From contig JAJYXM010000016.1 of the NCBI GenBank assembly GCA_021796435.1, positions 182,625 to 246,624 on the forward strand: a stretch of 64,000 bases of DNA, in the 5' to 3' direction. Made by a program: the position numbers and the translations under genes. Source of the stretch: a bacterium (lineage in GTDB: Bacteria; Patescibacteriota; Patescibacteriia; 2-12-FULL-60-25). Below the pieces are notes generated by a model. The model made no database searches. It saw only the letters and a list, made by a program, of their open reading frames with translations, and was not told where the DNA came from. Positions 1-64,000 of this stretch are shown here, one piece after another; within the stretch, counting starts at the first letter, position 1; every line of letters begins with the position of its first letter.

Positions 1-2193
1 TCGCGCGAGCGCGCCGGATTCGACGTCCGCGACGTGCATCGTACGCACTACGGACGCATCTGTCCGATCGCGTCATCCGAAGGTCCGAACATCGGCTTGG
101 TCGGTCACTTGGCGTGTTACGGTCGCATCAACGATTACGGATTCATCGAGACGCCTTACCGCAAAGTGAAGAATTGGGCCAAGAACGACGGCAAAGACGC
201 CGTCGGTGAGACCTTGCGCGTGGATGTACGCGAGGGGACTGGCGACATCATAGCGAAAGGCGGGGATCAGGTGGATGAGAAATTGGCCAAGAAGCTGACT
301 AAATTGCCGATCGACAAACTGCCGATCATACCGCGCGTCACCGGCGAGATAGTCTACCTGAACGCATTCGCCGAGGAACGCGGAACATCCGCCCCAGCCA
401 CTACGCCGATCGGTCGCGACGGACGTTTCACTGAAGAACGTATCTCCGCCCGTAAGAACGGCGAACCTATGATCGTGGATGCGCACGAGATCGACTACGT
501 CGACGTGTCGTCCAAACAGATCTTGTCCATCGCGACTTCGCTCATCCCGTTCGTCGAGCATGACGACGGTCAGCGCGCCCTGATGGGAACGAACATGCAA
601 CGCCAGGCTGTGCCCTGCATCAAACCGGATGCGCCGATCGTGGGCACTGGCGTGGAGCGTCGTGCGGCCATCGATTCGGGCCATGTCATAATGGCGCCGG
701 ATGACGGTGAAATCACCTCGGTTTCCGCCAATTACATCGAACTGAAGGCGGAGGACGGTGAAGTCCATCGCTATGAACTGACCAAATTCCAGCGCTCGAA
801 CGCCTCTACCTGCATCAACCAGCGTCCGCGTGTCGAGAAGGGGCAGAAGGTCTATGCCGGTGAAGTTCTGGCCGACGGCCCTTCGTGCGATCGTGGAGAG
901 ATGGCTTTGGGCCAGAATCTCCTGTGCACGTTCTTGTCATGGGACGGCTACAACTATGAGGATGCCATCATCTTGTCGGAACGCTTGGTGCACCATGACC
1001 GCTTCACATCAATACATATAGAGCATCACGCCATCGACGTGCGCGACACCAAACTGGGTGCAGAGGTCGTGACCTCGGATATCCCGAACGTCTCGGAAGA
1101 GAAACTGAAGAATCTGGACGAGAACGGCGTGGTACGCGTCGGCGCTGAAGTCAAATCCGGCGACATCCTGGTGGGCAAGATCACGCCGAAGGGCGAGACC
1201 GACCTTTCAGCGGAAGAGAAATTGTTGCGTGCCATCTTCGGCGAGAAAGCCCGCGATGTGCGCGATACTTCGTTGTATCTGGAGCACGGCGAACATGGCA
1301 AAGTCGTGGGCGTTACCGTGTTCTCACGCGAGGACGGCGACAAGCTGCAGCCGGGCGTGATCAAGCAGATCGTCATATCGGTGGCTGATTTGCGTAAAGT
1401 CCAGGTCGGCGACAAGCTGGCTGGCCGTCACGGAAACAAGGGTGTCATATCCAAGGTGGTCCCGATCGCCGACATGCCGTTCTTGGCTGACGGCACTCCG
1501 GTGGACGTCATCCTGTCTCCTTTGGGCGTCGTTTCCCGTATGAACTTGGGGCAGATCCTCGAGACGCACTTGGGTTTGGCCGCCAATGCCTTGGGCTATC
1601 GCGCCGCTACGCCGGTGTTCGATGGAGTGCCGGAAGAACTGTTGCGCGAAGAGCTGAAGAAAGCCGGATTCCCGGAAGACGGAAAGATACCGCTCTATGA
1701 CGGACGTACCGGTGAGCGCTACGAGAACGATCCGACCGTGGGTTACATCTACATGCTGAAACTGAACCACATGGTCGAGGACAAGATCCACCAGCGTTCC
1801 ATCGGACCTTACTCGCTCATCACCCAGCAGCCGTTGGGCGGCAAAGCGCAGTCCGGAGGACAGCGTTTCGGAGAAATGGAAGTGTGGGCCCTCGAGGCCT
1901 ATGGCGCAGCGCATACCCTGCAGGAGGTGCTGACCATCAAATCCGACGACGTGCCGGGACGCTCCAAGGCCTACGAAGCGATCATCAAAGGCGAGCCGAT
2001 CCGCAAAGTCAACGTACCGGAATCGTTCAACGTGCTGGTGCGCGAACTTAAGGGTCTGTGTCTCGATGTCGAACTCATGAAGGGCGGACAGCGGCTCGAG
2101 GAGAATACGCCTCGCGCATCAGAATTCCGGCCGGCACCTGAACCTAGCCAATCAGCCGCTGAAGCGGATTGGGGTTCATTCGCCAAAGAATAA
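1..2193 (+). CDS. rpoB: DNA-directed RNA polymerase beta subunit, C-terminal part; gene begins upstream of the window
   Basis: Frame 1 from nt 1 translates to ...[27 protein letters not shown]..., a conserved RpoB region. The reading frame stays open to TAA at 2193. rpoC follows 13 nt downstream. Confidence 0.95.
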
Positions 2194-2205
2194 CGACCAA
2201 CACAT

Positions 2206-5200
2206 ATGTCTTTCTTCCAATCAGAAAACATCAAAACCACGGACTTCGATGCGATCCGCCTGAAGCTGGCATCACCGGAGACCATCCGCAGTTGGTCATA
2301 CGGCGAAGTATCGAAACCAGAGACGATCAACTACCGCACCCAGAAACCAGAGAAGTCCGGTCTGTTCGCCGAAGAGATCTTCGGACCATCGAAGGACTGG
2401 GAGTGTTATTGCGGAAAATACAAGAAGATCCGATATAAAGGGATAATCTGCGACAAGTGCGGCGTGGAAGTCACGCACTCACTGGTACGCCGTGAGCGCA
2501 TGGGCCACATCGAACTGGCTGCTCCGGTTTCGCATATCTGGTTCTTGCGCAGCGTGCCGTCGAAGATCGGCACTGTGCTCGACATGTCGGTGCAGGCGCT
2601 CGAGAAGATCATCTACTTCGCCGCGTTCATCGTGACCGACGTAAACGAAGAACTGAAGACGCAGACGATCGAACAGATCCGTACCGAGTACAAAGGCAAG
2701 CGCAAATCCATCGAGTCGGAGTACGAACGCGAGGTCAAACGCATCAACGAGAACGCGGATGCCAAGAAGCTCGAACCGGCAAAAGTGACGGAGGAGCTGG
2801 ACAAGGCGCACGGCAACAAGGAACGCAAACTCAAGGAGTTGGACGGCGACTTTTCCGGCGTGGAAAAAGAGCTGAAGGACCTGAAGCCGCTCAAAGTCCT
2901 GAGCGAGAACGAATACCATGAGATGTCGCTCAAATTCGGCCACGTGTTCGAGGCCAAGATTGGAGCCGAAGCCGTCAATGAACTGTTGATGAAGATCGAC
3001 GTCGCTGCGACGATAGAGGCTTTGCAACAGGATATCGAAGGCGCTTCAGAGGTCAAACGCGATCGCATCATGCGTCGCCTCAAACTCCTGAAGTCATTCC
3101 AGCTGCAGAAGATCGAACCGCATTGGGCGATCCTGAAGGTCGTGCCGATCACGCCGCCGGACATGCGTCCGATGGTGGCGCTCGACGGCGGACGTTTCGC
3201 GACTTCCGACCTGAACGACCTGTATCGCCGCGTGATCAACCGCAACAACCGTCTCAAGCGCCTGTTGGAGCTGAATGCGCCGGAAGTCATCACGCGCAAC
3301 GAAAAGCGCATGCTGCAGGAAGCGGTCGATTCGTTGATCGACAACAGCGCACGCCATTCCAAGACGGTCTTGGCCGCGACAGGCAAGAAGCGTCAGCTCA
3401 AATCGTTGGCTGACGGCCTGAAAGGCAAACAAGGGCGTTTCCGCCAGAACTTGCTGGGTAAGCGCGTGGACTATTCCGGCCGTTCGGTCATCGTCATCGG
3501 TCCTAACCTCCGTTTGGACCAGTGCGGTCTGCCGAAGATAATGGCGTTGGAGCTCTTCAAGCCGTTCATCATCGCCGAGCTCATCAAACGCGAGATCGTG
3601 CACAACATACGTTCGGCGAACCGCTTCATCGAGGCCGATAATCCGGAAGTGTGGGACATCCTGGAGAACATCGCCACCAATTCCGTCGTGCTGCTTAACC
3701 GCGCTCCGACGTTGCATCGCTTGGGTATCCAGGGTTTCTACCCGAAACTCATCGAAGGCAAGGCTATCCAGATCCATCCGATGGTGTGTCCGGCATTCAA
3801 CGCTGACTTCGACGGAGACCAGATGGCCGTGCATCTTCCGCTGACCGAGGAGGCCAGGGAAGAGGCGCGCAACCTGATGCTTTCGACACGTAACCTGCTC
3901 AAGCCGGCTACCGGACAACCTGTGATGAAACCGGATAAAGACATCGCTTGGGGCATCTTCTACATGACGACCTTGGTCGAGCCTAAGGAAGACAAAGTAC
4001 GCGCTTTTGCCTCACCGGAAGAAGCCATCTACGTGTATAAGTTGGGCAAACTGAACATCCGCGAGAAGATCAAGACGCGCCTGGAGAACGGCGGCCCGAT
4101 CTTCGAGACGAACGTGGGACGCATCATCGTGAACAAGCTGTTCCCGGCCGAGATAGGTTTCCGTAACGAAGCGATGGGCGTCAAACAACTGGCCGAGATC
4201 ACGCGCGTCATCATGGAACGCCAAGGCTTCGAACCGGCAGCGATCTTCCTGGATAAGGTGAAGGACATGGGTTTCTACTATGTCAGCAAATCCGGCTTCT
4301 CCTATGGCATCGGCGAACTGCCTGAAGTCAAAGGCAAGCAGGCGTTGATCGACGAGGGAGACGAGAAGGTCGCGCAGATCGAAGACCAGTATAAGGAAGG
4401 TCTGTTGACCAAGAAGGAGCGCTACTCGCTGATCGTGAAGGTCTGGACCGACGTCCGCGACCGCATCCAGAAGATGTGCAGCGAATCATTGGTCGCACAG
4501 AGCTCGGTCGCTGCTATGATCCAATCCGGAGCCCGCGGTTCCGTCGGACAGCTGTCCCAGGTCATCGGCATGAAAGGCCCAGTGGCCAATCCACGCGGCG
4601 AAATCATCGAGCTGCCGATCAAGTCATCTTTCCGTGAAGGTTTGGGCGTGCTGGAATACTTCATCTCTTCCCACGGTACACGAAAAGGTCTGACTGATAC
4701 GGCCCTGAAGACGGCGAACGCCGGATACCTCACGCGCCGTCTGGTGGACGTGGCGCAGGACGTAGTCATCACGGACGAAGATTGCGGCGATACGGACGGC
4801 GTGGTCATCACGCATCAGGAATGCGAGCAGATCGGTGAGCCGTTGCTGACGCGCTTGTTGGGCCGCATCGTGATGAAGGACATCAAGGATCCGGAAACCA
4901 AGAAGGTCGTGATAAAGAAGGGCACGGTTGTCACGGAAGACGATATCAAGAAGATCAAAGCTTTCAAGGAACCGTTGCAGGAAGCGCATGTGCGCTCGGT
5001 GTTGACCTGTAAGATGCGTCGCGGACTGTGTCAGCATTGCTATGGTTTCGACTTGGCATACAGCCGCATGGTCCAGCAGGGCACGGCGGTCGGCATCATC
5101 GCCGCACAATCCATCGGCGAACCTGGAACCCAGCTGACGATGCGTACCTTCCACATGGGCGGCGTCGCCGGTGCTGACATCACGCAAGGTCTGCCACGCG

Positions 5201-6165
5201 TCGAAGAACTGTTCGAAGCGCGTCCGCCGAAATATCGTGCGGTCATCGCGGAAGTCGCGGGTAAGGCCAAAGTGACGCAAGGCGAACGTCGCATCATCGA
5301 GACGCCCAGCGGCGAGAAGGTGGTGGATGTGGCTGCAGGCGGCAAAGTCATCAGCATCCAACATACGGCGGTGGAGGAAGAAGTGCACGTCTTGGGCGCC
5401 AACGACAAAGCGAAAGCCAAGGACGGAGCTAAGATAAAGGAAGGCGAAGTCATCGCCACGACTGGCAAGAGCAGCAAAGAAGTATTGGCGGAGCATGCCG
5501 GGACAGCCAAGGTCACGGAAGATCGTGTAGTCATCATCTACGAAAGCCCGGCGGTCATCGAATACCAGGTGCCCATGGGTTATCAGGTGTTGGTCAAAGA
5601 CGGTCAGGAAGTGACGGCCGGCGATCAGCTGACGGAAGGGCATATGGACCTGCTCCAGCTTTTCCGCCTCAAGGGACGCGACGCGGTCATGCTTTACATG
5701 CTGCGTGAAGTGCTCGCGATCTACGCCTCACAGGGCCAGAAGATCAACGCCAAGCATATCGAGGTCATGATCCGTCAGATGTTCTCGCGTGTGTATGTAC
5801 GCGACTCCGGCGACACTGACCTTTTGCCGGGCGAAGTCGTGGAGCGAACGCGCGCCGAAGCGGAGAACAAGCTGGCTGCCGAGAACGGCACCAAGGCAGC
5901 CGAACTCGAGGACCTGTTCCTCGGTGTGACTAAGGTCTCGCTTTCCACGGAGTCATTCCTTTCAGCGGCTTCTTTCCAGGAGACGGCACGCGTCTTGATC
6001 AACGCGGCCGTGACCGGAAAGATCGACCACTTGGAAGGCTTGAAGGAGAACGTCATCATCGGACGCCTGATCCCGGCAGGTACCGGTTTCCAGGCATATG
6101 GCGAAGACGGTGAACTTCTCGAAGAGGGAGAGCCGGAGGCCGAGCCAGAAGAAGCTGCAGCATAA
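2206..6165 (+). CDS. rpoC: DNA-directed RNA polymerase beta' subunit
   Basis: The 1319-aa ORF has the N-terminal zinc-binding CxxC...CxxC motif, the NADFDGD catalytic motif and typical beta' length. It lies immediately downstream of rpoB. Confidence 0.95.
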   Translation: MSFFQSENIKTTDFDAIRLKLASPETIRSWSYGEVSKPETINYRTQKPEKSGLFAEEIFGPSKDWECYCGKYKKIRYKGIICDKCGVEVTHSLVRRERMGHIELAAPVSHIWFLRSVPSKIGTVLDMSVQALEKIIYFAAFIVTDVNEELKTQTIEQIRTEYKGKRKSIESEYEREVKRINENADAKKLEPAKVTEELDKAHGNKERKLKELDGDFSGVEKELKDLKPLKVLSENEYHEMSLKFGHVFEAKIGAEAVNELLMKIDVAATIEALQQDIEGASEVKRDRIMRRLKLLKSFQLQKIEPHWAILKVVPITPPDMRPMVALDGGRFATSDLNDLYRRVINRNNRLKRLLELNAPEVITRNEKRMLQEAVDSLIDNSARHSKTVLAATGKKRQLKSLADGLKGKQGRFRQNLLGKRVDYSGRSVIVIGPNLRLDQCGLPKIMALELFKPFIIAELIKREIVHNIRSANRFIEADNPEVWDILENIATNSVVLLNRAPTLHRLGIQGFYPKLIEGKAIQIHPMVCPAFNADFDGDQMAVHLPLTEEAREEARNLMLSTRNLLKPATGQPVMKPDKDIAWGIFYMTTLVEPKEDKVRAFASPEEAIYVYKLGKLNIREKIKTRLENGGPIFETNVGRIIVNKLFPAEIGFRNEAMGVKQLAEITRVIMERQGFEPAAIFLDKVKDMGFYYVSKSGFSYGIGELPEVKGKQALIDEGDEKVAQIEDQYKEGLLTKKERYSLIVKVWTDVRDRIQKMCSESLVAQSSVAAMIQSGARGSVGQLSQVIGMKGPVANPRGEIIELPIKSSFREGLGVLEYFISSHGTRKGLTDTALKTANAGYLTRRLVDVAQDVVITDEDCGDTDGVVITHQECEQIGEPLLTRLLGRIVMKDIKDPETKKVVIKKGTVVTEDDIKKIKAFKEPLQEAHVRSVLTCKMRRGLCQHCYGFDLAYSRMVQQGTAVGIIAAQSIGEPGTQLTMRTFHMGGVAGADITQGLPRVEELFEARPPKYRAVIAEVAGKAKVTQGERRIIETPSGEKVVDVAAGGKVISIQHTAVEEEVHVLGANDKAKAKDGAKIKEGEVIATTGKSSKEVLAEHAGTAKVTEDRVVIIYESPAVIEYQVPMGYQVLVKDGQEVTAGDQLTEGHMDLLQLFRLKGRDAVMLYMLREVLAIYASQGQKINAKHIEVMIRQMFSRVYVRDSGDTDLLPGEVVERTRAEAENKLAAENGTKAAELEDLFLGVTKVSLSTESFLSAASFQETARVLINAAVTGKIDHLEGLKENVIIGRLIPAGTGFQAYGEDGELLEEGEPEAEPEEAAA

Positions 6166-6186
6166 AAAATAAGTCTGCAGAAAAGC

Positions 6187-6218
6187 AAAAAGAGGCGATG
6201 AGCCTCTTTTTGCTTTTC
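6187..6218 (+). terminator. intrinsic terminator after rpoC
   Basis: Hairpin aagaggc-gatga-gcctctt followed by a T-rich run (tttgctttt), 22 nt after the rpoC stop. Confidence 0.6.
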
Positions 6219-6252
6219 CCCTCCCAGGAGCCCGGGGGTGAATAAATGCCAA

Positions 6253-6287
6253 AGCCCCGACCTAGAAACGGCGCGGGGCTTTTATTC
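6253..6287. terminator. bidirectional hairpin terminator (second rpoC terminator and EEP-gene terminator)
   Basis: Hairpin gccccg...cggggc followed by ttttatt on the plus strand and a T-rich run on the minus strand. It overlaps the stop codon of the convergent minus-strand gene. Confidence 0.5.
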
Positions 6288-7148
6288 CTCAAGTTCGGTG
6301 AGGAGGCCGTAGTGGTCGGAGGGGGTGACTGGCTGGCCTGCAGTGGTGGGCACAACATGTTCATGTCCGACGATGTTGGAGGAACGGATACGGATCGATT
6401 CCAATGACCGTTCATCCAGCAGGATGTGATCGATACGCTGCGGTGGGCACATGCGATGCGGGCTGTTTACGTTGAGCGGGTTCCGCGGATCCCACGTCAC
6501 TGCTGGTTCACAGGACGCATGTTCTGTAGCAACATATACGTCGACAAAGCCAGCATGAAGCAGCGAGGCGTAGTTGGAAGGTGAAACTTGGGGTCCGGTG
6601 TTGAAATCGCCCAGCAGAACCACATTGTTGCCGTTTTCGTGTTTGACGTTAGCCACAAGCTGGTCCACTTGCCTCTGCCGCAGTCGATCAATGCCGGGTC
6701 TTTCCGGATGACGGAAGAGTCCGCCGGCCATCGTGTAAACGTTGAAGATCGTGAAGCGTCCAAGCGGCGTTTCGATGACGCAGCGCGTGTAGCCCTTGCG
6801 GGTGAAGAATCGGTCGTCCAGTAAAGAATCATCGAAAGCGATGAACGATCGATAGTCGATCGGATATTTGGACAACAGCATTAGGCCGTCGTTCAAGCCT
6901 AAGGGCGATTGAGCATCGAAGAGCATGACGTGCGGATAGATCGCTGCGAGCGCAGCGGCAAGGTTGGTCCGGTGCACCGCTTCGTAGATCTCCTGGAGCG
7001 CTATGACGTCGGCGTCGAGTGCTGCCAAGAATTCGGGAAGATAATCAGCGCGTTCGCTTACGTAGGGCATGGGCTCAATGCTTTTGCCCCACAACACGAA
7101 ACGCGCCAAGCCAGTGTTATAGGTCAGTAGCTTGAGCTTTGGACTCAA
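6282..7148 (-). CDS. endonuclease/exonuclease/phosphatase (EEP) family protein
   Basis: 288 aa carrying EEP-fold motifs: LQEIYE..., ...LLGDFNTGP..., ...SDHYGLLTELE at the C-terminus. Uses a TTG start preceded by AAGGAG at 7 nt. Confidence 0.8.
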   Translation of the reverse strand: MSPKLKLLTYNTGLARFVLWGKSIEPMPYVSERADYLPEFLAALDADVIALQEIYEAVHRTNLAAALAAIYPHVMLFDAQSPLGLNDGLMLLSKYPIDYRSFIAFDDSLLDDRFFTRKGYTRCVIETPLGRFTIFNVYTMAGGLFRHPERPGIDRLRQRQVDQLVANVKHENGNNVVLLGDFNTGPQVSPSNYASLLHAGFVDVYVATEHASCEPAVTWDPRNPLNVNSPHRMCPPQRIDHILLDERSLESIRIRSSNIVGHEHVVPTTAGQPVTPSDHYGLLTELEE

Positions 7149-7261
7149 TTGCCTACTCCTTGTGAAAGATTGGGGTTAAGTAGCGGAGTGCACGAATTGC
7201 AACTTCGCAACAAGAAATTATTCCTTATTTCGACCGATTTGTCAAGGCAACGGGTGTCACA

Positions 7262-7317
7262 AGATTGAGAAAAATTAAAAGCAGCTCCCCTTAAGTCGCT
7301 GGTACGACGGGGAGCTG
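7262..7317 (-). terminator. intrinsic terminator on the minus strand
   Basis: The minus strand reads cagctcccc-(18-nt loop with inner gtcg/cgac stem)-ggggagctg, followed by CUUUUAAUUUUUCUC. This would end a minus-strand transcript coming from the GC-rich region upstream. Confidence 0.55.
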
Positions 7318-7320
7318 ACC

Positions 7321-7676
7321 TCACCACCCTAGAAGTGAGGCCCTGCAAACGCAGGATTTGATGCGAGGTTCGCCGGAACCTCGGCCCTATACCATCGACA
7401 CCGGTTGCTGACTGCGTTGGAGGACGGAGGCATGCGAGAAGGTGTCACCAGGGATGGGGGATTTGAAGGACTGGTGGGTGTGAGTGTGACCTGTCGTCAC
7501 AGGCGGCTCGTCCGGCGAAACGGGCTCTTGCGTGTTGCCGTCCTACCTTGCCATTGAGCGTCCTCAACGGTTCGGCCTCGGCGATGCCTCGGGGTATCAG
7601 CCCGAGGGTCCAGGGTAGGTCCTGGACTGGGGGCAGCACATGATCTGGCAGAAGCGCCCGACCAAGTACGGGTAGG
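7321..7676 (-). ncRNA. unassigned GC-rich (about 63% GC) structured untranslated region; candidate ncRNA or long 3' UTR
   Basis: 356 nt with no credible ORF. It lies between a small Cys-rich gene and a strong minus-strand terminator and is locally GC-enriched relative to its flanks, with many short self-complementary segments. I could not match RNase P, tmRNA or SRP RNA motifs by eye. Confidence 0.25.
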
Positions 7677-8000
7677 CTAGCCGGTTTCGCTGGCGGCGTC
7701 AAGGGGTTGGAGCAGAGGAGTCATAGGCTCGGCGCCGAAGACCCCGTAGAATTCGAGAAGATCCCGGGCAGTGCAACCGCATTCGTCATGCGGCTTACGG
7801 CAGACGGGGCAGTCGCAGACGCAAGTTTTCTGCCCACAACGGCGGCAGCCGTCGGGTTTGGCGATCGCCTGCAGCTGCAGCGGGCTCAAACAGACCTTGC
7901 CTTGTCTTGCGAGGTTGCGCTGTAGCGTCAGCAGCTCGAGACAGGGCCAGCAGAATGTTCCGGGATGGTTGAAAGGGGTGTGACAGAAGGCGCAACTCAT
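7677..8000 (-). CDS. small cysteine-rich protein (14 Cys in 107 aa), hypothetical, putative metal-binding
   Basis: ORF with ATG start preceded by GAGGAG. CxxC-type spacings are present (CAFC, CWPC, CRRC, CVCDC, CPVC, CGC). No recognisable family. Confidence 0.45.
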   Translation of the reverse strand: MSCAFCHTPFNHPGTFCWPCLELLTLQRNLARQGKVCLSPLQLQAIAKPDGCRRCGQKTCVCDCPVCRKPHDECGCTARDLLEFYGVFGAEPMTPLLQPLDAASETG

Positions 8001-8109
8001 CGAATGTAACTCTCCTCGTACGGAAAAAAGGGCCGTATGAAGATATCCGAGACCTGAGGTTTTGTCAATATTTCACGGTTCGGCTAATGTAGGGTCAAAT
8101 CAAACGGTT

Positions 8110-8835
8110 ATGTCACGACACTCCAAATGGTCTAAGGTCAAGCAATTCAAAGGTGCGGTGGACGCCAAGCGCTCCGCTTCATTCACCAAACTGGCGCGGG
8201 AAATAACGGTCGCAGCGCGTGAAAAGGGCGGGGATCCGGCAATGAACGTGCGTCTGCGTGTCGCTATGGATAGGGCGCGCAAGGCTTCGATGCCGAAAGA
8301 CGCCATCGAACGTGCCGTGGTGAGAGGCACGGGCAAAGGCGGCGATGCAGCAACGATCGAAAATTTGACTTATGAGGCCTATGCACCTGGTGGGACAGCT
8401 CTGATTATCGAATGCCTGACGGATAACCGTAACCGATCGGCTAATGACGTGAAACATCTCTTATCCAAGGGCGAAGCCACTTTGGCGGCGCAAGGCTCGG
8501 TCACATACCTCTTCGACAAAAAAGGCGTAGTGCGCGTGCCGGGAGGTTTGCCTGCGGATAGGCATGAAGAGGTGGAATTGGCTTTGATCGATGCAGGAGC
8601 GGAAGACATATCGGATTACGATGAAGGTACGGAGATAAGGTGTGCACCGGTCGATTTGGCGAAAGTCGCGGATGCGGTGCAGGCAGCGGGGCTGACGGCT
8701 GATTCGGTCGAATTCGAATGGTTGCCCAAGAACCTTGTCGAGACGGATGAAGAGACGGGGGTCAAGGTATCGGATCTGATAGACAGCCTGGATGAATTGG
8801 ATGACGTAAGTCGCGTATATTCGAATCTGGCGTGA
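8110..8835 (+). CDS. yebC: YebC/PmpR family DNA-binding transcriptional regulator
   Basis: The N-terminus MSRHSKWSKVKQFKGAVDAKR... is the YebC signature and the length is about 242 aa. The ATG at 8110 is in frame within the longer TTG-started ORF. Confidence 0.9.
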   Translation: MSRHSKWSKVKQFKGAVDAKRSASFTKLAREITVAAREKGGDPAMNVRLRVAMDRARKASMPKDAIERAVVRGTGKGGDAATIENLTYEAYAPGGTALIIECLTDNRNRSANDVKHLLSKGEATLAAQGSVTYLFDKKGVVRVPGGLPADRHEEVELALIDAGAEDISDYDEGTEIRCAPVDLAKVADAVQAAGLTADSVEFEWLPKNLVETDEETGVKVSDLIDSLDELDDVSRVYSNLA

Positions 8836-8845
8836 AGATAGAAGT

Positions 8846-8863
8846 TAGAGGGTAGAGGGTAGC
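8846..8863 (+). repeat. 5' arm of an 18-bp long-range stem flanking the four-helix-bundle gene
   Basis: TAGAGGGTAGAGGGTAGC is complementary (16 Watson-Crick plus 2 G-U pairs) to GCTATCTTCTACCCTCTA at 9234-9251. Confidence 0.7.
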
Positions 8864-8882
8864 TTGGTTATGAAATTTAAAT

Positions 8883-9233
8883 ATGACAGCTGTAGGACAT
8901 AAAGGGCTGATAGTCTGGCAAAAGGCAATGGATTTGGTTGTGCTAGTTTATAGGTTAACACAAGCTTTTCCCTCATCAGAGCTGTATGGTCTGACTTCGC
9001 AGATGCGAAGGTCAGCCGTATCCATACCTAGTAATATAGCCGAAGGTCGCAAACGTGGTTCAGAAGTCGAGTTTCGTCGTTTTTTATTCATTGCCTTTGG
9101 GTCCGGTGCGGAGTTAGAGACACAGTTGGAGATTGGACAGCGCTTGGGTTTTTGTGACGCCACACTGTTTTCTCTAGCGACTGATTTGTTGAATGAGGTA
9201 ATGCGAATGTTGAACAAAATGACTTCGGAATAG
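8883..9233 (+). CDS. four-helix-bundle protein (the family encoded inside 23S rRNA intervening sequences)
   Basis: 116 aa with ...WQKAMDLVVLVYRLTQAFP..ELYGLTSQMRRSAVSIPSNIAEG..R...EFRRFL.IA.GS..ELETQL..., characteristic of the IVS-associated four-helix-bundle family. Confidence 0.85.
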   Translation: MTAVGHKGLIVWQKAMDLVVLVYRLTQAFPSSELYGLTSQMRRSAVSIPSNIAEGRKRGSEVEFRRFLFIAFGSGAELETQLEIGQRLGFCDATLFSLATDLLNEVMRMLNKMTSE

Positions 9234-9251
9234 GCTATCTTCTACCCTCTA
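9234..9251 (+). repeat. 3' arm of the 18-bp long-range stem flanking the four-helix-bundle gene
   Basis: GCTATCTTCTACCCTCTA starts immediately after the stop codon and pairs with 8846-8863. Confidence 0.7.
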
Positions 9252-9268
9252 TTTTCTACCATCTTTTT

Positions 9269-9775
9269 ATGCCCTCACTCCGCATCCTAGGCATCGATCC
9301 CGGTTTTGACCGGATGGGTTTCGGGGTAGTCGATCATGTAGGATCCAAGATGCTATGCATGGGGCATGGTTGCATCCAGACCAGCCCAAACGATGAGTTC
9401 GCTTTGCGGCTGCAGCAGTTGCGTGATGGTTTGCGCCAGATAATCTCTGAACATAAGCCGTCATGCGTGGCGATCGAGCAGCTTTTTTTCCAGACTAACG
9501 CCAAGACGGCCATCAAGGTGGGCATGGCGCGCGGGGTCATCGTCTTGGCTGCGGCGGATGCCGGTTTGCCGATCGTGGATGTGACTCCGGCTCAGGTGAA
9601 GTTAGGTTTGACCGGCTGGGGCGGTTCCGACAAGAAGCAGATCCAACAGATGGTGCAGCGGGTATTATCATTGCAGGAAATCCCGAAGCCGGACGATGCG
9701 GCTGACGCCTTGGCGATGGCGATTGTCGGTGGGTCGCTTTTCAAGCATACTAAGGCTTGTGCTTCAGGACAGTAA
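9269..9775 (+). CDS. ruvC: crossover junction endodeoxyribonuclease RuvC
   Basis: N-terminus ...ILGIDPGFDRMGFGVVD... matches RuvC. Length is 168 aa. Confidence 0.9.
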   Translation: MPSLRILGIDPGFDRMGFGVVDHVGSKMLCMGHGCIQTSPNDEFALRLQQLRDGLRQIISEHKPSCVAIEQLFFQTNAKTAIKVGMARGVIVLAAADAGLPIVDVTPAQVKLGLTGWGGSDKKQIQQMVQRVLSLQEIPKPDDAADALAMAIVGGSLFKHTKACASGQ

Positions 9776-9788
9776 CTAAACATACACG

Positions 9789-9995
9789 ATGAAAAAATTA
9801 TTGATTTTATTCTCGGCGTTGGCCTTATTGGCGGCGGGTTGCGCTGGAGGACAGGATGACAATGGGATAGTCGTGAACGGCCAAGGCGGCAGGGTCATAG
9901 TCGAGGGCATCGGCGGCACGGCAGGCCTGAGCGCGCCACAACAGACGTCTACGGTGGGTCAAACGGGGCAGCCGGACCAACAATTGAGCCAGTGA
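9789..9995 (+). CDS. small Gly-rich lipoprotein
   Basis: Signal peptide with lipobox (LLAAGC), 68 aa. The stop overlaps the next gene's start (ATGA). Confidence 0.5.
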   Translation: MKKLLILFSALALLAAGCAGGQDDNGIVVNGQGGRVIVEGIGGTAGLSAPQQTSTVGQTGQPDQQLSQ

Positions 9996-10918
9996 TTATG
10001 GAACAAAAAAAACAGACGATAAAGCCTGAACTGAAATATATCTGCGACGACATCACGGGCGAGTGCATCATCCTGGCGCCGCATCGTCATAAACGACCCG
10101 AAGGTCTGAAGAAAAAGATACATGATCCTTTCGCGCCAAAGAATCTGCAGAGAGAGAATATCCTGGCGCGGTTCGGTCAGGGAAAGGACCGAGTCTGGGT
10201 CGTCGAGAACGGCTTCCCGGTATTCCCGGCGAGCGGTGAGTTCTCAGGTTACCAGGATATTTTCGTCGAGGGAGAGAGCTGCCAGCCTTTTCATTCATGT
10301 GGTATCGGGATGCTGGAGACGATGTTTGAGGCATACGCTTCACGTGCGCTCGAGATGCGGAAGCGCAAGGGCGTCAAATATATCCTGGTCTTCAAGAATG
10401 ATGGGTTGGATGCGGGCGCTTCGTTGCCGCATCCTCACTCGCAGATTTTCGCTTTGAATTTCATACCAAGCAGGGTCAAACAGATAATCAGGAAGCGCAA
10501 GGCCTTGGTCAAGCAGACCGGCCGCAACATGATCGAATCCGCATTGCGGGAAGCTGCCCCGAGATTGAAGGTCTATTCCGACAGATATGTGGTCGCGTAT
10601 GCCGATCCGGCATCGCGTTTCGCCTATGGCGTGCGCATCATCCTGAAGCGGCAGATAGACAATATAACCGAAGCGACCTCTGCCGAGCGCAAGGCGTTGG
10701 CCTCGGCGATCCATGCGCTTCTGCCGCTCATGAAGGACCTGGATTGCGCTTTCAACATATTTTTCCATGATGTCGTCGGCGAGAAGGACGAGCTTTTCGA
10801 GATCAATTTCGTGCCGCGCGTGAACCGTTGGGGAGGGTTCGAGTTGGATGGTGGGATAGTAGTCAATCCGGTCGCTGCCGAGACGGCAGCCGAGGAATAT
10901 CGGAGGGCGCAACGCTAG
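9992..10918 (+). CDS. galactose-1-phosphate uridylyltransferase-like / HIT-superfamily nucleotidyltransferase
   Basis: 308 aa with the HIT-like motif LPHPHSQIF and GalT-like organisation. Confidence 0.65.
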   Translation: MIMEQKKQTIKPELKYICDDITGECIILAPHRHKRPEGLKKKIHDPFAPKNLQRENILARFGQGKDRVWVVENGFPVFPASGEFSGYQDIFVEGESCQPFHSCGIGMLETMFEAYASRALEMRKRKGVKYILVFKNDGLDAGASLPHPHSQIFALNFIPSRVKQIIRKRKALVKQTGRNMIESALREAAPRLKVYSDRYVVAYADPASRFAYGVRIILKRQIDNITEATSAERKALASAIHALLPLMKDLDCAFNIFFHDVVGEKDELFEINFVPRVNRWGGFELDGGIVVNPVAAETAAEEYRRAQR

Positions 10919-10994
10919 GTCATAAACCCTTGTTTTTACATACCCGACATGATAGTATTTTGGGGTAAAAATACCTGTATTTCTATAGTAAATT

Positions 10995-11642
10995 ATGCAG
11001 ATTTATTGGCACGGATATTCGACCATCAGGATAGAGGCAAAAATCGCCGACAAGGAGGCGACGCTACTGACCGATCCTTTCCAGAATGAAGCCAGTTTGC
11101 GACTGCCGCGGACCGTCGAATCGGATATACTTCTGTTGTCCCATCAGGATACTTCGCGATTCAACCTTGAGGGTATCCAGGGAACGCCTTTCACCATCTC
11201 GAATCCGGGTGAGTACGAGGTCAAGAATGTTTTTGTCCAGGGCATCCAGGATCCGGCCTGCGAACCGGAGGAGAAGAAGCGTTCAGTCATATACCGTATC
11301 GTCGCGGAGGATATCTCGATGGCCTTCTTGGGGCAGCATCGGAGGAAGCTGACTGATTCGGAAGTCGAGGAATTGGGGGATATACAGATCCTGTTCTTGC
11401 CGGTCGGTGGAGGAGAGGTGATGGACTCCAAATTGGCGAGTGAGATCATCTCCATAATCGAACCGCGTATAGTCGTCCCGATGCATTATGACCTGCCAGG
11501 CATCAAGGCCAAGTTGGGGAGCGTCAATGATTTCTGCAAATCACTTGGTGTGTGCCAGAGGCAAGATGCCAATAAGCTGAAGATCACCAAGAAGGATCTG
11601 CCGAGTGAGGATATGGTCATAACGGTGTTGGAACGAGCTTAG
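10995..11642 (+). CDS. MBL-fold metallo-hydrolase
   Basis: 215 aa with a beta-lactamase-like fold pattern (MQIYWHGYSTIRIE..., ...VPMHYD...). Confidence 0.7.
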   Translation: MQIYWHGYSTIRIEAKIADKEATLLTDPFQNEASLRLPRTVESDILLLSHQDTSRFNLEGIQGTPFTISNPGEYEVKNVFVQGIQDPACEPEEKKRSVIYRIVAEDISMAFLGQHRRKLTDSEVEELGDIQILFLPVGGGEVMDSKLASEIISIIEPRIVVPMHYDLPGIKAKLGSVNDFCKSLGVCQRQDANKLKITKKDLPSEDMVITVLERA

Positions 11643-11660
11643 GAACATCGTTCCGACCGA

Positions 11661-12287
11661 GTGAATCGAGGAAAAATAAATATGAAGACCCTTGAACCAA
11701 AAGAAAAGAAAACGCGGCGTGCACCGCCCAGGAGGGCGGCAGCCAAAGCTACGCCGAAGCGGGCGGCCAAGCGTACTGCTCCGCCGGCGGAAGAACCCGA
11801 AGTGTTCATTTCCGGCAGGGGTTTGAGCGCGGACGAGAAACGTCGCATCATCTTGGCTCACGCAGCCATGCGCGAAACCCGCGATCCGGTACAGATCGTG
11901 AGCATGTGGGCCGGTGTGACGGCGACGGCGCTTATGGTCCTGTTCGGTTGGTGGTGGGCCGTCAAACCGCAGATCGCCAAGAACTATAACAATGAATTAC
12001 GTCCGGCGGTCAGCGATTTGGGCGCTTCGATCAAGAACGTCACGGAACAGATGAAGGTGGCGCAAGAGACGTTGAGCAATACTTGGACGGTCAAGGAAGC
12101 GGCTGCGGATACGGGAACGGCGCCGGGTACGGATATGCCGGTCGTGGATACCTTACAGCAGCTCATGCAGAGCCAGTCCGCCGCGATGACGCAAGGCGGA
12201 GAAGCCCGCGATATCTTCAACAAACAGACGGATGCGGCGGCCCCTTCATCGACGCAAGACGTGAATAACGACAAGAATAAACAATAG
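11661..12287 (+). CDS. hypothetical membrane protein with a Lys/Ala/Pro-rich N-terminus
   Basis: A basic N-terminus is followed by one TM helix (WAGVTATALMVLFGWWWAV). Confidence 0.45.
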   Translation: MNRGKINMKTLEPKEKKTRRAPPRRAAAKATPKRAAKRTAPPAEEPEVFISGRGLSADEKRRIILAHAAMRETRDPVQIVSMWAGVTATALMVLFGWWWAVKPQIAKNYNNELRPAVSDLGASIKNVTEQMKVAQETLSNTWTVKEAAADTGTAPGTDMPVVDTLQQLMQSQSAAMTQGGEARDIFNKQTDAAAPSSTQDVNNDKNKQ

Positions 12288-12299
12288 ACATAGCCAGGT

Positions 12300-14789
12300 A
12301 TGGAAGAGAAACAACAACCACCTTTGCAGTACATCGGGACGGTGAACGAGCAGGACATCGTGCAGGAGATGCGCAAGTCCTTCCTGGATTACGCTATGAG
12401 CGTGATCGTGGATCGTGCGTTGCCTGACGTACGTGACGGCCTCAAACCGGTGCATAGACGCATCCTCTATTCGATGTGGCAGAACGGTCTGCGTTCCACC
12501 GCCAAGTTCAAGAAATGCGCCACCGTGGTCGGAGACGTGCTGGGTAATTACCATCCGCATGGCGACCTCGCGGTGTACGATTCATTGGTGCGCATGGCGC
12601 AGGATTTCTCCATGCGTTATCCGCTCATCCGCGGGCAAGGGAACTTCGGTTCGATCGACGGCGACAGTCCTGCAGCCTATCGTTATACGGAATCGAAACT
12701 CGGCATGATCGCGGAGGAACTGTTGTTCGATATCGAGAAGGATACGGTAGATTTCCGGCCCAACTACGATGGTTCGAAGCGTGAGCCGTCGGTACTTCCG
12801 GCCAAATTGCCTAATCTGTTGTTGAACGGGACGCTCGGCATTGCCGTGGGCATGGCGACGAACATCCCGCCGCATAACCTGCGTGAGATCTGCGGTGCCA
12901 TCGGAGCCTTGATCGAGAACCCGGACATCACCGTCGAGGGTCTGATGGAGCATATCACCGGACCGGATTTTCCGACCGGCGGGATCATCTATGACGTAAA
13001 CGAAATCAAGCAGGCCTATGCCACAGGCAAGGGCGGGATCGTGATGCGCGCCAGGACAGAGATAGTGGAGGACAAGGCGGGTCAGTTCAAGATTTTGGTC
13101 ACTGAGATACCTTATCAGGTGAATAAGGCGACTTTGATCGAACGCATCGCGGAACTGGTTCAGGAAAAGAAGATCGAAGGCATCAAGGATCTGCGGGATG
13201 AATCCAACAAGGACGGCATCCGCATCGTGATAGAGCTCAAGAAAGACGCATATCCGCGTAAAGTCCTGAACCAGCTGTTCAAGATGTCGCAACTGCAGGA
13301 GACATTCCACGTGAATACATTGGCTTTGGTCGACGGCATATTGCCGCGCGTCCTGACGCTCAAGAATATCCTGGAAGAGTATCTGAAACATCGCCAGAAC
13401 GTGGTCAGACGCAGGACCGAATATGATCTGGCACGAGCCAAGGAGCGTGCCCATATCCTCGAGGGTTTGCGTATCGCACTTATCAAGATCGATGAGGTCA
13501 TCGCCACCATCAAGAAGTCGAAAGACAAGGACGAAGCCAAAGTGAATCTGGTCAAGAAATTCAAACTGTCGGAGATCCAGGCCAGCGCCATACTCGAGAT
13601 GAGGCTGCAGCAGCTGGCTAACCTGGAGCGCCTCAAGATAGAGCAGGAATACAAAGAGAAGATGGATCTGATCGCCGAACTGGAATCGATCCTGAAGTCC
13701 GCCAAGAAGATGCTCGGCATCATCAGGAAAGAGGTCGAAGAGCTGGCTGAGAAATACGGCGATGAGCGTCGCACGCAGGTGGTCAAATCTCCCGTGGGAG
13801 AATTCTCGGTGGAGGACTTGATACCGAACGAGTCGACGGTGGTCATGATGACGGCCGATGGCTACATCAAACGCGTACCGCCGGATACGTTCCGTACGCA
13901 GGGACGCGGCGGGAAAGGCGTGGCTGGGTTGACGACAAAGGAAGAGGACCGCGTGGAGCACGTATTCTCGACCAATACACATGCCGACGTGATGTTCTTC
14001 ACCACGCGTGGCCGCGTCTTCAGGCTCAAGGCATACGACGTGCCGCAAGGCAGCCGAACGGCGAAGGGACAGGCTATCGTGAATTTCCTGCAGCTCGGCC
14101 CGGGCGAAAAAGTCGCGACGGTCTTGCCGATGGGCGATATGGAAGGCGCGAAGCATCTCGTGATGGTGACGGACAAGGGCACGATCAAGAAGACGCCACT
14201 GGAGGAATTCGAGAACGTACGGCGTTCCGGTCTCATCGCCATCAACCTGCGCGAAGGGGACGACTTGCGCTGGGTCAAACCGTCATCCGGATCCGACGAT
14301 ATCGTGTTGGTCACGGCACAGGGCCAATCCATCAGGTTCAAGGAGACTGACGTCAGACCGATGGGACGCAATGCTTCCGGTGTGCGAGGCATCAACCTCA
14401 AGAAACAGAACGATGCCGTGGTCGGGATGGATGTGGTCTTGCCGTCGCTGGTCAAGAAAGGCCATCTGGAACTCTTCACCATCGCAGAGAACGGCTTAGG
14501 CAAACGGACCAACCTTACGGAGTACAAGGTACAGAACCGCGGAGGTTCAGGCATCCGCACCATGAAGATAACGGCAAAGACAGGAGGAGTGGTCGCGGCT
14601 TATGTCACAGCGACGGATGAGACGCGTGATCTGCTCTGCGTCTCGAAAAAAGGCATAGTCATACGCTTGCCGTTCAAGAGCGTGCCTAACCTAGGACGCG
14701 ATACCCAAGGCGTGCGCATCATGCGGTTCAAGGAAGAAGGTGACATGCTTTCGAATGCGACGATCCTGGGAGGAGAGGTAGAGGAATAG
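12300..14789 (+). CDS. gyrA: DNA gyrase subunit A
   Basis: 829 aa. The N-terminus ...[26 protein letters not shown]... carries the catalytic Tyr region, and C-terminal beta-pinwheel repeats are present. Confidence 0.95.
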
Positions 14790-14799
14790 AAATAACAAG

Positions 14800-16314
14800 A
14801 TGTCCGAGCAAGCGATCAGCAGATTTTCACGCCGGACCATGGTCGGAGCCGCCTTTATAGGCGGCTTTGCCGTAATGAGCTTGGAGTTATTGGAGGCACG
14901 GCTGGCTGCACCTTATTTCGGGTCTTCCGTGTTGGTCTGGACGAACATAATAGGCGTAATCTTGGCTGCCTTGGCTCTTGGTGCGTGGCTGGGCGGAGTT
15001 GCGGTGGACAGACGTCCTGATGGCCGATGGGCCTCGGCAGCTTTGTTCGGGGCGGGGGTGTGGGCCTTGGGTATGTCGGCTTTAGGCCGGGGAGCTCTAC
15101 TCCTGTTCACCTCGTTGCCGCAGCAGATAGCGACTCCGGCAGCCTCTCTGCTTTTGTTCGCGCCCCCGTCTTTCCTGTTGGGTGCAGTGCCGCCGGTATT
15201 GTGGCGTCTCTTGGTGAGGGATGTGGAGCGGAGCGGACATGAGGCTGGTCTGCTTTCGGCAGCAGGGACGGTCGGGAGTCTGGTAGGCACCTATCTTACA
15301 GGTTATGTGTTGTTGCCCAGATTCGGAGTGGAATCCTTGCTCATCATGCTTTCAGGTCTACTCATCATATACGCGCTTGTGTTGACGGAGAGGGCGAAGA
15401 CCATACCGATTTTGGGTTCGTGTTTTTCCATCGTGGCTTTGGGCTCGATACTGAACAACGTCAACGCGCAGGCTACGCCGGGTAAATTCTATCCGTCCGC
15501 CTATTCGCATCTTGCGGTCATCCAAATGCCTTGGCAGGGCAAGGAATCAGACCTGCTTTTCATCAATACGGGTCTGCATTCAGGTGCGACGATAGATGAT
15601 CCGAAACATAGCGTTTTTTCCTATGTCAAAGCGGCACAGGCGGTAGAAGAACTGGTCCCAGACCCGAAGAATCTTTTATTGGTCGGCGGTGGCGGAATGC
15701 ACATCGCTCATGGATTCCTGGAGCGGCATCCGGGGGCTACGGCAGACGTGATAGAGATCGACCCGGCCGTTTATGAGGCTGCCCGAGAGACCTATGGGAC
15801 GGGTGATGAGGCTGGTCTTAAGATGCACTTCGGTGACGCGAGGACTGTGGTGAGGGAGCTCGAAGGGAAATATGATGCGATCGTAGTGGATGCGTATGGC
15901 GCTGACGTAAGTGTGCCGTGGCATCTGCTGACGCGCGAGGCTTTACAGGACCTGTACTCGAGATTATCGGACAAGGGGGTCTTGGTGGCGAATATCATCA
16001 TGGCGACGGATCCTCGTCTACAGGACCTGACGTTCAGTCGACGTAGCCTGGCGACGATGAGTGTCGTATTCGACTGGGTTCTGCCTATATCCATGGGTAA
16101 TGTGACGGATGGCAAAGGAGGCATCGCGAACGTGTTGGTCTTCGCCGGTCATGGCGTAAAACCGGACGAAGAACCTTTGGTCCGCAGCATACGAGAGAGA
16201 TATGGCGTGCCCCTCGCACGGGCTTTCGTCTTGGATACGGATAATGCCTTGGTCTATACGGATGATTTCGGACCAGGGGATTATGACAGCGCGGATATGT
16301 ATCTGCAGAAATAA
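14800..16314 (+). CDS. fused membrane domain / spermidine synthase-like aminopropyltransferase
   Basis: N-terminal multi-TM domain plus a C-terminal SpeE-like fold (LLVGGGGMHIAHGF..., DVIEIDPAVYEAARETYG, VVDAYG). Confidence 0.75.
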   Translation: MSEQAISRFSRRTMVGAAFIGGFAVMSLELLEARLAAPYFGSSVLVWTNIIGVILAALALGAWLGGVAVDRRPDGRWASAALFGAGVWALGMSALGRGALLLFTSLPQQIATPAASLLLFAPPSFLLGAVPPVLWRLLVRDVERSGHEAGLLSAAGTVGSLVGTYLTGYVLLPRFGVESLLIMLSGLLIIYALVLTERAKTIPILGSCFSIVALGSILNNVNAQATPGKFYPSAYSHLAVIQMPWQGKESDLLFINTGLHSGATIDDPKHSVFSYVKAAQAVEELVPDPKNLLLVGGGGMHIAHGFLERHPGATADVIEIDPAVYEAARETYGTGDEAGLKMHFGDARTVVRELEGKYDAIVVDAYGADVSVPWHLLTREALQDLYSRLSDKGVLVANIIMATDPRLQDLTFSRRSLATMSVVFDWVLPISMGNVTDGKGGIANVLVFAGHGVKPDEEPLVRSIRERYGVPLARAFVLDTDNALVYTDDFGPGDYDSADMYLQK

Positions 16315-16316
16315 AA

Positions 16317-16358
16317 ACCTCCGTCCTTCTGCAGACGGAGGTTTTTTTGATCGTTTAC
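16317..16358. terminator. bidirectional intrinsic terminator between convergent genes
   Basis: aacctccgtc-cttctgcag-acggaggtt followed by ttttttt, with an A-run on the other side. Confidence 0.7.
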
Positions 16359-16361
16359 GTC

Positions 16362-16976
16362 TTATTTCCCGATGATCTTGTCTATCAAGCCGTACTCCAA
16401 GGCTTGTTTCGGGTCCATGAAGTTGTCGCGGTCCGTATCGGTCTCGATTTTTTTGATGACTTGTCCGCTATGCTTGGCGAGGATCCTGTTGAGCTGATCT
16501 TTGACCTTAAGGATACGTTCGGCACGGATCTTGATGTCGGTCGCCTGACCTTCCACGCCGCCAAGCGGCTGGTGGATCATGATTTCCGAATTCGGCAGGG
16601 CGAAGCGTTTTTTCTCCGCACCGCCGGCCAAGAGAACGGCAGCCATTGATGCGGCCATGCCGACGCAGATGGTCTGCACGTCGCAGGATACATGTTGCAT
16701 GGTGTCGTAGATGGCGAGGCCGGAAGTGACGCTGCCGCCGGGGGAGTTGATGTAGAGCTTGATGTCTTTGGTCTTATCCTGGCTTTCCAGGAAAAGGATC
16801 TGTGCGATGATGGTGTTGGCGACGGCATCATCGATGCCGGAACCGAGCATGATGATGCGGTCCTTAAGCAGACGCGAATAGATGTCGTAAGCGCGTTCGC
16901 CGTAAGCCGTTTTTTCTATTACCGTCGGTACGAGCCAGGAATTGGAGATTTGGGATTTGATTTCGTAAGGATTCAT
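16362..16976 (-). CDS. clpP: ATP-dependent Clp protease proteolytic subunit
   Basis: 204 aa with a ClpP signature ([27 protein letters not shown]). Active-site Ser/His context is present. Confidence 0.95.
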
Positions 16977-17006
16977 ATGTCGAGTAACGGTAGCACGAAG
17001 GGTATT

Positions 17007-17033
17007 TAGCAGTCAAAGTGCGTGACTGCTAAG
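17007..17033. promoter_or_regulatory. CIRCE-like inverted repeat (variant) upstream of clpP
   Basis: TTAGCAGTC-N9-GACTGCTAA lies 31 nt upstream of the clpP start. It matches the CIRCE consensus TTAGCACTC-N9-GAGTGCTAA except for one symmetric, palindrome-preserving C/G swap. Confidence 0.5.
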
Positions 17034-17043
17034 TAGTCAATTC

Positions 17044-17080
17044 CAAGAAAAAACCGACCCGCTCGTTGAGCGGATCGGTC
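17044..17080 (-). terminator. intrinsic terminator after the minus-strand hypothetical gene
   Basis: Minus strand reads accgatccgct-caac-gagcgggtcggt followed by UUUUUU. Confidence 0.6.
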
Positions 17081-17096
17081 CTTAGTCGATTTTCAT

Positions 17097-17504
17097 TCAG
17101 TATGTCGTGTTTTTGGCTTGTTTTAGGTCGGCTTGGGCTTTTTGGAAGGTCTCTTCATCCCAAACCCCTTGCTTGGTCGACACGGAGCAGTAGCTGAAAC
17201 CGCGTTCTGCTTGGTCGGCAAGCTGATAGGCCGCAGGTTTGGCGTGCTGTTTGAGACCTTGGGCTTCTTGGATTCCGCGTTGACAGGCATTGTGACGTTC
17301 GCGAAGGTCTTCTTTGGTCTTGCCGATATTGGCTGCCAGTGGCCGCATGTCATCAAGAGGCACGCAAGCAGCTTCTTGGGCCGGTAAAGCGAGCGCTCCG
17401 GCCAGTGCGGCTGCTTTGGCCAGCTTGTTCAGCCTTGATGGTTTTTTAGGTGTTTCTGCTGTGGGTCTGGGCATTGATTCCGACATATGGAAAAAGAGTA
17501 GCAC
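17097..17504 (-). CDS. hypothetical small secreted or lipoprotein
   Basis: Signal-peptide-like segment (LAKAAALAGALALPAQEAAC) with 3-4 Cys. The true start is probably internal (MSESMPRP...). Confidence 0.45.
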   Translation of the reverse strand: MLLFFHMSESMPRPTAETPKKPSRLNKLAKAAALAGALALPAQEAACVPLDDMRPLAANIGKTKEDLRERHNACQRGIQEAQGLKQHAKPAAYQLADQAERGFSYCSVSTKQGVWDEETFQKAQADLKQAKNTTY

Positions 17505-17547
17505 TTTTTGACCAAGCGGGGAAAATGTCGGCCGTTCAGCCGATTCT

Positions 17548-18510
17548 TTACTTGACTATCACTGGTCCGTCGATCGTCTCTTGTATCCGTCCAGGTATGG
17601 CGAAGCCGGCGGCTTTTTTGTGGCCGCCGCCGCCAAGCAATCTGGCGATCTTGGAGACGTCGCGCTTGTAGCTGCGGAAAGAACCCTTGATCATGCCTTG
17701 TGGCGTTTCTTTGAGCGTCAGTATGGTGTCACCGTCACCCGTGACGGCGTTAAGGAAATTCGACGCTCCTTCTATCGCTTCCGTCGACACATCGTCGAAA
17801 TCGTCATTGAGCAAGTAAGTGGTGACTATGTCGAAGCGGGTGTTATAGCGGAGGCGCGAAAGCATGATGCCCCAAATGCGCAATAGGTCGACGGATTTAT
17901 CATGCAAAGTGTGGCGCACAATCTCTTGGTAGCGGGCGCCAGAGGCCATGAGGCGCCCTGATATCTCGATGCTCTTCGGAGTCGTGGCGGAGTTGGTCAA
18001 GTTGGAGGTGTCGAAAAAAATACCGGTCAGCAGGGCGGTCGCGATAGCCGCATCGATCACGATGCCGTTGGCCTCGAAAAAACGATACATGATCTCCGAT
18101 GTCGAAGTGGCTTCCGGCAGCACGAAGTTGATGTCGCCGTACCGATCATTGACTATGTGATGATCGATGTTGATGAGCTGATAGCCGGCGGGCAGGCGCA
18201 GGATGTGTTCATGCACCCCGGCATAGCGCAACGTGCCGGAGTCGAAGACGACGACGACGTCATAGGGCCGGTCAAACACGCCCGGGTCATCGGTGAAATC
18301 GCCATAGTGTTCAAGATAGATGTGTTTGTCGGAAGGCGAATCCTGACAGAAAAGCGTAACGTCTTTATTAAGGCTTTTAAGCCAGCGATGCGTGCTTGAA
18401 CTTGCGCCCAGGGTGTCGCCATCGGGTTTTCTGTGGGCGATCAAAAGAACACGCTCGGCTTTGTGCAGCGCTTCGTATATCCGGCCAAAAATGTAGTCGA
18501 CTGATTCCAT
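17548..18510 (-). CDS. nrnA: DHH-family phosphoesterase, NrnA-like (oligoribonuclease / pAp phosphatase)
   Basis: Contains DHH (IDHHIVND) and DHHA1 GGGH (LLGGGGHKKAAG). 320 aa, directly downstream of rbfA. Confidence 0.85.
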   Translation of the reverse strand: MESVDYIFGRIYEALHKAERVLLIAHRKPDGDTLGASSSTHRWLKSLNKDVTLFCQDSPSDKHIYLEHYGDFTDDPGVFDRPYDVVVVFDSGTLRYAGVHEHILRLPAGYQLINIDHHIVNDRYGDINFVLPEATSTSEIMYRFFEANGIVIDAAIATALLTGIFFDTSNLTNSATTPKSIEISGRLMASGARYQEIVRHTLHDKSVDLLRIWGIMLSRLRYNTRFDIVTTYLLNDDFDDVSTEAIEGASNFLNAVTGDGDTILTLKETPQGMIKGSFRSYKRDVSKIARLLGGGGHKKAAGFAIPGRIQETIDGPVIVK

Positions 18511-18543
18511 GCGTGATGGATCAGCTTAAGCTAAACAGCTGAT

Positions 18544-18921
18544 TCAGTCAAGCTTGGAGGAGTCGAGGGGTGGACCGAGATCGCCGCGTTTTTCCAAGTC
18601 GTTGATGGTCTTTTCGATGACAGCGGCTTCGGCTTCGGTGGTGTCGAAATCCCAGAACATGGTCGGTACCCGGCGCATGCGGAGTTTGTGGGCCAGGCCG
18701 TCTTTTATCTCATGTTGGTAGTCCTTGAGCGTCTCGACCACTTCTTTTTCGCGACCGGCCGGCATGACGGACAGCACGGCTTTAGCATGGAGCGAGTCGC
18801 GGGTGATCTTGGCTTCTATCACGGTCACGAAAATACCGGGTGGGAATTCCACGCTTTCACGTAAGACCTCGGCGATCGCTTCGCGAAGGTGTTCCATACT
18901 CTGTTCCAGTCGTCGGGGCAT
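18544..18921 (-). CDS. rbfA: ribosome-binding factor A
   Basis: 125 aa with the RbfA pattern (R..R..E.L.E.IAEVL...V....I...TV..A.I..D...A...). Confidence 0.9.
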   Translation of the reverse strand: MPRRLEQSMEHLREAIAEVLRESVEFPPGIFVTVIEAKITRDSLHAKAVLSVMPAGREKEVVETLKDYQHEIKDGLAHKLRMRRVPTMFWDFDTTEAEAAVIEKTINDLEKRGDLGPPLDSSKLD

Positions 18922-19036
18922 AATGTTTGTAAATAGAAGTTAGCAATAAGTTATGAGCTTGTCTATCATCCAGGATCTCGATTGGTCAAAATAAGTGAGA
19001 GCCCGGGGTCGAGTGACACCGGGCTCTGGGGAGCGG

Positions 19037-19732
19037 TCAGCGGGAGGAGGTGGACGACGGCGTGCCTGTCCCGTAAATCATGGTGATGTGGGTGCGGGCC
19101 GTGACGTCGCGAATGGTCTGCTTGATGCCCTCGACCGTCGCAGGTACTTGGATGGCACTTTCCGGAGGAAAGCCGATGTCGGAGGCAATGGCCTGGCAGG
19201 GGAGTCCGATGCCCCAAAGCGTCAGCTCGGCACCGCTCTCCAGCGCATGGGCGGTGAGACGCTGAAGCGGCGTCTTGAAGTCGACGTCCTCGTATTCTTC
19301 GGACGGTTCATCATGGCCATCCGTGAGCACATCGAACTTGAGTATGACTTCGACGCCCTGCGCTTCCGCCTGAGCCTTGAGCTCAAGTATGCCCTTCAAG
19401 AGCATCAAGATGCTGCCGTAGAGGAGCGTGCTCCTGCCGTCGGCTGCGTACGGTTTCAGTTCCGAAACCTCGGAGAGAGGCTGGGGTACGATGTCGAACC
19501 TCACGCCGTCGGCGAAGGTCGCGACGAACACCAGTGTGTCGGCGGCATTCTCGTTCGTCTTGAGGGACGATAGGTGCTCGTTGACCGCCTGACGAGGCGC
19601 ATCTGCCGGGAACTTGCGCATCGAACCGGAGCGGTCGATGAGCAGCCCACAGATGACCAGCCGCTTGCGGGCCAGGAACTCCGGCGGAACCGTAATCAGC
19701 GAATTGTCCATTGTGCGCTCCTTGCCCCCCAA
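19037..19732 (-). CDS. von Willebrand factor type A (vWA) domain protein
   Basis: Complete MIDAS: DRSGSM (DxSxS), a downstream Thr (RSTLLYG) and TDG. 231 aa with no TM segment. Confidence 0.7.
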   Translation of the reverse strand: MGGKERTMDNSLITVPPEFLARKRLVICGLLIDRSGSMRKFPADAPRQAVNEHLSSLKTNENAADTLVFVATFADGVRFDIVPQPLSEVSELKPYAADGRSTLLYGSILMLLKGILELKAQAEAQGVEVILKFDVLTDGHDEPSEEYEDVDFKTPLQRLTAHALESGAELTLWGIGLPCQAIASDIGFPPESAIQVPATVEGIKQTIRDVTARTHITMIYGTGTPSSTSSR

Positions 19733-19826
19733 CGGGGGAATGAGTCATCTAAGCAGATAACGTGCAGGCTGTCAATGCTTTCCACTTCCCGAATACGTGT
19801 ATTTTTAGTAACCTATCCAACATCGT

Positions 19827-22073
19827 ATGCATCTCAAGAAGCTCGAACTTCAAGGCTTTAAGACATTCGCCCAGAAAACCGTCTTGGAATTCCTGGGTGA
19901 GGGACAGGGGCGACGTGGAGTGACCGGCGTCGTAGGTCCGAACGGTTCGGGCAAATCCAATATCGCCGATTCTTTGCGTTGGGTGATGGGCGAGCAGAGC
20001 ATGCGCCTGTTGCGCAGCAAGAAGTCCGAAGATGTCATCTTTTCCGGTTCGGCCAAGAAGCCGCGCGCCGGATTCGCGGAAGTCAGCTTGACCATGGTCA
20101 ATGACGGGAATGATGAGATAGATCTGCCGGAGATCGTGATCACACGTCGGCTGTATCGGGATGGCCAATCGGAATATGAGATCAACAAGAAGGCCGTCCG
20201 CATGTCGGATGTCGTCATGCTGTTGGCGCAGTGCGGAGTCGGACAGCGGACTTATAGCGTCATCGGCCAAGGCATGGTCGACGCCGTGTTGTCCGCCAGC
20301 CCTGCAGAGCGCAAAGAATTTTTCGATGAGGCTTCGGGCCTCAAACCTTTCCAGCTGAAACGCCAATCGGCCGTACTGAAACTCGAGGCCACACGCGAGA
20401 ACCTGCAGCAGGCCGAGATGCTGTTACGTGAGATCGAACCGCGGTTGTCCTCGCTCGAGCGGCAGGTGAAAAGATTGAAACAACGTGAAGCCATCGAAGA
20501 GGAATTGCGTGGGTTAGAGAAGGAATACTTCGGCGGAGCCTGGGCGGAGATACGGGAGCGCCTCAGGACTGGGCAGTCCGAAGCAGCCGAAGCCAAGAAG
20601 CTTTTCGCCGAGCGGAATGCGGAAGCCGAGAAGATAGAGCAGGAGCTCGCGGCGTTGGAGAAAGCCACGCCGGTCTCAAGCGAACTGCGCGAAGTCAGGC
20701 AGGGAATCGACGCGCTGAAGGAAGAGAGGGCTAAGTTGCGCGAACGTCAGATCCGTCTGGAATCGCGGCGTGAGGTGGCGAAAGTACAGTCGTCAAAGCC
20801 CTGGTCGCCGCTGCCTTTGTCCAAGATCATAGACAGGATCGAAAAATTGAACTCCAGTCATGATGAGCTGTTGCAGGAATTGGGCAAGGAAGCGCCTGAC
20901 ATGGCGAAGCTCAAGAAGCTGGCGACTGAATTGAAGTCAGCCCACGAATCCTTATTGTCGCAGTTGCAGCAGCCTGCACCCGAAGTCAAAGAGACGCCGC
21001 AGGATCCGGAATTGGAGAAAGAGATGGCGGCATTACTGAAGGATACGGCGGCAGTTTCGGAGAAGATCTTGGCTGCGGAGAAGCAGCTCCAGGAGTTGAA
21101 CGCGAAAGATGACAAGGCTCGTTCGCATCTGTTCGAACTGCAACGTGCTTTGACCGCGAAGCGGCATGATGTGCAACGCGAGGAGCAGAGGTTGTCCGCG
21201 GCGAATGTCGCCCTGGCACGTCATGAGACGCGACGCGATGCTTATCTAGCAGAGTTGAGGCAGCAGGCGCCAGGTCTGGAGGGAGATGTCGAGAAATTGG
21301 CTGACGCGATAAACCAAAGGAAAAATGACGGAGAGCTTGAGGTGATGCGTTCGCGCATACAGCGTCTGCGATCGCAACTCGAGTTCATCGGCGGGATCGA
21401 TCCCGAGACCATCAAAGAACACGAGACGACGAAATTGCGTTTCGACACCTTGAGTACGCAGTCGCTGGATCTACGAGAGGCCATGAAGTCGCTGCAGGTC
21501 GTGTTGGAAGAACTGGACAAGACCATCAAGGAAAGGGGCGATGTGGCTTTCCGGCAGCTCAACCATGAGTTCGGGATTTATTTCAAGAAGCTGTTCAACG
21601 GAGGGGATGCCGAGCTGATCAAGGTCGAGCCAGAGGATGAAGGGGGCGGGGAGGAGACCGGTGAGGGAGAGCAGACCGAAGAGCAAGAAACGACGGCGGC
21701 AAAGCGCGAAGCGACGGGTATCGAAATACATGCCACGCCACCGGGAAAAAGGCTGAAGGCAATAGCTCTACTCTCGGGTGGTGAACGCGCTTTGACCTCG
21801 ATAGCTTTGATTTGTGCCATTATGGCCATCAACCCCTCACCATTCGTGGTGCTTGACGAGGTCGATGCCGCCCTGGATGAGTCGAACTCGCGTAAATTCG
21901 CCGAGATCGTCGATTCATTGTCGGACAATACGCAGTTCATCGTAGTTACCCACAACCGAGCCACTATGGACAAAGCGGATGTACTTTATGGCGTGACCAT
22001 GGGTGATGATGGTGTATCCCAGCTTTTATCGGTTAATTTGGAAGGTCGTGAGGCGACAAAAAACCCTAGATAA
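19827..22073 (+). CDS. smc: chromosome segregation protein SMC, short hinge-less form
   Basis: Canonical SMC N-terminal head (LELQGFKTF...VVGPNGSGKSNI.DSLRWVMGEQS...SEDVIFSGS) and C-terminal head (LSGGERALTSIAL..A......PF.VLDEVDAALDE.N...F......S..TQFIVVTHNR.TM..ADVLYGVTM). The protein is only 748 aa and no hinge motif was found. Confidence 0.85.
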   Translation: MHLKKLELQGFKTFAQKTVLEFLGEGQGRRGVTGVVGPNGSGKSNIADSLRWVMGEQSMRLLRSKKSEDVIFSGSAKKPRAGFAEVSLTMVNDGNDEIDLPEIVITRRLYRDGQSEYEINKKAVRMSDVVMLLAQCGVGQRTYSVIGQGMVDAVLSASPAERKEFFDEASGLKPFQLKRQSAVLKLEATRENLQQAEMLLREIEPRLSSLERQVKRLKQREAIEEELRGLEKEYFGGAWAEIRERLRTGQSEAAEAKKLFAERNAEAEKIEQELAALEKATPVSSELREVRQGIDALKEERAKLRERQIRLESRREVAKVQSSKPWSPLPLSKIIDRIEKLNSSHDELLQELGKEAPDMAKLKKLATELKSAHESLLSQLQQPAPEVKETPQDPELEKEMAALLKDTAAVSEKILAAEKQLQELNAKDDKARSHLFELQRALTAKRHDVQREEQRLSAANVALARHETRRDAYLAELRQQAPGLEGDVEKLADAINQRKNDGELEVMRSRIQRLRSQLEFIGGIDPETIKEHETTKLRFDTLSTQSLDLREAMKSLQVVLEELDKTIKERGDVAFRQLNHEFGIYFKKLFNGGDAELIKVEPEDEGGGEETGEGEQTEEQETTAAKREATGIEIHATPPGKRLKAIALLSGGERALTSIALICAIMAINPSPFVVLDEVDAALDESNSRKFAEIVDSLSDNTQFIVVTHNRATMDKADVLYGVTMGDDGVSQLLSVNLEGREATKNPR

Positions 22074-22132
22074 TCAGTAAAACGTCTAAAGAAGGCCAAG
22101 ATTCATCTAAATTTAGACGAGCCGTCCCAGAC

Positions 22133-22161
22133 TTGACAGGTTAAAGCTTATTTGGTTTAAT
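22133..22161 (+). promoter_or_regulatory. sigma70-like promoter
   Basis: TTGACA, 17-nt spacer, TTTAAT. A second TTGACAGG box lies about 110 nt downstream. Confidence 0.4.
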
Positions 22162-22486
22162 CTTAACAGATCTTTGAAGCGGCCTATGGAAGGGACCGTT
22201 TTTTCGTCTCTGGGCGCCGTCGTCACTTGACAGGATCGGCCAGACGTGATAAAAAGCAACATTCACTTTTAAAGAAACACGAGATTCCAGGTAATCCGCG
22301 TCCACGACAAGCATGGAATTTATTTTGTAGGATGCAACCGGTCTTCGGACTTGTTCTCTCCTATAAATAAATTTCTTGGGTGCGGATTACCCGGGATCTT
22401 GTTTTGTTATACGAGGTTTTCGGGGAGCGCCATGGCGCTCGTTGATCCATGGCTGGGTGTTTACAACCGGTCCGTTTCTATATAAG

Positions 22487-22708
22487 ATGGCTCATCTTAT
22501 GTTGAAGGGAAAAATAATAGCTTTGAACGGGAACATCGCGAACATCCAGACCGCAGACGGGCAGATCCTGAATATCGAAATCGATAACCTCGAAGGTCAG
22601 GCCAAGGAGGGCCAGGAGGTCGCTCTTGTCGCGGCTGTTTTGGGCGGGGAGGAGGCTGGTCGGCAAGAGTTGGCGAGGCATCTCCTCAACGAGCTGTTGA
22701 AAGGGTAG
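22487..22708 (+). CDS. DUF3006-like small protein
   Basis: 74 aa (KGKIIALNGNIANIQTADGQILNIEIDNLEGQAKEGQEVAL) matches the DUF3006 pattern. Sits 11 nt upstream of the VanW gene. The longer ORF starting at 22376 is judged an upstream artefact. Confidence 0.55.
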   Translation: MAHLMLKGKIIALNGNIANIQTADGQILNIEIDNLEGQAKEGQEVALVAAVLGGEEAGRQELARHLLNELLKG

Positions 22709-22718
22709 AATATACGCC

Positions 22719-24563
22719 ATGACTGAAAATAAAAAATCGAAGCTCCAGTCGCTTAAGCTTCTGCTTACCTGGGCTAACGTGACCGTGGTTGTGACTGCGC
22801 TGGCCCTTTTGATGGTGGTCGGGTCATTGGTGGCTTATGGGCGCCTATACGAGAATCGAATGTTCCCTGGCGTGAGGGTCTATGGAGTGCGTGTCGATGG
22901 CCTGACCAAGAGCGAGGCACGTCAGACTGTCCAGGACGCAATCGATAGCGCCTTACATGGTGGGTTGCGTTTCAGGTTCAGAGGTAGGGACGTCTCCATC
23001 GATGCGACGACTGTCGCGACTGATCCGGATGCTTCACGCGATCTGATCAGATACGATGTCGAGAAGGCGATCGATGATGCATTTGCGTTCGGCCGCGACA
23101 GCGGTTGGCGGCAGGATATCGGCGAACAGGTGAGAGCCAGGGTCGTGCCGCGTAATTTCACGGCACAGGTCACGATAGATGAGGCGGGGATCGCGGACTC
23201 GGTGAATTCCACTTTAGCGAAGGATTTGGATCCGGTCCAAGACGCTAAGTTGGCCATAAGCTTCGAAGACGGAAAAGTAGTGACCAAGATAGAGACCGAG
23301 AAGACGGGTACGGTCTTGATCACGCAACCGGCGATCGAGGAATTGAGGAGCCAGGTGCTTGACTTGGCCTTCAAGCCGATTGACTTGAGCGAGCGGAGCA
23401 TCGAGCCGACTATTAAGTATTCCGATCTGGAGGGTCTGGAACCGAAGGTGACGGAGATGCTGTCACGACCAGGCTTGGTATTCACTTATGCCAAATCCAA
23501 GTTCGCCGTACCGACTTCGACTTTAGCCTCTTGGATAAGCGTGACCAGCACCGCAGGAGGGTTGAGCCTGACTTTAGATGAGCAGATGTTCGCTGATGGG
23601 GTGCGTGCTTTGGCCAAAGAGGTGGAAGTGGACGGAAAGAACGGCAGTCTGGTGGTGAAGGATGGAAAAATACAGTCTTTCGTGGCAGGTACGGATGGGG
23701 TCAGGATCATGACGGATGAATTATACGGACAGGTCATGGCCGAATGGCCTGCGACTTCGACTTTCGCCCTGTTGACCAAGAAAGTCCCGGCGACATTGGT
23801 CGGAGAAGACCCGGAAAAGATAGGCATCAAGGAATTGATAGGCGTGGGTACCTCGGATTTCTCCGGTTCGCCGGTCAACCGACGCAAGAACATCGCACGC
23901 GGAGTCGAGCTGTTGAACGGCACCATCGTAGAGCCGGGTGAAGTCTTTTCGTTGGTGGACACGATGGGGGATATAGACGGTCCGCATGGCTGGTATCCGG
24001 AGATGGTCATCAAAGGAGATAAGACATTGCCCGAATATGGCGGTGGGTTATGCCAGATAGGCACGACGGCCTTCCGCGCAGCGATGGATTCCGGCTTGCC
24101 CATAGTAGAACGGCAGAATCACTCCTATCGTGTGCGGTATTATGAGCCGGCAGGCACGGATGCGACCATTTATGGACCTCATCCTGATTTGAGGTTCAAG
24201 AACGATACGGGCAACAAGATCCTGATCAACGCCTATGTGAAAGGGGATATACTGACGTTCGAGTTTTGGGGCACGGGCGATGGGAGAATCGCGCAGCGGA
24301 CAGACCCACATATCTACAACATAACCGCACCGCCACCGACGAAATTAGTCGAAACGTTGGATTTAGCTCCGGGCAAAAAGAAGTGTACGGAAATAGCGCA
24401 CTGGGGTGCGGATGCGGATTTCACTTATACCGTGAAGATGCCGGATGGACAGGTTTTGACTCAAGTGTTCCGCAGCCATTATCGACCTTGGCAAGCCGTG
24501 TGTCTTATCGGTGTAGAGAAACTGGGCACGACTGACACGGCGACGAGCACTACAGGCGGATAG
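22719..24563 (+). CDS. VanW family protein
   Basis: 614 aa with an N-terminal TM anchor and a VanW domain (NIARGVELLNGTIVEPGEVFSL...GGGLCQIGTTAFRAAMDSGLPIVER.NH). Confidence 0.85.
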   Translation: MTENKKSKLQSLKLLLTWANVTVVVTALALLMVVGSLVAYGRLYENRMFPGVRVYGVRVDGLTKSEARQTVQDAIDSALHGGLRFRFRGRDVSIDATTVATDPDASRDLIRYDVEKAIDDAFAFGRDSGWRQDIGEQVRARVVPRNFTAQVTIDEAGIADSVNSTLAKDLDPVQDAKLAISFEDGKVVTKIETEKTGTVLITQPAIEELRSQVLDLAFKPIDLSERSIEPTIKYSDLEGLEPKVTEMLSRPGLVFTYAKSKFAVPTSTLASWISVTSTAGGLSLTLDEQMFADGVRALAKEVEVDGKNGSLVVKDGKIQSFVAGTDGVRIMTDELYGQVMAEWPATSTFALLTKKVPATLVGEDPEKIGIKELIGVGTSDFSGSPVNRRKNIARGVELLNGTIVEPGEVFSLVDTMGDIDGPHGWYPEMVIKGDKTLPEYGGGLCQIGTTAFRAAMDSGLPIVERQNHSYRVRYYEPAGTDATIYGPHPDLRFKNDTGNKILINAYVKGDILTFEFWGTGDGRIAQRTDPHIYNITAPPPTKLVETLDLAPGKKKCTEIAHWGADADFTYTVKMPDGQVLTQVFRSHYRPWQAVCLIGVEKLGTTDTATSTTGG

Positions 24564-24593
24564 ACATATATCATCAACTATCATCAACCCGAA

Positions 24594-24625
24594 TGCCCAC
24601 CTTTTTAAAAAGAGGTGGGCATTTT
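24594..24625 (+). terminator. intrinsic terminator after the VanW gene
   Basis: gcccacct-ttttaaaaag-aggtgggc followed by attttt. Confidence 0.7.
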
Positions 24626-24643
24626 TGACGTTGATACGGAATC

Positions 24644-25075
24644 GTGAAAATGATTTCTCAAACCGTGACTTCAGTTCATGGGGCGGATTTGGTATCATGT
24701 CGCCATATGCAAGATTATGCAGTGCCAGAATGGCAAGCGGGTTCGAGTGAAGGACAACTCTCGGTCGATGTTTTCCGTGATGGTGATGAGCTCGTGGTGC
24801 GTTCTACGGTCGCCGGAGTCAAGCCGGAAGATCTGGACATAAATATCCACGGTGACTTGTTGACTATACGCGGCAAGCGTGAAGCCTCGAAGGAGGTATC
24901 AGAAGAGGATTGGTATTACCGTGAATGTTTTTGGGGTTCTTTCAGTCGGAGTCTGGTTTTGCCTTATGAGGTAGCGACTGATCTGACGAGCGCTTCGTTG
25001 AAGAACGGGGTTTTGGAAGTACGCATCCCTATCCGTGAAAAGGGCAAGAAAGTCAAGATAGATTGGGAAGAATAG
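24644..25075 (+). CDS. Hsp20/alpha-crystallin family small heat-shock protein
   Basis: Alpha-crystallin domain (VDVFRDGDELVVRSTVAGVKPEDLDINIHGDLLTIRGKRE...VLEVRIP). The start is ambiguous (24644 or the in-frame ATG at 24707). Confidence 0.85.
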   Translation: MKMISQTVTSVHGADLVSCRHMQDYAVPEWQAGSSEGQLSVDVFRDGDELVVRSTVAGVKPEDLDINIHGDLLTIRGKREASKEVSEEDWYYRECFWGSFSRSLVLPYEVATDLTSASLKNGVLEVRIPIREKGKKVKIDWEE

Positions 25076-25224
25076 GAAGCTCTAGGCGTAAAAAATAGCT
25101 TTTTATATCCAGACAAGGGTAGTTGGTGATCGGGCTTGCATGTTCGGCAGAAAGACATGGGGATATGCCGAAGAAGTAAGTCCTTTTTTTATTGTGATTG
25201 TGCTATACTTAGCGCATAAACACG

Positions 25225-25950
25225 ATGTGGGATTCTATCGTTCTGCGTTGGCAATCCTTGACCAAGGGGCAGCAGATCTTGTTGGTGGTTTTTTCGATTG
25301 CCGGCGTGCTGACATTCGGTCTTTCGTTGTATCGGATAAGCTATACGATCAGATCGCCCTTCCTGACAGACAAGCAGGCTATCTATAGCGCAAAAGAGTT
25401 GATAGGTCTGACGCCTGCAGAAGAGACTGCAAAACAGAAGCGCTTGGATACCGACGGGGATGGATTATCCGATTGGGATGAAGAGAACACCTATCATACG
25501 AATCCGAATTCCCGAGATTCCTGTGGCGACGGTATGCCCGACAATGTCCGTGTAGCGACCGGCAAAAATTTGGTTTGCGGACAGCTCGGCAATCTGGATT
25601 ATTCAGGCGTAGCAGGCGGATCATCATCTGCTTTCGATGGTTTGCCGCAAACTGCCCAGCCGACGGATCAAGGTAGCCAGGATGCCGCGTTCCTGATGCA
25701 CGTGGCAACCAGCGGAACCAGCGCTATGGGCGTGGATTCTTCCGGCGCTGCTACTACTTTGCCGCGTGATCCGGTGATGATCAGACAGCTACTTAAGGGT
25801 CAAGTAAGTGACGCGGAGTTGAACGCCTTAAGTGATGACGACCTGCTGAAGCTATACGACGATGCCATGGCCAAAATCAAGAACAACGGCCAAACCGAAA
25901 ACGCCGGTGGCACAAGTTCTACTCCGGCCGTTCAAAACAACAACCAATAA
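25225..25950 (+). CDS. membrane-anchored protein with a thrombospondin type-3-like Ca-binding repeat
   Basis: N-terminal TM helix, then LDTDGDGLSDWDEENTYHTNPNSRDSCGDGMPD (TSP3/dockerin-like D-x-D-x-D-G motifs). Its stop lies 4 nt before the giant gene's start. Confidence 0.6.
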   Translation: MWDSIVLRWQSLTKGQQILLVVFSIAGVLTFGLSLYRISYTIRSPFLTDKQAIYSAKELIGLTPAEETAKQKRLDTDGDGLSDWDEENTYHTNPNSRDSCGDGMPDNVRVATGKNLVCGQLGNLDYSGVAGGSSSAFDGLPQTAQPTDQGSQDAAFLMHVATSGTSAMGVDSSGAATTLPRDPVMIRQLLKGQVSDAELNALSDDDLLKLYDDAMAKIKNNGQTENAGGTSSTPAVQNNNQ

Positions 25951-25953
25951 ATT

Positions 25954-28900
25954 ATGAAAGCACGTAGCGGACCATTAAGCAGCGGAGCAGCGAAAGTTGC
26001 CTTGGGAGGGGTATTGTTGGCGATCGTCGTCTTTGGCTGGCTGCCTCGTGAGGCCAAAGCGATCGTCATCGATCAGAACCCGGCAAACCAGGGTCCGGCG
26101 GCTGCAGGCATGGCAAATCTCGAAGCCTGTATTCAGATAGGCAAAGCCATAGACAGCGGTTCGTATAGTCCGACGGGAGGTTTGGTGACAGAGATCAGCG
26201 CAGTCTATAAGAATGATTGTAACTACACCCAGTTGTTGGAGATGAGGCAGGCGGAAATCGCCGGGCAATGGCAATTCGCCATTACGCGTGCCCTTTTAGG
26301 GACGTTGAATAAATTCACGCAGCAGGTCGGTCAAAACCTTGCCAACTGGGTCTTGGAGGGTGCGCACGGCAACCCTACTTTCTATAAGAAGAATTTTTGG
26401 GGCTTCCTTAAGGATGTGGGCCAAGATTTCACCAACAGATTCATAGATGACGTGGATAAACAATGGGGTTTAGGCTTGTGCCAACCGATCAGTTTGAGCA
26501 TGAAGCTGGGTATCCCGTTCGCACCTCTGCCCATAGACGAACCGGATTGTACTTTGGCTGGCGTAAGGAACGCGTTCGAGCAGACCTATAAGCAGCTTAC
26601 GCCGCACGAATTGGCGAATACGTTCATGGACGCTTTGAGGGACGGAAGGAACAATCCTTTGGAGTTCCAGCTGCGTATCAACAGCATGGCGGTCATCGGA
26701 CGCGAGGAGGCCAAGCAAGGAGCGGCACAACAAAGACAGGAGAACGCCGGAATGAACACCATGACCGTAGGTCCGCTGAGTTCTTCGATCAAGACGCCTG
26801 CCTTGATTGTCCAGCAGACGCTAGATGCACAGAATCCCGCCAAATTGATGAATGAAGTCACGCAGGCCCAGATGACTTCATATGCTTGGGAAGCGATGAC
26901 GGCGGGTCTGCAACAGCTGCCACAGATCGCGGGTATGGCTTTTTTGACTACCTTGGCTGAAGGGGCGTTGAACAAACTGTTGAATTATTGGTTCACGGAT
27001 AATTCCGAGGCGACGACGGATGTCTATCAGATAGACTTGACCAACCCCTATGCCCAGCAGAATGCGCAGCCTAAGACAGGCGATGCGACCAAAAAGATAT
27101 TCACTGACATAATCACACCCAACCTCAGAACTTCTGATGAAGTGAATTTCCTGTCGGAGATGACGGTGTGCGCGGATATGCGAGGTTACTGGAACTGCAC
27201 TTTGGATGAGGCTTTGGCGAATGCGTTGTTGGAAGGCGGTACAAATGGCGGTATTACGGTGCTCAAAGCCGCTGGAATGACGAGCGATAATATTGGGGTA
27301 CAGCCAGTCCTGCATAAGGACTGGGAGCTTATACCTATCACTGAAGCTAAAGATAACCAGGATCCGGGTTGTTTCCAGAGGTCATACTGCGCTTCCAACC
27401 TGGCTAAGCTGCGTTTTGCGCGCATCATCCCGATAGGCTGGGAACTGGCGGCCAATTCCCCTTACAACAAAAAAGTGAACGGCAAATATGTGACTCTTGA
27501 GGCGGTGATCCGCGGGTTCAATGATTGTAACGATTCAGGACAGGCTGACGCGACACATCCGTGGTGCCATCTGATCAATCCGAGTTGGGTCTTGACCGCA
27601 GTTCCGTTCAAATGCCAACTGAAAGGTTACGGGCAGATGTTGATGGCTCCTGGGATGAATGCACGTATCCAGGAGTGCACGGATTTGGTCTCATGCCTGC
27701 AACGAGACGATAAAGGCAATTGTCTGGGGGCTTATGGTTACTGCATGGCGGAAAAGACGGTTTGGCGTTTTGGTGGAGATCAGTGCGACGAAAAATACGT
27801 CAGCTGTAGGACATACACTTCGCGCAGCGACGGTCCTCATCAGGGTGATACATTATCCCTCACGCGAAATACGATAGATTACGGGGCATGTAACCAAGAC
27901 AATATCGGGTGCATGTACTATCTGACCACGCCCGACATAAGCACTTCGACAACGGGCAAATGGGTGGATAAAGCAACAGTCATCAAATCAAACGGCGTGG
28001 TCAAAGGCGCGGATATACACCAGACTCCTCGTGTCTACTTCGATTCGAGCGTGGAGTCTTGCGATGCATCGGGTAACGGTTGCACCAAGGTGCTGAAAGT
28101 GGAGCAGGGCAAACCATCATTAAACCTGATCAAGAACAGCTCGTTCGAGAATGATGATGCAAAGAATCCGGGTAAGCTGGATGGTTGGTTCAAGTTCTTG
28201 GATGGTTCGCCATATCAATATACTGCCTTCTTGGCGGATGTGGGGGATTCTAGCCGCACCGGATCGCGCGGTATCGAGGTCACCGGGTCACCTGACTACA
28301 ATACGGCTCCTTTCCAACAGGTCACGATCTATCCGTTGAGGAATTATGTATTGTCGTTCTACGCCAGGACGAATAATTCCGCGGGAACGCATAAAGCTTC
28401 AGTCAGTTTGGTCTTGAACAGAAATTTCGCGCCAGCTTTATCGCAGTCTTCCTTGGTCGCTCAGGTTGCCGGCCAGACGTATTTCAGGAGCAGCGCATGT
28501 TTGTCCAATATCTCAAGCTTAGCCGTAGGTTTCCCGTCTTTCATCAACTCCAACAACACGGTGAGCGCCGGAAGCAGTCAATTGACCGAAGAATGGCAGA
28601 GGTTCACTTGTGAGTTCGTGTCGAATGCTGACGTCACGGGAGGAAGGATTTTTGTGGGTGGAGCAGGAGCAGCCATCGAAGATGTGCAACTGGAAGAGGG
28701 CGACAAGGCTACGGATTATCTCGAGTCATTATCCAGCGGATTGAAGAGCGAATACCTTAAGTTGCCGCCGGAGGTCTATGGATGTATAGGGGACGACAAG
28801 AGCGATCGGGCAGAGTGTAAAAGCTTCGCTCGGATGTGTTCGCAGGCCGATGCGGGTTGTCAGGGATATACGGATTCTTCAGGCGCCGATCCGACGGAAG

Positions 28901-31900
28901 TGCCAGCCATACTGTCGACCGGTGATTATTGTCCCAGTACCTGCGTCGGATACGCGGAATATCTGAAGATGCCGTCAGCTTTTGATCTGGTGAAGACGGG
29001 CGCGGCGAATCCGGCGACCGATCCTTTGACCGATCCGAATGACGACACGACAGCCAATTTCGTTCCGAAATACGCGGCACAGTGCAGTGCTGATCAGGTG
29101 GGTTGTGAAGCGTTCACCAATCTGGAGGCGGCTGCCGGTGGAGGAGAGGATACCGTGTACTTGACCTATGCACGAGCTTGCCAAAAGCCGAATGATGATT
29201 CCACTACGTATTTCACCTGGGAAGGATCGGAGACGACTGGCTATCAATTGCGAACCTGGAGCCTGATCAAGGAGACGAATCAGACTCTGCCGGCACCGAA
29301 TCTCGTGGGTGCACCGAAGATACTGCGCAAAGCCGGACCTGACGGAATCCTCAAGGATCCCGCGGACTGCGATGAGCAGAGCTGGAAAGACGGAGCAGAT
29401 CTGGATTGTCGCCAGATATACGACGAGAACGGACAGGCTTATTACCGCTATTTCTCGCAGACCATAGTCTCGAGCGCGTCATGCGTGGACTACCGCAAGA
29501 ACAACCAGAATGCGGATGACTGCGTGAAGACGGGTGGGGATTATCGCCAAGCCACGAATGATTGCGTGTATCATATACTCGCCAGCGAAAGCAATACGTG
29601 TACAGCGGCGAATGCCGGTTGTCGCGCATACCTTGGTTCGCGTGGCCGTAATACGGCGAACGTATTCTATGAAGCGTTCAAGGATGCGGCCGGCAACGTG
29701 CCGGTGTATACCGCCCAATCTTCAGTGACGCTCAAGGTCTCGACTGAAGCTCTTTTGGTGGGGGATTACTCATTGAAGATCGACAACAGCAACACGAGCC
29801 AAGCGACGGTGGTGAATGTAGATTTCGATGCGACGACGGGTACGCTCTATACGGTCAGTTTCTGGTATAAGACGACGAACGCTACGGCTAAGACCGTGAC
29901 GATAAATTTGGGCCCGACTGCCGTCGGGACGTTCAAGACGTCGAGCGACTGGAAACGTTTCGAGATCGGACCGTTCAGGGCGACAAAAGGCGGAAAGGCG
30001 ACTTTGAGTTGGACCGGCATGCCGAATACATCTTATCTGGATGAGATAAGCATCCAGCGGTTGCAGGACGTGTCGTATGTGGTCAAGGATTCCTGGACCA
30101 TCCCTGTGGAGTGCGATCAGACGCCGGAAGGCATTCCGCAAGCCCAGGCCATGTTGGGTTGTCGTGAATATCGCGATAGGGACGGAAATAGCGTAACCGT
30201 AAGACAATTCTCGAGGTTGTGTAGATACGATCTGATCGGTTGCAAGGCTTTCATCGACACACGCAATAGCGACGATCCGTATTATCAATCCTTTACCCTG
30301 AAAGGGTTGGCCTATCCTCAAACCGCCAAACCGTGGGACACGTTGTATGCCGGAGACGATCAGGTCTATCGTCCAGCCGACAGATTCGTCTACGCCGTGG
30401 ATGATCCGTCTTTCCGTTGTGACCAGAGCCAGATGTCTTGCAGAGCATTCGGTAAACAGAAGTTCGACAATCTGGGTATCCCGACCTCGACATATGAGAC
30501 GGTGTATCTGAAGGACGACATCACGAAATACGTCGATCAAGGCAATGAACCGCAGATGTTGTGCCGACCGAGCGAACTTTTCTGCGATAAATTCGTCAGC
30601 GGTCCTGTCACTTCGTATTTCCGTGCGCCGTTGCAGCATATATGCGAATGGCAAGATAAGGTGGAATTGGAGGCATCCACCAATCCGTCATATCCAAAGG
30701 GACAATATTCCGGATGGTTCGTGAGAGGTTCATCTCCTCCGCAACCATGCTATCCGGAGAAGCTGAGCGGAGGACAGACTTTCCTTGGCGAGTTCTCGGG
30801 TTCTCCGAATTATCGGGGCACGACTTCGGCTTGTCCGGCTGACCAGTCCGAATGTACGGAATTCCGTGATACGAACGACCATTCCGACCAATCGCACCCG
30901 TTAGGTAAACCGTATTTCTTCATCAACAATAATCTATTAGATAAATCCAGCTGCGGCGGCAAAGTCGATCCTTTGTCAGGTTGTGTGTTGTTCCGTGACA
31001 TGAACGATAGCAGTTTGCCGTTCAGCGCAAAGGCGACTTACGCCAAATCGCATGCCGAGGGGGACAGTGCGACTGATGCGGTGAATTGCGTGAGTGATCC
31101 GAATAATCAGTATTGCAAGAAAGCGGGGACATGTACGGATATAAAACTGATCAGTTGCGCCAAGAACAGCAGTGGGAATAACGGCTATGATTGTTCATCC
31201 GATCCGTACGTGGCGCCATGGTTAAAAACAGTGCCCGGTTCGTCCTGTACTAGCGATGCCGATTGTTCTAATGATACTTCCGACGACCATACGAACGGCT
31301 TCATCGCGACCGGCCGCTGTTCGGTGAACGACTCCAACCTGGTGATCAAGGTAAAGCTGGATCGAGACTGCCAGGCTTGGTTGGGCTGTTCGACGCAAGA
31401 GACGGTGTTCGACCCGGCGCAAGGCAAGTATGTGGATTTGTGCACGGCATTGTCTTTATGCGACCAGTTGAGCGGCGCTACCGACAGCCAGTTCTGTAAT
31501 CACTACATTGACCGAAAATCAGATGCCACACAAGCGGTGATGCGACAAGGACAGTTCTTGGATCAGGCGACATATATAGATCGTCCGGTCACGTTCACGG
31601 ATTGGGATTATTCTGGCTATACCCTGCCTAACCATTATCAGATACCGGATATACAAAGCCGCCGCATGGCTTTCGAGCTGATGAATAAACGACTGGGTGA
31701 TTTGCAGCCTGGTTTGACCAAAGAATATCGTGACGTGGCAGCGGTGCCATTCAATAAAGCCAAGACGATCACTGATTTGAAGTTCAGCTATCTTAATTTG
31801 TGCCAAGTCGATCAGACAGGCGTCGTCGGATATTACATACCGAAGGCTTCTGGCAGCCCGGATTATTGTTATGTCGCGATCGACAAGGCCTATTCGCAGT

Positions 31901-34900
31901 TGCTTTTGGCCAACGTCAATGAAAGGAACGTACAGAGCGTATCCACGGCTTTCTCGCAGAATGCGCAGGTAAAGGACGATCCGACCTTGGCGCAAGCTTT
32001 TCCGGGTTCGACTTGTCGTGCATATCCGGATGCAGCTTCGCCATACCCGAATAAGTTCGTGTCCGAGTGGGATTACGTGAAGGATCCGCCGCAACCTACA
32101 CAGTATCTTTCGGGTTTTGAAGGTGTAGCGCTATGCGCATACGGTGAGGACTGCGATTGCAGCTATAGGCGTCTGTCTTATGGCGGAGTGTATAAATACT
32201 ACGCGCCATATAGCGGCGTAACTCCGTCGGGCGTGTGTGTCGGTGGCAGCCGTAACGGCGAATCGTGCACACCGGGCGCTACGGGCGGGCAGGGCGAAAG
32301 CTCAAGCACCACGACATCTTCAGGCAATTCGGAGTATGCCGGTAACGATTGCGGAATGGGAGGAGCCTGCAGCGAGCTGCAGTCAAGCTCCTTGATCCGT
32401 GGCATCTTCGGTAACTGCCTGCAGTATGATTATTCGAGGACGCTGGGTAATACCCAGGATATGCATCCGTGCTTGGTCTGGAGTCCGACACCGGTGCTGC
32501 AAGGCGAGCAGGACGTGTATCATTACCAGCCGACTGCAGGATACCTGCCGCCGATGAATTCAGGCCAGTATTATTGCTTGTCCAGCGCCAAGGAACCAAG
32601 GGTTTTGAAGGCACAGGTGCCGAATCAGTTGACCAATTGGGAGTTCAGTTTCAAAGGTGCGGCTGGAGGCGCTATAACAACGGCGCAGGCGCCACCCGAC
32701 AGGCCGGGTTACATAGTCGCCAAAGCCCCAGGTAAGATGAGTTTCTTCTGGTATCATGAATGTTTCGTACAGGATCCGGCTGCGATTTCAGACAGCAATG
32801 TGCCTTTACCCTTCAGCTTACCTAAGGAAGGTGCGCTGATAGGTTCGGGTGATTATAAGAATTGGTACGAAAATAATTGCGGCTGGGGCGCCACATTGGA
32901 CGGGGCTGCTGTCCGTGGTACGGATAGCGGAGCGGCATGCGGAAGCGTGCGTCAGGGTTTTGGCGCACAGGCATATGCGGAAGATACGCAGGCAGGACGT
33001 TGGGTCACGACAGGACAAGGCAAGAACAAGAATTATGCCGAATATTTCGTCGAGTTCAACGACAAGACTTGGACTGAATGGCTGCTGAATAAAGCCGTTC
33101 CCACTACGGATGAAATCGCAAAAGCCTCACTTGAGAATAATTTCACCTATTTCGACTTCCGCCCGATGTATAAGACGGGTGCCGGAGGGACCTGGTCGTG
33201 CGGCCAGTCCGGTTGGTGGGTGGATGAGTTCCCGACGGAAGGCGGAACGGCAGGAGTGGATAAGGCCGGGAATGAGATCGTGAAGCGTGAATTGGCGGAT
33301 ATGAAACGCCTGACTCCGCAGGGCGCTGGTTTCCTGAAGAACGAAGATGGTTCGCATCTTTTGAGGCTGCCGTGTAAAGACAAGACGCATTCGGATCCAA
33401 CAAACGGTGACGGCTACTGCTATTACAAGTATTGGGAAATGGATTTCCATGCGGATGGCCAGACGAAGTTCCGGAGATTCAACGAATCAATCGGCGGACC
33501 GAGAGAGCTTAAATCGGACGACGTGTTCTATGCAGAAAGCGAAGGCGGAAAACCGTATTTCGCCATCCGTGCCATGTTCGAGGATACTGTTCCGGAAGAT
33601 AACCTGCTTGATGAAGACATGTCGGATCCTTCGGGCAGCCAATTGGCCGGTCCGTTCAAGTTCGTCGGTTGGTGGGTGACGGCTAGTTTCCCTGGAGCTA
33701 CGAATGCGCGATATATCTACATGTATATGGATGTGGGTCACGCCGATATCTGCAAGGAAGTGGGCAGCGTGGCCTCGGATAACGGAGGGGACACTGCAGC
33801 CTTCACGGATCGCGTGTGGGATCAGGGCACATATGCCATACCCAGCTTGGGCTTTAACGTCGGTACGACCAATAATCCATTCGGTGCCGCGAAACATACC
33901 AAGCAGATAGGTGCGGAACCCCTCATCATGTCCGGTACATTGGACAAGACGGCATACAAAGTCGGCGTAAATAAGCCTACATTCCTTTCGTCCGGTGCTG
34001 AATATTTCCGTTTGGGTGATGCGCCAACAGGCAATTGGGCATGGCTAAGCGATATCTTCGCTAAGATATACAAGATATACCGTTGGAACGAACAACCGGT
34101 CACCAAGACGAGCTGGGCTTGCGTCGCAGGACCGAGACAAGGCGAACGTTGTCCGGATTTGACCACGTACTACGATAAGACCAAGAAAGATGCTTTCAAC
34201 AATAACGCGTGCAATCCGTTGTTGGATAAGAGCTGCACGGGTGGTTTCGCGATCTGGGATCAAGGCGCAACTTCTTCGGCTAAATATTGTGGCTATCAGG
34301 GTAATTGCAATCCGGAGCTGATAGACATACGCGATCCGAGCTTGGCTTTCTGTAATTCATTGTCCGGAGTCAATGCTGGCCTGGCTTGCGGGCCGGGTGG
34401 TGGGGTCAATATCGGTCAATATGATGTGTGCCACGCTGGTCCGGTCAAGAGCGTAAACGGCAAACTGACTCCACAGTTCACGTCATGCGGCATGAGCGAT
34501 TATTGGGAGCAACTGGCGGATACGAATCTTTACTCCTTGAAGGACGATGCCTGTGCGGGTTTGACCGGTACTAAATTGACCCAATGTACTGCCGAAATAG
34601 CAGCGATAACGAAGGATTGCACGGATAATAGCTTTACGGATCAGAACGGAAGCCCCTGTAAACATCTGGTCCGTAGCAGCGCGGCACAAGTCGGAGCTTT
34701 CTGGTGCGCGAATGACGGTGTGCTTTTCCCTGACGCAACGCCAGCCTGGTGCCGTAAGCCAAGCGGAGGAAAACCCTCGACGGATTGTCCGGTGCAAGTT
34801 GTCGGAAGCTGTGGATCGAACGGTTACTGTACGAACGAAGGTTACGAACACGTTCGTTGCACATCAGGGGGTGAATGCTCTTTCACATGGAAGAATTGGT

Positions 34901-37050
34901 GGTACAACGATATGAGCAAGCCATCAGGTATGCCAGATAAACCCATGCCGTATCCAGCAAGGCATGCGACATTTGACAACTGGAATGATACGTTGTCGGT
35001 AGCTTTAAAGGATTGGGCCTATGGGGACTACACAACGTGGCCGACGAGCGGTTCAGTGAATGTTAATTATCCATTGGGAGGTCATGCTATCGATAGCGGG
35101 GCATTTACCTTCGGTGTATATCCGAGGTGGATGACTGGAGGTATTAATAATGGTCTCGATGGGTATAAGGGCACTGATGGGCAGGATGCGACCAGGGATA
35201 TAGGTGGTAAGGATTTCGCTTATACCACCGATAGTCCAATCTATACTAGATATTATATTCAGAAGCCGGGTTCAATCGGTGAGGCTGCCTCACGTTTTCC
35301 TGGAACGTATATTATTGCTTCTGTGACTAAGGTAGGTAGTACCAGTATCACCGAAGGTTCGAATAATGTCTTTATACCTGGGCATTGTGAAAGGTTGCCG
35401 GTCGATCCCACCTCCTGTACCGAATATAGTGATATCGGAAATAAAGATACTGACGGTTGTTATGAGGATAAGGGGCCCTATGATGTTCCTTATTTCAGCC
35501 AGACAAACGGAGGTACTAGATGGATTGGTCCGGTAACTAAGCCGGGCATCTGCGAACTTGGCGCCAAAGAAGGCAGCTTCTGTCTGGATAACCAAGACTG
35601 CAAACCGGCCTGGGTGACGGATGACCAACAATGGATCGCTTCATTCATGTGCCAACCTGTCACGAATGTGAGCGGACAGTCGAGCAGCGGTACGTTACCT
35701 GATTACAAGACGGCGACTGGCCCGAGCTTCGATTGCAATGATCTAGAGGGTGATCCGAATTCGACTGATCTCGATAAGGACAACAACTCCTGTACGCATA
35801 AGGCCGGATACCAGCCGCGCGTGGATTTGTGCGGGTTGGATCCGAAACGCACGGAGTGTCTGACAGGCGTGGCGCAACGCGATAATCCGACGAGCGGCGG
35901 TTATATAGCTTCGTATGACGCCAAGAACGGATTGCCTCCAACGGATGTCACGGCTGGATTGCATCTTCCGACTTATCTGGCGGAACAGAACGGACAACCT
36001 CAAGCTGACTACGCATCCGATTTCACTTACATCTCTTACTATGCGCCGAAGCCACCGCGGATAGCTGCGCCGGACACGAATCAGCAATGTGCGGCAGCGG
36101 GTCAGTGTCCGATCGCGGCGGTCGATGCCTTCAACTTGGAGGGGACGACCGAGGGCAAGGTAGCTTACGTGGGCGGGCAGGCTATCGTGACCATGCGTTT
36201 CTACGCCTGGGCGGCGGATAATCAGATGGGTCTGAAGGAAATGACTATCGATTGGGGCGATGGTACGCAGCAGAAGTTGGATGATGTGCGCATGAAGAAC
36301 AAGAAGCCCTTCTGCGGCGTGAGCAAGGAGTGCGAGTTCGTGCCAGGCCTGACCTGCAGTTCGGATAACGATTGTCCGCCAGCGGCTGGCAGGTGTGCCG
36401 ATACGGGAGTATGTAACCGCAAGCCGGAGGTCTCGTGTCACACTGACCAGGATTGCAGGGCCGGTTCGACAGACGATGATACCTGTAATATCCGTGTCGG
36501 ATTCGGATCAAGCAACGATGCATGCGAACAGAACTATTTCGAATTCACGCACGTCTATACCTGTGACAAGACGCAGCAAGCTGACACGACTTACGCCTGT
36601 TTGACCGCGGGGGGACGTTGTTCGAATGACAATACGCGTATTTGTGGAGGCGCCTTCAAATGCATCGCTGGTGACACCTGCATACAGAATATGGCACAAC
36701 CTGGTGGTTGCTTCGACGCGACGAATGCCGCATGTCGATATACGCCACGCATCCTGATCAAGGATAATTGGGGTTGGTGTACTGGAGAGTGTCGAGTGCA
36801 GGATTTGGGTGGCGGTAAGCTTGGCTTGGGCTTCAAAGACGCGGATGGTGTAGCGCGGAACAACATCCTATTGCCGAATGGCGGATGCTATGACGCCAGT
36901 GGAATCTATCTGAATACTAATCCAACATTGCCATTGAATGTCGCGCAGTCGCAAGACAAGACGAACATGTGCAATCCGGATAACAGCGGGTCGTTCTACA
37001 GGCCATGGATCGTGTTCAAAGGCGCGCTACAGTTGGGAGTAGCGCCATAG
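25954..37050 (+). CDS. giant cysteine-rich cell-surface protein (3698 aa) with CBM-like and PKD-like segments
   Basis: Uninterrupted 11.1-kb ORF with an N-terminal signal-anchor (LGGVLLAIVVFGWLP). Two segments resemble galactose-binding-like / CBM4_9 modules (NLIKNSSFENDD...GKLDGWFKF... and ...YSLKIDNSN...WKRFEIGPF...). A PKD-like motif (IDWGDGT) and many paired Cys (about 190) are present. Confidence 0.85.
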   Translation: MKARSGPLSSGAAKVALGGVLLAIVVFGWLPREAKAIVIDQNPANQGPAAAGMANLEACIQIGKAIDSGSYSPTGGLVTEISAVYKNDCNYTQLLEMRQAEIAGQWQFAITRALLGTLNKFTQQVGQNLANWVLEGAHGNPTFYKKNFWGFLKDVGQDFTNRFIDDVDKQWGLGLCQPISLSMKLGIPFAPLPIDEPDCTLAGVRNAFEQTYKQLTPHELANTFMDALRDGRNNPLEFQLRINSMAVIGREEAKQGAAQQRQENAGMNTMTVGPLSSSIKTPALIVQQTLDAQNPAKLMNEVTQAQMTSYAWEAMTAGLQQLPQIAGMAFLTTLAEGALNKLLNYWFTDNSEATTDVYQIDLTNPYAQQNAQPKTGDATKKIFTDIITPNLRTSDEVNFLSEMTVCADMRGYWNCTLDEALANALLEGGTNGGITVLKAAGMTSDNIGVQPVLHKDWELIPITEAKDNQDPGCFQRSYCASNLAKLRFARIIPIGWELAANSPYNKKVNGKYVTLEAVIRGFNDCNDSGQADATHPWCHLINPSWVLTAVPFKCQLKGYGQMLMAPGMNARIQECTDLVSCLQRDDKGNCLGAYGYCMAEKTVWRFGGDQCDEKYVSCRTYTSRSDGPHQGDTLSLTRNTIDYGACNQDNIGCMYYLTTPDISTSTTGKWVDKATVIKSNGVVKGADIHQTPRVYFDSSVESCDASGNGCTKVLKVEQGKPSLNLIKNSSFENDDAKNPGKLDGWFKFLDGSPYQYTAFLADVGDSSRTGSRGIEVTGSPDYNTAPFQQVTIYPLRNYVLSFYARTNNSAGTHKASVSLVLNRNFAPALSQSSLVAQVAGQTYFRSSACLSNISSLAVGFPSFINSNNTVSAGSSQLTEEWQRFTCEFVSNADVTGGRIFVGGAGAAIEDVQLEEGDKATDYLESLSSGLKSEYLKLPPEVYGCIGDDKSDRAECKSFARMCSQADAGCQGYTDSSGADPTEVPAILSTGDYCPSTCVGYAEYLKMPSAFDLVKTGAANPATDPLTDPNDDTTANFVPKYAAQCSADQVGCEAFTNLEAAAGGGEDTVYLTYARACQKPNDDSTTYFTWEGSETTGYQLRTWSLIKETNQTLPAPNLVGAPKILRKAGPDGILKDPADCDEQSWKDGADLDCRQIYDENGQAYYRYFSQTIVSSASCVDYRKNNQNADDCVKTGGDYRQATNDCVYHILASESNTCTAANAGCRAYLGSRGRNTANVFYEAFKDAAGNVPVYTAQSSVTLKVSTEALLVGDYSLKIDNSNTSQATVVNVDFDATTGTLYTVSFWYKTTNATAKTVTINLGPTAVGTFKTSSDWKRFEIGPFRATKGGKATLSWTGMPNTSYLDEISIQRLQDVSYVVKDSWTIPVECDQTPEGIPQAQAMLGCREYRDRDGNSVTVRQFSRLCRYDLIGCKAFIDTRNSDDPYYQSFTLKGLAYPQTAKPWDTLYAGDDQVYRPADRFVYAVDDPSFRCDQSQMSCRAFGKQKFDNLGIPTSTYETVYLKDDITKYVDQGNEPQMLCRPSELFCDKFVSGPVTSYFRAPLQHICEWQDKVELEASTNPSYPKGQYSGWFVRGSSPPQPCYPEKLSGGQTFLGEFSGSPNYRGTTSACPADQSECTEFRDTNDHSDQSHPLGKPYFFINNNLLDKSSCGGKVDPLSGCVLFRDMNDSSLPFSAKATYAKSHAEGDSATDAVNCVSDPNNQYCKKAGTCTDIKLISCAKNSSGNNGYDCSSDPYVAPWLKTVPGSSCTSDADCSNDTSDDHTNGFIATGRCSVNDSNLVIKVKLDRDCQAWLGCSTQETVFDPAQGKYVDLCTALSLCDQLSGATDSQFCNHYIDRKSDATQAVMRQGQFLDQATYIDRPVTFTDWDYSGYTLPNHYQIPDIQSRRMAFELMNKRLGDLQPGLTKEYRDVAAVPFNKAKTITDLKFSYLNLCQVDQTGVVGYYIPKASGSPDYCYVAIDKAYSQLLLANVNERNVQSVSTAFSQNAQVKDDPTLAQAFPGSTCRAYPDAASPYPNKFVSEWDYVKDPPQPTQYLSGFEGVALCAYGEDCDCSYRRLSYGGVYKYYAPYSGVTPSGVCVGGSRNGESCTPGATGGQGESSSTTTSSGNSEYAGNDCGMGGACSELQSSSLIRGIFGNCLQYDYSRTLGNTQDMHPCLVWSPTPVLQGEQDVYHYQPTAGYLPPMNSGQYYCLSSAKEPRVLKAQVPNQLTNWEFSFKGAAGGAITTAQAPPDRPGYIVAKAPGKMSFFWYHECFVQDPAAISDSNVPLPFSLPKEGALIGSGDYKNWYENNCGWGATLDGAAVRGTDSGAACGSVRQGFGAQAYAEDTQAGRWVTTGQGKNKNYAEYFVEFNDKTWTEWLLNKAVPTTDEIAKASLENNFTYFDFRPMYKTGAGGTWSCGQSGWWVDEFPTEGGTAGVDKAGNEIVKRELADMKRLTPQGAGFLKNEDGSHLLRLPCKDKTHSDPTNGDGYCYYKYWEMDFHADGQTKFRRFNESIGGPRELKSDDVFYAESEGGKPYFAIRAMFEDTVPEDNLLDEDMSDPSGSQLAGPFKFVGWWVTASFPGATNARYIYMYMDVGHADICKEVGSVASDNGGDTAAFTDRVWDQGTYAIPSLGFNVGTTNNPFGAAKHTKQIGAEPLIMSGTLDKTAYKVGVNKPTFLSSGAEYFRLGDAPTGNWAWLSDIFAKIYKIYRWNEQPVTKTSWACVAGPRQGERCPDLTTYYDKTKKDAFNNNACNPLLDKSCTGGFAIWDQGATSSAKYCGYQGNCNPELIDIRDPSLAFCNSLSGVNAGLACGPGGGVNIGQYDVCHAGPVKSVNGKLTPQFTSCGMSDYWEQLADTNLYSLKDDACAGLTGTKLTQCTAEIAAITKDCTDNSFTDQNGSPCKHLVRSSAAQVGAFWCANDGVLFPDATPAWCRKPSGGKPSTDCPVQVVGSCGSNGYCTNEGYEHVRCTSGGECSFTWKNWWYNDMSKPSGMPDKPMPYPARHATFDNWNDTLSVALKDWAYGDYTTWPTSGSVNVNYPLGGHAIDSGAFTFGVYPRWMTGGINNGLDGYKGTDGQDATRDIGGKDFAYTTDSPIYTRYYIQKPGSIGEAASRFPGTYIIASVTKVGSTSITEGSNNVFIPGHCERLPVDPTSCTEYSDIGNKDTDGCYEDKGPYDVPYFSQTNGGTRWIGPVTKPGICELGAKEGSFCLDNQDCKPAWVTDDQQWIASFMCQPVTNVSGQSSSGTLPDYKTATGPSFDCNDLEGDPNSTDLDKDNNSCTHKAGYQPRVDLCGLDPKRTECLTGVAQRDNPTSGGYIASYDAKNGLPPTDVTAGLHLPTYLAEQNGQPQADYASDFTYISYYAPKPPRIAAPDTNQQCAAAGQCPIAAVDAFNLEGTTEGKVAYVGGQAIVTMRFYAWAADNQMGLKEMTIDWGDGTQQKLDDVRMKNKKPFCGVSKECEFVPGLTCSSDNDCPPAAGRCADTGVCNRKPEVSCHTDQDCRAGSTDDDTCNIRVGFGSSNDACEQNYFEFTHVYTCDKTQQADTTYACLTAGGRCSNDNTRICGGAFKCIAGDTCIQNMAQPGGCFDATNAACRYTPRILIKDNWGWCTGECRVQDLGGGKLGLGFKDADGVARNNILLPNGGCYDASGIYLNTNPTLPLNVAQSQDKTNMCNPDNSGSFYRPWIVFKGALQLGVAP

Positions 37051-37172
37051 GGAGACTTCGATATGGGCACGATGAATCGTGCCCACCGCATCTTTCGTCG
37101 TTCCCGTGAAGACGGGAATCCAGAAAGGGCCTGGATCCCCCGCCTGCGCGGAGGATGACGATGAACGAATGT

Positions 37173-37200
37173 AAGGGCGGGTTTTAAACCCGCCTTTTGG
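37173..37200 (+). terminator. intrinsic terminator after the giant gene
   Basis: gggcgggttt-taa-aacccgcc followed by ttttgg. Confidence 0.6.
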
Positions 37201-37217
37201 GTCCATAAAAAGCGAAG

Positions 37218-37245
37218 ACCTCCGGCTGTGGCGGGAGGTCTTGAG
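37218..37245 (-). terminator. intrinsic terminator of the convergent minus-strand gene
   Basis: Minus strand reads aagacctcc-cgccacagc-cggaggtctt followed by cgcttttt. Confidence 0.55.
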
Positions 37246-37262
37246 GGTGAGAGGCGTGCTCG

Positions 37263-37997
37263 TCAGCCGGAGACGACTTTCAGAGCTGTCGGCTCGGTGT
37301 GGCTTTGGCGTTTGAGCGAGCGGCGTGAGGAGAGAAGCTCGGCGGTGATCAGTCCGGTCATACGCCCGGCGATGTATGCTTGGATGGCGCCCTTGATCGT
37401 ATCTTGGACGGCGCGCAGATCAGAGAAATCGGTGGCAAGCAATAGTCGCAGTGCTTCAGGCGAGAACTTGGGTGCCGGGCGTTTGTCCGGTAGCGCGTAA
37501 CTTTGGCGGATGACTTCGCATAACTTGGGCTGGTCCTTGGTGCGTTCTCGCCAGGCTGGCCACGTAAGCAGCGGAGCGCATTCTTCGGCGAGTCGAGGGA
37601 TCCAAAGGTCAGCCAGACGCGTTACGTCTTCGGGCTCGATAGCCACCGCGACAAGAGGTACGTGCAAAAGATGACGTAGGATGGTGCGCTGGGCGCCGGC
37701 GTGAAGTGAGGCGCCTTGCAGAAAGAGGAAAGAGGTGTCTTCACCTTCTTCGAATTTGAGCGGGTCGATCTTGGGATCGCTGCAGATGCAGACGCTACCT
37801 GTCCTGTTGATTTGTCGCGCCAGCCTACGGAAGAACGAAGCGAGTTCGAGGCGATTGCCTTGTCGTATGACGATCGGCTGGATGCGCCGTTCTTTGCTTT
37901 GTATCGAAGCTGTTCCGAAGAGTTGTTGCATGGCGGGTGAATCCATCACGACAGGGAACGGGTCGCGTAGCTTGAGGCGTGCTTTTTTCGCGGACAT
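37263..37997 (-). CDS. degenerate sigma-54 interaction (bEBP AAA+) domain protein lacking Walker A and GAFTGA
   Basis: Matches NtrC-family central-domain landmarks in order: DSPAMQQLF (ESPAMQ..F), FLFLQGASLH..QRTILRHL (LFLDEIGE....Q..LLRVL), WRERT.D (LRER.ED) and PEALRLLLATDFSDLRAVQDTI (PEAL..L..Y.WPGNVRELEN.I). The GESGTGKE position reads IRQGNRLE. Confidence 0.55.
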   Translation of the reverse strand: MSAKKARLKLRDPFPVVMDSPAMQQLFGTASIQSKERRIQPIVIRQGNRLELASFFRRLARQINRTGSVCICSDPKIDPLKFEEGEDTSFLFLQGASLHAGAQRTILRHLLHVPLVAVAIEPEDVTRLADLWIPRLAEECAPLLTWPAWRERTKDQPKLCEVIRQSYALPDKRPAPKFSPEALRLLLATDFSDLRAVQDTIKGAIQAYIAGRMTGLITAELLSSRRSLKRQSHTEPTALKVVSG

Positions 37998-38151
37998 CTA
38001 CCTACTTCTCCATGGGAAAGGGACCGCGCGAATGTAGCAGAAAACGAGAGTGGGGTCAAGGAAAGGGGTGTCTGCTGATTAGTTATTCGTTAGCTGCGGG
38101 GCTCGTCTGACATATCTCGAACAGGTCCTCAAACGGAGGGCAATGGACAGC

Positions 38152-38180
38152 TTGACAATCGTCGGGATGTGCATTATAGT
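38152..38180 (+). promoter_or_regulatory. nusA promoter
   Basis: TTGACA, 17 nt, TATAGT, about 120 nt upstream of nusA. Confidence 0.6.
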
Positions 38181-38188
38181 ATCCGCAT

Positions 38189-38217
38189 ACTCGTTCTGAT
38201 GAACGAGTTTCTTTATT
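38189..38217 (+). promoter_or_regulatory. leader hairpin plus U-tract (candidate attenuator) in the nusA 5' leader
   Basis: actcgttc-tgat-gaacgagt followed by ttctttatt, beginning a few nt after the predicted transcription start. Confidence 0.45.
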
Positions 38218-38297
38218 AACTAGGCGGTAGACAGTAGGGCGTAGGCGGTAGCGAAAGGGCTATAACCTATCACCTATGGACTACATCCTCTCAAATT

Positions 38298-39746
38298 ATG
38301 GCTTCACCAATCTCACAAGCGATACGTCAGGTGTGCGACGAGAAGAACCTGACCTACGAATCGGTACTCGAAACCGTCGAATCAGCTTTGGCTGCTGCAT
38401 TCCGCAAGGATTTCGGCAACAAAAACCAGAACATAAAGGTAGAATTCGACCCCGAAACATACGATGGCGGTACCATGGGTATCCGCGTTTTCGACGTGAA
38501 GACGGTAGTACCGGACATGGAACTCCCAGACGATTATTTCGAACGTTTCGAGGAAGCGCATGCTTTGAAGAAGCAGGAAGGGAAGCCGGGGACCCAACCA
38601 GAGGTGCGACGCCCACTGCCGGAAGCGATGGAGCAGAAGCCTGCTGCGGAAACGGCCGAAGGCGAGGAGGATGAATTCAAATTCAACCAGAAGACCATGA
38701 TCATGCTGTCTGACGCGCGGGACCTCAAGCCCGATGCGCAGGAAGGTGATGAGATTAGGGTCGAGTTGACCGTGCCAGCGGCTTTCGGTCGTATGGCGGC
38801 ACAGACAGCCAAACAGGTCATCATGCAGAAGCTGCGCGAAGCGGAACGGACAGTCATCTATACGGATTTCAAAGATCGCGAGGGTGAACTGATGAACGTG
38901 ACGATCCAGCGTCGCGAAGGTAGGCTCGTGCTGATCGATTTGGGTCGCGCTACGGGCGTGTTGTTGCCTGAAGACCAGATAGAGAATGAACGCTATTTCG
39001 CCGGTAACCGCATCAAGGCGATACTGCGCGAGGTGGCCATGACGCCACGAGGACCGGAGATCCGTCTGTCCCGTTCGAGCCCTGGTTTGGTGGCCGCCAT
39101 CTTCGCCCAAGAGATCCCGGAAGTAGCGAACGGCACTGTCGAAATAAAGAATATCGCTCGTGAAGCCGGTTCGCGCACCAAAGTCGCCGTCACGGCGCAT
39201 GATGATGCCATCGATCCCATCGGTTCCTGTATCGGACAACGCGGAACACGCGTGCAGACCATCATACGCGAACTGGGCGGCGAGAAGATCGACGTAATAC
39301 CGTGGTCGGAAGACGAAGCCGAATATATCGCAGCTTCGCTGCAACCGGCGAAAGCCATCAAGGTGGACCTCAACCGCAACGAGCATCTGGCTATCGTGCG
39401 CGTACCGTCCGACCAGTTGTCTTTGGCTATCGGCAAAGGCGGGCAGAATGTCCGTCTGGCGGCTAAGCTGACCAACTGGAAGATCAATATCGCGGAGGAG
39501 AGCGGTAAGATGGTGGCTGATTCCGAGGTCGGAGAATTCGGAGGTGAAACGAAGAAGCCAGTAGCGGAAGAGCCGGTAGCAGGACAGACCGCGAGTGTCG
39601 AAGAGGCGCCGGAGACCGTACAAGAAGCGGAGAGCAAGAACGAAAAAGCCGAAGCCGCGCAGCAACCCATCGAAGGCACGCAAATAAGCGACGAACAACA
39701 GACCGTAGAAGCGCCGGCTGCGGACGTCGAGAAGTCCGAGGAATAA
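38298..39746 (+). CDS. nusA: transcription termination/antitermination factor NusA
   Basis: 482 aa with NusA N-terminal, S1 and KH regions (e.g. ...GSCIGQRGTRVQTIIRELGGEKIDVI.WSED..., ...AIGKGGQNVRLAAKLTNWKINI) and an acidic C-terminal tail. Confidence 0.9.
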   Translation: MASPISQAIRQVCDEKNLTYESVLETVESALAAAFRKDFGNKNQNIKVEFDPETYDGGTMGIRVFDVKTVVPDMELPDDYFERFEEAHALKKQEGKPGTQPEVRRPLPEAMEQKPAAETAEGEEDEFKFNQKTMIMLSDARDLKPDAQEGDEIRVELTVPAAFGRMAAQTAKQVIMQKLREAERTVIYTDFKDREGELMNVTIQRREGRLVLIDLGRATGVLLPEDQIENERYFAGNRIKAILREVAMTPRGPEIRLSRSSPGLVAAIFAQEIPEVANGTVEIKNIAREAGSRTKVAVTAHDDAIDPIGSCIGQRGTRVQTIIRELGGEKIDVIPWSEDEAEYIAASLQPAKAIKVDLNRNEHLAIVRVPSDQLSLAIGKGGQNVRLAAKLTNWKINIAEESGKMVADSEVGEFGGETKKPVAEEPVAGQTASVEEAPETVQEAESKNEKAEAAQQPIEGTQISDEQQTVEAPAADVEKSEE

Positions 39747-39798
39747 ATTCTTGGACGGATTGCGCTATTGCGCGCAACGAATCGTCCGATAACAAAAT

Positions 39799-40563
39799 AT
39801 GACTGCACTCTTCAATACAATAATTTTCCAACCGATCCTCAACCTGTTGATCTGGCTGTATAACGTCATACCGGGCAGCGACATAGGTTTCGCCATCATC
39901 GCGTTGACCGTCATCGTCAAACTCATCCTGTATCCTTTGACCGTGCAGCAGATCAGGCAGCAACGCGCCCTACAGGATCTGCAGCCTAAGATCGATGAGA
40001 TACGCAACCGGCTGAAGGACGACAAGGATGGACAGGCGAAAGAGCTGATGGAGCTTTATAAGCGCGAGAAGGTCAATCCGGCGGCTTCTTGTCTGCCGTT
40101 GCTCATCCAGATGCCGATCTTCATCGGCCTGTTCCAGGCGCTGCGCAGCGGATTGTCTTCGCACAGCCTGAACTTGCTTTACCCTTTCGTCGAGAATCCT
40201 GGAGCCATCAACCATATGTTCTTGGGTTTGGTCGATCTGAGCCAGCCGAATTATGTGTTGGCCGTATTGTCAGGTCTGATACAGTTCTGGCAGTCCAAAC
40301 AGATATTCTCGAAACCGAGTCCGGCTAAGGCACCGCCGCCGGAGGTCCAAGGCACTGAAGGCGCTAAGGACGAATCCATGGCCGCCATGATGAACAAACA
40401 GATGATGTACGTCATGCCCATCGTGACTGTCGTGATCGGCATCTCGTTACCGGGTGGTCTGACACTCTATTGGCTCGTTATGAGCTTGCTGACAGTCATC
40501 CAACAGGCGATATTCCTAAAGAAACCCACACCACCCAAGATGGAGGCACAGTTGAGCAAATAA
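39799..40563 (+). CDS. yidC: membrane protein insertase YidC (short Gram-positive type)
   Basis: 254 aa with the YidC/Oxa1 conserved core (LPLLIQMPIFIGLFQAL, ...YWLVMSLLTVIQQ). Confidence 0.9.
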   Translation: MTALFNTIIFQPILNLLIWLYNVIPGSDIGFAIIALTVIVKLILYPLTVQQIRQQRALQDLQPKIDEIRNRLKDDKDGQAKELMELYKREKVNPAASCLPLLIQMPIFIGLFQALRSGLSSHSLNLLYPFVENPGAINHMFLGLVDLSQPNYVLAVLSGLIQFWQSKQIFSKPSPAKAPPPEVQGTEGAKDESMAAMMNKQMMYVMPIVTVVIGISLPGGLTLYWLVMSLLTVIQQAIFLKKPTPPKMEAQLSK

Positions 40564-40627
40564 AGCACGAAGGGCGGATAGAATCCGCCCTTTGCTATTG
40601 TCCATAATCGCGCTAATCTAAAGGCAT

Positions 40628-40939
40628 ATGAACGTGAATACGCGTGAAATGATAGGTGTCCCGGTCAAGACGAAAGCAGGTCTGCTCTTGGGTAGGTTGA
40701 AAAGCCTGGATTTCGATGCTGACACGGGCAGGCTGGATGCCTTGCGCGTAAAAGTTAGAGGTCCGGTGCCGGGTCTGTTGGATGATGAGCTTCTGATAAC
40801 TTGGGTGCAAGTTATTTCGATGGACGATAAGGAGATAACCGTAGCCGATAATTTCGCGGCGCAAGGTGCGGCTAAAGTGCGTAAATGGTTCGCCTTGTTG
40901 AGCGGTTCGCGGCCAGTGGTCACTTCATACCGTACATGA
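40628..40939 (+). CDS. PRC-barrel domain protein
   Basis: 103 aa with a PRC-barrel-like pattern (MIGVPVKTKAGLLLGRLKSLDFDADTGRLDAL.V). Its stop overlaps the next start (ATGA). Confidence 0.55.
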   Translation: MNVNTREMIGVPVKTKAGLLLGRLKSLDFDADTGRLDALRVKVRGPVPGLLDDELLITWVQVISMDDKEITVADNFAAQGAAKVRKWFALLSGSRPVVTSYRT

Positions 40940-41850
40940 ATACCCGTGAGATCAGGGACGCTGTCCTACGTACGCTGTGTTTCCACGCGGCCTGGCGGCA
41001 TCTTCCGACGCGCGTCGAGCTGCTTTCGACTTTGGACATGCGCGGAGCTGCAGCCGCGGAGGCAGAGGACGTCCTGATCGTGCTGGATAACCTTAAGGCA
41101 GAATCGGTCGTGACGGAGCGAGATGGTCGGATCGGTTTGGCCGAGTTTTTCGATGCTTTATCGGAGTCGGCGTTGTCATATGAGCGTTTCCAACCTAGGA
41201 AAAGGAGACGTGCGATGAAGGTCGCGGCGTGGCTATCTCGTTGGAAGGCCGTCAGGTTCGTGGCTTTGGCGAATACCTCGGCATTGGGTGACGCGAGAGA
41301 CGACGGAGATTTGGATTTTTTCGTCGTCGTGCACCATGGGTCGCTTTGGTCGACACGGTTATTTTTGGGTGGTGTGTTCAAGCTGTTGGGCATGCTGCCG
41401 AGCGATAGGCGTACTCGAGATACTGTCTGCCTGTCTTATTTCATAACCGATAAGTCATTGGATCTGTCGCATCATATGTTGGAAGGCGACGATCCGTATT
41501 TCAGATATTGGTTCATGTCATTGTTTCCGTTATTCGATGACGGGATCGGAGAGAAAATCTGGGCAGCGAACAAGGAGGTATTGGCGCGACATCCTGCTGC
41601 AGGCGGCTGGATTGCTCCGCCGGATTTCGCAGTATCTCCAGCTTTTCGCCTTCCTTTGCCCATGTGGGCTGAAGGTTTGGCACGTGGATTCCAGATGCGT
41701 TGGTTCCCGCCGAAGATAAAGGAATCGATGAATAAGGATGTGCGTGTGATGGTCGGGGACGATGTATTGAAACTGCATGTCACGGATAGACGCGAAAAAT
41801 ATCGTGAGGATCATCGAATCTTATGCCGCAAATACGGAATAGCTCCATAG
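40936..41850 (+). CDS. nucleotidyltransferase-fold domain protein
   Basis: hG[GS]-x10-DhDh pattern (ANTSALGDARDDGDLDFFVVV). The internal ATG at 40936 was chosen, translationally coupled to the upstream gene. Confidence 0.5.
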   Translation: MNTREIRDAVLRTLCFHAAWRHLPTRVELLSTLDMRGAAAAEAEDVLIVLDNLKAESVVTERDGRIGLAEFFDALSESALSYERFQPRKRRRAMKVAAWLSRWKAVRFVALANTSALGDARDDGDLDFFVVVHHGSLWSTRLFLGGVFKLLGMLPSDRRTRDTVCLSYFITDKSLDLSHHMLEGDDPYFRYWFMSLFPLFDDGIGEKIWAANKEVLARHPAAGGWIAPPDFAVSPAFRLPLPMWAEGLARGFQMRWFPPKIKESMNKDVRVMVGDDVLKLHVTDRREKYREDHRILCRKYGIAP

Positions 41851-43208
41851 ACCGCCTGAAGGTCAGTTTAGCTAAGCTCAAAACCAGAAGGGCTTGGTTC
41901 GAGTTGTCGTGGCGCATCGCTTTGTTGCTTCTACCCTGGCAAACTCGGTGGTTTTACGATCAGAATTTGGCGGGATGGCCATGGGAACAGGGTAGGTGGA
42001 GCGTGTATTTCGTGTGGTTACCGATGCTCGCCACGCTATACCTCGGGTGGCACTATCGTGAGAACTTGGTGGGGAAGAAGCCGAAGATTATCGTCGCCAT
42101 AGCAGCTGTCATCCTCTTGCTGGTTAACGTGGTCGCAGTCGCATTCGGTACGGATTCTGCGATATCACACCTGAAGATCGTCGCTGTAGCGCAGTGGTGG
42201 ATAGAGGTGGCGTTGTTGGTCGGTTTTTTCTTCATCCTTTGGTCGACCAAGACAGCTCGGCAAAAAGTCTTGGTCTGGTTCGTGTTGTCGTTATTGCCTG
42301 TCGTCGGTTTGTCCTATCTTCAGTTTCTGATGCAGAAGGTAATCGGTTCTAAGTGGCTAGGCATGGCTGCGCATGATTCGCGCTGGCCTGGGGTATCCGT
42401 CGTGGAGTACGGGGAATTCCGTTGGTTAAGGGTCTATGGCAGCATGCCACATCCGAACATTTGGGGAGGCTGGCTGGCTGTCGGAATTTTGGCTGCTGTC
42501 TCGGTGGCGCATGAGGCAGCGGAAAAAAGGACGGCACTTTTCTGGTCTTGCGCGGCAGCAGCTATATCCGGAGCCTTAGTGCTGACTTTTAGTCGGACGG
42601 CATTCTTGGCAGCCGCGTGCGGAACGACCATCTTGGCGATTTTCTTTTTCGTGCGGCGGAAGGCTGACGCTGCAGCGTTCCAGTTCGGTATGCTGGCGTT
42701 TTGTTTGGTTTCGCTTGTCGCCGGGATAGTCGCTTTTTCGCAGCGTGAGGTCATCATGTCGCGTGTACAGGACCTTGGACGCTTGGAGACCAAAAGCCTG
42801 GAACAGAGGGGGGAGAGCATGGCGGATGGTCTGGAGATATTGAAGCATCATCTGTTCTTCGGTTCGGGCGTGAATGCGGAACAAGCCGACATCGCAGCAG
42901 ACTGGGCGAAAAAACAAAACACAACACGAGAGGAATTGCGTTTGCCGGAACCGATCGAGTCGCCGCACAATTCATTCCTCTTGCTTTTGGTGGATTTCGG
43001 TATCTTCGGAAGCTTAGTGATAGGTGCGCTATGCGTCTTTCTTCTTTTCAGGAAAAAAGGAATAGCCGGTTTGCCTTTTTTAGTCGCTTTGGTGCTACTC
43101 CTGTGGTTCGACCATTACGGCATCTCGTATTGGTCGGGCATCTCTTTAGTGGCTTTCACCCTATATATCTATTTGGCACAAGATCCGGATCAGGCTCTAC
43201 AGGTATAG
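41823..43208 (+). CDS. O-antigen ligase (Wzy_C)-like polytopic membrane protein
   Basis: About 10 TM segments with a Wzy_C-like core (LVLTFSRTAFLAAACG). Confidence 0.55.
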   Translation: MPQIRNSSIDRLKVSLAKLKTRRAWFELSWRIALLLLPWQTRWFYDQNLAGWPWEQGRWSVYFVWLPMLATLYLGWHYRENLVGKKPKIIVAIAAVILLLVNVVAVAFGTDSAISHLKIVAVAQWWIEVALLVGFFFILWSTKTARQKVLVWFVLSLLPVVGLSYLQFLMQKVIGSKWLGMAAHDSRWPGVSVVEYGEFRWLRVYGSMPHPNIWGGWLAVGILAAVSVAHEAAEKRTALFWSCAAAAISGALVLTFSRTAFLAAACGTTILAIFFFVRRKADAAAFQFGMLAFCLVSLVAGIVAFSQREVIMSRVQDLGRLETKSLEQRGESMADGLEILKHHLFFGSGVNAEQADIAADWAKKQNTTREELRLPEPIESPHNSFLLLLVDFGIFGSLVIGALCVFLLFRKKGIAGLPFLVALVLLLWFDHYGISYWSGISLVAFTLYIYLAQDPDQALQV

Positions 43209-43714
43209 ACGAAGGCTGGCGGTATATTCAGCGGCACCAGGTCCGTCTCGACCGATTTGAAGATGCTTTTTAGCTCTTCCAGACTGGTCAACGAGTATTG
43301 GAACATGATGAAACGGCCATCCTGATGAAGGCTGTTCTTGATCAGGCGGAAGGCCTGCAGACGTGTTTCTTTCGGCATGTTCGCGAAAGGTATGCCGGAA
43401 ACTATGGCATCGTAAGCCGTAGGGTTGCCGGTCAGGAATTTTTGGACGTCTCCTTTGATGCAATTGCAGCTTGAAAATTTTTCGCGGCAAATCGCATGGA
43501 AGTCGTCGTCCGATTCCACTAGGGTAAGTCGCGTAGGGGAGTCGAGTTTCTTCAGGATCAAGTCGGTGATAGCTCCGTCGCCAGGGCCCATCTCAAGAAC
43601 CGTATCAGACGACTTGATGCTGTTCGTCATACGTTCGGCCAGGAATTTGGAGCTGCGCGTAACGGATCCGATGGCTTTCGGATTCTTGAACATTTTCTTG
43701 AGCCACCAAAGCAT
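43190..43714 (-). CDS. class I SAM-dependent methyltransferase
   Basis: Motif I VLEMGPGDGAIT. 174 aa. Convergent with the ligase-like gene and overlapping it. Confidence 0.75.
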   Translation of the reverse strand: MLWWLKKMFKNPKAIGSVTRSSKFLAERMTNSIKSSDTVLEMGPGDGAITDLILKKLDSPTRLTLVESDDDFHAICREKFSSCNCIKGDVQKFLTGNPTAYDAIVSGIPFANMPKETRLQAFRLIKNSLHQDGRFIMFQYSLTSLEELKSIFKSVETDLVPLNIPPAFVYTCRA

Positions 43715-43829
43715 GGGGGGATGATAGCCTTATTTAGGCAGTTAAGTCGAGGGCATTCCAAAAAAGTCTATAAATTGGTAGTGTCTTGACACGTTTAGCC
43801 AACGATTGCATATTTAAGTCCAAACCTTG

Positions 43830-43856
43830 TTAGCACTCTCAAGTGTAGAATGCTAA
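43830..43856. promoter_or_regulatory. CIRCE (HrcA operator) upstream of groES
   Basis: TTAGCACTC-N9-GAATGCTAA (one mismatch to consensus), 57 nt upstream of groES. A TTGACA -35 box lies upstream. Confidence 0.8.
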
Positions 43857-43912
43857 TGAGGCATCAAAAAGCATAATAAATCTAACCAAATAATTAATTT
43901 TAGTCATTCTTT

Positions 43913-44203
43913 ATGCAACTACTTCCCTTAGGCGACCGTGTCATCGTCAAACCGGCCGCGAAAGAAGAAATGACCAAGGCGGGAATCATCCTGCCGGAAA
44001 CATCCAGCAAGGAACGCCCGGAACAGGGTGAGGTAATCGCCGTAGGTCCGGGACGTCTTTTGGAGAACGGTTCCCGCGCCGCGATGTCGCTCAAGGTGGG
44101 CGATAAGGTCGTGTTCAAGAAGTATTCGCCGGATGAGGTGAAGCTCGACGATGTGGAATATCTCGTCGTCTCCGAATCAGACGTAATGGCGGTGATCGAA
44201 TAA
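43913..44203 (+). CDS. groES: co-chaperonin GroES
   Basis: 96 aa (LKPLGDRVIVK..., mobile-loop region, ...GDKVVFKKY...). Confidence 0.95.
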   Translation: MQLLPLGDRVIVKPAAKEEMTKAGIILPETSSKERPEQGEVIAVGPGRLLENGSRAAMSLKVGDKVVFKKYSPDEVKLDDVEYLVVSESDVMAVIE

Positions 44204-44298
44204 TTTGATATTTCGGGTCCTGCCGCGTCTCGTACTTTTCGAACGGATCCGCCTTGGGCGGACCGCGAAAAGTGCTCGCCGCGTCACCCGATACATAA

Positions 44299-45945
<1,647 letters not shown>

Positions 45946-45994
45946 GATTGTATCTGAATGCATGGAAGGGTGAGCTGCGGGCTCGCCCTTTTGC

Positions 45995-46405
45995 GTGACA
46001 ATGCCTAGCATCTATGCTATTCTTTGCCCAGAATTATTAACTAATATCCTTATGTCAGAAGACTTAAAAGCGACCCCGGTCCCGAATTTCGACAAGAAAG
46101 ATATCGAAGATAACAAAGCATTAGCTGCCATCGGCTACATCGGCATCTTGTGCCTCATTCCTCTCTTGGCCAAGAAGGAATCCAAATTCGCTCAGGAGCA
46201 TGGCAAACAGGGTTTCGTCCTGTTCTTGGCTTGGGTGGCTATCTGGATCTTGGGCATGGTGCCGATCATCGGTTGGTTCATCATCTGGCCTCTCGGTTTC
46301 ATCGTCCTGACCATCGTCTCGATCGTCGGCCTCGTCAAAGCCCTACAGGGCGAGTTCTGGGAAGTGCCGCTTATCGGAAAATTCCGCAGTAAGGTGAACT
46401 TCTAA
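45995..46405 (+). CDS. DUF4870-like small membrane protein
   Basis: Two or three TM helices (AAIGYIGILCLIPLLAKKES...VLFLAWVAIWIL...). The start is ambiguous (45995 or the in-frame ATG near 46053). Confidence 0.55.
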   Translation: MTMPSIYAILCPELLTNILMSEDLKATPVPNFDKKDIEDNKALAAIGYIGILCLIPLLAKKESKFAQEHGKQGFVLFLAWVAIWILGMVPIIGWFIIWPLGFIVLTIVSIVGLVKALQGEFWEVPLIGKFRSKVNF

Positions 46406-46590
46406 ATAGACTTCCGTTTTTGGCGCATTACTTTGTCGGAATCTCCGTTTTTCGTTCGTCGTACACTTAAGTACGCCTTACGAAAATACTCGATTCCTTC
46501 GCGTACTGCATCCAAAATCGAAAGTCCTTGTTTTGGGTGAGTTAAATGTGTAAATTGGTGGGGCCCGCGTTGCGGGTCCCATTTGATACG

Positions 46591-47721
46591 ATGATACAAG
46601 AATTATCCGACCGCATAGCCGCATTACGCACCAAGCTCGACGAAGCTTGGCGGATTTTGGATTTGGATGCCGTGCGCGAAGAGGTCGCGGCATTGGAGGC
46701 GGAAGCCGCAGCCCCTGATTTTTGGAGCGAGCCGGAGCGGGCCAAGCGGGAATCGCAGAAGCTGGCTGATCTGAGGAAGGATTTCGATAAGTGGTCAGAG
46801 CTGCGCGGAGAACTGATTGATTTGGCGGAGATGGCGGCGCTGGCTGAATCCGAGAAAGAGGCTTCCTTGGAACCGGAGATAGAGAAGAAGCTTATCGAAT
46901 TGGAGGGACGATACGAGAAGCAGGAATTCCAGATGCTTTTGGGCGGTCCGCACGACGAATCGAGCTGTGTGCTTTCGGTGCATGCCGGAGCAGGTGGGAC
47001 GGATGCGCAGGATTGGGCCGAGATCCTGATGCGCATGTACTTCCGTTATGCCGAGAGGAAAGGCTGGAAAGTCCGTTTGGTGGATGAAAGCCGCGGGACT
47101 GAAGCGGGGATAAAATCAGCGACTTTCTTCGTCGAAGGGCGGTATGCTTACGGCTATCTGAAAGGCGAGGCGGGCGTGCATCGCCTGGTGCGTCTTTCGC
47201 CGTTCAATGCGGACAGCCTGCGCCAGACATCGTTCGCACTGGTAGAGGTGATCCCCGAGATCAACGAAGACGTGAACGTGGAAATCAAACCTGAGGATTT
47301 GCGCATCGATACCTTCACTTCCGGAGGCAAAGGCGGGCAATCCGTGAACACGACATATTCCGCGGTGCGCATCGTCCATCTGCCCACCAAGATAACCGTC
47401 TCGTGCCAGAACGAACGTTCACAGACGCAGAACAAAGAGACGGCGATGAAGATCCTGAAGTCACGTCTGATGCAGCTGAAGGAAGCCGAATTGCAGAAAG
47501 AGAAGAAGGAATTGCGCGGTGAATTCCATAGCGCAGAATGGGGAAGCCAGATACGTTCTTATGTCTTGCATCCCTATCATATGGTCAAAGACCTGCGTAC
47601 AGGATTCGAGACAGCGGATACGGATGCGGTGTTGGATGGTGATTTGGATGGCTTCGTCGAAGCGGAATTGCGTCAGGGCATTAAGCCCGGGGATTTCAGG
47701 GAGGAATTGAACAAAGAATAA
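46591..47721 (+). CDS. prfB: peptide chain release factor 2
   Basis: SPF tripeptide motif (RLSPFNADS) and GGQ (SGGKGGQSVNTT). The frame is continuous from the ATG at 46591 with no programmed +1 frameshift site. Confidence 0.9.
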   Translation: MIQELSDRIAALRTKLDEAWRILDLDAVREEVAALEAEAAAPDFWSEPERAKRESQKLADLRKDFDKWSELRGELIDLAEMAALAESEKEASLEPEIEKKLIELEGRYEKQEFQMLLGGPHDESSCVLSVHAGAGGTDAQDWAEILMRMYFRYAERKGWKVRLVDESRGTEAGIKSATFFVEGRYAYGYLKGEAGVHRLVRLSPFNADSLRQTSFALVEVIPEINEDVNVEIKPEDLRIDTFTSGGKGGQSVNTTYSAVRIVHLPTKITVSCQNERSQTQNKETAMKILKSRLMQLKEAELQKEKKELRGEFHSAEWGSQIRSYVLHPYHMVKDLRTGFETADTDAVLDGDLDGFVEAELRQGIKPGDFREELNKE

Positions 47722-47722
47722 C

Positions 47723-48343
47723 ATGAGGGTGATCTCTTTTAACGCAGGAGCGGATAAGCAGGCAGTCGAAAAGGCAGCCGAAATCTTGAAACTGGGTGGC
47801 GTCATCGCATATCCGACGGAGACGACGTATGGTCTAGGCTGCGATCCCAGGAGTCATGCCGCTTTGGCGAAGATATACAGGCTCAAAGAAAGGGATAAGG
47901 GGAAAGCTTTGCCGCTTATCGCCTGTTCGATGGAGCAGGTCGAGAAGTTGTTCAAGTTGACGCCTCAAGCAAAGGAATTGGCGAAAGAATATTGGCCCGG
48001 GCCTTTGACCTTATTGCTGGAGCCGGCGGACATGTCGTTACGGAAATTCATGCCGGTGTTCAAGGATGGATTGACGGCAGTACGCGTTTCCTCGAATCAG
48101 TTCGCCAGCGATTTGGCGTGCGCTTTCGGTTTTCCGATTGTGGCGACGTCAGCCAACATGAGCGGGGATCCGGCATGTCTTTCCGCAGCCCAAGTAATGG
48201 GTTCATTCATGCATCGAGAAACGGAAGACCAGCCGGATTTGATCATCGATGGCGGTGAGCTTGAACCATCAGAGCCTTCGACGATCGTGAAGTTCGATGG
48301 CGATGAAATCAAGATCGTGAGGCAGGGGGCGATCCAAATATGA
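47723..48343 (+). CDS. tsaC: L-threonylcarbamoyladenylate synthase (TsaC/YrdC family)
   Basis: YrdC fold motifs (GGVIAYPTETTYGLGCD, ...LPLIAC...). Confidence 0.85.
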   Translation: MRVISFNAGADKQAVEKAAEILKLGGVIAYPTETTYGLGCDPRSHAALAKIYRLKERDKGKALPLIACSMEQVEKLFKLTPQAKELAKEYWPGPLTLLLEPADMSLRKFMPVFKDGLTAVRVSSNQFASDLACAFGFPIVATSANMSGDPACLSAAQVMGSFMHRETEDQPDLIIDGGELEPSEPSTIVKFDGDEIKIVRQGAIQI

Positions 48344-49200
48344 GTCCGACGGAGATAAAGCAGATATTGGCGAGCTTGGGTGCGCGACCGAACAAAGGGT
48401 TGGGGCAGAATTTTTTGATCGATCAGAAGACGCTGGAGATTATCGTCGAGACGGCTGCCGTAAAGCCGGGTGATCTGGTTTTGGAGGTCGGTCCTGGTCT
48501 AGGTGTTTTGACGCGGGAACTTATGGACAAGGGAGCAGATGTCGTAGCGATAGAGCGGGATAGGCGGTTTGTCGATTATCTAAAGAGGGAGGTAGGGGCG
48601 AATAATCATTCGCCCGTACGAATCGTTCATGGTGATGCGGCGGATGTGCATTGGCACGAGCTGATCGGTGAGGGGACGTGGAAATTCGTGTCCAATCTGC
48701 CGTATTCGATGACTTCGTTCGCTTTGCGTAAAGCTTTGTGGGCGCCTAAGCCTCCGGAGAACCTTGTGGTGTTGGTACAGCGGGAAGTGGGGGAAAGGGC
48801 TACGGAAACAGCGGGTCGAACCGCGTACCGCGTACCGCGTTCCGGAAAGACCTCGCTGCTTTCTTTGATGGTGGCGTTGTCATCTGAATCCTCCCGAATA
48901 GTACGGCGTGTGCCGGCTGGGTGTTTTTTTCCGCCGCCGAAAGTCGAATCAGTCGTCTTGCAGATAGTGCCGATGCCGTGGGCGGAGAGGGAAAAGAAGT
49001 GGGGAATCAGTCCGGAAAAAATCATGGAAGTCGCGAAAAGAGGTTTTGCTCATCCGCGTAAACTTTTGAAATCGAATCTGGCCCAAGAAGGGGTGGATGT
49101 CGAATCGTCTTTGCGTGATTTAGGGATAAATGAGAAAGCGCGGGCAGAAGACCTGTCCCCGGAGGATTGGGCAAGTTTGACACAGGCAATATCTGTTTAA
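48340..49200 (+). CDS. rsmA: 16S rRNA (adenine1518/1519-N6)-dimethyltransferase
   Basis: LGQNFLID, SAM motif LEVGPGLG and C-terminal PPPKVES. Overlaps tsaC by 4 nt. Confidence 0.9.
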   Translation: MSPTEIKQILASLGARPNKGLGQNFLIDQKTLEIIVETAAVKPGDLVLEVGPGLGVLTRELMDKGADVVAIERDRRFVDYLKREVGANNHSPVRIVHGDAADVHWHELIGEGTWKFVSNLPYSMTSFALRKALWAPKPPENLVVLVQREVGERATETAGRTAYRVPRSGKTSLLSLMVALSSESSRIVRRVPAGCFFPPPKVESVVLQIVPMPWAEREKKWGISPEKIMEVAKRGFAHPRKLLKSNLAQEGVDVESSLRDLGINEKARAEDLSPEDWASLTQAISV

Positions 49201-49262
49201 ACGGAAAAGCGCCAGGTGCAGAGGACACGAGCTGTGTCTGCACCTGGACGCTTTGTAGGAGG

Positions 49263-50183
49263 TTAGTCGCCGTTCGCTGCCTTGGGGGGCTTTGCGACGC
49301 CGGCTTCGATCAGGAGCTGACCGAGGGTGCCGACTTTGTCGTGCGACTTCTGGCCCTTGCGTCGTTCACGCTTGGGCGTTGGTTTCGGGTTGGCGGATTG
49401 CCGAGCTCCGTGGTCGCCGGAAGTAGCCGTCGCAGGTCGTTGGGCGGCGAGGGCGCGTCGTTCGTAGGCGATTGCACGGTCGAGCCATGCTCTGGCTTCG
49501 TGCTCGGCTTCGGTGACATCCTTGTCACCTTGCACCAAGATTTCTACCACGGCCGAGATGATCACGGATCTGAAGACTTCGATTTCGTCGTCCGTGTAGT
49601 CGTTGCCGAGCAGCGTGGTCGCCTCGTAGACCTCGTGGAGAGTGGAGCGGGCAGCCGCCATCTGCGCCTGCTCCGGCTTCATCTCACCCGTCGTGAAAGC
49701 TTTGGTCTTTTCTTTGAGAATTTTTCTGATCTGCTCGACCGTCAGCCTTGTCGAGGTGGCGGCATCGGGCTTGCGGGCCCTAGCCTCCTCGCGTTCGCGG
49801 ACACGCTCCACGGCTTGGAGCGCGCCGAGGAGCGCACCGTCGATATCGCTCAGGATCTCGTCGAAGAAGCTCGAGGCGCGTTGTAGCGCTTGCCGCTTCG
49901 CTTCGTCCGTCGCGCTCTTGGCGTTTTCGGCAAGAGCCTTGAGATCGATGCCGCGCTGCGCTGCGCTGGCCAACGCCGCTTCGTAGTGGGGCCAGCTGCC
50001 TTGTTCCGCATCCACATTCTTGACGGACAGGGGGCGTTCTTTCTTCGGAGGGTAAACCCCGAGTTGGGTTGCCGCCCGGAAAGCGGCAATGGTTTCGTCG
50101 GTGATTTTGCCCGTGTCGCGGGCTTCCTTGACCGCTTCCGAGGCAGCCAGGATGCGCGCACACTGCTCTGGGTTGAATCTCAT
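49263..50183 (-). CDS. hypothetical Ala/Arg/Glu-rich protein in a GC-rich (about 62% GC) patch
   Basis: 306-aa ORF with composition very different from its neighbours. No recognisable motifs. Confidence 0.45.
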   Translation of the reverse strand: MRFNPEQCARILAASEAVKEARDTGKITDETIAAFRAATQLGVYPPKKERPLSVKNVDAEQGSWPHYEAALASAAQRGIDLKALAENAKSATDEAKRQALQRASSFFDEILSDIDGALLGALQAVERVREREEARARKPDAATSTRLTVEQIRKILKEKTKAFTTGEMKPEQAQMAAARSTLHEVYEATTLLGNDYTDDEIEVFRSVIISAVVEILVQGDKDVTEAEHEARAWLDRAIAYERRALAAQRPATATSGDHGARQSANPKPTPKRERRKGQKSHDKVGTLGQLLIEAGVAKPPKAANGD

Positions 50184-50412
50184 CTGAAACTCCTTTTGGG
50201 CCGCAGCCCGGTTGAATCGACAAAGGCCATGGCATGGCCCGAGCTCGGTAATGAAGGCGAAATCCGCCTTGAGAAGGAACTCGCATTTATATCAAAAATA
50301 GGCCTTTTTGTCAAGTATTTGATTGACAAAGGTTATAAAAATAGAGGATTTTTTGTTATTCGGAGACAAAAAACGTCCGGATTTACCGGACGTCTGTTGT
50401 GACTTACCTAAA

Positions 50413-51252
50413 TTAGACTACAGTATCTTCGTGATGTTGCTTCTTTTTACCCCGGATTGCAAAGCCGATAATCAGACCTACGAGCAGGATGACTGCACCG
50501 CCAAGAACAGCGTTGGTTATGCTGACGCCGGTTTCTACCGGGGCTGCTTCGGTGACGATCGTGGGGGCTGTTGCTGCCGGTAGATCAGTCGGCTCAGGTT
50601 CCGTCACGGCTTCTTCAGTCGGTGTAGCGGCTGTATTTTCATTGACGGTCGGCGGAACGGCTTCCGGTATAGACAACGCAATATCCTCGGATTCGGTCGT
50701 TTGTTTTAAGGCATTACTGGATGAAAGTCTGAGATGCATCGTGCCTGGCGTGGCCGGAATGATCATCTGATGATCAGTCGTCAGCGTCGTGTCTTCCAGC
50801 GTCTTGCCATATGCATCGGTTGTGCCGTATTCGACCTTGCTGGTCGCGTCTTTATCGGTCGTCCAAGTTATTTCGAGTAGTTTGCCGTCAGTGGAGAATT
50901 GGGTATCCAAGATGCGTGGGCCCTTGATGAGATCAGGAGGAATAACGATGGGTTGGAGCGGTAAAGGCTGTAGGTTCTTGAGCAGGTCTGGGTCGATGGT
51001 CGTCGAGCCGCTAGCGGATGATGTCGTCAGGGTGGGCAATAAGATTGGATCGACTACGAATTTAGGAAGAGTTGAGGTTTGGGTCGTCGAAGTCACGATT
51101 GGATCAGCTGTTATAGTGACCTGGGGTGTAGTTTTGATGGGAGTTATGGTTACTGGCGTGGGGGCGGCAAGTGCGCAGGCTGCGAAGCCTAGAGTGGCCG
51201 CTAAAGTGGTGAGAAAGATAGCTTTTTTCATATGGCTGGAGTTTAGCAACAC
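50413..51252 (-). CDS. Thr/Pro-rich cell-surface protein with an FN3-like segment and a C-terminal TM anchor
   Basis: Signal peptide (MKKAIFLTTLAATLGFAACALA), an FN3-like block (EITWTTDKDATSKVEYGTT), a C-terminal hydrophobic helix and a KKK tail. Confidence 0.6.
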   Translation of the reverse strand: MLLNSSHMKKAIFLTTLAATLGFAACALAAPTPVTITPIKTTPQVTITADPIVTSTTQTSTLPKFVVDPILLPTLTTSSASGSTTIDPDLLKNLQPLPLQPIVIPPDLIKGPRILDTQFSTDGKLLEITWTTDKDATSKVEYGTTDAYGKTLEDTTLTTDHQMIIPATPGTMHLRLSSSNALKQTTESEDIALSIPEAVPPTVNENTAATPTEEAVTEPEPTDLPAATAPTIVTEAAPVETGVSITNAVLGGAVILLVGLIIGFAIRGKKKQHHEDTVV

Positions 51253-51350
51253 TGCAGGTTTTGGGGAAGAATATTCTGCTTCCGGTCAAGTCTTGTTTTG
51301 GCTGTAAAAATCTAATAAATCCTGCCATAGGATGTCCTATTTTTGGCCTC

Positions 51351-51379
51351 TTGACAGGCATCGCAGAATTGGGTAATCT
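51351..51379 (+). promoter_or_regulatory. candidate rRNA promoter
   Basis: TTGACA, 17 nt, TAATCT, about 220 nt upstream of the 16S 5' end. Confidence 0.45.
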
Positions 51380-51596
51380 GCCCGCACGTCCTACAGCCCT
51401 TCAAGAGGGAGCTTAAAAAAGGAGATAACCCCACGCCACAAGCGTGGTTTCGATATCCTCCCGGACGAAAATCGGACTTCGACAACAGAAGAGTGACTAG
51501 AGACCATATCGGGTTCTACGTAAGTAATTAGACGAAGCTTCGGCTTCGTAGATGAAAACATGATTGATCCCTCCGACCTACCAGGATCGGAGTGGA

Positions 51597-53104
<1,508 letters not shown>

Positions 53105-53358
53105 TAGGGAGAATATTTATCTCGAATTTATTCGGGATTAGATTCCCAGGTCGATTACTTTGCAGCAATGCAAAGAGTCACCCCGGTGTGGTCATAGTCA
53201 CTTTTCTGAATGTCGAAACAAGACATCCGCGTAAGCGGGTGTTTTTGGTATAAAAAAAGTATTTGGTACCTCGTACCGCGTGCTTCGTGGGTGCTGGGAC
53301 GTTGACAGCACAAGCGAAACTGCTATATATGACAGCGAGTTCTTTTGGAGGGCTGAGC

Positions 53359-53655
53359 ATGGAAGACGAGGATCTCTACAGGGCGATCGAATTTTTGGAA
53401 CGCGGACAGGCGCTGGTGACTCCGGCACACGCCGTGATAAAGAAATTCGGTGGCCAGTTGGTGGCCGTGCGTGTGGGTTGTGGCGAGCCTGTAGTCTACG
53501 AGCTCCGTAGCTCGTGGCACGCCGTGGAGTGGATGAACCGTTGGGATATGCGGCTCTGGCCGACGGTCGAGGCTATAACCAAACAGCTGCCGAATGACAT
53601 GGATGAGGTCCATTATGTAATCCGGTTATTGCTCGACCAGCCGACACTCGGCTAG
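53359..53655 (+). CDS. hypothetical small protein (98 aa) immediately downstream of the 16S rRNA
   Basis: ORF in a GC-rich patch. A strong RBS (GGAGGG) lies 6 nt before the ATG at 53359. No family assignment. Confidence 0.35.
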   Translation: MEDEDLYRAIEFLERGQALVTPAHAVIKKFGGQLVAVRVGCGEPVVYELRSSWHAVEWMNRWDMRLWPTVEAITKQLPNDMDEVHYVIRLLLDQPTLG

Positions 53656-53801
53656 GCTCAAGGAGCCCCTGCATCGCTGAGGATACGACCATCGGTCGCT
53701 CCTTGCGGTGCTTTTCGTTTGTTAATAAGAAAGACGCACCGGAAAGACTGGCAGTAACGGGCGTTTTTGTTTTTCGGGTCGGTTGGATATGATGTGGCAG
53801 T

Positions 53802-54959
53802 ATGGATTTTAATAGACCCACAATACGCAAAGAATATGTACCCAAGATGGGTAACCGCTTGGCGGGAGGGGATACGGTACGGACACCAGACAGGGTGCCT
53901 TCGGGAGTCGAGGTTTCTTTGGAGATGGCGCTTAAGGCGTTGCTTGCGCGGGCCGAGAAGGAAAATCCGCATATCGCAAGGCTGTCTTTGCGTCTTCTTT
54001 CCAAGGGGGGAGAGAACATAGTGCTTGAATCCAGTGGTGCGAAGCACAAGGGTACGGTGTATAAGTTCAATTTCTTGAATTCATGGCCGGTCCTGATAGC
54101 GTCGAGCATGGGGCAAGAGGCGTTTGATGCGGCGGTCTCTGCGATGAAGGAGAAACAATCTACGCGAGAAGCCGACAATAAGGAGTTGCGTCAGTATTTC
54201 GGCGACACGGCGGTCATCCCGCAACGGTCTTTCGTCTGGAATGTGCCGGTCAGCTTCGATTTGGCGAAAAGCCTGATGCCAAAGCAGAAACTCCACGCAG
54301 TCGGGGCAGCCGAATCGATACCTGTTTGGGTGACGATGCAGCGCAAGATGGATCTGAGAAGTGATGACGTGCTTTCGGTGACCGGATACTATCCTGAGGA
54401 TCAGTACAACCGGCCGCCGGGCGAAAAGCCTACAATCTCTGACGAAGCCTATGATTTGGCTCACGAGATCCTGATCGGGCACGAACCGTTCGGTACGATG
54501 GACCATGAAAAGATGGATGCGATCGTCGCCATGTACCCTGATCTCGGGACATTAAATATGATGTGCCATGAGAGCCCGGCTTTCAGGGACAGATTGGCTG
54601 ATTTGACGTCACGCTTGATCTCTTATGCCAAGGAGACAGGCAAGGTGCTGGATCTTGCCGGGGATAACAACCTATTGTTGGAGAGGAAAGAAAAAGGGTG
54701 GAAGACCATATTGCTGGATGTGTTGCCAGGCATAGACATAAAATTCGATGATATCCTGCCTGTGTTAGAGAAATACAAGACGGCGGATGGCCCCTCAAGG
54801 ATGCGCTTGGGATATGCCTTGAATGTCTTGAATACGGTCAGGTTCAGTAATGCACTCGCGGAGATAAGCGGAGTCAAGGAACGAATCGCGATCGACGGTT
54901 TGGAGCAAGTCCCGGCAGCTTACTGGCGAGAGAATCTGCCGTCTTTGCTGCAAAGATGA
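53802..54959 (+). CDS. hypothetical protein, paralog 1 of a tandem pair; putative atypical kinase-like fold
   Basis: 385 aa. The ordered motifs resemble protein-kinase-like landmarks: a Gly-rich segment (SKGGENIVLE), an invariant Lys (GTVYKF), DLAGDNN (D-x4-N) and LLD about 20 aa later. Clear colinear similarity to the downstream gene. Confidence 0.55.
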   Translation: MDFNRPTIRKEYVPKMGNRLAGGDTVRTPDRVPSGVEVSLEMALKALLARAEKENPHIARLSLRLLSKGGENIVLESSGAKHKGTVYKFNFLNSWPVLIASSMGQEAFDAAVSAMKEKQSTREADNKELRQYFGDTAVIPQRSFVWNVPVSFDLAKSLMPKQKLHAVGAAESIPVWVTMQRKMDLRSDDVLSVTGYYPEDQYNRPPGEKPTISDEAYDLAHEILIGHEPFGTMDHEKMDAIVAMYPDLGTLNMMCHESPAFRDRLADLTSRLISYAKETGKVLDLAGDNNLLLERKEKGWKTILLDVLPGIDIKFDDILPVLEKYKTADGPSRMRLGYALNVLNTVRFSNALAEISGVKERIAIDGLEQVPAAYWRENLPSLLQR

Positions 54960-54960
54960 T

Positions 54961-56076
54961 ATGGGAAGAATAGAGAAAATGTTCAGAGAGACCAAAGTCG
55001 CGGCGAAAGCCACCTTCAATAGGGCGAAGCGCGGTTTTTCTCCGATCGAACCCGCGATGGCGGCAGCCGTGGATACTGCACTGACGAACCAGAAACATTG
55101 GCCGTATCTGGCGGCGAGAGGCGGGGAGCATCTGGTTTTTTCGTTCGATGATCCACGCTTGCAGGGCATAGTCTATAAGGTGAGCTATTTCGAGAGCTTG
55201 CCGATTTTGAGCGCTTGGTATGAGGGCGAAGATGCCGTTGAACGAAAATTGGAGTCCATGCATGAGGAGATGGACCAGCGTACGGCGAAACTCAAACGGA
55301 TGCGTGAATATTTCGGTTTCAACGCTGTGCCGCCGCAGCGTTTTGTGATCAAAAAATTGCCGGTGACCCATGCGTTGATCATGGCTCTGAAAGCGGAACA
55401 TCTAGTGCAGGGAATGGATTTGCCTAAAGAGCTGCCGGTTTGGGTGTGCGTCCAAAGAAAAATCAAGAAACCTGAAGGGCAGACCTATTCTTTGAACGGA
55501 TATTATCCGGAAAGCAAGAAAAGGCTTGGCAGGTCTTGGAGCAAGGAGGATATCGAGACTTATGACGCAGCGCATGATGTATTGTTCGGTGGTCCGTTGA
55601 GTGGGATGGATCAAGCGTCGCAGGAGCGATGGGTATTGTTGGAATATCCGGAGCTTCTTCCATTGTGGCAGGCGATGATAGGAGATCCGGCCCTCAAGAA
55701 AGAATTGCAGGATGTCGTCAAGAAGCTCATCACTTATACTAAAGAAACTGGTGAGTTGATGGAGTTGGCTGGGGAAGAGAATGCGGTTCTGCTTAAGGAG
55801 AAAGCCGGGTGGCAGGTCAAGTTGTTCGACGCTTTGCCCACGAAGGGCTTAAATCTTGAGAGATTCAGGGAAGTAACGGCGAAGTTAAAGTCCGGTAGGT
55901 CTTTGACGATGCCACAGAGATATGTGGCGATGAATGGTCTGAATACCTTGCGTTTCATCAACGCTTTGGCGCTGATCGCGGAAGTCCCGGAGAGGATGGT
56001 AGAGCCTGATGTATTATCCGTACCAGCTGAGACTTGGCGGCAAGAGATATCTAAAATCTTCAAAGACAAGACATAA
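54961..56076 (+). CDS. hypothetical protein, paralog 2 of the tandem pair; putative (pseudo)kinase-like fold
   Basis: 371 aa, colinear with paralog 1 (GIVYKVSYF, REYFGFNAVPPQRF, LPVWVCVQRK, NGYYPE, YDAAHDVLFG, ELAGEENAVLLKEKAGWQVKLFDALP, LNTLRFINALA). The putative catalytic Asp positions are Glu. Confidence 0.55.
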   Translation: MGRIEKMFRETKVAAKATFNRAKRGFSPIEPAMAAAVDTALTNQKHWPYLAARGGEHLVFSFDDPRLQGIVYKVSYFESLPILSAWYEGEDAVERKLESMHEEMDQRTAKLKRMREYFGFNAVPPQRFVIKKLPVTHALIMALKAEHLVQGMDLPKELPVWVCVQRKIKKPEGQTYSLNGYYPESKKRLGRSWSKEDIETYDAAHDVLFGGPLSGMDQASQERWVLLEYPELLPLWQAMIGDPALKKELQDVVKKLITYTKETGELMELAGEENAVLLKEKAGWQVKLFDALPTKGLNLERFREVTAKLKSGRSLTMPQRYVAMNGLNTLRFINALALIAEVPERMVEPDVLSVPAETWRQEISKIFKDKT

Positions 56077-56139
56077 CAAAACATCCTCTTGCGAGGATGT
56101 CTTGTATGGTGGACGGCAGAGGAGTCGAACCTCTGACCT
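56073..56139. repeat. direct repeat copy A (hairpin plus tRNA-Val 3' portion)
   Basis: ATAACAAAACATCCTCTTGCGAGGATGTCTTGTATGGTGGACGGCAGAGGAGTCGAACCTCTGACCT repeats at 56462-56528 with 2-3 mismatches. Confidence 0.75.
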
Positions 56140-56174
56140 CCCCGGTGTCCACCGGGGCGCTCTAATCAATCATC
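56107..56174 (-). pseudogene. partial duplicate of tRNA-Val (D-loop to CCA end, lacking the 5' acceptor strand)
   Basis: The minus strand reads GATTAGAGCG-CCCCGGTGGACACCGGGG-AGGTCAGAGGTTCGACTCCTCTGCCGTCCACCA. The T-arm and acceptor 3' strand are identical to the intact tRNA-Val. The anticodon-arm region is altered but keeps GAC. No complementary 5' acceptor strand is present. Confidence 0.6.
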
Positions 56175-56180
56175 TTTTTG

Positions 56181-56447
56181 TTAATTCGAATCGATGAAAA
56201 TCTTTTTTTCTTTGATGATTCGTTTAATCAAGCTCCTATCTTTCCAAGATTTAATTCTATATTCTAACCGTCTCGCTTGAAGTAAGGTCTTAGTTTCACG
56301 ATAGAATTCACATGACCATGGTCGTCCCGAGGCTGTGGACTTAGTCATCCCTGTATTGTGTTCGTGTAAGCGTCGGTTTAGATTATCGGTCGATCCGATA
56401 TAAAAGCGATTTCGTGTTTTTGAAAATAAGATGTAACAGTAGGCCAT
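56181..56447 (-). CDS. GIY-YIG nuclease family protein (homing-endonuclease-like)
   Basis: 88 aa with the GIY-YIG core (YCYILFSKTRNRFYIGSTDNLNRRLHEHN...). Lies between the two repeat copies. Confidence 0.85.
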   Translation of the reverse strand: MAYCYILFSKTRNRFYIGSTDNLNRRLHEHNTGMTKSTASGRPWSCEFYRETKTLLQARRLEYRIKSWKDRSLIKRIIKEKKIFIDSN

Positions 56448-56461
56448 GCTCCAGAGCTAAT

Positions 56462-56528
56462 ATAACAAAACATCCTCTTGCGAGGATGTTTTGCATGGTG
56501 GACGGCAGAGGAGTCGAACCTCTGACCT
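56462..56528. repeat. direct repeat copy B (hairpin plus tRNA-Val 3' portion)
   Basis: See copy A. This copy continues into the intact tRNA-Val. Confidence 0.75.
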
Positions 56529-56572
56529 TCACAATGTCAATGTGACGCTCTAACCAACTGAGCTAGCCGTCC
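56496..56572 (-). tRNA. tRNA-Val (anticodon GAC), CCA-encoded
   Basis: The minus strand reads GGACGGCTAGCTCAGTTGGTTAGAGCGTCACATTGACATTGTGAAGGTCAGAGGTTCGACTCCTCTGCCGTCCACCA. Cloverleaf has a 7-bp acceptor, D-arm, anticodon loop TTGACAT and T-loop TTCGACT. Confidence 0.85.
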
Positions 56573-56732
56573 GGACTTAGTCATTTTTAGTGTCTAAAAT
56601 GCGGTGCAAATTTAGCCGAAAAGATGGAATATGTCAAACAGCTCTGGAGACCGTAGGTTGGTGCGTGTGATACTTGTCTCGGGATGTGCTATAATCAAAC
56701 GGACATTAATCATTTCCTAATATCCTCATTTT

Positions 56733-57305
56733 ATGGAGGCGAAAAGACCAAAACAAAAACGTACTGTTAGAAAGACACCAAAAGCATCGGGTTCACCGAT
56801 CCCTTGCGGTCCTACCGGCGGCTCCATGGAAGACATGCCGAGTACATGCGGGCATTATGGTTGTACCGGTGGTACATGCAACGTCAGGTATGTCGGTCCG
56901 ACGACACATATCCGTGATCATCACATCGTACATGCAGCGAGGGGCGCCTCCAATGTCTGGACGGCCGCAATCGTAGCTGGTTTGGCGGTGGTGTTGACTG
57001 GCGCGATCGCCTATACCGCACTAGGCGCTGATTATAACCAACCGGCGATCAATAACATGGGTGGTCAATTCAGCTTGATCAACCAAAGGCTTGATCGCAT
57101 GGAAGATATGATGCAGGCAGTCATGGACAAGCAGCAACAACCCGTCGTGACACAGAACCCAGCGCCTACCCAATCGAGCAATGATGCATGTCTGTCGACC
57201 TGTTCGGATGCGACGCTGGCATGCTTCGATAAAGCCGGAGATGACGTGCCTGCAAGGCAGGATTGTTTGGCTACGGACAGGGCCTGCAGGGCAGCTTGTA
57301 AGTGA
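56733..57305 (+). CDS. hypothetical single-pass membrane protein with an N-terminal Cys cluster (zinc-ribbon-like) and a Cys-rich extracytoplasmic tail
   Basis: CGPTGG...CGHYGCTGGTC, then a TM helix (VWTAAIVAGLAVVLTGAIAYTAL), then 6 Cys in the C-terminal 45 aa. A perfect TATAAT lies about 50 nt upstream. Confidence 0.4.
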   Translation: MEAKRPKQKRTVRKTPKASGSPIPCGPTGGSMEDMPSTCGHYGCTGGTCNVRYVGPTTHIRDHHIVHAARGASNVWTAAIVAGLAVVLTGAIAYTALGADYNQPAINNMGGQFSLINQRLDRMEDMMQAVMDKQQQPVVTQNPAPTQSSNDACLSTCSDATLACFDKAGDDVPARQDCLATDRACRAACK

Positions 57306-57352
57306 TTAACGAGGACATAAAACAAAAACTTCCCGACATGGGAAGTTTTTGT

Positions 57353-58552
57353 TCAGGTGCGCGTGTTCTTCAGCGCTGACATGGTCTGTTTAAGCTTGTC
57401 GATTATCTGATGGCTCGTCGTCACGATATCGCCGCCGGGCGGGAAATCGAGTTCCGCATATTCACGCGTACCTGTCGCGCCGAACGGGCGGGCCAGTTCC
57501 GCGGCGGAAAGCGTGCCATTGGCATGGATCATGGCTTTTCCGGATTCGGAGATCAATACGATGACTTTAGCCTCAGGGGCATAAGAGATGAGTTCTTTGG
57601 CGACTCCGTTCAGGTCGTCCAATCCGGTGCCGGTCTCTACGGCGTCTTGGTTGGTCAGGATGCTCCAGACCAAGCCGAGGTCGCGGTCCTGCTCCAGATG
57701 CGTAAGCGCTTTGCCCCAAAGTTTGAGCGTCGGGACTGTGCGTGTCCGCCAGATGCCATGTACTATCTCTTCGCGGCGCGCTCCGATGGCCAAGAGTTCG
57801 GAAGCCTTACCAAGGGTCAGGGGGGTCACGTTGGACGAGCGGAAAGATTGGGTGCGATAGATCATGCCGCTCAAAAGCGCGGTCGCGACGTCTTCATCTA
57901 TCAGGTTCTTGTTCCATTCCTTGAACAGGTCGAAGAGTATCTCCGTGCTGGACGACGCATTCAGGTCCACGAGATTGATTTGGCCCCAGTGTTCGTTCGC
58001 GGGATTGCAGTCGATGTTTATGATCGGTAGACGATAGATGAAATCTGCGTGGTCGCGGAAGAGCGCACCAAGCGAATGGATATCCGGGCAGTCCAGCGCG
58101 ATGATGAGGTCGAAACGGTCTTCGCCATGGCGGAAGCTTACGTCGCGCGGGGACCACTCTCCGGCTTTGGGTATAAGCGTGACGGTGAGTTGGCCGTCCT
58201 TCACGTCATAGTGCAATTCCTCGAGAGGGTTATGCGAAACGTCTAAAGATATCTCAAAAGCCCTTACTGCGCCCAGGGTGTCTTTCGTCTTATCCAGGCC
58301 CGGTAAGAAGTGCGGTTTGTTTTCCGTAGTCAGTCCCTTGGCCACCGTTTCGTATTGTTTGTTAAGTTTGGCCAAAAACAGCCCTAATGCGGCTGCGGCA
58401 GACAAACTGTCCGTTGTCCATGGCTCTTGGGTGACGATGAGGGTCCGTTTAGAGCGGGAAATCGCCTCAATCACTTGTCTTTTTACTTCGAAACCCATGT
58501 TCAGATAGATTAGATGATTGGCTAGCTTACATTTTGTTCGGCATAAGGTCAA
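57353..58552 (-). CDS. DHH/DHHA1-like protein with degenerate catalytic motifs (NrnA-like pseudo-phosphoesterase)
   Basis: Colinear with DHH phosphoesterases, but the DHH position reads IDCNPANE and no GGGH motif is present. The start is probably at MGFEVK (58498). Confidence 0.55.
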   Translation of the reverse strand: MTLCRTKCKLANHLIYLNMGFEVKRQVIEAISRSKRTLIVTQEPWTTDSLSAAAALGLFLAKLNKQYETVAKGLTTENKPHFLPGLDKTKDTLGAVRAFEISLDVSHNPLEELHYDVKDGQLTVTLIPKAGEWSPRDVSFRHGEDRFDLIIALDCPDIHSLGALFRDHADFIYRLPIINIDCNPANEHWGQINLVDLNASSSTEILFDLFKEWNKNLIDEDVATALLSGMIYRTQSFRSSNVTPLTLGKASELLAIGARREEIVHGIWRTRTVPTLKLWGKALTHLEQDRDLGLVWSILTNQDAVETGTGLDDLNGVAKELISYAPEAKVIVLISESGKAMIHANGTLSAAELARPFGATGTREYAELDFPPGGDIVTTSHQIIDKLKQTMSALKNTRT

Positions 58553-58665
58553 GGGTTTTTTGAAGTAAAATAGGGGTTTTTTGTAAATAATAGGTTTTAC
58601 ATGATTAAAGCCTCAATTAGGCAAATAATCAGGTTGCAGTAATGGCTTAAAGCCAGTAATATCCA

Positions 58666-61353
58666 TTGGTTGATATGCAAGAAAACGAAAAATGGCCAAA
58701 AGCCTACGATTCCTCGCAAGTGGAGAAGGATATCTATAAACACTGGGAAGAAAGCGGCTATTTTAACCCGGATACGCTACCGGAACGGAATCGTGGTGGA
58801 GAGATGTATAGCATCATGATGCCGCCGCCAAATGTCACGGGAGTCTTACATTTGGGTCATGCGATGGAGGATACGATCATGGACATCGCTGTCAGATTTC
58901 AGAGGATGCGCGGTAAGAAGGCGTTGTTGTTGCCAGGTACCGATCATGCGGCCATCGCGACGCAATCAAAAGTAGAAAAGTTATTGATGAAGGAGGGCGT
59001 CAAATATCCACGCGAGGAATTGGGGCGTGAGAAACTGGTGGAGAAGATCAGGGAATTCGCGGAGAACTCCAAGTCCACAATCTTGAGTCAGATCAGGGTA
59101 ATGGGCACAAGCTGTGATTGGTCGCGTTTAGCCTACACGCTTGATGAAGCGAGGAATCGAGCGGTCAACGAATTATTCGTCAGGATGTACAAGGATGGTT
59201 TGATTTATCGGGGATATAGAGTGGTCAATTGGTCCATCAAGGGTCAGATCACCTGTTCAGATGACGAAATCGTTTACATAGAAAGACCGGCTAAACTTTA
59301 TACATTCAAATACAGCAAGGATTTCCCTATAACGATCGCGACTACTCGTCCAGAGACGAAATTAGGGGACACGGCAGTGGCGGTGCATCCGGATGATGAA
59401 CGTTATAAAAAATACGTTGGTCAGACGTTCACTGTCGATATAGGCGCAGCGAAACCATTATTGATAAAGATCATCGCAGACGAAAGCGTAGAAAAGGATT
59501 TTGGGACTGGAGCTTTAGGGGTGACTCCTGCTCACAGCGCGGTAGATTTTACGATGTATGAAAAACAGAAAGCCAAGAATGATCCTATCGGTATCGTACC
59601 TGTGATTGGTACGGACGGCAGGATGACAGAAGCGGCAGGCAAGGATTATGTCGGCTTGACCGTCGAAGAAGCCAGGGAAAAATTCGTGTCTTGGCTGAAG
59701 ACGCGGGGTTTACTGGAGAGCGAAGAAGATATCACACAAAACGTCGGCACGTCTGATCGTTATGAGGACGTCGTGGAATCTTTGCCCATGACGCAGTGGT
59801 GGCTGGATATGAACAGGGAGATTCCAGGGCGTGGAAAGAGTTTACGCGACCTGATGCGCGAAGCCGTAACCACGGGATTAGACGGAAGTGCGGAGAAGAA
59901 AATCAGGATCATGCCTGAACGTATCGTCAAGGAGTACTTGGATCGCATTGATAATTTGCGCGATTGGTGTTTGTCTAGGCAGTTGTGGTGGGGGCATCGG
60001 ATCCCGGTCTGGTACAAAAAACAACCCGCCGTTACGAACGACGAATCTAGCGAGAAGGAGATGTATGTCGGAGCAGTTGCTCCCGAAGGAGAAGGGTGGG
60101 AACAGGATCCGGACACGTTGGATACGTGGTTTTCGTCAGGTTCTTGGACTTTTTCGACTTTGGGCTGGCCAGAAATAACGGAAGATCTGAAGCGCTATCA
60201 ACCGACAAGCTGGATGCAGATGGGTTATGAATTGAGATATTTATGGATGATGAGGATGATTTTGATGCATACCTACGTGCTAGAAGAGATTCCGTTCAAG
60301 GATTGTTATATCCATGGACTATTGAAGGATGAACATGGCAAGAAATTCTCGAAGTCTTCCGGCAACGGCATCGACCCGATCGAAGTCGTGGAGAGGTATG
60401 GATGCGACGCGCTTAGATTGAGTTTGATTTTGGGGATTTCACCAGGAAATGATTCCAAGTTCTATCTGGAGAAGGTAGAGGCAAATAGGAATCTGGTGAA
60501 TAAGATTTGGAATATTTCGAGATTCATCGTGTCATCGACTCAGGATACCGACTCCGCTTCGCGTGTGGAGGCAAAAACCCTGGCGGACAAATGGCTGTTG
60601 GCGAGACTCGCAGAGATAGAGTCTAGGGTAACGGAGATGCTTGAGAGCTATCAGTTTTCACAGGCGGGCGAGATGTTGCGCGACTTTACCTGGAGCGACT
60701 TAGCGGATTGGTACTTGGAGATTGCGAAAATCGAGAAGGGCAAGGAAGCGATATTGCGTCACATCCTCGAGACGGTTTTGAAATTATGGCATCCGTTCAT
60801 GCCGTTCGTGACGGAATACATCTGGGGATTGATGGGGAATAAGGATTTGATAGTGGCGGAGTGGCCAAAGGATGACGTACTGCGTACCGAGTACCGCGAA
60901 ACGGCAGAATTCGAAACAGTCCGCAATCTGGTGACCGATATCCGTAGGTTGCGGGCGGAGCAGGGAGTCGAACCGGCGAAATTTATAGAAGCTGGCGTGG
61001 CAGCAAGCGGTGACGATCAGCAGCGTCTGGAAGAAAACGTTGAAGTAATCAAACACTTGGCGCGTCTGTCGGAAATGAAATTAGTCGCGACGGTGCCGGA
61101 AGGTTGGGCGACTACCATTTCCGGTGTGATAACTGTCGGCATAAACGTCGCAGGTACGGTCGATAAAGAGAAGGAGAAAGCTAAAGCGGAAAAGGAGATA
61201 GCGGAACTCAAACCGTACATCACATCATTGCAGGCTAAGCTGCAGAATGAGGAATTCACCTCTAAAGCACCGGAGAAAGTCGTGCAGGGGATGAAGGATA
61301 AGCTGGCGGAGGCGGAAGCTAAACTCAAGGCGCTTGAAGATACGTCGACTTAG
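58666..61353 (+). CDS. valS: valine--tRNA ligase
   Basis: 895 aa class I aaRS with HIGH (PPPNVTGVLHLGHA), KMSKS (KFSKSSGNG) and a ValRS-type C-terminal coiled coil. Confidence 0.93.
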   Translation: MVDMQENEKWPKAYDSSQVEKDIYKHWEESGYFNPDTLPERNRGGEMYSIMMPPPNVTGVLHLGHAMEDTIMDIAVRFQRMRGKKALLLPGTDHAAIATQSKVEKLLMKEGVKYPREELGREKLVEKIREFAENSKSTILSQIRVMGTSCDWSRLAYTLDEARNRAVNELFVRMYKDGLIYRGYRVVNWSIKGQITCSDDEIVYIERPAKLYTFKYSKDFPITIATTRPETKLGDTAVAVHPDDERYKKYVGQTFTVDIGAAKPLLIKIIADESVEKDFGTGALGVTPAHSAVDFTMYEKQKAKNDPIGIVPVIGTDGRMTEAAGKDYVGLTVEEAREKFVSWLKTRGLLESEEDITQNVGTSDRYEDVVESLPMTQWWLDMNREIPGRGKSLRDLMREAVTTGLDGSAEKKIRIMPERIVKEYLDRIDNLRDWCLSRQLWWGHRIPVWYKKQPAVTNDESSEKEMYVGAVAPEGEGWEQDPDTLDTWFSSGSWTFSTLGWPEITEDLKRYQPTSWMQMGYELRYLWMMRMILMHTYVLEEIPFKDCYIHGLLKDEHGKKFSKSSGNGIDPIEVVERYGCDALRLSLILGISPGNDSKFYLEKVEANRNLVNKIWNISRFIVSSTQDTDSASRVEAKTLADKWLLARLAEIESRVTEMLESYQFSQAGEMLRDFTWSDLADWYLEIAKIEKGKEAILRHILETVLKLWHPFMPFVTEYIWGLMGNKDLIVAEWPKDDVLRTEYRETAEFETVRNLVTDIRRLRAEQGVEPAKFIEAGVAASGDDQQRLEENVEVIKHLARLSEMKLVATVPEGWATTISGVITVGINVAGTVDKEKEKAKAEKEIAELKPYITSLQAKLQNEEFTSKAPEKVVQGMKDKLAEAEAKLKALEDTST

Positions 61354-61461
61354 GGTTAAAAAGATAAGCTGTAGGTCATTATGTTGCTAAATAAATTACG
61401 TATGACTTGGTCAAGTTATAACGAGCTGACTGCCTGACTCAGAGACCAGGGCAACTTAATT

Positions 61462-61492
61462 TTGTAATCAAAATCCGCCCTGGTGGCGGATT
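61462..61492 (+). terminator. intrinsic terminator after valS
   Basis: aaaatccgcc-ctggtg-gcggatttt followed by gtgtt. Confidence 0.55.
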
Positions 61493-61506
61493 TTGTGTTA
61501 AAAAAT

Positions 61507-63027
61507 ATGATAAAACAGACCAGGCTTTATCAGCCGGAGAAATATAAGGTCTTCGTAGGCGAAGGGACGGGTGCGGCGTTATGCACCGTTTGGAATAATC
61601 CAGAGATCCTACATAGACAATCGGCCGTGGTCCGGAAAAGGTGCCATTTGGTGGGTTCGCTATACAGCCGTTTCGGGGTGAATGTCCTACTACGTAACTT
61701 GGCCCTGAATCCGCAAATCAGGAAATTATATCTTTGGGGCCATGGTCCGTTGTCCAACACGGCGTATGGTCGGCCGGGCGCTGAAATCCTACGTACCTTG
61801 TGGCAGCGTGGACCCCGGTCTGACGGCGGCGTTGAGGGCCTGGATTGGAAAATGGAGAAAGAAATGCCAGCGGATTTGGTCCGGGAGATAATAAGACATG
61901 TCGAGCTCCAAGATATCAGCCCAGAAGACTTCGGAGTCTTGGAGCGAAGAATCGAGAGTGAACAGACCACTGGAGAAGCATACATGAGCCCGATTTCCCT
62001 GCCGGAACCTAAGCTAGAGCAGGGCGCGAGTTTCCCTTCGGAGGAGATAGGCTGGCTTTTGCGTGACCGTAAAACGATTCAGGTCTGGAGTCGAGTGGTC
62101 GAGCGCGTAATGCGTTTCGGCACGGTAAAAGGCACGCAATACGGTTATCAGCAAAAGGAACTACTGGATGTCGACTGGATCGTGGAAGATGAGGATCCGT
62201 TGGAGCCGGACCTGATTCTCGCTCAAGATTGGCCAGAAGGAATGAAGGAAATAACAGGGGCGCGACATGAATCAATACTTGAATATCAGCGTGCGTTCCT
62301 TTCGCCCGAAGCCCTACCACAACTTTCGTATACCTATGGTAATCGCCTGCAGAGATATCCGAACGATACTGGAGGCATCGATCAGATACGCGAATCCATC
62401 ATAGCGCAACTTAAATCTTCATCGGATTCACGACGCGCTGTTGCCATCACGCTGTACCCGCCACAAGACGCCTACTCGCGTGAACCGCCGTGTCTAATCC
62501 TGGTCCAAACTCTGCAGAGTCGGAAACATCTGCATCTGATCGCGACTTTTCGTAGTCATGATGTATTCAAGGCTGCCATACCGAATGCCTTTGCCCTGAG
62601 ACTGCTGCAGCAGAATATTGCCGATGAGCTCGAGATGGAATTGGGTCGGCTTGCCATACATTCTCAGTCAGCACATATCTATGAGCAGGATTGGGCTCAG
62701 GCCAATGATTTGGCGGCCTGTTTCTTTTGGCAGCGCGAGGCAGGGGCGACATTTTGCCCGGAAGCGGAGGCTGATCCACGCGGTGTGGTCATAATCTCTG
62801 TGGAAGACGGGGCTATAAATGTCAGATTGCGCGATACGGATGGCCATGATCTCGTCAGCCTGTACGATAAGACTGCGAATAAGATAGCGCGGCAAATAAG
62901 CCATCTGGAATTGCTGAGCAAAAGCAGCCATCAAATTTATATCGGTATGGAGCTACAGAAGGCAGAGCTGGCTTTGATCAATGGTTGGCATTATGTACAG
63001 GATAAGCCTTTGGCGATTGAGAGATAA
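61507..63027 (+). CDS. thymidylate synthase (ThyA)-family protein with an N-terminal extension of about 230 aa
   Basis: The C-terminal half aligns with ThyA landmarks: YGNRLQRYPNDTGGIDQIRESIIAQLKSSSDSRRAVAITLYPP...REPPCL (ThyA: YGHQWR.W...G..IDQ......IK..PDSRRII.SAWN.....MALPPCH), RSHDVFKAAIPNAFA (RS.DVFLG.PFNIAS) and AHIYEQD (AHIY). The ATG at 61507 was chosen because the upstream GTG-extended ORF overlaps the valS terminator. Confidence 0.65.
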   Translation: MIKQTRLYQPEKYKVFVGEGTGAALCTVWNNPEILHRQSAVVRKRCHLVGSLYSRFGVNVLLRNLALNPQIRKLYLWGHGPLSNTAYGRPGAEILRTLWQRGPRSDGGVEGLDWKMEKEMPADLVREIIRHVELQDISPEDFGVLERRIESEQTTGEAYMSPISLPEPKLEQGASFPSEEIGWLLRDRKTIQVWSRVVERVMRFGTVKGTQYGYQQKELLDVDWIVEDEDPLEPDLILAQDWPEGMKEITGARHESILEYQRAFLSPEALPQLSYTYGNRLQRYPNDTGGIDQIRESIIAQLKSSSDSRRAVAITLYPPQDAYSREPPCLILVQTLQSRKHLHLIATFRSHDVFKAAIPNAFALRLLQQNIADELEMELGRLAIHSQSAHIYEQDWAQANDLAACFFWQREAGATFCPEAEADPRGVVIISVEDGAINVRLRDTDGHDLVSLYDKTANKIARQISHLELLSKSSHQIYIGMELQKAELALINGWHYVQDKPLAIER

Positions 63028-63171
63028 ATGAAGAAAAATTGAAGAGATAGCGGGAACTGAAGACCTTAGGGGATGAATGTTTGTTATTTGAAGATTGATT
63101 AAGCGTCGGACGTTGACGCCGGTGTTTTTGGTTGTTAGGGTAAAACTTGCGTTCCTTGAAAGGAGGACCGG

Positions 63172-63894
63172 ATGATCGAAGTCCATGGTCGCATGGTTTC
63201 CTTGAGCGCCGAGCGCGGGATAGATCTGGAAGAAGTCATTTCATCTCCGCGTTTCAAGCAGTGGGCGGAGCGTCTGGACCCCGAGATGAAGGTCAGACAT
63301 GTCCACGTGAAGTCGGCCGACAGCTTCGGCGGACGCGTGGCTTTCATCCACCTGAGGATAAACGTCGTGGATCCGAAAGGCGCAGAAGCTATCAGGTTCC
63401 TTTTCCTGCGCGGGAATTCCGTCGCGCTTTTGGCGGTATTCCTGTGCGAAGGAAGGGAATATGCCGCGATGATCGTGCAGCCGCGCGAAGCCGAAGGCGC
63501 GAGCGAATGCAAGGAGGTCGTAGGCGGCATGTGCGATAAGGGCTCGGATTATCCGACCGTCGCAGCACGTGAACTGCAGGAAGAGCTGGGGATCCAGGTG
63601 AGTCCGGAGGAACTCATCGACATGACGGAGCGCATGGCAAAGATCAAACGCTCCGGCCTGTATCCTTCGCCTGGCGCTTGTGATGAAGCGGTCCGCTTCT
63701 TCCTGTTCCGTAAGGCAATCGGGGTTCAGGAGCTGCGGGCGATGCAGGGCAAGGCTACTGGTTTGGCGCATGAAGGCGAACATCTGAAGGTGCGCATCGT
63801 GCCGATCGATGACCTGCCGCATGAATCGTCCAACATGATGGCTTGGACGGCATATCTCCTCTACCAACAACTGAAAGTCCTGGGCCGGATCTGA
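63172..63894 (+). CDS. Nudix hydrolase
   Basis: Nudix box GGMCDKGSDYPTVAARELQEELGIQV (G-x5-E-x7-REUxEExGU). GAAAGGAGG RBS upstream. Confidence 0.8.
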   Translation: MIEVHGRMVSLSAERGIDLEEVISSPRFKQWAERLDPEMKVRHVHVKSADSFGGRVAFIHLRINVVDPKGAEAIRFLFLRGNSVALLAVFLCEGREYAAMIVQPREAEGASECKEVVGGMCDKGSDYPTVAARELQEELGIQVSPEELIDMTERMAKIKRSGLYPSPGACDEAVRFFLFRKAIGVQELRAMQGKATGLAHEGEHLKVRIVPIDDLPHESSNMMAWTAYLLYQQLKVLGRI

Positions 63895-64000
63895 CCGGTG
63901 CTGCACAAGACCGTCCGCATCTCTCGCGGGCGGTTTCTGATATCAAGAGCCTTGACAATGTGTGATATTTCGGGTATTTTCTTTTGTCGGTCTTTTTAGC

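Follow-up and report, generated by a model that had tools for sequence, protein, structure and literature searches.

The genes yebC and ruvC are normally adjacent, as the sequence-only reading of this locus had assumed. In related Patescibacteria, the two genes either overlap or have at most about 70 nt between them. In the patescibacterial DNA analysed here (64 kb in all, referred to below as the window), the yebC stop codon (8833-8835) is separated from the ruvC start codon (9269) by a gap of 433 nt (8836-9268). The locus thus raises the question of what fills this gap, and whether the filling belongs to the host operon or is an element in its own right.

Both host genes lie on the + strand, yebC, of the TACO1/YebC family, at 8110-8835 (Pfam PF20772 and PF01709) and ruvC at 9269-9775 (PF02075). 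Sequence and Pfam matches place an intact PF05635 reading frame between them, just where a cassette carrying a four-helix-bundle (4HB) gene had been proposed, and the whole of the gap is cassette. On the same strand, it consists of a left arm (8836-8866), a spacer (8867-8882), the 4HB gene (8883-9233, encoding 116 amino acids) and a right arm (9234-9268), the final base of which abuts the ruvC ATG directly. The spacer was delimited by sequence, and the arms by sequence, an inverted-repeat search, TRF (period 7) and RNA folds. Neither a promoter nor a terminator was predicted on the + strand inside the cassette, and the spacer holds no clear Shine-Dalgarno sequence ahead of the 4HB ATG. Rfam, run over the whole window, returned only a 16S rRNA and one tRNA; the cassette matches no known RNA family, and the 16S gene (51598-53103) is the sole rRNA in the window.

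The 4HB reading frame matches PF05635 with an E-value of 2.7e-37 and 127.6 bits, against a cut-off of 33.8, over profile positions 2-106 of 106, and TIGR02436 with 121.9 bits, against a cut-off of 24. Its product also matches chain A of PDB 2GSC, the pentameric XCC0516 protein from Xanthomonas (E 2.9e-26), and carries, as RRSAVSIPSNIAEG, the conserved RxxxSxxxNxxEG motif of the family (PMC3936711). The protein had been described from its sequence as a four-helix bundle of the intervening-sequence (IVS) type, and it is indeed a true member of the 23S_rRNA_IVP, or S23p/XCC0516, family. Values of dN/dS in the family range from 0.05 to 0.2, signifying strong purifying selection and a functional 4HB protein. 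We know of no catalytic motif in PF05635.

PF05635 is homologous to Avd, an accessory protein of diversity-generating retroelements (DGRs) that binds nucleic acid and reverse transcriptase (PMC10053308), and the two share a homologous pentameric four-helix-bundle fold. The 4HB gene might accordingly be an Avd gene, and its product does resemble the corresponding profiles weakly, scoring 19.2 bits against bAvd (PF22296) and 19.7 bits against NF033474; yet these scores fall far below the curated cut-offs of 40 and 80 bits, respectively. None of the genes called in a span of roughly 6.4 kb around the 4HB gene encodes a reverse-transcriptase domain, no template or variable repeats lie nearby, and a phmmer search against all six-frame reading frames found no second 4HB gene in the window. 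Given the sub-cut-off scores and the lack of a reverse-transcriptase domain among the neighbours, the Avd identity was rejected, and we consider it highly improbable.

The sequences flanking the gene at 8846-8863 (TAGAGGGTAGAGGGTAGC) and 9234-9251 (GCTATCTTCTACCCTCTA) form the 18-bp duplex that had been proposed, with 16 Watson-Crick and 2 G·U pairs, the reverse complement of one arm differing from the other twice, by G versus A. An inverted-repeat search extends the complementarity to 30 nt at 80% (8834-8863 with 9234-9263). Beyond a simple palindrome, both arms are phased heptamer arrays, a feature that the sequence-only reading missed. The left arm is built of the units TAGAAGT (8839), TAGAGGG (8846) and TAGAGGG (8853), followed by TAGC (8860), and the right arm mirrors it with GCTA, TCTTCTA, CCCTCTA, TTTTCTA and CCATCTTTTT. 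Each arm therefore comprises about 3.5 phased heptamers, with the consensus TAGRRRR on the left and its complement, YYYYCTA, on the right. As 3 does not divide 7, an arm of such units stops all three inward-reading frames, the left arm on the + strand and the right arm, through TAG, on the minus strand. Against an expectation of 0.04, the pattern TAGN4TAGN4TAG occurs 10 times in the 64-kb window, and all but one of these occurrences fall within two elements, this cassette and a second one at 38221-38287. The arm-to-arm alignment score of the cassette, 39, also exceeds the 99th percentile (35) of mismatched-partner controls. A chance origin of the arrays and of the arm pairing is excluded.

The predicted pairing persists in longer RNA contexts. 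When 450 nt (8826-9275) are folded with RNAfold, the minimum-energy structure and the centroid alike pair 8829-8866 with 9232-9272, with a z-score of -4.0 and none of 100 shuffled sequences equally stable, and the stem is kept in both structures of a 981-nt fold (8560-9540). The arms thus pair in each context, and the earlier proposal of a long-range stem enclosing the 4HB gene alone stands. The yebC stop TGA sits within the base of this stem, and the ruvC start codon is base-paired opposite the yebC stop region in the 450-nt and 981-nt folds alike.

Such a geometry could belong to a native operon module, in which the stem either couples ruvC translation to the completion of yebC translation or determines how stable the mRNA is, the 4HB gene being an ordinary gene of the host. 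The pairing of the yebC stop region with the ruvC AUG would be consistent with this explanation, as would the purifying selection on the protein and the fact that ruvC has no obvious Shine-Dalgarno sequence, either at the filled junction here or at the empty one described below. Conversely, the base composition of the gene sets it apart from the operon. Its GC content is 45.0% and its GC3 43.6%, whereas the GC3 of the flanking genes is 59% and 68%, a deficit of 15-24 points; the closest homologue of the gene (L164, below) has a GC3 of 39%, and the GC content of the 4HB reading frame lies below that of the rest of its own locus in 45 of 50 loci. The low GC3 argues against a long, undisturbed residence.

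A scan of species-representative genomes anchored on RuvC assigns the window to Patescibacteria, close to Uhrbacteria, and the same junction was compared in relatives. In the closest relative, L002 (YebC 94% and RuvC 88% identical), the junction is empty and reads TAA-ctgcgg-ATG, with 6 nt between the two genes. In L007 and L013, yebC and ruvC overlap and the cassette is absent, and several more distant relatives are also empty. The cassette is present in the window, in L164 and in L105, where the order yebC-4HB-ruvC is found with a 4HB protein 55% identical to that of the window. The junction is therefore not uniformly occupied by a gene lacking flanking complementarity; rather, the closest relative and most of the clade do without the cassette, which counts further against a native module and leaves that explanation improbable.

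The homologue in L164 complicates the history of the element. Within a collection of 5.8 billion proteins, the closest homologue of the window protein is P0002 (70% identical), which is encoded in L164, a more distant relative than L002, and likewise at the yebC|ruvC junction. The arms of the two cassettes, the left arm included, can be aligned, and both carry TAGCTTG(G/T)TT across the arm end (8860-8869 in the window); a compensated change distinguishes them, TAGAGGG/CCCTCTA in the window versus TAGACGG/CCGTCTA in L164. The alignable arms and the top-hit relationship argue that the two cassettes probably share a common descent. A neighbour-joining tree of RuvC and YebC joins the window and the empty L002 as sisters and puts L164 in another subclade, so that the host tree would need either several losses of an old cassette or its repeated entry at the same junction. 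Thus, of the proposal that the cassette was inserted, the empty junctions and the low GC3 speak in favour, but the tree and the occupancy of the same junction in L164 would fit losses as well as gains.

Other genomes carry heptamers at yebC|ruvC without a reading frame, as a hairpin in L163, as inverted arrays in L061 and as a solo array in L060, and L005 and L012 have other strong hairpins there. A recent insertion, as might be read from the empty junction of L002, is weakened by these ORF-less hairpins and arrays, as well as by the L164 homologue. When the filled site was compared with the empty L002 site, no target-site duplication was seen. Set against a TIR transposon or MITE, the cassette has inverted arms, the sequence of which varies between genomes and is common within one genome. 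The 595-nt filling of the L009 junction was considered as a further cassette and set aside, being an unrelated reverse-strand reading frame with no Pfam match.

The closest published counterpart in anatomy is the IVS of Coxiella burnetii 23S rRNA (helix 45), which is 428 nt long and carries an S23p reading frame in the loop of an inverted-repeat stem that is cleaved by RNase III. It also has three or four tandem GACAGAT heptamers just 5' of that reading frame, a poor Shine-Dalgarno sequence, and a sporadic distribution thought to reflect horizontal acquisition (PMC4990558). The window cassette shares the position of a PF05635 gene in the loop of a stem formed by enclosing inverted repeats, the near-equal size (433 versus 428 nt), the upstream tandem heptamers, the poor Shine-Dalgarno sequence and the sporadic distribution, here at yebC|ruvC among relatives. 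It differs from the IVSs of Coxiella and Leptospira in its host, which is the protein-coding operon yebC|ruvC instead of helix 25 or 45 of 23S rRNA. Furthermore, purifying selection acts on the window protein, which is intact, while the reading frame in Coxiella is decaying and probably untranslated, and the RNase III cut has been seen in Coxiella, while the window element is known from sequence alone. By definition, an rRNA IVS lies inside an rRNA gene, in helix 25 or 45 of 23S rRNA or, in CPR bacteria, also in 16S rRNA. The window cassette, lying between yebC and ruvC, has the anatomy of an ORF-containing IVS and would work like one, but is not itself an rRNA IVS. Reading frames of the 23S_rRNA_IVP family are known from rRNA insertions of CPR (Candidate Phyla Radiation, that is, Patescibacteria) bacteria (PMC11270868).

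Two elements in the window consist of two mirror arrays of at least three phased 7-8-nt units at a gene junction: the cassette (8839-8863 and 9234-9258) and a + strand element without a reading frame at 38221-38287, in the leader of nusA (38298-39746), which was identified by TRF, the TAGN4TAGN4TAG scan and a weak fold. The sequence-only reading had missed such ORF-less copies, this one among them. Its left side consists of TAGGCGG, TAGACAG, TAGGGCG, TAGGCGG and TAGC, followed by the loop gaaagg, and its right side of GCTATAAC, CTATCAC, CTATGGA and CTACATC. It has in common with the cassette the phasing of TAG and the inner TAGC...GCTA, but pairing is confined to its TAG and CTA cores, and the fold falls short of significance (z -1.4). 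The TAGN4TAGN4TAG match at 51839 lies inside the 16S gene, apart from both elements, and was treated as unrelated, as was a heptamer run at 48815-48846 that falls inside a coding reading frame.

Elements with and without the gene also occur side by side. One contig, represented by L162 and L163, contains four elements in 6 kb: two cassettes with 78% protein identity, at the permease|permease and ATPase|ATPase gaps of a liv-type ABC transporter operon, and two ORF-less hairpins, which are found in L163 at 15041-15125 and 15679-15760 and occupy the ABC_tran|yebC and yebC|ruvC junctions. All four are made of TAGG-type heptamers with the consensus TAGGNNG, for example TAGGATG. The two paralogous cassettes agree at 42 of 42 positions of their upstream arm, although synonymous sites are nearly saturated (pS 0.74), and the arms must therefore be homogenised or tightly constrained within the genome. 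More widely, 4HB loci carry heptamer arrays at a distance from the 4HB gene at about five times the density seen in RuvC-anchored loci. In 55% of cases, such distant arrays have 7-mers in common with the cassette of the locus in which they lie, against a background of 27% with other cassettes, an approximately two-fold excess that lends weak support to genome-specific units.

The layout recurs across the family. Eighty metagenomic loci encoding homologues 47-67% identical to the window protein were fetched, with genes called by a crude ORF finder. Among the 80-nt flanks of the 4HB gene, 67 of 78 on the upstream side and 62 of 77 on the downstream side have 7 or 8 as their best tandem period, compared with 38 of 261 control segments. 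The upstream flank and the reverse-complemented downstream flank have at least three exact 7-mers in common in 59% of cassettes, whereas mismatched partners do so in 5.8%, and the arm alignment score, in which the register of tandem repeats is ambiguous, exceeds the 95th percentile of controls in 46 of 70. The unit itself varies by locus (TAGGGAC, TAGTGGT, GTTGTCA and TTCACAG, among others, and TGATAAC, equivalent to TAACTGA, in L148), while the mirror layout is kept, typically with 3-5 units per array. The downstream array mostly runs from the 4HB stop codon up to the ATG of the next gene, at a median distance of 35 nt from stop to start. Stops in all three frames are found in 59% of upstream flanks (sense) and 45% of downstream flanks (antisense), versus 21% of shuffled flanks. 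Between co-directional neighbours, the 4HB gene lies in the sense orientation in 35 cases and antisense in 5 (p = 1.4e-6). Rfam detected no rRNA in the 20 homologue loci tested, and a 23S motif search gave only two weak matches.

A further example comes from Xanthomonas campestris, in which a homologue 92% identical to the crystallised XCC0516 is located between accB and accC. Its arms read GGGAATC, GGGAGTG, GAGAATC and GGGAATC on the accB side, and CCCATTC, CCCATTC, TCGACTC and CCTATTC on the accC side, with a transversion mismatch between the mirror arms at each seventh base. The cassette layout is thus found between gene pairs as unrelated as liv permease genes, ABC ATPase genes and accB/accC, and IVP genes have been described inside cas operons, such as between cmr3 and cmr2 (PMC3936711). 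This recurrence, too, is at odds with a module native to yebC and ruvC.

Together, these observations are best explained by a self-contained cassette of the IVS type at 8836-9268, a promoter-less PF05635 gene within inverted heptamer arrays, and we consider this reading probable. Read-through transcription would include the cassette in the yebC-ruvC message, and in this RNA the arrays would pair with each other to form a duplex of at least 30 bp, looping out the 4HB reading frame and setting the yebC stop beside the ruvC start. RNase III would cut this duplex and free the element from the operon transcript, as in the IVSs of Coxiella and Leptospira, and such release, together with the all-frame stops on both sides, may render an insertion between two tightly coupled genes tolerable. 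As DNA, the cassette would belong to a family of hairpins made of heptamer arrays and located at gene junctions, of which it would represent the form with a reading frame. Gene conversion or template switching, and not selection on each RNA pair, is the probable means by which the genome-specific units of this family stay alike. For the window cassette, we infer the co-transcription, the stem in the cell and the processing by RNase III by analogy, and cleavage of the read-through duplex appears likely on the same grounds. An RNase III signature was not found within the window.

The mismatches between arms bear on whether pairing in RNA or events in DNA maintain the arrays. On the sense strand, transition mismatches comprise 68 G·U and 72 A·C (sign test p = 1), with no excess of G·U, and arm complementarity therefore looks DNA-driven. 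Covariation had been considered as proof of RNA structure, and this claim was dropped after the negative wobble test. The lack of a G·U bias, the transversions in Xanthomonas and the core-only pairing at 38221-38287 argue against RNA pairing as the feature that is maintained by selection. Conversely, the sense bias of 35:5, the missing internal promoter, the robust stem and the RNase III cut in Coxiella point to a role of transcription.

The former set of observations invites a different explanation, in which the element acts at the DNA level: the arrays would be single- or double-stranded DNA binding or recombination sites that serve spread and maintenance, the 4HB protein would act in trans, much as with REPINs around their RAYT gene, and the RNA stem would be incidental. 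Besides the mismatches, with the periodic transversions among them, and the pairing at 38221-38287 of the conserved TAG core alone, the identical arms of the paralogous cassettes despite saturated synonymous sites would be accounted for, as would the recurrence of genome-specific units in ORF-less hairpins. In X. campestris, 186 intergenic GGGAATC-type arrays have been described, 70 of them in convergent pairs and interpreted as G-quadruplex motifs (PMC4692102), and the 4HB gene there bears the same GGGAATC unit. The strong sense orientation, however, speaks for a part played by transcription, the equivalent stem in Coxiella is demonstrably cut by RNase III (PMC4990558), no target-site duplication was seen between the filled and empty sites, and PF05635 has no known catalytic motif. 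No mobility enzyme was identified for the cassette. A purely DNA-level element is thus a possible, though less likely, account; it is compatible with the IVS-type cassette and does not exclude it. In our reading, either processes at the level of DNA or recognition of the units would produce the mirror arrays and preserve their likeness. The long RNA duplex in the read-through transcript, with its likely cleavage by RNase III, would be a consequence through which rRNA genes and operons can tolerate the element.

Phased heptamers have been described elsewhere, in reports that make no link to PF05635 and treat them as G-quadruplex or translational signals. The GGGAATC repeats of Xanthomonas, the TAACTGA repeats of Beggiatoaceae, cyanobacteria and Bacteroidetes (PMC4679880), and the cyanobacterial STRR all resemble the arrays described here, with phased 7-nt units, usually in 2-6 copies, between co-oriented genes and often abutting start codons, and in Xanthomonas 70-75 convergent, or inverted, pairs are known (PMC4692102, PMC4679880). 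What sets the cassette apart is that the arrays form a mirror pair around a gene. In genome-wide behaviour, the elements most resemble REPINs and RAYTs, which similarly combine dispersed intergenic hairpins, genome-specific repeats and one gene within its own inverted repeats, although the protein and the repeats are unrelated to these. RAYTs are transposases of the IS200/IS605 Y1 type with a known catalytic mechanism, whereas the 4HB protein is a small, toroid-forming helical bundle with no known enzymatic activity, and REPs are single palindromes where the present repeats are tandem 7-mers.

Relatives of the 4HB gene show the same layout in three bacterial groups remote from one another, which suggests that selfish hairpin elements of this kind form a single widespread family. 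A broader and rather doubtful reading, which we offer as speculation, is that PF05635 proteins and inverted phased-heptamer arrays are two halves of a single widespread system akin to RAYT and REPIN, with the toroid binding the arrays. The pentamer would contact a run of approximately 4-5 heptamers, one per subunit, in the manner of TRAP, which binds phased (G/U)AG triplets, and this binding would maintain or spread genome-specific hairpins at gene junctions. The rRNA IVSs with a reading frame, the GGGAATC arrays of Xanthomonas, the TAACTGA repeats and the cyanobacterial STRR would then be forms of one element. More speculatively still, the arrays might be made by reiterative, template-directed synthesis, since the mirror geometry would fit a repeat added to both 3' ends of a double-strand break.

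IVS-type anatomy is itself already known; newer, it appears, is that 4HB genes and phased-heptamer hairpins are linked in general, a claim based on metagenomic loci, about 70 in number, together with a single Xanthomonas locus and a single published IVS. In open-access full text, the description of the Coxiella IVS was the only account found that ties PF05635 genes to flanking inverted heptamer arrays. To our knowledge, the function of the reading frame in rRNA intervening sequences has been unknown since 1993, and this puzzle, the excess of intergenic heptamers in several phyla and the scattering of 'four helix bundle protein' genes through operons would seem to be one phenomenon. Thousands of genes annotated under that name lie within operons, cas operons included, and if the link holds, they would be cassette insertions and not functional partners of their neighbours, while the heptamer arrays would acquire a candidate protein partner. 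For annotation, such cassettes could also explain miscalled start codons and odd spacers at the tight gene junctions of Patescibacteria.

In Xanthomonas campestris, a cassette encoding a four-helix-bundle (4HB) protein lies between accB and accC (locus L165/L166, 2424-2872), and its product is a homologue of the crystallised XCC0516, with which it is 92% identical. Both sides of this cassette carry the published GGGAATC heptamer arrays (PMC4692102) in mirror orientation, and these mirror arrays are mismatched at each seventh base.

A mirror array of TAGNNNN heptamers that encloses no ORF is found in the window itself, at 38221-38287, where it belongs to the nusA leader (nusA itself spans 38298-39746). 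The array comprises four to five heptamer units per side, and shares the inner TAGC...GCTA with the cassette between yebC and ruvC. Upstream of this array, at approximately 38152-38182, TTGACA and TATAGT are separated by 17 nt, an arrangement that, judged by eye, looks like a promoter.

Heptamer hairpins devoid of an ORF also occupy two consecutive junctions on the contig represented by L162 and L163, namely ABC_tran|yebC (L163 15041-15125) and yebC|ruvC (L163 15679-15760). In the database gene calls, the heptamer arrays were taken as coding sequence, with the result that the start of yebC is placed too far downstream and that of ruvC too far upstream.

The yebC|ruvC junction of other relatives is filled differently. 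In L009, the filling (1466-2062) is a 175-residue ORF on the opposite strand that has no Pfam match, and the YebC protein of this locus lacks approximately 60 internal residues. In L005, the spacer is filled by a strong hairpin at 3929-3985 (arms GTAGGGGCG; -41 kcal/mol, z -3.9), and the L012 spacer is likewise occupied by a strong hairpin. These two spacer hairpins may be the decayed remnants of cassettes.

A few 4HB genes are arranged differently (L126, L134, L140, and the first copy in L124). Among these, the arrays on the two sides have the same strand sense, being direct rather than mirrored, or the 4HB genes occur as tandem pairs; neighbouring cassettes may share arrays in such cases.

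With regard to the rRNA genes, the window contains a complete 16S gene (51598-53103), and no 23S rRNA gene is present within the 10.9 kb that follow it. The sole RNA gene nearby is a tRNA-Val on the opposite strand (56496-56572), and the rRNA genes appear to be unlinked.

Finally, within the window cassette, a 10-codon upstream ORF (MKFKYDSCRT, 8870-8902) starts 10 nt past the left-arm GAGGG and runs across the 4HB start codon in a different reading frame. Its occurrence is probably due to chance.

What the first reader, a model, noticed from the sequence alone, without database searches (positions are those of the whole stretch)
19827..22073. Hinge-less 748-aa SMC with fully canonical head domains
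The N-terminal Walker A head and the C-terminal signature/Walker B/D-loop head match canonical SMC almost residue for residue. The protein is roughly 440 aa shorter than typical SMC, and I could not find a hinge-domain motif in the middle. The central region appears to be a continuous coiled coil. A minimal SMC without a dimerisation hinge would need another way to dimerise.
Basis: partly seen in the sequence, partly recalled or inferred. Interest (0 to 1): 0.5.

Follow-up and report, generated by a model that had tools for sequence, protein, structure and literature searches.

The report
Hinge-less short SMC of Patescibacteria
This gene encodes a real chromosome-organising SMC ATPase whose usual dimerising 'hinge' has been replaced by a tiny two-helix cap on half-length arms; this form is shared by many ultra-small (CPR/Patescibacteria) bacteria, making them a natural test of what the hinge is for.

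Summary
ORF 19827-22073 (+) encodes a 748-aa protein. Its head halves score above NCBI's SMC equivalog cut-off and carry all the ATPase motifs. No hinge is detectable by Pfam at E<=10, by a local hinge HMM with positive controls, or by profile-profile comparison (1.4%).

It is not an artefact. More than 120 close homologues and 59 diverse cluster representatives are 700-800 aa and hinge-less, and an independent ortholog shows strong purifying selection (pN/pS 0.06).

The centre is not a continuous coiled coil. Proline-rich linkers (317-330, 380-397) bracket a helix-turn-helix cap (331-379), usually 52-54 aa, that sits exactly where hinge-bearing Patescibacteria relatives (~1015 aa) have the hinge. 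The cap also occurs in hinge-less classes of ~890 and ~1040-1090 aa. Arms are about 150 aa per strand, against 341 in Bacillus subtilis.

Best reading: this is the lineage's Smc ortholog with the hinge swapped for a minimal apex module. How, or whether, it dimerises at the apex is inferred, not shown. ScpA/ScpB were not found in the window, which says nothing about the rest of the genome.

A hinge-less SMC clade was reported in 2025 for ocean Actinobacteria. I found no report for Patescibacteria. Verdict: new variant of a known kind, interest 0.6.

The parts
19827..22073 (+). smc-like gene, 748 codons plus stop
   Evidence: ORF list. TIGR02168 625.7 bits, above the 567.35 cut-off. A 93%-identical, colinear 748-aa ortholog lies in the same gene order in L001.
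19827..20336 (+). N-terminal half of the ABC-type head (aa 1-170), including the Q-loop at aa 146-149
   Evidence: 49% identity to the Bs Smc head N half. PDB matches 5xg3/3zgx. Foldseek top hits are Smc heads.
19935..19958 (+). Walker A, GPNGSGKS (aa 37-44)
   Evidence: Motif position. Invariant in A1; in A2, G37, N39, G40, G42, K43 and S44 are invariant and P38 and S41 nearly invariant.
20337..20774 (+). N-terminal strand of the coiled-coil arm (aa 171-316), with a short break at 279-283
   Evidence: AF2 helices 173-278 and 284-316. 3-4 spaced conserved hydrophobic columns. The head-proximal part (173-235) is highly conserved.
20775..20816 (+). Proline-rich linker 1 (aa 317-330, ...KPWSPLPL)
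   Evidence: AF2 non-helical with low pLDDT. P325, P328 and P330. W326, P328 and L329 are invariant in the close family. W326 aligns with the conserved W of an arm break in longer relatives.
20817..20963 (+). Apex helix-turn-helix cap (aa 331-379: helix 331-352, turn 353-358 with P357, helix 359-379); occupies the hinge position
   Evidence: AF2. Alignment with hinge-bearing relatives. The aligned block 329-380 is mostly 52-54 aa. Homologous to the centre of the ~890-aa class (hhalign 96%, E 2.5e-9, against nulls of 2e-4 or worse). pN/pS 0.079 for aa 317-397.
20964..21017 (+). Proline-rich linker 2 (aa 380-397, LQQPAPEVKETPQDPE)
   Evidence: AF2 non-helical. P383, P385, P391 and P394. L380, Q381, A384, P385 and E386 are invariant in the close family.
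21018..21461 (+). C-terminal strand of the coiled-coil arm (aa 398-545), with breaks at about 481-500 (joint-like)
   Evidence: AF2 helices 398-480, 488-495, 501-522 and 527-590. Residues 514-604 align to the Bs Smc head-proximal coiled coil. Its length matches the N strand (148 against 146 aa).
21462..22070 (+). C-terminal half of the head (aa 546-748), with a variable acidic insert at about 601-628
   Evidence: 58% identity to the Bs Smc C head over aa 630-740. pLDDT below 50 for 605-626.
21771..21785 (+). Signature (C) motif LSGGE (aa 649-653)
   Evidence: Invariant in A1 and A2.
21846..21878 (+). Walker B plus D-loop, VVLDEVDAALD (aa 674-684)
   Evidence: In A1, V675-D684 are invariant and V674 nearly invariant. 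In A2, D677, E678, D680, A681, L683 and D684 are invariant and L676, V679 and A682 nearly invariant.

Best explanation
The gene encodes the Smc (condensin-type) ATPase of a Patescibacteria bacterium related to Uhrbacteria. In this lineage the hinge domain has been replaced by a minimal helix-turn-helix cap.

Fold. Each polypeptide folds back on itself. Residues 1-170 and 546-748 form a complete ABC head. Residues 171-316 and 398-545 form an antiparallel coiled-coil arm of about 150 residues per strand (about 22 nm, less than half the B. subtilis arm). The tip is the 331-379 hairpin, tied to the arm by two proline-rich linkers.

Shown:
- SMC identity of the heads, with intact catalytic motifs.
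- Absence of any hinge.
- Position, length conservation and purifying selection of the cap.
- Lineage-wide distribution in discrete length classes.

Inferred:
- The protein still works as an ATP-driven SMC. Two heads engage on ATP and are presumably bridged by a kleisin encoded elsewhere in the genome.
- The two arms are held together at the far end by cap-cap association, probably a four-helix bundle. That would do the one job of the hinge that engineering experiments indicate can be done by another dimerisation module.
For: Identity:
- TIGR02168 scores 625.7 bits, above its cut-off. RecN and Rad50 models score below 50 bits against cut-offs above 400.
- PDB sequence and Foldseek top hits are prokaryotic Smc heads, including head-plus-joint and ScpA-bound structures. 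Rad50 appears only at rank 26.
- All motifs are present and conserved.

Hinge absent:
- Pfam gives no hinge hit in any of the 59 sequences of the short-class alignment A2, which includes the query.
- A local hinge HMM detects 47 of 47 SMCs of 1025 aa or more and 0 of 17 genome-derived SMCs of 723-924 aa.
- Among the query plus its 150 nearest representatives, the hinge is absent from 0/59 (700-800 aa), 0/70 (801-930 aa) and 0/9 (>1036 aa), and present in 10/10 of the 995-1035-aa class.
- hhalign of the cap against the hinge gives 1.4%.

Cap:
- It sits exactly at the hinge position in alignments with hinge-bearing relatives.
- It is shared with the ~890 and ~1040-1090-aa classes.
- Its length is mostly 52-54 aa.
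- Conserved apolar doublets widen its hydrophobic face: 32-36% hydrophobic columns in helix 1 against 17-24% in the arms.
- pN/pS is 0.079.

Orthology:
- Housekeeping context in the window (gyrA, clpP, rbfA).
- smc lies beside rpsP-khpA-trmD in hinge-less L002 and beside rpsP-khpA in hinge-bearing L006.
- Named members fall in sibling candidate phyla that carry one form or the other.

Plausibility:
- The B. subtilis hinge can be replaced functionally by the Rad50 zinc hook.
- Arm lengths are quantised, with modes at 238 and 163 aa that match the ~230- and ~150-aa arms seen here (PMC5344682).
Against: - No ScpA or ScpB was found in the 64-kb window, in 10 kb beyond its end, or within 10 kb of smc in about 25 Patescibacteria loci. 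These regions cover only a small fraction of each genome, so this is uninformative rather than negative.
- Cap dimerisation is not tested. The hydrophobic enrichment is modest. The invariant WSPLPL and QxPAPE motifs are limited to the close subfamily, and the wider short class has no invariant central residue.
- AF2 confidence in the linkers is below 50, and I could not inspect model coordinates.
- I could not exclude a second, hinge-bearing smc elsewhere in the same genome.
- The head-domain NJ tree is star-like and needs at least 6 hinge gains or losses, so a single replacement event is not established.
Confidence: 0.7

Rival explanations
1. The same protein and the same orthology, but there is no apex dimerisation. 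The cap merely closes the coiled coil. Protomers are joined only at the heads, by the ATP sandwich and a kleisin, possibly helped by side-by-side arm contacts. The complex would be an open clamp rather than a closed long ring.
For: The cap sequence is poorly conserved across the wider short class, with no invariant central residue in A2. Only one clear 3-4 hydrophobic seam per helix is visible. The profile of the element matches only generic helical bundles.
Against: Cap length is tightly conserved at 52-54 aa and the cap is under purifying selection. Apolar doublets exceed what a two-helix hairpin needs. From my own knowledge, not tested here: all characterised long-armed SMC-like proteins (Smc, MukB, Rad50/SbcC, RecN) dimerise at the arm tip.
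Confidence: 0.2
2. An accessory SMC-like paralog, for example a defence- or repair-associated ATPase such as MADS mad3, Lamassu LmuB or a RecN-like protein, that coexists with a canonical Smc encoded elsewhere.
For: PADLOC mad3 gives E 1.4e-58 on the head halves and LmuB gives E 1e-15. Most NCBI records name relatives only 'AAA family ATPase'. A second smc in the genome could not be excluded.
Against: The score exceeds the SMC equivalog cut-off and is far above RecN and Rad50. The mad3 hit is 197 bits against 626 bits for SMC and covers head segments only. The neighbours are housekeeping genes with conserved synteny and no defence genes. No assembly appeared twice among the SMC loci of the genome scan. 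Hinge-bearing and hinge-less forms are colinear apart from the hinge.
Confidence: 0.07
3. A highly divergent hinge is present but undetected, or the gene is truncated or mis-assembled.
For: A 7-residue resemblance between PLPLSKI (aa 328-334) and the hinge motif FLPLTKI (hhalign P = 0.037).
Against: Only about 50 residues lie between the proline-rich linkers, against about 170 for a hinge. AF2 predicts all-helical structure there. hhalign probability is 1.4%. Hundreds of independent contigs carry the same architecture. The independent ortholog has 79% DNA and 93% protein identity at identical length.
Confidence: 0.03

Closest known systems
Bacterial Smc of the Smc-ScpAB complex (B. subtilis type; NCBIfam TIGR02168)
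   Same: Head sequence and fold, all ATPase motifs, a conserved head-proximal coiled coil (neck/joint), fold-back antiparallel arm topology, and a housekeeping genomic context.
   Different: No hinge domain. Arms are about 150 aa per strand instead of 341. The tip is a helix-turn-helix cap with proline-rich linkers. ScpA/ScpB partners have not been located.
Hinge-bearing Patescibacteria Smc of about 995-1039 aa (e.g. P0234, P0257 Magasanikbacteria, L022, L055)
   Same: 37-42% identical and colinear through heads and arms, including the conserved W-containing arm break. Similar neighbourhood.
   Different: They carry a canonical hinge (PF06470, E 9e-26) and about 70 more coiled-coil residues per strand.
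'Hinge-less' SMC clade from ocean metagenomes placed near Actinobacteria (Sussfeld et al. 2025, PMC12153180)
   Same: SMC-type heads and a coiled coil with neither a hinge nor a CxxC zinc hook. The authors interpret it as hinge loss within SMC, not as Rad50/SbcC.
   Different: A different lineage and habitat. That paper describes no replacement apex element and no length classes.
Engineered B. subtilis Smc with the Rad50 zinc hook in place of the hinge, and Mini-Smc constructs (Burmann et al. 2017, PMC5344682)
   Same: They show that an Smc can work with a non-hinge dimeriser and with shortened arms of permitted lengths. The arm-length modes (163 and 238 aa) resemble the arms here.
   Different: Those constructs are artificial, and their dimeriser is a Zn-coordinating CxxC hook. 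This protein has no Cys in residues 171-545.
Rad50/SbcC and RecN (hinge-less SMC-like repair ATPases)
   Same: An ABC head plus a fold-back coiled coil without an SMC hinge.
   Different: The heads are much closer to Smc: Rad50 models score 44-48 bits and RecN 38 bits, against 626 bits for SMC. There is no zinc hook.

Membership tests
Smc (chromosome segregation protein SMC, TIGR02168 / Smc-ScpAB) | Score above the curated equivalog cut-off | tested here: met
   625.7 bits against 567.35.
Smc (chromosome segregation protein SMC, TIGR02168 / Smc-ScpAB) | Bipartite ABC head with Walker A, Q-loop, signature motif, Walker B, D-loop and H-loop | tested here: met
   All motifs located and invariant or nearly invariant in the family. 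Foldseek top hits are Smc heads.
Smc (chromosome segregation protein SMC, TIGR02168 / Smc-ScpAB) | Long intramolecular antiparallel coiled-coil arm | tested here: met
   AF2 predicts long helices 173-316 and 398-590, and the strand lengths match. Heptad-like hydrophobic spacing. The arm is only about 150 aa per strand. Strand pairing itself was not inspected because no coordinates were available.
Smc (chromosome segregation protein SMC, TIGR02168 / Smc-ScpAB) | Central hinge dimerisation domain (PF06470) | tested here: not met
   No hit at E<=10. None of the 59 sequences in the short-class alignment has one. hhalign 1.4%. Positive controls were detected.
Smc (chromosome segregation protein SMC, TIGR02168 / Smc-ScpAB) | Kleisin ScpA and kite ScpB encoded in the genome | not testable with these tools
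   None in the window or the fetched flanks. The rest of the roughly 1-Mb genome could not be read.
Smc (chromosome segregation protein SMC, TIGR02168 / Smc-ScpAB) | Single-copy housekeeping gene in a conserved neighbourhood | tested here: inconclusive
   Housekeeping context and rpsP-khpA linkage in relatives. Copy number per genome was not determinable.
Rad50/SbcC | CxxC zinc hook at the coiled-coil apex | tested here: not met
   No Cys in residues 171-545.
Rad50/SbcC | Family profile score | tested here: not met
   44-48 bits against cut-offs of 700-1087.
RecN | TIGR00634 score above cut-off | tested here: not met
   37.8 bits against 407.85.
Archaea-specific SMC-related proteins (NF045487) | Family profile score | tested here: not met
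   59.4 bits against 300.
Defence-system SMC-like ATPases (MADS mad3, Lamassu LmuB, Wadjet JetC) | Profile match together with the partner genes of the system nearby | tested here: not met
   mad3 scores 197 bits on head halves only. The neighbours are rbfA, a DHH phosphoesterase, clpP, gyrA, a VanW protein and hsp20.

The most novel reading that the evidence does not exclude
A large part of the Patescibacteria radiation (lineages labelled Uhr-, Buchanan-, Falkow- and Azambacteria, among others) organises its chromosome with SMC proteins that have no hinge at all. The hinge is replaced by a two-helix cap of about 52 aa on arms of quantised length (about 150, 220 or 300 aa).

Together with the ocean actinobacterial clade and a Chloroflexota-like case (L053), this would mean the hinge is recurrently dispensable in nature, perhaps particularly in small genomes. 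Its proposed roles as a DNA gate, a DNA-binding site or an obstacle-bypass gate would then not be part of the core SMC mechanism.
Probability: 0.45. Interest if true: 0.75.

Novelty: new variant of a known kind. Interest (0 to 1): 0.6.

Why it matters
What the SMC hinge does beyond dimerisation (DNA entry or exit gate, DNA binding, obstacle bypass) is still debated, and it has been probed mainly with engineered proteins. A whole natural radiation of hinge-less Smc orthologs, next to hinge-bearing sister lineages, offers several things:

- **A ready-made comparative system.** It can show which partners, loading factors and arm lengths change when the hinge is lost.
- **A candidate minimal dimerisation module** of about 52 aa.
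- **Compact SMCs** (748 aa, arms of about 22 nm) that may be easier to handle for structural work.

It also affects annotation. Most of these proteins are currently labelled only 'AAA family ATPase'.

Tried and rejected
- **Assembly artefact or truncation.** Rejected: many independent contigs and genomes have the same length and the gene is under purifying selection.
- **Cryptic hinge.** Rejected by Pfam at E<=10, a local HMM with controls, and hhalign. The 7-aa PLPLSKI/FLPLTKI resemblance is kept only as a curiosity.
- **Zinc hook.** Rejected: no Cys in the arms.
- **ScpA/ScpB search.** I ran Pfam on about 45 window ORFs, a motif scan (validated on the ScpA of L027), and phmmer with that ScpA against all ORFs of the window and 87 loci. 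Nothing was found in Patescibacteria DNA. These regions are too small to be informative.
- **TrmB-type wHTH proteins and small ORFs next to smc as divergent kleisin/kite.** Pfam shows ordinary regulators.
- **Defence-system reading (PADLOC mad3, LmuB).** Rejected on score and context.
- **Head-domain NJ tree to count hinge losses.** The backbone is unresolved and needs at least 6 changes, so no conclusion is drawn.
- **Profile of the cap against the PDB.** Only generic or de novo helical bundles matched, which also shows that E-values for such helical profiles are inflated. I therefore added null controls for the hhalign result.
- **AFDB structural neighbour search.** The library was unavailable.
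- **Look-up of the window's RpoC.** Not on record.
- **Literature.** Eight searches found no report of hinge-less SMC in Patescibacteria/CPR.
Full report
**1. What is there**

The window carries an intact ORF at 19827-22073 (+) of 748 codons. It lies in a housekeeping stretch of a Patescibacteria chromosome:
- Upstream: rpoB/rpoC, ruvC, gyrA, clpP, rbfA.
- Downstream: a VanW protein, hsp20, a 3698-aa giant ORF, nusA, yidC, groEL, prfA, a lone 16S rRNA gene and valS.

The closest protein is 93% identical and also 748 aa. It sits in the same gene order on a 1.24-Mb contig of a 'Patescibacteria group bacterium'. Relatives at about 70% identity are labelled Candidatus Uhrbacteria.

**2. The heads are Smc heads**

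- Pfam SMC_N spans residues 2-731.
- NCBIfam TIGR02168 (SMC_prok_B) scores 625.7 bits against a cut-off of 567.35. RecN, Rad50 and the archaeal SMC-related family score 38-59 bits against cut-offs of 300-1087.
- The best solved-structure matches are B. subtilis, Geobacillus and Pyrococcus Smc heads, by sequence (E 1e-97) and by Foldseek on an AlphaFold2 model (E 1e-29 to 1e-21; Rad50 first appears at rank 26).
- Walker A (37-44), Q-loop (146-149), signature LSGGE (649-653), Walker B/D-loop (674-684) and H-loop (707-710) are present. They are invariant or nearly invariant in the family.
- Identity to the Bs Smc head is 45-49% (N half) and 58% (C half). That is canonical, but not 'residue for residue'.

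**3. There is no hinge, and this is not an artefact**

- PF06470 is absent at E<=10 from the whole protein and from its isolated centre. The control P0234 gives E 9e-26.
- None of the 59 sequences of the short-class alignment (37-55% identical to the query) has a hinge.
- A hinge HMM built from hinge-bearing relatives finds a hinge in 47/47 SMCs of 1025 aa or more from Firmicutes, Chloroflexota and Patescibacteria genomes. It finds none in 17 genome-derived SMCs of 723-924 aa.
- Profile-profile comparison of the query's central segment with the hinge gives 1.4% probability.
- The window gene and its ortholog in L001 are 79% identical in DNA and 93% in protein. pN/pS is 0.06 overall and 0.08 for residues 317-397.

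**4. What replaces the hinge**

The AF2 model has mean pLDDT 77. It predicts:

| Residues | Feature |
|---|---|
| 173-278, 284-316 | helices of the N strand of the arm |
| 317-330 | low-confidence loop |
| 331-352, 359-379 | two short helices, pLDDT 73-84 |
| 380-397 | second loop |
| 398-590 | long helices of the C strand, running into the head |

Prolines mark these borders: 325/328/330, 357 at the turn, and 383/385/391/394. Residues 171-545 contain no cysteine, so there is no zinc hook.

In the close family the linkers are the best-conserved part of the arm. W326, P328, L329, L331, I334, L380, Q381, A384, P385 and E386 are invariant.

An L-INS-i alignment with longer relatives shows that the helix-turn-helix block occupies exactly the position of the hinge in hinge-bearing Patescibacteria Smc proteins of about 1000 aa. 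Across 97 short-class sequences the block is mostly 52-54 aa.

The block is homologous to the centre of the ~890-aa class: hhalign 96%, E 2.5e-9 over 62 columns. Controls against non-equivalent arm segments or the reversed sequence give E 2e-4 to 5e-2. An HMM built from the centre of the ~890-aa class also matches the centre of the 1039-1092-aa hinge-less class.

**5. A family in discrete sizes**

I classed the query plus its 150 nearest 50%-identity cluster representatives by length and hinge content:

| Length class (aa) | n | With hinge |
|---|---|---|
| 700-800 | 59 | 0 |
| 801-930 | 70 | 0 |
| 995-1035 | 10 | 10 |
| 1039-1092 | 9 | 0 |

(The three remaining sequences are under 700 aa.)

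The arithmetic fits a simple history:
- About 1015 aa, minus a 175-aa hinge, plus the cap of about 55 aa, gives about 895 aa.
- The 750-aa class additionally lacks about 70 residues on each strand next to the cap.
- The longest class has about 90 more residues per strand.

The resulting arms are about 150, 220-230 and 300 aa. They resemble the quantised arm-length modes (163, 238 and 341 aa) reported by Burmann et al. 2017 (PMC5344682).

Named members are Uhr-, Buchanan- and Azambacteria (short), Falkowbacteria (long hinge-less), and Magasanik- and some Buchananbacteria (hinge-bearing).

A head-domain NJ tree puts all Patescibacteria sequences in one clade, sister to Chloroflexota. Its backbone is star-like, and parsimony needs at least 6 changes. 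I therefore cannot say how many times the hinge was lost.

**6. Orthology versus paralogy**

Three observations favour orthologous replacement:
- The hinge-less gene of L002 lies beside rpsP-khpA-trmD, and the hinge-bearing gene of L006 beside rpsP-khpA, the classical smc neighbourhood.
- Context around the window gene is conserved in two further genomes.
- No assembly appears twice in the (truncated) genome scan.

A second smc elsewhere in the genome could not be excluded with the tools available.

PADLOC's mad3 hit (197 bits, head halves only) and the LmuB hit reflect shared ABC-head features. There are no defence genes nearby.

**7. Partners**

No ScpA or ScpB was found by any of these searches:
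- Pfam on about 45 window ORFs.
- A motif scan that did recover a true ScpA in an Anaerolineaceae locus.
- phmmer with that ScpA against all ORFs of the window and 87 loci.
- The 10 kb beyond the window's end.

 These regions cover only a few per cent of a genome of about 1 Mb, so the question stays open.

The head-proximal coiled coil (173-235 and 514-590), where ScpA's N domain binds in B. subtilis (3zgx, among the top structural hits), is much better conserved than the distal arm. This is consistent with a retained kleisin, but it is only indirect evidence.

**8. Mechanism**

Shown: a complete, selected Smc ATPase head on a short fold-back arm capped by a conserved-length helical hairpin.

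Inferred: ATP-driven head engagement with a kleisin, as in Smc-ScpAB, and association of two caps, probably as a four-helix bundle, to close the far end. Support for cap-cap association comes from:
- The cap's position and its length conservation.
- Purifying selection on the cap.
- Apolar doublets (I334/I335, L348/L349, L365/A366, L376/L377) that give 32-36% hydrophobic columns in helix 1 and 24-33% in helix 2, against 17-24% in the arms.
- The precedent that the B. subtilis hinge can be swapped for a Rad50 zinc hook.

The main rival is that the cap only terminates the coiled coil and the protomers are joined at the heads alone. I rate this at about 0.2.

**9. Comparison with what is known, and novelty**

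Eight full-text searches found no description of hinge-less SMC in Patescibacteria/CPR.

Sussfeld et al. 2025 (PMC12153180) reported a 'hinge-less' SMC clade in ocean metagenomes near Actinobacteria and called it new biology. They described no replacement element or length classes.

The present case is therefore a new variant of a known kind. It is an Smc by its heads and context but fails the hinge criterion. It appears to be the common form in a large part of a major bacterial radiation. One further hinge-less SMC (881 aa, L053) groups with Chloroflexota heads, which hints at recurrent loss.

**10. Verdict**

- Confidence in 'Smc ortholog with the hinge replaced by a helical cap': 0.7. The apex-dimer step is inferred.
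- Interest: 0.6.

Noticed in passing
window 25954-37050 (+): A giant 3698-aa Cys-rich ORF directly downstream of a TSP3-repeat protein. It is conserved in relatives (3685 aa in L001, 3766 aa in L004) and has only a faint CBM_4_9 Pfam signal. It is probably a giant surface protein of the kind common in CPR genomes.
   Followed up: no
window 51598-53103 (+): A complete 16S rRNA gene standing alone. No 23S or 5S gene was found anywhere in the window, including the 11 kb downstream, so the rRNA genes are unlinked. One tRNA-Val(GAC) lies at 56496-56572 (-).
   Followed up: partly
window ~22490-22708 (+); L001 12675-12884; L004 13450-13659: A small ORF of about 69 aa is conserved immediately downstream of smc in three genomes. 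It has no family hit and is too small to be a kleisin.
   Followed up: partly
L053 10001-12625 (DAOUAL010000053.1, MAG labelled Anaerolineae): An 881-aa SMC without a hinge whose head domains group with Chloroflexota SMCs rather than with the Patescibacteria clade in the NJ tree. This is either an independent hinge loss or a mis-binned contig.
   Followed up: partly
window 20808-20828 (aa 328-334): PLPLSKI resembles the conserved hinge motif FLPLTKI of hinge-bearing relatives (hhalign P = 0.037 over 7 residues). It could be a vestige of the hinge or chance.
   Followed up: partly
L002 7948-8736 (-); L006 21299-22087 (-); L087 17259-17359 (+): A protein of about 260 aa with an N-terminal TrmB/MarR-type winged helix recurs within about 2-10 kb of smc in two Patescibacteria loci, and about 10 kb beyond this window's end. 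Pfam gives no ScpA/ScpB signal.
   Followed up: yes
window 19037-19732 (-): A divergently transcribed 231-aa protein next to smc has a weak vWA-like signal (a DxSGS-type motif; VWA_2 at E 0.09). It is present in L001 but absent from L004, so it is not a conserved partner.
   Followed up: partly
window 61483-63027 (+): A 514-aa protein combining a partial thymidylate-synthase-like domain with a C-terminal PterinBD-DUF4346 domain.
   Followed up: no
L007, L009, L013, L017, L020, L023, L033 (record titles): Several MAGs that carry Patescibacteria-type hinge-less SMC genes (up to 60% identical to the query) are titled 'uncultured Gammaproteobacteria bacterium' in their records. The taxon labels are probably wrong.
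   Followed up: no

What the first reader, a model, noticed from the sequence alone, without database searches (positions are those of the whole stretch)
25225..37050. Operon of a TSP3-repeat membrane protein and an 11.1-kb gene encoding a 3698-aa cysteine-rich surface protein
One uninterrupted ORF makes up about 17% of the window. It has an N-terminal signal-anchor, two segments resembling galactose-binding-like/CBM4_9 modules, a PKD-like motif (IDWGDGT) and about 190 cysteines, often in CxnC spacings typical of disulfide-rich extracellular modules. Its start codon is 4 nt after the stop of a small membrane protein carrying thrombospondin-type-3 Ca-binding repeats. Upstream lie DUF3006-VanW and Hsp20 genes. 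Giant surface proteins of this kind may mediate attachment to a host or partner cell in small-genome bacteria. Most of its length has no recognisable domain.
Basis: partly seen in the sequence, partly recalled or inferred. Interest (0 to 1): 0.6.

Follow-up and report, generated by a model that had tools for sequence, protein, structure and literature searches.

The report
Giant disulfide-rich surface protein pair
A tiny-genome (Patescibacteria/CPR) bacterium spends about 1% of its DNA on a 400-kDa secreted protein held together by some 71 disulfide bonds; it is always encoded next to a small calcium-binding membrane protein, the pair is conserved across a whole class of these bacteria, and it is probably a cell-surface contact structure of unproven function.

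Summary
The 3698-aa ORF (25954-37050, +) is real and intact. It is not a chimera: homologs are collinear across its whole length, and 46 other species-level genomes carry an intact 2527-3784-aa version. The family is large (1,041 50%-identity clusters at E<=1e-30) and confined to Patescibacteria, mainly Uhrbacteria, Falkowbacteria and Magasanikbacteria.

The biology is nevertheless stronger than claimed. Cysteine is by far the most conserved residue, and all 47 family members have an even cysteine count once the signal peptide is removed (p about 7e-15). That implies full disulfide pairing.

The upstream TSP3 membrane protein lies directly next to the giant gene in about 70 of 83 loci, far beyond the reach of any other synteny, so the pair is the unit.

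One roughly 160-aa cassette (aa 3008-3165) is hypervariable. In 8 of 46 divergent loci a VirB6/TrbL-like gene follows directly.

Best reading: a membrane-tethered, glycan-binding surface stalk for cell contact. Function remains inferred.

The parts
25201..25209 (+). Possible extended -10 promoter element (TGcTATACT), 16 nt before the ATG of the TSP3 gene
   Evidence: Read directly from the sequence. The consensus scan did not call it. Low confidence.
25225..25950 (+). Partner gene: a 241-aa single-pass membrane protein. TM helix at about aa 17-37 (nt 25273-25335); TSP3-type Ca-binding repeat DTDGDGLSDWDE at aa 75-95 (nt 25447-25509) followed by a degenerate second repeat; low-complexity linker; conserved C-terminal helix.
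   Evidence: Pfam TSP3_bac 26.5 bits against cut-off 25. A homolog sits immediately upstream of the giant gene in about 70 of 83 loci, usually 1-20 nt away. Family consensus: DTDGDGLxDYDE + DSDSDGxxDxxE + GxDPNCP.
25954..37050 (+). Giant gene: 3698 aa; mature product about 398 kDa, pI 4.85, 142 Cys
   Evidence: Intact orthologs in 46 loci. 1,041 family clusters at E<=1e-30.
25954..26061 (+). Signal peptide-like N-terminus (aa 1-36: MKAR..., 16-aa hydrophobic core, ...EAKA|I)
   Evidence: The only segment with Kyte-Doolittle above 1.5. All 46 orthologs start the same way and end in AxA-type motifs. No signal-peptide predictor was available, so cleavage is inferred.
26119..26994 (+). Cys-poor, predicted helical region (aa 56-347)
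   Evidence: AlphaFold model 1 shows long helices, pLDDT mostly 40-65. Moderately conserved; C176 and C199 conserved. No Pfam or PDB match.
27106..27753 (+). Family-signature domain (aa about 385-600): the most conserved part, with motifs GxWNC, NQDPxC, K485-x-R487, PIGWELAA (493-500), HPWCHL
   Evidence: pLDDT 80-95 over aa 390-560. Invariant K485, R487, G495-A500 in 47 sequences. No significant Pfam or PDB match. Its fold was not searched in isolation.
27754..28116 (+). Disulfide-hairpin segment (aa 601-721) with C-x6-C-x2-[FY] motifs
28117..28728 (+). Jelly-roll module 1, CBM4_9/CBM16-like (aa about 722-925)
   Evidence: Pfam CBM_4_9 E=3.8e-8, found in 6 of 13 members. Foldseek matches CBM16, CBM4 and CBM22 at E 1e-6 to 1e-4, TM(target) 0.7. 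PDB profile hits to CBM16.
28729..29646 (+). Cys-hairpin-rich region with a beta-rich subdomain (aa 926-1231)
   Evidence: All Cys conserved in >=80% of members. Strands at aa 1036-1182 with pLDDT 65-90. No database match.
29647..30078 (+). Jelly-roll module 2, CBM22/CBM4-like (aa about 1232-1375)
   Evidence: Family profile against PDB: Xyn10C CBM22 E=6.3e-9, laminarinase CBM4 1e-5, hyaluronate lyase CBM 2.6e-5. Residue limits were read from the alignment. Not modelled.
30079..32613 (+). Conserved, Cys-rich region dark to databases (aa 1376-2220)
   Evidence: Nearly all Cys conserved. No Pfam family recurs in 47 members. No PDB hit.
32614..34974 (+). Less conserved, indel-rich region (aa 2221-3007)
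   Evidence: Alignment occupancy 0.3-0.7. Still under purifying selection against the closest relative, pN 0.09-0.16.
34975..35448 (+). Hypervariable cassette (aa about 3008-3165) between highly conserved flanks, with anchor motifs RFPG, FIPGHCE and PY
   Evidence: 35% identity against 72-88% elsewhere relative to L004; pN 0.43; dN/dS >=0.35. Comparable length in only 11 of 46 orthologs (168-289 aa); the rest have 0-65 aa. pLDDT below 40.
35449..36048 (+). Conserved Cys-rich linker (aa 3166-3365)
36049..37047 (+). Conserved C-terminal domain (aa 3366-3698): a PKD-like beta-sandwich (FYAWA...IDWGDGT...FxHxYxC...PRIxIxDNWGWC) decorated with disulfide-rich insertions
37064..37201 (+). Terminator-like hairpins after the stop codon: 37064-37085, and 37173-37197 followed by a U-run
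   Evidence: Free energies -15.8 and -16.5 kcal/mol, z -3.0 and -2.6. The next gene is convergent (37263-37997, minus strand).

Best explanation
The two genes encode a cell-surface complex of a Patescibacteria (Uhrbacteria-like) cell.

Shown:
- The giant product has a Sec-type signal peptide and no other membrane segment or known wall-sorting signal.
- Its 142 cysteines are all paired (about 71 disulfides), giving a rigid, non-repetitive protein of about 400 kDa.
- It contains two CBM4/16/22-type glycan-binding jelly rolls and a PKD-like C-terminal beta-sandwich.
- It is always encoded directly after a single-pass membrane protein with extracytoplasmic TSP3 calcium-binding repeats.

Inferred:
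- The TSP3 protein tethers the conserved N-terminal part of the giant protein (helical region plus signature domain) to the cytoplasmic membrane, probably in a Ca2+-dependent way.
- The disulfide-stapled middle acts as a stalk that crosses or decorates the wall, with the jelly rolls binding polysaccharide.
- The distal end (hypervariable cassette plus PKD-like domain) contacts the surface of a host or partner cell, the cassette tuning specificity.
For: Real, selected gene:
- Intact 2527-3784-aa orthologs in 46 loci.
- Collinear homologs across all tile borders.
- pN 0.157 against saturated pS 0.74 relative to the closest relative.
- 1,041 family clusters at E<=1e-30.

Secreted and disulfide-bonded:
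- Signal-like N-terminus in all members.
- Cysteine identity 0.74, against 0.39 or less for any other residue; 85 of 142 Cys conserved in >=80% of members.
- Even Cys count in 47/47 mature sequences, p=7e-15.

Binding modules:
- CBM_4_9 Pfam hit.
- Foldseek CBM16/4/22 matches.
- Second CBM by PDB profile, E=6e-9.
- PKD-like fold.

Partner:
- TSP3 gene adjacent in about 70 of 83 loci, whereas Hsp20, VanW and SMC are conserved in only 15-19.
- 3-nt spacer in the window.

Distal variability: cassette at aa 3008-3165.

Precedent: large Cys-rich extracellular proteins of CPR were proposed to act in attachment (PMC4736985).
Against: - No expression, localisation or binding data exist.
- Physical interaction between the TSP3 protein and the giant protein rests on synteny only.
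- Typical adhesins are repetitive, fast-evolving and patchily distributed. This protein has no internal repeats, is strongly conserved, and lies among core housekeeping genes such as rpoBC, gyrA, SMC, NusA, YidC and GroEL.
- Hypervariability of the cassette rests on one close pair plus indel patterns; no close strains were found.
- Ligand-binding residues of the CBM-like modules were not examined.
Confidence: 0.5

Rival explanations
1. A structural envelope component: an S-layer-like coat or wall scaffold that every cell of this lineage needs, regardless of any host. The TSP3 protein would act as its Ca2+-dependent membrane anchor.
For: - Class-wide conservation, with no genome contributing more than one locus.
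- Core-chromosome location.
- Strong purifying selection along nearly the whole length.
- Non-repetitive architecture.
- Acidic pI of 4.85, compatible with Ca2+-mediated assembly.
Against: - Known S-layer proteins are usually cysteine-poor and much smaller (general knowledge).
- No SLH or other known wall-binding domain was found.
- A clade-specific hypervariable cassette fits recognition better than lattice formation.
Confidence: 0.2
2. The extracellular adhesin or contact arm of a type IV secretion-like, conjugation-related machine of Patescibacteria, which so far lacks an identified adhesin.
For: - In 8 of 46 complete, divergent loci the giant gene is followed within 3-38 nt (242 nt in one) by a polytopic membrane protein with 8-10 hydrophobic segments.
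- That protein matches Pfam TrbL/VirB6: L080 32.6 bits against a cut-off of 25.9; L047 20.1 and L074 18.6 over the same profile span.
- PMC12102498 reports that VirB6 is widespread in Patescibacteria and essential in the one species tested, that monoderm T4SS rely on surface adhesins, and that no PrgB-like adhesin was detected in Patescibacteria.
Against: - No VirB6-like gene lies in the window or next to the gene in the near clade.
- No VirB4 lies within those loci; the 800-aa upstream gene is LeuRS.
- A family profile of the VirB6-like protein finds no PDB VirB6.
- The adjacency covers only 17% of complete loci.
Confidence: 0.12
3. A secreted polysaccharide-processing enzyme whose catalytic domain is novel, for example the signature domain at aa 385-600, with the CBMs targeting it to substrate.
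For: - CBM4/9/16/22 modules are normally appended to glycoside hydrolases or lyases; the PDB matches are xylanases, laminarinase, endoglucanase and hyaluronate lyase.
- The signature domain has invariant charged residues K485, R487 and E497.
Against: - No catalytic family was detected by Pfam, NCBIfam or PDB profiles in any of 13-47 members.
- Only one invariant acidic residue occurs in the signature domain.
- A 400-kDa disulfide-stapled body with an obligate membrane partner is atypical for a free enzyme.
Confidence: 0.08
4. An artefact: a pseudogene, frame-restored assembly error or chimeric misassembly.
For: Some assemblies show the gene split. L002 and L003/L046 have 3-4 fragments, and SMC is also split in L002, which suggests long-read indel errors.
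Against: - 46 independent intact ORFs.
- Collinearity across the whole length.
- Saturated synonymous but low non-synonymous divergence.
- Perfect even-Cys parity.
- The identical TSP3 protein, with the giant gene called beside it, occurs on a separate Logan contig (L001; 4 contigs carry it).
Confidence: 0.01

Closest known systems
Large cysteine-rich extracellular proteins of CPR Peribacteria (Anantharaman et al. 2016, PMC4736985)
   Same: CPR bacterium. Large, signal-peptide-bearing, strongly Cys-enriched proteins without functional annotation, proposed to give rigidity or mediate attachment.
   Different: - Those average 1,655 aa with about 7% Cys. They form a multi-gene cluster, are strain-variable, and show weak similarity to Myxococcus Cys-rich repeats.
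- This one is 3,698 aa with 3.8% Cys. It appears single-copy, is class-wide conserved and is paired with a TSP3 membrane protein.
- Homology between the two was not tested.
Fibrillar or giant adhesins of monoderm bacteria (for example the 7651-aa Mobiluncus adhesin, PMC10619420; PrgB of pCF10)
   Same: Very large secreted surface proteins with a stalk, binding modules and internal cross-links that give rigidity.
   Different: - Those have tandem Ig-like repeats and LPXTG or other C-terminal anchors.
- Here there are no internal repeats, no LPXTG and no C-terminal hydrophobic tail.
- Rigidity comes from about 71 disulfides, and anchoring is presumably N-terminal through a separate membrane protein.
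FhaB-domain giant proteins of Patescibacterium danicum, class ABY1 (PMC11809585)
   Same: Giant putative exoproteins (4,939-6,025 aa) in the same class of Patescibacteria, proposed to mediate host adhesion.
   Different: - Those carry FhaB (COG3210) domains, and no full-length homologs were found in other Patescibacteria.
- This family has no FhaB domain and has more than 1,000 cluster-level relatives.
CBM4_9 / CBM16 / CBM22 carbohydrate-binding modules
   Same: Two modules match by Pfam, by PDB profile and by predicted fold.
   Different: They sit in a non-enzymatic, Cys-rich giant protein. Ligand and binding-site residues are unknown, and the two copies are not detectably similar to each other.
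Bacterial TSP3-repeat proteins (Pfam PF18884; e.g. the cell-cell cohesion protein MtsD, NF047639)
   Same: The partner protein carries the DxDxDGxxDxxE calcium-binding repeat.
   Different: It has only one or two repeats on a 200-280-aa single-pass membrane protein. The NCBIfam MtsD score is 20.6 against a cut-off of 800, so it is not an MtsD ortholog.

Membership tests
CBM_4_9 (PF02018) / galactose-binding-like jelly roll | Sequence match above the Pfam gathering score | tested here: met
   aa 724-823, 34.2 bits against 25.9. 6 of 13 family members also match.
CBM_4_9 (PF02018) / galactose-binding-like jelly roll | Beta-jelly-roll fold | tested here: met
   Foldseek matches to CBM16, CBM4 and CBM22 at E 1e-6 to 1e-4, TM(target) about 0.7. 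The second module was matched by PDB profile, CBM22 at E=6e-9.
CBM_4_9 (PF02018) / galactose-binding-like jelly roll | Carbohydrate binding through an aromatic-lined cleft | not testable with these tools
   No coordinates or ligand data were available.
PKD domain | Sequence match to Pfam PKD models | tested here: not met
   0 of 47 C-terminal domains match at E<=0.1.
PKD domain | PKD-type beta-sandwich fold with a WDFGDG-like motif | tested here: inconclusive
Bacterial TSP3 repeat (PF18884), partner protein | DxDxDGxxDxxE calcium-binding repeat above the gathering score | tested here: met
   26.5 bits against 25. One or two repeats are conserved across 68 partner proteins.
Fibrillar adhesins (stalk of tandem repeat domains + adhesive domain + wall anchor) | Tandemly repeated stalk domains | tested here: not met
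   Self-BLASTP found nothing. TRF found nothing. Tile-against-self phmmer scored no more than 2.4 bits.
Fibrillar adhesins (stalk of tandem repeat domains + adhesive domain + wall anchor) | LPXTG or another C-terminal sorting signal | tested here: not met
   No LPXTG-type motif near the C-terminus and no C-terminal hydrophobic segment.
S-layer proteins | SLH or another known wall-anchoring domain; low cysteine content | tested here: not met
   No such Pfam domain in 13 full-length members. Cys is 3.84%. Lattice formation itself is not testable here.
Diversity-generating retroelement (DGR) target | Template/variable repeat pair and a reverse transcriptase nearby | tested here: not met
   No direct repeat in the 64-kb window touches the gene. 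None of the 41 larger window ORFs scanned against Pfam is a reverse transcriptase. The rest of the genome was not seen.
T4SS-associated surface adhesin (PrgB-like role) | Encoded within or next to a T4SS gene cluster (VirB4, VirB6, VirD4) | tested here: inconclusive
   A VirB6/TrbL-like gene lies directly downstream in 8 of 46 divergent loci. None lies in the window or the near clade, and no VirB4 lies in those loci.
Phage tail fibre / receptor-binding protein | Match to phage protein families and a phage gene context | tested here: not met
   PHROGs gave no hits. The neighbours are housekeeping genes. The NCBIfam GTA_spike_fiber hit is sub-threshold, 23.2 against 36, and coincides with the jelly roll.

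The most novel reading that the evidence does not exclude
The TSP3 membrane protein and the giant disulfide-stapled protein are the missing extracellular contact arm of the Patescibacteria type IV secretion-like machinery in class ABY1 (Uhrbacteria, Falkowbacteria and relatives). That machinery was found essential for epibiotic growth in the one species tested, and no adhesin has been identified for it. In the deepest-branching members the pair is still co-transcribed with a VirB6/TrbL-like channel protein.
Probability: 0.12. Interest if true: 0.85.

Novelty: new variant of a known kind. Interest (0 to 1): 0.55.

Why it matters
Patescibacteria/CPR make up a large share of bacterial diversity. 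They are thought to live attached to other cells, yet outside Saccharibacteria the molecules that make the contact are unknown.

This is a class-wide conserved, apparently single-copy module of about 400 kDa. It takes about 1% of a roughly 1.2-Mb genome, is under strong purifying selection, and is about 85% invisible to domain and structure databases. It comes with clear experimental handles:
- an obligate membrane partner;
- two glycan-binding modules;
- 71 predicted disulfides;
- a single hypervariable cassette.

That makes it a concrete target for metaproteomics, cryo-ET and recombinant-domain work on how uncultured ABY1-class bacteria build their surface or recognise hosts. It also poses a biochemical question: how does a minimal cell, often from anoxic groundwater, oxidatively fold a protein with 71 disulfides?

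Tried and rejected
- **Whole-protein homology search.** It timed out and was replaced by three tiles.
- **Internal repeats.** Self-BLASTP, TRF and tile-against-self phmmer all found none. The protein is therefore not a repeat-built adhesin.
- **Pfam, NCBIfam and PHROGs.** I scanned the protein itself, 13 full-length members and 47 members of three tiles. Only CBM_4_9 recurs.
- **PDB profile searches.** Tiles aa 36-730, 1400-2220 and 3300-3698 gave nothing significant. A weak SRCR (PIT54) echo at E=0.017 was not pursued.
- **Foldseek.** For the C-terminal model nothing was significant. For the N-terminal model the list is swamped by CBM hits, so the signature domain at aa 385-600 could not be searched in isolation; no structure or fold jobs remained.
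- **DGR idea for the hypervariable cassette.** No template/variable repeat in the window.
- **Strain-level cassette variation.** Two metagenome scans found no close relatives, only three distant ones. One alignment was too divergent to seed a scan.
- **Broader T4SS cluster around the VirB6-like gene.** The 800-aa upstream gene is LeuRS. The 387-aa and 412-aa neighbours have no PDB relatives. The VirB6-like profile finds no PDB VirB6.
- **Disulfide-forming or sortase genes in the window.** None among the 41 larger ORFs scanned against Pfam.
- **Consensus promoter/terminator scan.** It did not call signals around the pair. Hairpins after the stop codon were confirmed by folding.
Full report
**1. 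The observation**

The window holds one uninterrupted ORF at 25954-37050 (+) of 3698 aa, which is 17.3% of the window. Directly upstream lies a 241-aa ORF at 25225-25950. Its TAA stop is separated from the giant ATG by 3 nt.

- The giant protein has a single hydrophobic segment, at the N-terminus.
- A CBM_4_9 domain lies at aa 724-823 (34.2 bits against a cut-off of 25.9).
- The small protein has a TM helix and a TSP3_bac repeat (26.5 bits against 25).
- VanW (with PG_binding_4) and Hsp20 lie upstream.

Two details do not hold:
- The protein has 142 cysteines (3.84%), not about 190.
- DUF3006 is sub-threshold only (17 bits against 32.3).

**2. Is it a real gene?**

Yes. Tile searches found relatives that are collinear with the query across every tile border. 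For example, P0006 covers query aa 113-2215, P0009 covers 844-2813 and P0015 covers 1301-3694. That excludes a concatenation of unrelated ORFs.

A scan of one genome per GTDB species found 87 relatives. Of the 80 loci kept, 46 contain an intact 2527-3784-aa ORF. An exhaustive profile search of 1.84 billion cluster representatives found 1,622 relatives at E<=1e-3 and 1,041 at E<=1e-30. The best 150 are nearly all 2,500-4,463 aa long or are fragments.

Against the closest relative (L004, 74% amino-acid identity), synonymous sites are saturated (pS 0.74) while pN is 0.157. Some long-read assemblies show the gene split (L002, L003/L046). In L002 the neighbouring SMC gene is also split, which points to indel errors.

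**3. Who carries it?**

Record titles name Candidatus Uhrbacteria most often. They also name Falkowbacteria, Magasanikbacteria, and the Parcubacteria and Patescibacteria groups. PMC11809585 places BM507, its own "Candidatus Falkowbacteria"-classified genomes, in GTDB class ABY1. That the other named groups also belong to ABY1 rests on my recollection of GTDB.

The window itself is core chromosome. It carries rpoB, rpoC, YebC, RuvC, gyrA, ClpP, RbfA, SMC, NusA, YidC, GroEL, a release factor, KsgA and ValRS. In the near clade the order SMC - VanW - Hsp20 - TSP3 - giant - NusA - YidC is conserved.

**4. The pair is the unit**

A homolog of the TSP3 membrane protein lies immediately upstream of the giant gene in about 70 of 83 loci, usually 1-20 nt away. 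Hsp20, VanW and SMC are detectable in only 15-19 loci.

The partner family has this layout: a short, often positively charged N-terminus; one TM helix followed by a PF motif; the repeats DTDGDGLxDYDE and DSDSDGxxDxxE plus GxDPNCP; a low-complexity linker; and a conserved C-terminal helix.

Stable hairpins follow the giant stop codon, and the next gene is convergent. An extended -10-like element precedes the TSP3 gene, but I read it by eye and the scan did not call it. A two-gene transcription unit is therefore likely but not shown.

**5. Anatomy of the giant protein**

A 47-sequence full-length alignment shows three zones:
- a conserved body at aa 100-2200;
- an indel-rich zone at aa 2200-3300;
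- a conserved C-terminus at aa 3300-3698.

Cysteine is the most conserved residue type, with mean identity 0.74 against 0.39 for Trp and 0.34 or less for all others. Of the 142 cysteines, 85 are conserved in at least 80% of members.

After removing the first 45 residues, all 47 members have an even number of cysteines (binomial p=7e-15). This is strong evidence that every cysteine is disulfide-paired, giving about 71 disulfides here. The mature protein is about 398 kDa with pI 4.85. Cysteine is six-fold enriched over 15 neighbouring proteins.

A short hairpin-like motif, C-x6-C-x2-[FY], occurs nine times between aa 611 and 1640, against 2.6 expected. Otherwise there are no internal repeats at all.

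**6. Domains**

- **AlphaFold model 1** (aa 1-1200, mean pLDDT 62) shows four features: a low-confidence helical region (aa 56-347); a confident compact domain (aa 390-560, pLDDT 80-95) that holds the family-signature motifs, with K485, R487 and G495-A500 (within the PIGWELAA motif) invariant in 47 sequences; a beta-sandwich at aa about 722-925; and a beta-rich part at aa about 1036-1182.
- **Foldseek on model 1** matches only the sandwich, to CBM16, CBM4 and CBM22 at E 1e-6 to 1e-4.
- **A family profile of aa 720-1420** matches PDB CBMs in two separate places. The second is at aa about 1232-1375 (CBM22 E=6e-9, CBM4 1e-5).
- **AlphaFold model 2** (aa 2600-3698, mean pLDDT 62.6) gives a confident C-terminal domain (aa 3364-3698, pLDDT 75-95) and a disordered or low-confidence cassette.
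- **Everything else**, about 85% of the length, has no recurrent Pfam family in 13-47 members and no PDB sequence relative.

**7. A hypervariable cassette**

In 200-aa bins against L004, identity is 72-88% everywhere from aa 401 onward except aa 3001-3200; only the first 400 aa are also lower (46% and 65%). In that bin identity is 35%, pN is 0.43 and dN/dS is at least 0.35.

The divergent stretch is aa about 3008-3165. It lies between near-identical flanks and keeps a few anchor motifs (RFPG, FIPGHCE, PY). A segment of comparable length (168-289 aa) is present in only 11 of the 46 orthologs; the rest have 0-65 aa.

No DGR-type repeat touches the gene. I could not find close strains to test population-level variation. 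This point rests on limited data.

**8. A lead from distant relatives**

In 8 of 46 complete loci, the most divergent ones, the giant gene is followed by an 835-1082-aa Cys-poor protein with 8-10 hydrophobic segments. The gap is 3-38 nt, or 242 nt in one locus.

Pfam identifies this protein as TrbL/VirB6-like. L080 scores 32.6 bits against a cut-off of 25.9, and two others score below threshold over the same profile span. No such gene lies in the window or beside the gene in the near clade. No VirB4 lies in those loci; the 800-aa gene upstream there is LeuRS. A family profile of the protein finds no PDB VirB6.

A 2025 survey of Patescibacteria T4SS (PMC12102498) reports four relevant points:
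- VirB6 is widespread in the phylum.
- It was essential in the one species tested.
- Monoderm T4SS rely on surface adhesins.
- No PrgB-like adhesin was detected in Patescibacteria.

This makes a T4SS-associated role an attractive minority hypothesis.

**9. Interpretation**

Shown:
- a secreted, fully disulfide-bonded, non-repetitive giant protein of about 400 kDa;
- two glycan-binding-type modules and a PKD-like terminal domain;
- obligate genetic pairing with a TSP3 calcium-binding membrane protein;
- class-wide conservation under purifying selection.

Inferred:
- The TSP3 protein tethers the conserved N-terminal part at the membrane.
- The disulfide-stapled body is a stalk.
- The variable distal end contacts a partner surface.

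The main rival is a structural envelope or S-layer-like role. Strong conservation, apparent single-copy status and core location fit that reading at least as well as they fit attachment. An enzyme with a novel catalytic domain cannot be excluded. An artefact is effectively excluded.

**10. Novelty**

Large Cys-rich extracellular proteins are already noted in CPR (Peribacteria, PMC4736985). Giant putative adhesins are noted in class ABY1 (FhaB-type, PMC11809585). The kind is therefore known.

This family appears undescribed in the literature I could search. It differs from those precedents in several ways:
- It is conserved class-wide.
- It is non-repetitive.
- It is paired with a TSP3 membrane protein.
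- It is linked to VirB6 in some lineages.

I rate it a new variant of a known kind, with interest 0.55.

Noticed in passing
L080:17396-20023, L074:18316-20997, L047:19442-21985, L057:18623-21550, L061:18824-21598, L067:18753-21425, L078:17302-19806, L031:13307-16552: In the most divergent family loci the giant gene is followed almost without a gap by a Cys-poor polytopic membrane protein of 835-1082 aa that matches Pfam TrbL/VirB6 (L080 is above the gathering score). Nothing like it lies in the window or the near clade.
   Followed up: partly
window 56073-56149 and 56462-56538: A 77-nt direct repeat (92% identical). The second copy overlaps the 3' part of tRNA-Val (56496-56572, minus strand) plus an upstream hairpin. 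The first copy looks like the 3' end of another tRNA that ARAGORN did not call.
   Followed up: no
L003 / L046 (contig_72709, 1.02 Mb Uhrbacteria MAG): The giant gene is split into four consecutive ORFs (521 + 1831 + 1323 + 614 aa) with a Transposase_mut gene just downstream. VanW and Hsp20 are inverted relative to the window. This is either long-read indel error or real decay.
   Followed up: no
loci L006, L009, L011, L013, L017 and others: Many GTDB species-representative MAGs that carry this Patescibacteria-specific gene and synteny are titled 'uncultured Gammaproteobacteria bacterium' (binchicken co-assemblies). The record titles look taxonomically wrong.
   Followed up: no
window 37263-37997 (-): A convergent 244-aa ORF with no Pfam, NCBIfam or PHROGs family. 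It is conserved at 28-42% identity only in the four nearest relatives, always between the giant gene and NusA.
   Followed up: partly
window 40885-43208 (+): A 321-aa ORF without a family, followed by a Wzy_C (O-antigen ligase-like) membrane protein, lies just after YidC. Homologs of the 321-aa ORF and of YidC lie about 8-9 kb upstream of the giant gene in several distant loci. The envelope-related block stays linked to the pair but in a different arrangement.
   Followed up: partly
window 53802-56076 (+): Two adjacent ORFs of 385 and 371 aa have no Pfam family.
   Followed up: no

Follow-up and report, generated by a model that had tools for sequence, protein, structure and literature searches.

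The GIY-YIG nuclease SegB of phage T4 is a protein of about 220 amino acids that includes a DNA-binding region, and is much larger than the protein described below. It acts as a homing enzyme on a 27-bp site that includes the conserved T-psi-C motif of tRNA, and its gene, which is found among tRNA genes and is present or absent among relatives, spreads together with flanking tRNA DNA by break repair (PMC2330249). Genomic islands, prophages and ICEs that integrate into tRNA genes are generally larger, at about 9-23 kb or more, and are surrounded by complete and partial tRNA repeats with the partial copy adjoining the ancestral downstream flank (PMC9897764). A third point of comparison is the SLX1/UPF0213 group (BH0048, 1zg2; EF2693, 1ywl; Slx1, 7cq3 and 4xlg), which provides the best sequence and fold matches to the protein described here and has the same set of Tyr, Tyr, Arg, His and Glu residues. 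SLX1 itself is a repair enzyme that cooperates with SLX4 on branched DNA. The bacterial UPF0213 members characterised so far are single-copy genes, for which no linkage to tRNA is known to have been described. The SLX1 lineage is regarded as vertically inherited and non-selfish (PMC1564403). Finally, and by analogy only, the REP/REPIN-RAYT systems and the IS200/IS605 elements also bring together one small nuclease gene with short GC-rich palindromic hairpins, which multiply nearby and have perfect covarying stems. These systems, however, employ HUH (Y1) transposases rather than GIY-YIG enzymes, and their hairpins are not embedded in tRNA copies.

The locus considered here lies in a window of 64,000 nucleotides (64 kb, the whole stretch of DNA that was analysed) from a bacterium of the Patescibacteriota. 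It is best read as a cassette composed of a promoterless SLX1-type GIY-YIG gene and a disarmed tRNA-Val fragment with a signature hairpin, termed ALT, placed directly behind the resident tRNA-Val. Most plausibly such a cassette would work most like SegB, with which it shares a GIY-YIG gene among tRNA genes that is present or absent among relatives. The differences are that SegB is of the I-TevI/Seg lineage whereas the cassette protein is a bare 88-aa SLX1/UPF0213-type domain, that SegB is phage-borne whereas the cassette family is cellular with one weak match in IMG/VR, and that the cassette lies between a tRNA and a fragmentary second copy of it, in which a hairpin replaces the anticodon arm. 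The tRNA-integrating islands resemble it in their tRNA repeats and in the position of the partial copy, but the cassette is 0.3 kb in length, has no integrase, and displays a substituted anticodon arm, a variable duplication end point and a mirror-image polarity. The cassette clade differs from the SLX1/UPF0213 proteins in its sporadic, multicopy occurrence, in its nesting at tRNA genes and in the cognate hairpin that goes with it. Neither the hairpin nor small GIY-YIG genes nested at tRNAs were found described in the full-text literature searched, which takes in few subscription journals, and the element family is apparently undescribed.

Organisation of the tRNA-Val locus

The tRNA-Val/nuclease/pseudo-tRNA unit occupies the minus strand, where the order is promoter, tRNA-Val(GAC), hairpin, GIY-YIG ORF, 5'-truncated tRNA copy and the hairpin again. 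The features are as follows.

56609..56637, minus strand: sigma-70-like promoter, TTGACA-17-TAAATT, upstream of the intact tRNA-Val
56496..56572, minus strand: intact tRNA-Val(GAC) with encoded CCA (ARAGORN; Rfam RF00005, 70.6 bits)
56462..56495, minus strand: hairpin H1, the proximal copy of the tRNA terminator hairpin, TGCAAAACATCCTCGCAAGAGGATGTTTTGTTAT (fails the terminator scan)
56448..56461, minus strand: 5' UTR of the ORF, ATTAGCTCTGGAGC, with a Shine-Dalgarno GGAG 3 nt before the ATG
56181..56447, minus strand: stand-alone SLX1/UPF0213-type GIY-YIG nuclease gene, 88 aa (PF01541, E=7e-16)
56170..56462, minus strand: insert-specific DNA, 293 bp, with no counterpart at the empty site of locus L001, the closest relative (BLAST comparison with the window)
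56158..56175, minus strand: degenerate D-arm remnant of the pseudo-tRNA, AGATGATTGATTAGAGCG against native AGCTCAGTTGGTTAGAGCG (local and multiple alignment)
56140..56157, minus strand: signature hairpin ALT, CCCCGG-TGGACA-CCGGGG, which occupies the place of the pseudo-tRNA's 17-nt anticodon arm (7-bp stem on folding)
56107..56139, minus strand: pseudo-tRNA section from the variable loop through the T arm and 3' acceptor strand to the CCA (33/33 positions shared with 56496-56528 of the intact tRNA)
56073..56106, minus strand: hairpin H2, the ancestral intrinsic terminator (passes the terminator scan; alignment to L001)

All of the elements that the initial annotation had listed (tRNA, hairpins, ORF, second copy and repeats) were found in place, and its intact tRNA-Val(GAC) is recognised by ARAGORN and Rfam alike, representing the single ARAGORN tRNA call in the whole 64-kb window. 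The promoter is the sole promoter-like site on the minus strand for the tRNA/ORF unit, and its sequence is kept in the empty-site relative L001. H1 and H2 are the same 34-nt hairpin with 2 mismatches, one following each tRNA copy. The tail of H1 is poorer in T than that of H2, which makes read-through into the ORF plausible, while H2 runs on into the chromosomal flank common to L001 and overlaps the stop codon of the convergent gene at 54961-56076. The TAGCT motif within the 5' UTR of the ORF is common to related cassettes, taking the form GATAGCTGT in L005, L024 and L039 and GAAGCTAT in L025.

The repeat search returned a direct repeat of 77 nt (56073-56149 and 56462-56538) that is 92% identical at a spacing of 389, with a 67-nt core (56073-56139 and 56462-56528) in which 65/67 positions are the same (97%), so that the near-identity reported for these two copies stands on alignment. 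The second tRNA copy had been described as partial and as lacking the 5' acceptor strand, and this is indeed its form: the homology runs from the D arm, where it is degenerate at first (from about 56175) and becomes clean at 56166 (TTAGAGCG), to the CCA. The thought that it might instead be a complete or intron-bearing second tRNA finds no support, as ARAGORN makes no call and Rfam gives no match even at E<=1. A tRNA group I intron carrying an endonuclease ORF was also discarded, because the tRNA is uninterrupted and Rfam detects no ribozyme core in the window or in 16 related loci. Searched at a permissive E-value, the locus, these 16 loci and the whole window gave only tRNA and rRNA matches in Rfam. 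The idea that the orphan 3' acceptor strand pairs with a GGACGAC further upstream, within the ORF, was dropped, since GGACGAC is not kept in L005, a further locus with the cassette.

Empty and filled sites in relatives

The closest genome found (L001, in which DHH and ORF371 are 88% and 84% identical, respectively) has the tRNA, the hairpin and the same downstream gene, and contains neither the ORF nor the second copy. By BLAST, a 94-nt target segment (L001 7989-8082) is matched on both sides of the 293-bp insert, within which the GIY-YIG gene is the one ORF. A more distant, Uhrbacteria-like genome (L005) carries the same cassette, and the relative of this genome, L004, with about 80% nucleotide identity in the flanks, is empty. 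Overall, 10/11 related tRNA-Val loci are empty (L001 and nine others), with the window and L005 being filled. The cassette is thus an insertion that close relatives lack, and the presence/absence polymorphism bears out the initial annotation, which had placed an insertion at tRNA-Val. Relatives with the same arrangement minus the repeats were not encountered; the filled relatives carry repeats too. In comparison with the empty alleles only the partial copy is altered, and the duplication in the window takes in as much as 34 nt of DNA past the tRNA on its downstream side. Inheritance from a common ancestor, followed by several precise losses via the repeats, could account for the cassette in both the window and L005. 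Between these two loci the nuclease is 61% identical and three host proteins are 50-53% identical, an excess that is in the direction of mobility but small.

What kind of insertion does this represent? Complete and partial tRNA copies as direct repeats are the textbook signature of integration at a tRNA (PMC9897764), and site-specific integration was one of the two origins initially put forward. The locus would then be the remnant of an integrase-mediated island or prophage in the 3' half of tRNA-Val, with the partial tRNA as attR and the GIY-YIG gene as cargo that remained once the rest was deleted, an explanation that has to be considered very unlikely. The insert-specific DNA amounts to 293 bp and holds the nuclease gene alone, an integrase or any other gene being absent, and dozens of independent loci show the identical compact architecture. 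Nor is the repeat a simple att core, as the copy reaches back into the D arm, has its anticodon arm substituted, and extends past the CCA by a length that varies from 0 nt in L005 through 14 nt in L036 to 34 nt in the window. The second proposed origin, duplication mediated by a homing endonuclease, appears nearer the mark than site-specific integration. The nuclease does not belong to the classical homing-endonuclease lineage; it is a bare SLX1/UPF0213-type domain of 88 aa that has no DNA-binding domain.

That the arrangement is an assembly artefact or a chance similarity is hardly credible. Repeats can mislead assemblers of metagenome-derived genomes, but the 65/67 identity combined with an ordered tRNA-derived structure is far past chance, and the same arrangement is present in the independent assemblies L005, L024 and L025 and in dozens more.

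The nuclease

The 88-aa ORF matches Pfam PF01541 over residues 1-71 with 58.7 bits (cut-off 22.6; E=7e-16), in line with its initial assignment as a GIY-YIG protein. Across 40 homologues H30 and E62 are invariant, and Y5, Y16 and R26 are at least 90% conserved. The AlphaFold2 model (pLDDT 93.2) has the secondary-structure order E-E-H-E-H-H of the GIY-YIG fold, a three-stranded sheet with helices on its flanks, and its structure matches in the PDB are Slx1, BH0048, I-TevI and UvrC, with Slx1 and 1zg2 ranked first by Foldseek (probability 1.00 and 31-33% identity to Slx1). A profile search against the PDB gives 1zg2 (5e-11), 1ywl (3e-7), Slx1 (5e-6) and I-TevI (1e-3). The nuclease is therefore a member of the SLX1/UPF0213 branch and not of the UvrC or I-TevI/Seg type. 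This branch is recognised by a stand-alone minimal domain without the conserved C-terminal Asn (PMC1564403), and such is the protein found here, with 88 aa and no Asn among the invariant or nearly invariant columns after E62. These 88 aa constitute the catalytic domain only, leaving no DNA-binding domain as the tether of a homing enzyme, whereas the characterised GIY-YIG homing enzymes all have one. The association of the gene with a hairpin suggests that the nuclease may cleave branched or hairpin DNA in a structure-specific manner.

An exact-sequence look-up of the window protein gave no match and a word-indexed homologue search just two; the exhaustive HMMER search returned 3853 clusters at E<=1e-3. 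A phage origin was rejected, as PHROGs holds no match to the nuclease and the family is essentially absent from the viral contigs of IMG/VR, where one weak partial match was obtained.

A family of tRNA-nested cassettes

The gene belongs to a family of nuclease genes of about 80-90 aa that are almost always located on the same strand beside an intact tRNA and a hairpin-bearing partial copy. Among the 71 metagenomic homologues with full flanks, a same-strand tRNA is present within -135..+35 nt in 62/71 and an opposite-strand tRNA in 0/71, a hairpin of the ALT class accompanies 55/71, and 70/71 have either a tRNA or a hairpin. The design is seen at about 17 tRNA species, in several phyla and in two polarities, the mirror-image form consisting of a 5' partial copy, then the ORF, then the tRNA. 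Some cassettes are found inside rRNA-operon spacers. There are also tandem arrays (L023, L049, L065 and L083) and, in L083, solo pseudo-tRNA arrays. The rearranged copies in L044/L048 and L087 start exactly at position 32 of the anticodon loop, and that in L103 starts at about position 27.

The ORFs of the family have no promoters of their own and overlap tRNA ends, and their long tRNA-derived arms match the adjacent tRNA without exception, which is the outcome expected of local duplication or gene conversion. These properties, together with the view of SLX1-like proteins as repair enzymes (PMC1564403), are consistent with a host housekeeping or repair nuclease that rides tRNA operons for its expression and has no active mobility. 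The repeats would then be the product of local tandem duplications and unequal crossovers, and the hairpin an element for mRNA stability or translational control. Such an account is quite improbable given that the gene is missing from the closest relatives at the same locus, and that about 17 tRNA species in several phyla are occupied by protein clades that follow tRNA species and polarity with several switches of both. Further evidence against it comes from L101, where a foreign tRNA-Ala arm lies beside a different resident tRNA-Ala, from the ectopic truncated copies, and from a hairpin core that is kept across hosts sharing nothing else.

The signature hairpin

The ALT hairpin sits where the partial tRNA copy would carry its anticodon arm. 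It is a near-perfect GC palindrome of 18 nt, against 17 nt for the native arm, and is 18/18 identical in L025 and 17/18 in L005, while the nucleases of the window, L005 and L025 are just 61-64% identical. Defined as NNCCGR-loop-YCGGNN, the class has 228 hairpins where shuffled sequences give about 51, and 121 of the 228 lie within the 47.5 kb next to the ORFs. The CCG/CGG core is conserved across all tRNA species, whereas the outer stem pairs covary across the family: 4/7 pairs of the stem change on both sides, 97.7% of cells are paired, and the seventh pair (UA 10, CG 8) lay outside the pattern by which the hairpins had been selected. There are 62 distinct perfect 7-bp stems and 10 with one mismatch. 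Hairpins are in addition inserted into D loops and nested within one another (L027, L078 and L093), and extra nested hairpins pile up in some pseudo-tRNA leaders. This covariation suggests that the hairpin acts in cis and that selection maintains its pairing.

The initial annotation had regarded this part of the copy as an anticodon arm that had drifted with compensatory changes, a view that gives way to a family-wide signature hairpin present in the pseudo-tRNAs of many tRNA species. Its remark that the diverged arm retains GAC is correct for the window but does not describe a conserved property, as the sequence is TAC in the L005 orthologue and the loops of other Val-GAC cassettes read CCGGG, CGCAG and similar. 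Unlike the hairpins of REP/REPIN and IS200/IS605 systems, ALT is single and not dispersed in the 64-kb window, where the hairpin pattern is not enriched elsewhere, so that this genome is not one in which the hairpins have proliferated. Comparisons of the palindrome with integron attC sites and with a Xer/dif-like core site were rejected on the basis of their consensus sequences, of the loops of 3-14 nt and of the presence of the same gene in all cassettes.

The exact placement of a covarying hairpin within a tRNA scaffold might also be taken to mean that the nuclease acts on tRNA or tRNA-like RNA, as an anticodon-arm nuclease or as a processing or quality-control factor. The hairpin pseudo-tRNA would then be its RNA partner (a decoy, antidote or autoregulatory site), akin to a type III toxin-antitoxin pair beside its tRNA. 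The loop length of 3 to 14 nt across cassettes suits a folded strand better than a duplex dimer site, hairpin-bearing pseudo-tRNA arrays are found next to the gene in L083 and L102 (there are none in the window), and each protein clade keeps to one tRNA species. The stems are nearly always perfect, and their single mismatches on the sense strand are 5 G.T against 1 A.C, a bias in the direction expected for RNA that is not significant (p=0.22). A TrmH-GIY-YIG fusion has led others to propose an RNA role for bacterial Slx1-like proteins (PMC1564403). An RNA-level module is nonetheless rather unlikely: most pseudo-tRNAs are truncated and unable to fold as tRNAs, and that of L023 has a 45-nt insert in its T loop. 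The protein fold is that of a DNA nuclease and not of the ToxN-like RNases. We know of no GIY-YIG enzyme that cleaves RNA. The anticodon-arm DNA breakpoints, the foreign arm of L101 and the insertion polymorphism would, in any case, need a process at the level of DNA.

A homing-like model for the cassette

The description of the locus as a minimal selfish, homing-like cassette, residing in duplicated tRNA genes and recombining via tRNA-derived arms, is given about an even chance of being correct. In such a cassette the ORF would be expressed by read-through from the tRNA promoter, and the nuclease would break tRNA-gene DNA, probably in a structure-dependent manner, at or near the anticodon arm. 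The break is placed here because the rearranged copies break at this arm and because no other part of the tRNA is replaced by the cassette in every case. Repair would proceed by recombination with a cassette-bearing allele, with homology given by the tRNA-derived arms (in this case 33-67 nt, on the 3' side), and this homology would be portable since tRNA genes are nearly identical across species. The outcome would be the copying of the cassette into empty tRNA loci and the formation of direct repeats, with an intact tRNA left behind so that the host is unharmed, and the direct repeats would allow both precise loss and tandem amplification. Most likely the hairpin represents a version of the arm that is bound by the nuclease or resistant to its cutting. 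The intact tRNA-Val beside the cassette agrees with that of the empty sites L001-L004 and L009 at 77/77 positions, so classical self-immunity through target disruption is not evident. The absence of a DNA-binding domain, the vertical inheritance ascribed to the SLX1 lineage and the near-absence from viral contigs have been counted against the selfish reading.

Simple homing does not explain the CCG/CGG core that is shared across species, nor the extra nested hairpins in pseudo-tRNA leaders. A further-reaching proposal, which is possible though doubtful, is that of a new class of mobile element in which an SLX1-type mini-nuclease and a cognate hairpin module colonise tRNA genes by breaking them at the anticodon arm, guided by structure and not by sequence specificity read by the protein. 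Such an element would be the first selfish branch of the Slx1 lineage. Structure-directed breakage would explain how one protein family comes to occupy about 17 tRNA species in two polarities, as well as the exact replacement of the anticodon arm and the insertion of hairpins in D loops and in one another.

If the cassette is indeed selfish, the tRNA loci of many uncultivated or environmental bacteria, both Patescibacteria-like and of other lineages, host a compact element whose portable homology comes from tRNA genes being conserved almost universally. The minimal GIY-YIG domain of SLX1 type would thereby gain a mobile branch, and a nuclease of 80-90 aa with a defined hairpin of 17-18 nt would represent a very small and experimentally tractable nuclease/site pair. 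There are also consequences for annotation. Pseudo-tRNAs of the family are wrongly annotated, be it as tRNA-Pro(CGG), as undetermined-type tRNA or as a duplicate tRNA-Ala, and the longer homologues of the nuclease in databases are read-through translations of tRNA DNA, which inflate the apparent size of the protein.

Organisation of the tRNA-Val locus

The nuclease gene that lies behind tRNA-Val(GAC), together with the 5'-truncated tRNA copy (pseudo-tRNA) that follows it, may on sequence comparison be a selfish, homing-like cassette that is copied into tRNA loci by nuclease-triggered repair, a reading that we hold at about even confidence. The order of elements given in the initial annotation, running from intact tRNA through a hairpin, a GIY-YIG ORF and a partial tRNA to a repeat of the hairpin, is borne out by ARAGORN, Rfam and Pfam.

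Features of the tRNA-Val locus
56637-56609, minus strand: sigma-70-like promoter, upstream of the intact tRNA-Val
56572-56496, minus strand: intact tRNA-Val(GAC), called by ARAGORN and by Rfam (70.6 bits)
56495-56462, minus strand: hairpin H1, 34 nt, between tRNA and ORF leader
Between H1 and ORF, minus strand: ORF leader, 14 nt, with GGAG ribosome-binding site
56447-56181, minus strand: 88-codon ORF, Pfam GIY-YIG (E=7e-16)
~56175-56107, minus strand: 5'-truncated tRNA copy, after the ORF
56106-56073, minus strand: hairpin H2, repeat of H1; passes the terminator scan

The direct repeat extends over 77 nt at 92% identity, and the two near-identical copies noticed at the outset form its 67-nt core, in which 65/67 positions agree. 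The second tRNA copy draws no tRNA call from ARAGORN and none from Rfam even at E<=1, so that it is not a complete second tRNA. For its expression the ORF would rely on transcripts that start at the tRNA promoter and read through, since this is the only promoter-like site for the tRNA/ORF unit and the T tail of H1 is weaker than that of H2. H2 looks like a bidirectional terminator because a 371-aa ORF (54961-56076, plus strand) ends inside it; this ORF and an adjacent 385-aa ORF (53802-54959, plus strand) appear paralogous by eye and are both without a Pfam match. The 12-mer ATGACTAAGTCC occurs twice on the minus strand, at 56573-56584, abutting the 5' end of the intact tRNA, and at 56337-56348, inside the GIY-YIG ORF; the recurrence could be coincidental or left over from past recombination. 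The tRNA leader of the empty-site relative is related to, but different from, that of the window.

Filled and empty sites in relatives

Twenty related loci were taken from GTDB genomes via the neighbouring DHH-family gene, all from Patescibacteria and several labelled Candidatus Uhrbacteria, and tRNA-Val(GAC) lies nearby in 11 of them. The closest relative, L001 (88% identity in DHH, 84% in the downstream gene), is empty: the tRNA, a single hairpin and the same gene downstream are there, but neither the ORF nor the second copy. Measured against L001, the insert-specific DNA of the window is 293 bp (56170-56462), and a 94-nt target segment, which starts in the tRNA D loop and stops at the end of the terminator, is present on both sides of it. 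The locus L005, a far more distant one, is filled in the same arrangement, its nuclease being 61% identical to that of the window as against 50-53% for host proteins, and its relative L004, with flanks of about 80% nucleotide identity, is empty. In both filled loci the intact copy lies beside the ancestral upstream flank and the partial copy beside the ancestral downstream flank. The distribution of the cassette among close relatives is sporadic, and filled relatives have the repeats as well. The arrangement resembles the att duplication of tRNA-integrating islands (PMC9897764), but is without their integrase and their size; moreover, the duplication runs past CCA by 0 nt in L005, 14 nt in L036 and 34 nt in the window, so that the junction is not a fixed att core.

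The nuclease

The predicted structure is confident (pLDDT 93.2). Sequence and fold both place the protein in the SLX1/UPF0213 branch: its best relatives in either respect are Slx1 and, among bacterial UPF0213 proteins, BH0048 and EF2693, with I-TevI and UvrC clearly farther. Residues Y5, Y16, R26, H30 and E62 are conserved among homologues, and the 88-aa protein contains no accessory domain, including any DNA-binding domain. This branch was explicitly regarded as non-selfish (PMC1564403). In its working the cassette is most plausibly closest to homing genes of the T4 segB type, segB being a free-standing GIY-YIG homing gene with the tRNA T-psi-C motif inside its site (PMC2330249), but it is without the tethered DNA-binding domain, one of the defining features of that group, and belongs to another GIY-YIG lineage. 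The arrangement of tRNA, nuclease and pseudo-tRNA is apparently undescribed, as the full-text literature searched, which omits most subscription journals, holds no description of it.

An exhaustive HMMER search returned 3853 clusters of relatives, mostly of 80-110 aa. Database homologues longer than this come from translation that reads through tandem arrays or tRNA DNA. The database proteins P0003, P0007 and P0016 (~200 aa), for instance, are gene-caller read-throughs, of which one form joins two nuclease units via a translated pseudo-tRNA (e.g. ...DPRFESLHPS...) and the other has a translated tRNA gene as its N-terminal extension. The family has no match in PHROGs and nearly none in IMG/VR.

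Architecture across the clade

The metagenome scan used a profile centred on the window's clade, and the 80 loci are the best of over 540 matches that were confirmed, so that the tRNA association is shown for that clade and not for all UPF0213: a same-strand tRNA lies within -135 to +35 nt of 62 of the 71 ORFs with full flanks, and an opposite-strand tRNA near none (0/71). A hairpin of the form NNCCGR-loop-YCGGNN accompanies 55/71, and a tRNA or hairpin 70/71. Two polarities are found. In type A, that of the window, an intact tRNA is followed by the ORF and then by a pseudo-tRNA with the hairpin in place of its anticodon arm. This pseudo-tRNA begins in the D arm, or may even be full length, in which case it overlaps the last codons of the ORF. 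In type B a 5' pseudo-tRNA, made up of the acceptor strand, the D arm and the hairpin with a few T-stem nt, precedes the ORF, whose stop codon is overlapped by the 5' end of the intact tRNA. Here (e.g. L029 664-674, L075 2405-2414) the stop is the TAG at positions 8-10 of the tRNA, and RNase P processing would therefore strip it from the message, possibly a built-in limit on nuclease expression.

The full form, with pseudo-5', tRNA, ORF and pseudo-3', occurs in L024, L036 and L066, tandem arrays in L023, L049, L065 and L083, and solo pseudo-tRNA arrays without ORFs in L083 (~1290-1583, period ~74 nt) and L102 (~2228-2400), every unit of which bears the hairpin GTCCGATTGTATCGGAC. Cassettes are also found in rRNA-operon spacers (L083). 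Rfam searches of the cassette regions of related loci gave tRNA and no other family. Partner tRNAs fall by ARAGORN into 18 anticodon classes, one of them (Pro-CGG) being misreads of pseudo-Val copies, and include Val-GAC/TAC/CAC, Ala-TGC/GGC/CGC, Gly, Lys, Pro, Asp, Thr, Ile, His and Ser. ARAGORN miscalls the hairpin-bearing pseudo-tRNAs at L032 1132-1208, L099 2730-2806, L024 320-396, L090 3062-3135 and L035 2735-2807 as tRNA-Pro(CGG), as a tRNA whose type is undetermined and whose anticodon has 4 nt, or as an extra tRNA-Ala(TGC), so that annotated numbers of tRNA genes can mislead. In L021-L023 units of ORF, pseudo-tRNA and terminator repeat in tandem, and ~45 nt are inserted into the T loop of the pseudo-tRNA-Val(TAC) after each ORF.

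The signature hairpin

Where the native anticodon arm has 17 nt, the partial copy of the window has CCCCGG-TGGACA-CCGGGG instead. The arm of L005 is the perfect palindrome CCCCGG-TGTACA-CCGGGG, and in L025 (nuclease 64% identity) all 18 nt agree with those of the window, but they lie there in a 5' pseudo-tRNA that precedes the intact tRNA. Judged by these comparisons, the changed arm represents a conserved module and not, as first supposed, a duplicate drifting through compensatory changes; its retention of GAC is incidental. Hairpins of this class are ~4.5-fold above shuffled expectation in the loci and cluster beside ORFs (121 in 47.5 kb vs 107 in 257 kb). Across 19 aligned type-A pseudo-tRNAs, with the T arm as positive control, the 7-bp stem is 97.7% paired, with four pairs changing on both sides and three invariant (C-G, C-G, G-C), in hairpins selected by a pattern whose core is fixed and which restricts mismatches in six pairs. 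Free of that pattern are the seventh pair (UA 10, CG 8) and within-clade compensatory swaps such as GGCCGA/TCGGCC vs GCCCGA/TCGGGC vs CCCCGA/TCGGGG. The loop is anywhere from 3 to 14 nt long, which favours a folded strand or cruciform over a fixed-spacing duplex site. Extra hairpins, sometimes nested, are present in the D loops of pseudo copies in L027, L028, L045, L078, L093, L095 and L097. Those of L027 (~2390-2440), L078 (~2385-2470), L093 (~500-560), L095 and L097 take the forms TCCGAC-N4-GTCGGA, CTCCGAC-N5-GTCGGAG and TCCCGA-N-TCGGGA; they interrupt either the D loop or the acceptor stem, and in some cases one sits inside the loop of another.

Plain homing accounts for neither the strong conservation of the hairpin core nor this multiplication, which is a main weakness of the homing-like reading. 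The same two observations keep alive a structure-directed element, which we regard as a less probable explanation, and an RNA-level role for the nuclease and its hairpin-bearing pseudo-tRNA, which appears unlikely.

Signs of mobility and breakage, and a proposed mechanism

A neighbour-joining tree of the proteins groups by tRNA species and polarity with several switches, Thr-GGT type A being nested in type B Ile/Val-CAC, and Gly-GCC and Asp lying among Ala-GGC. In L101 the pseudo-5' arm derives from a tRNA-Ala(GGC) allele other than that of the resident tRNA, so this arm travelled with the cassette. Elsewhere long arms (>=24-33 nt) always match the neighbouring tRNA and the short D-arm piece decays, as expected for gene conversion with a minimal homology length. 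The upstream tRNA piece starts exactly at anticodon-loop position 32 in L044/L048 and L087, and at ~position 27 in L103.

In the homing-like reading the nuclease would cut the DNA of tRNA genes in or close to the anticodon arm, and the break would be repaired from an allele that carries the cassette, with homology supplied by the tRNA-derived arms. An intact tRNA and a disarmed copy would remain, and the repeats could later allow precise loss and amplification. The hairpin would be a cis element under selection, probably either the structure to which the nuclease binds or a version of the arm that it cannot cut. The lack of a DNA-binding domain and the fact that immunity of the intact tRNA is not evident also count among the main weaknesses.

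Neighbouring genes in the window

The tRNA-Val is the only tRNA of the whole 64 kb. A complete 16S rRNA gene lies at 51598-53103 (plus strand), with no 23S rRNA gene in the 11 kb after it, and 52000-53247 (1.25 kb, including part of the 16S gene) is 98% identical to L001. The valyl-tRNA synthetase gene valS (58666-61353, plus strand), 2 kb from tRNA-Val, has 57% identity to its L001 counterpart, compared with 76-88% for the genes between valS and the tRNA (DHH 88%, ORF190 76%) and 84% for ORF371 beyond it, which suggests that valS was replaced or transferred in one lineage.
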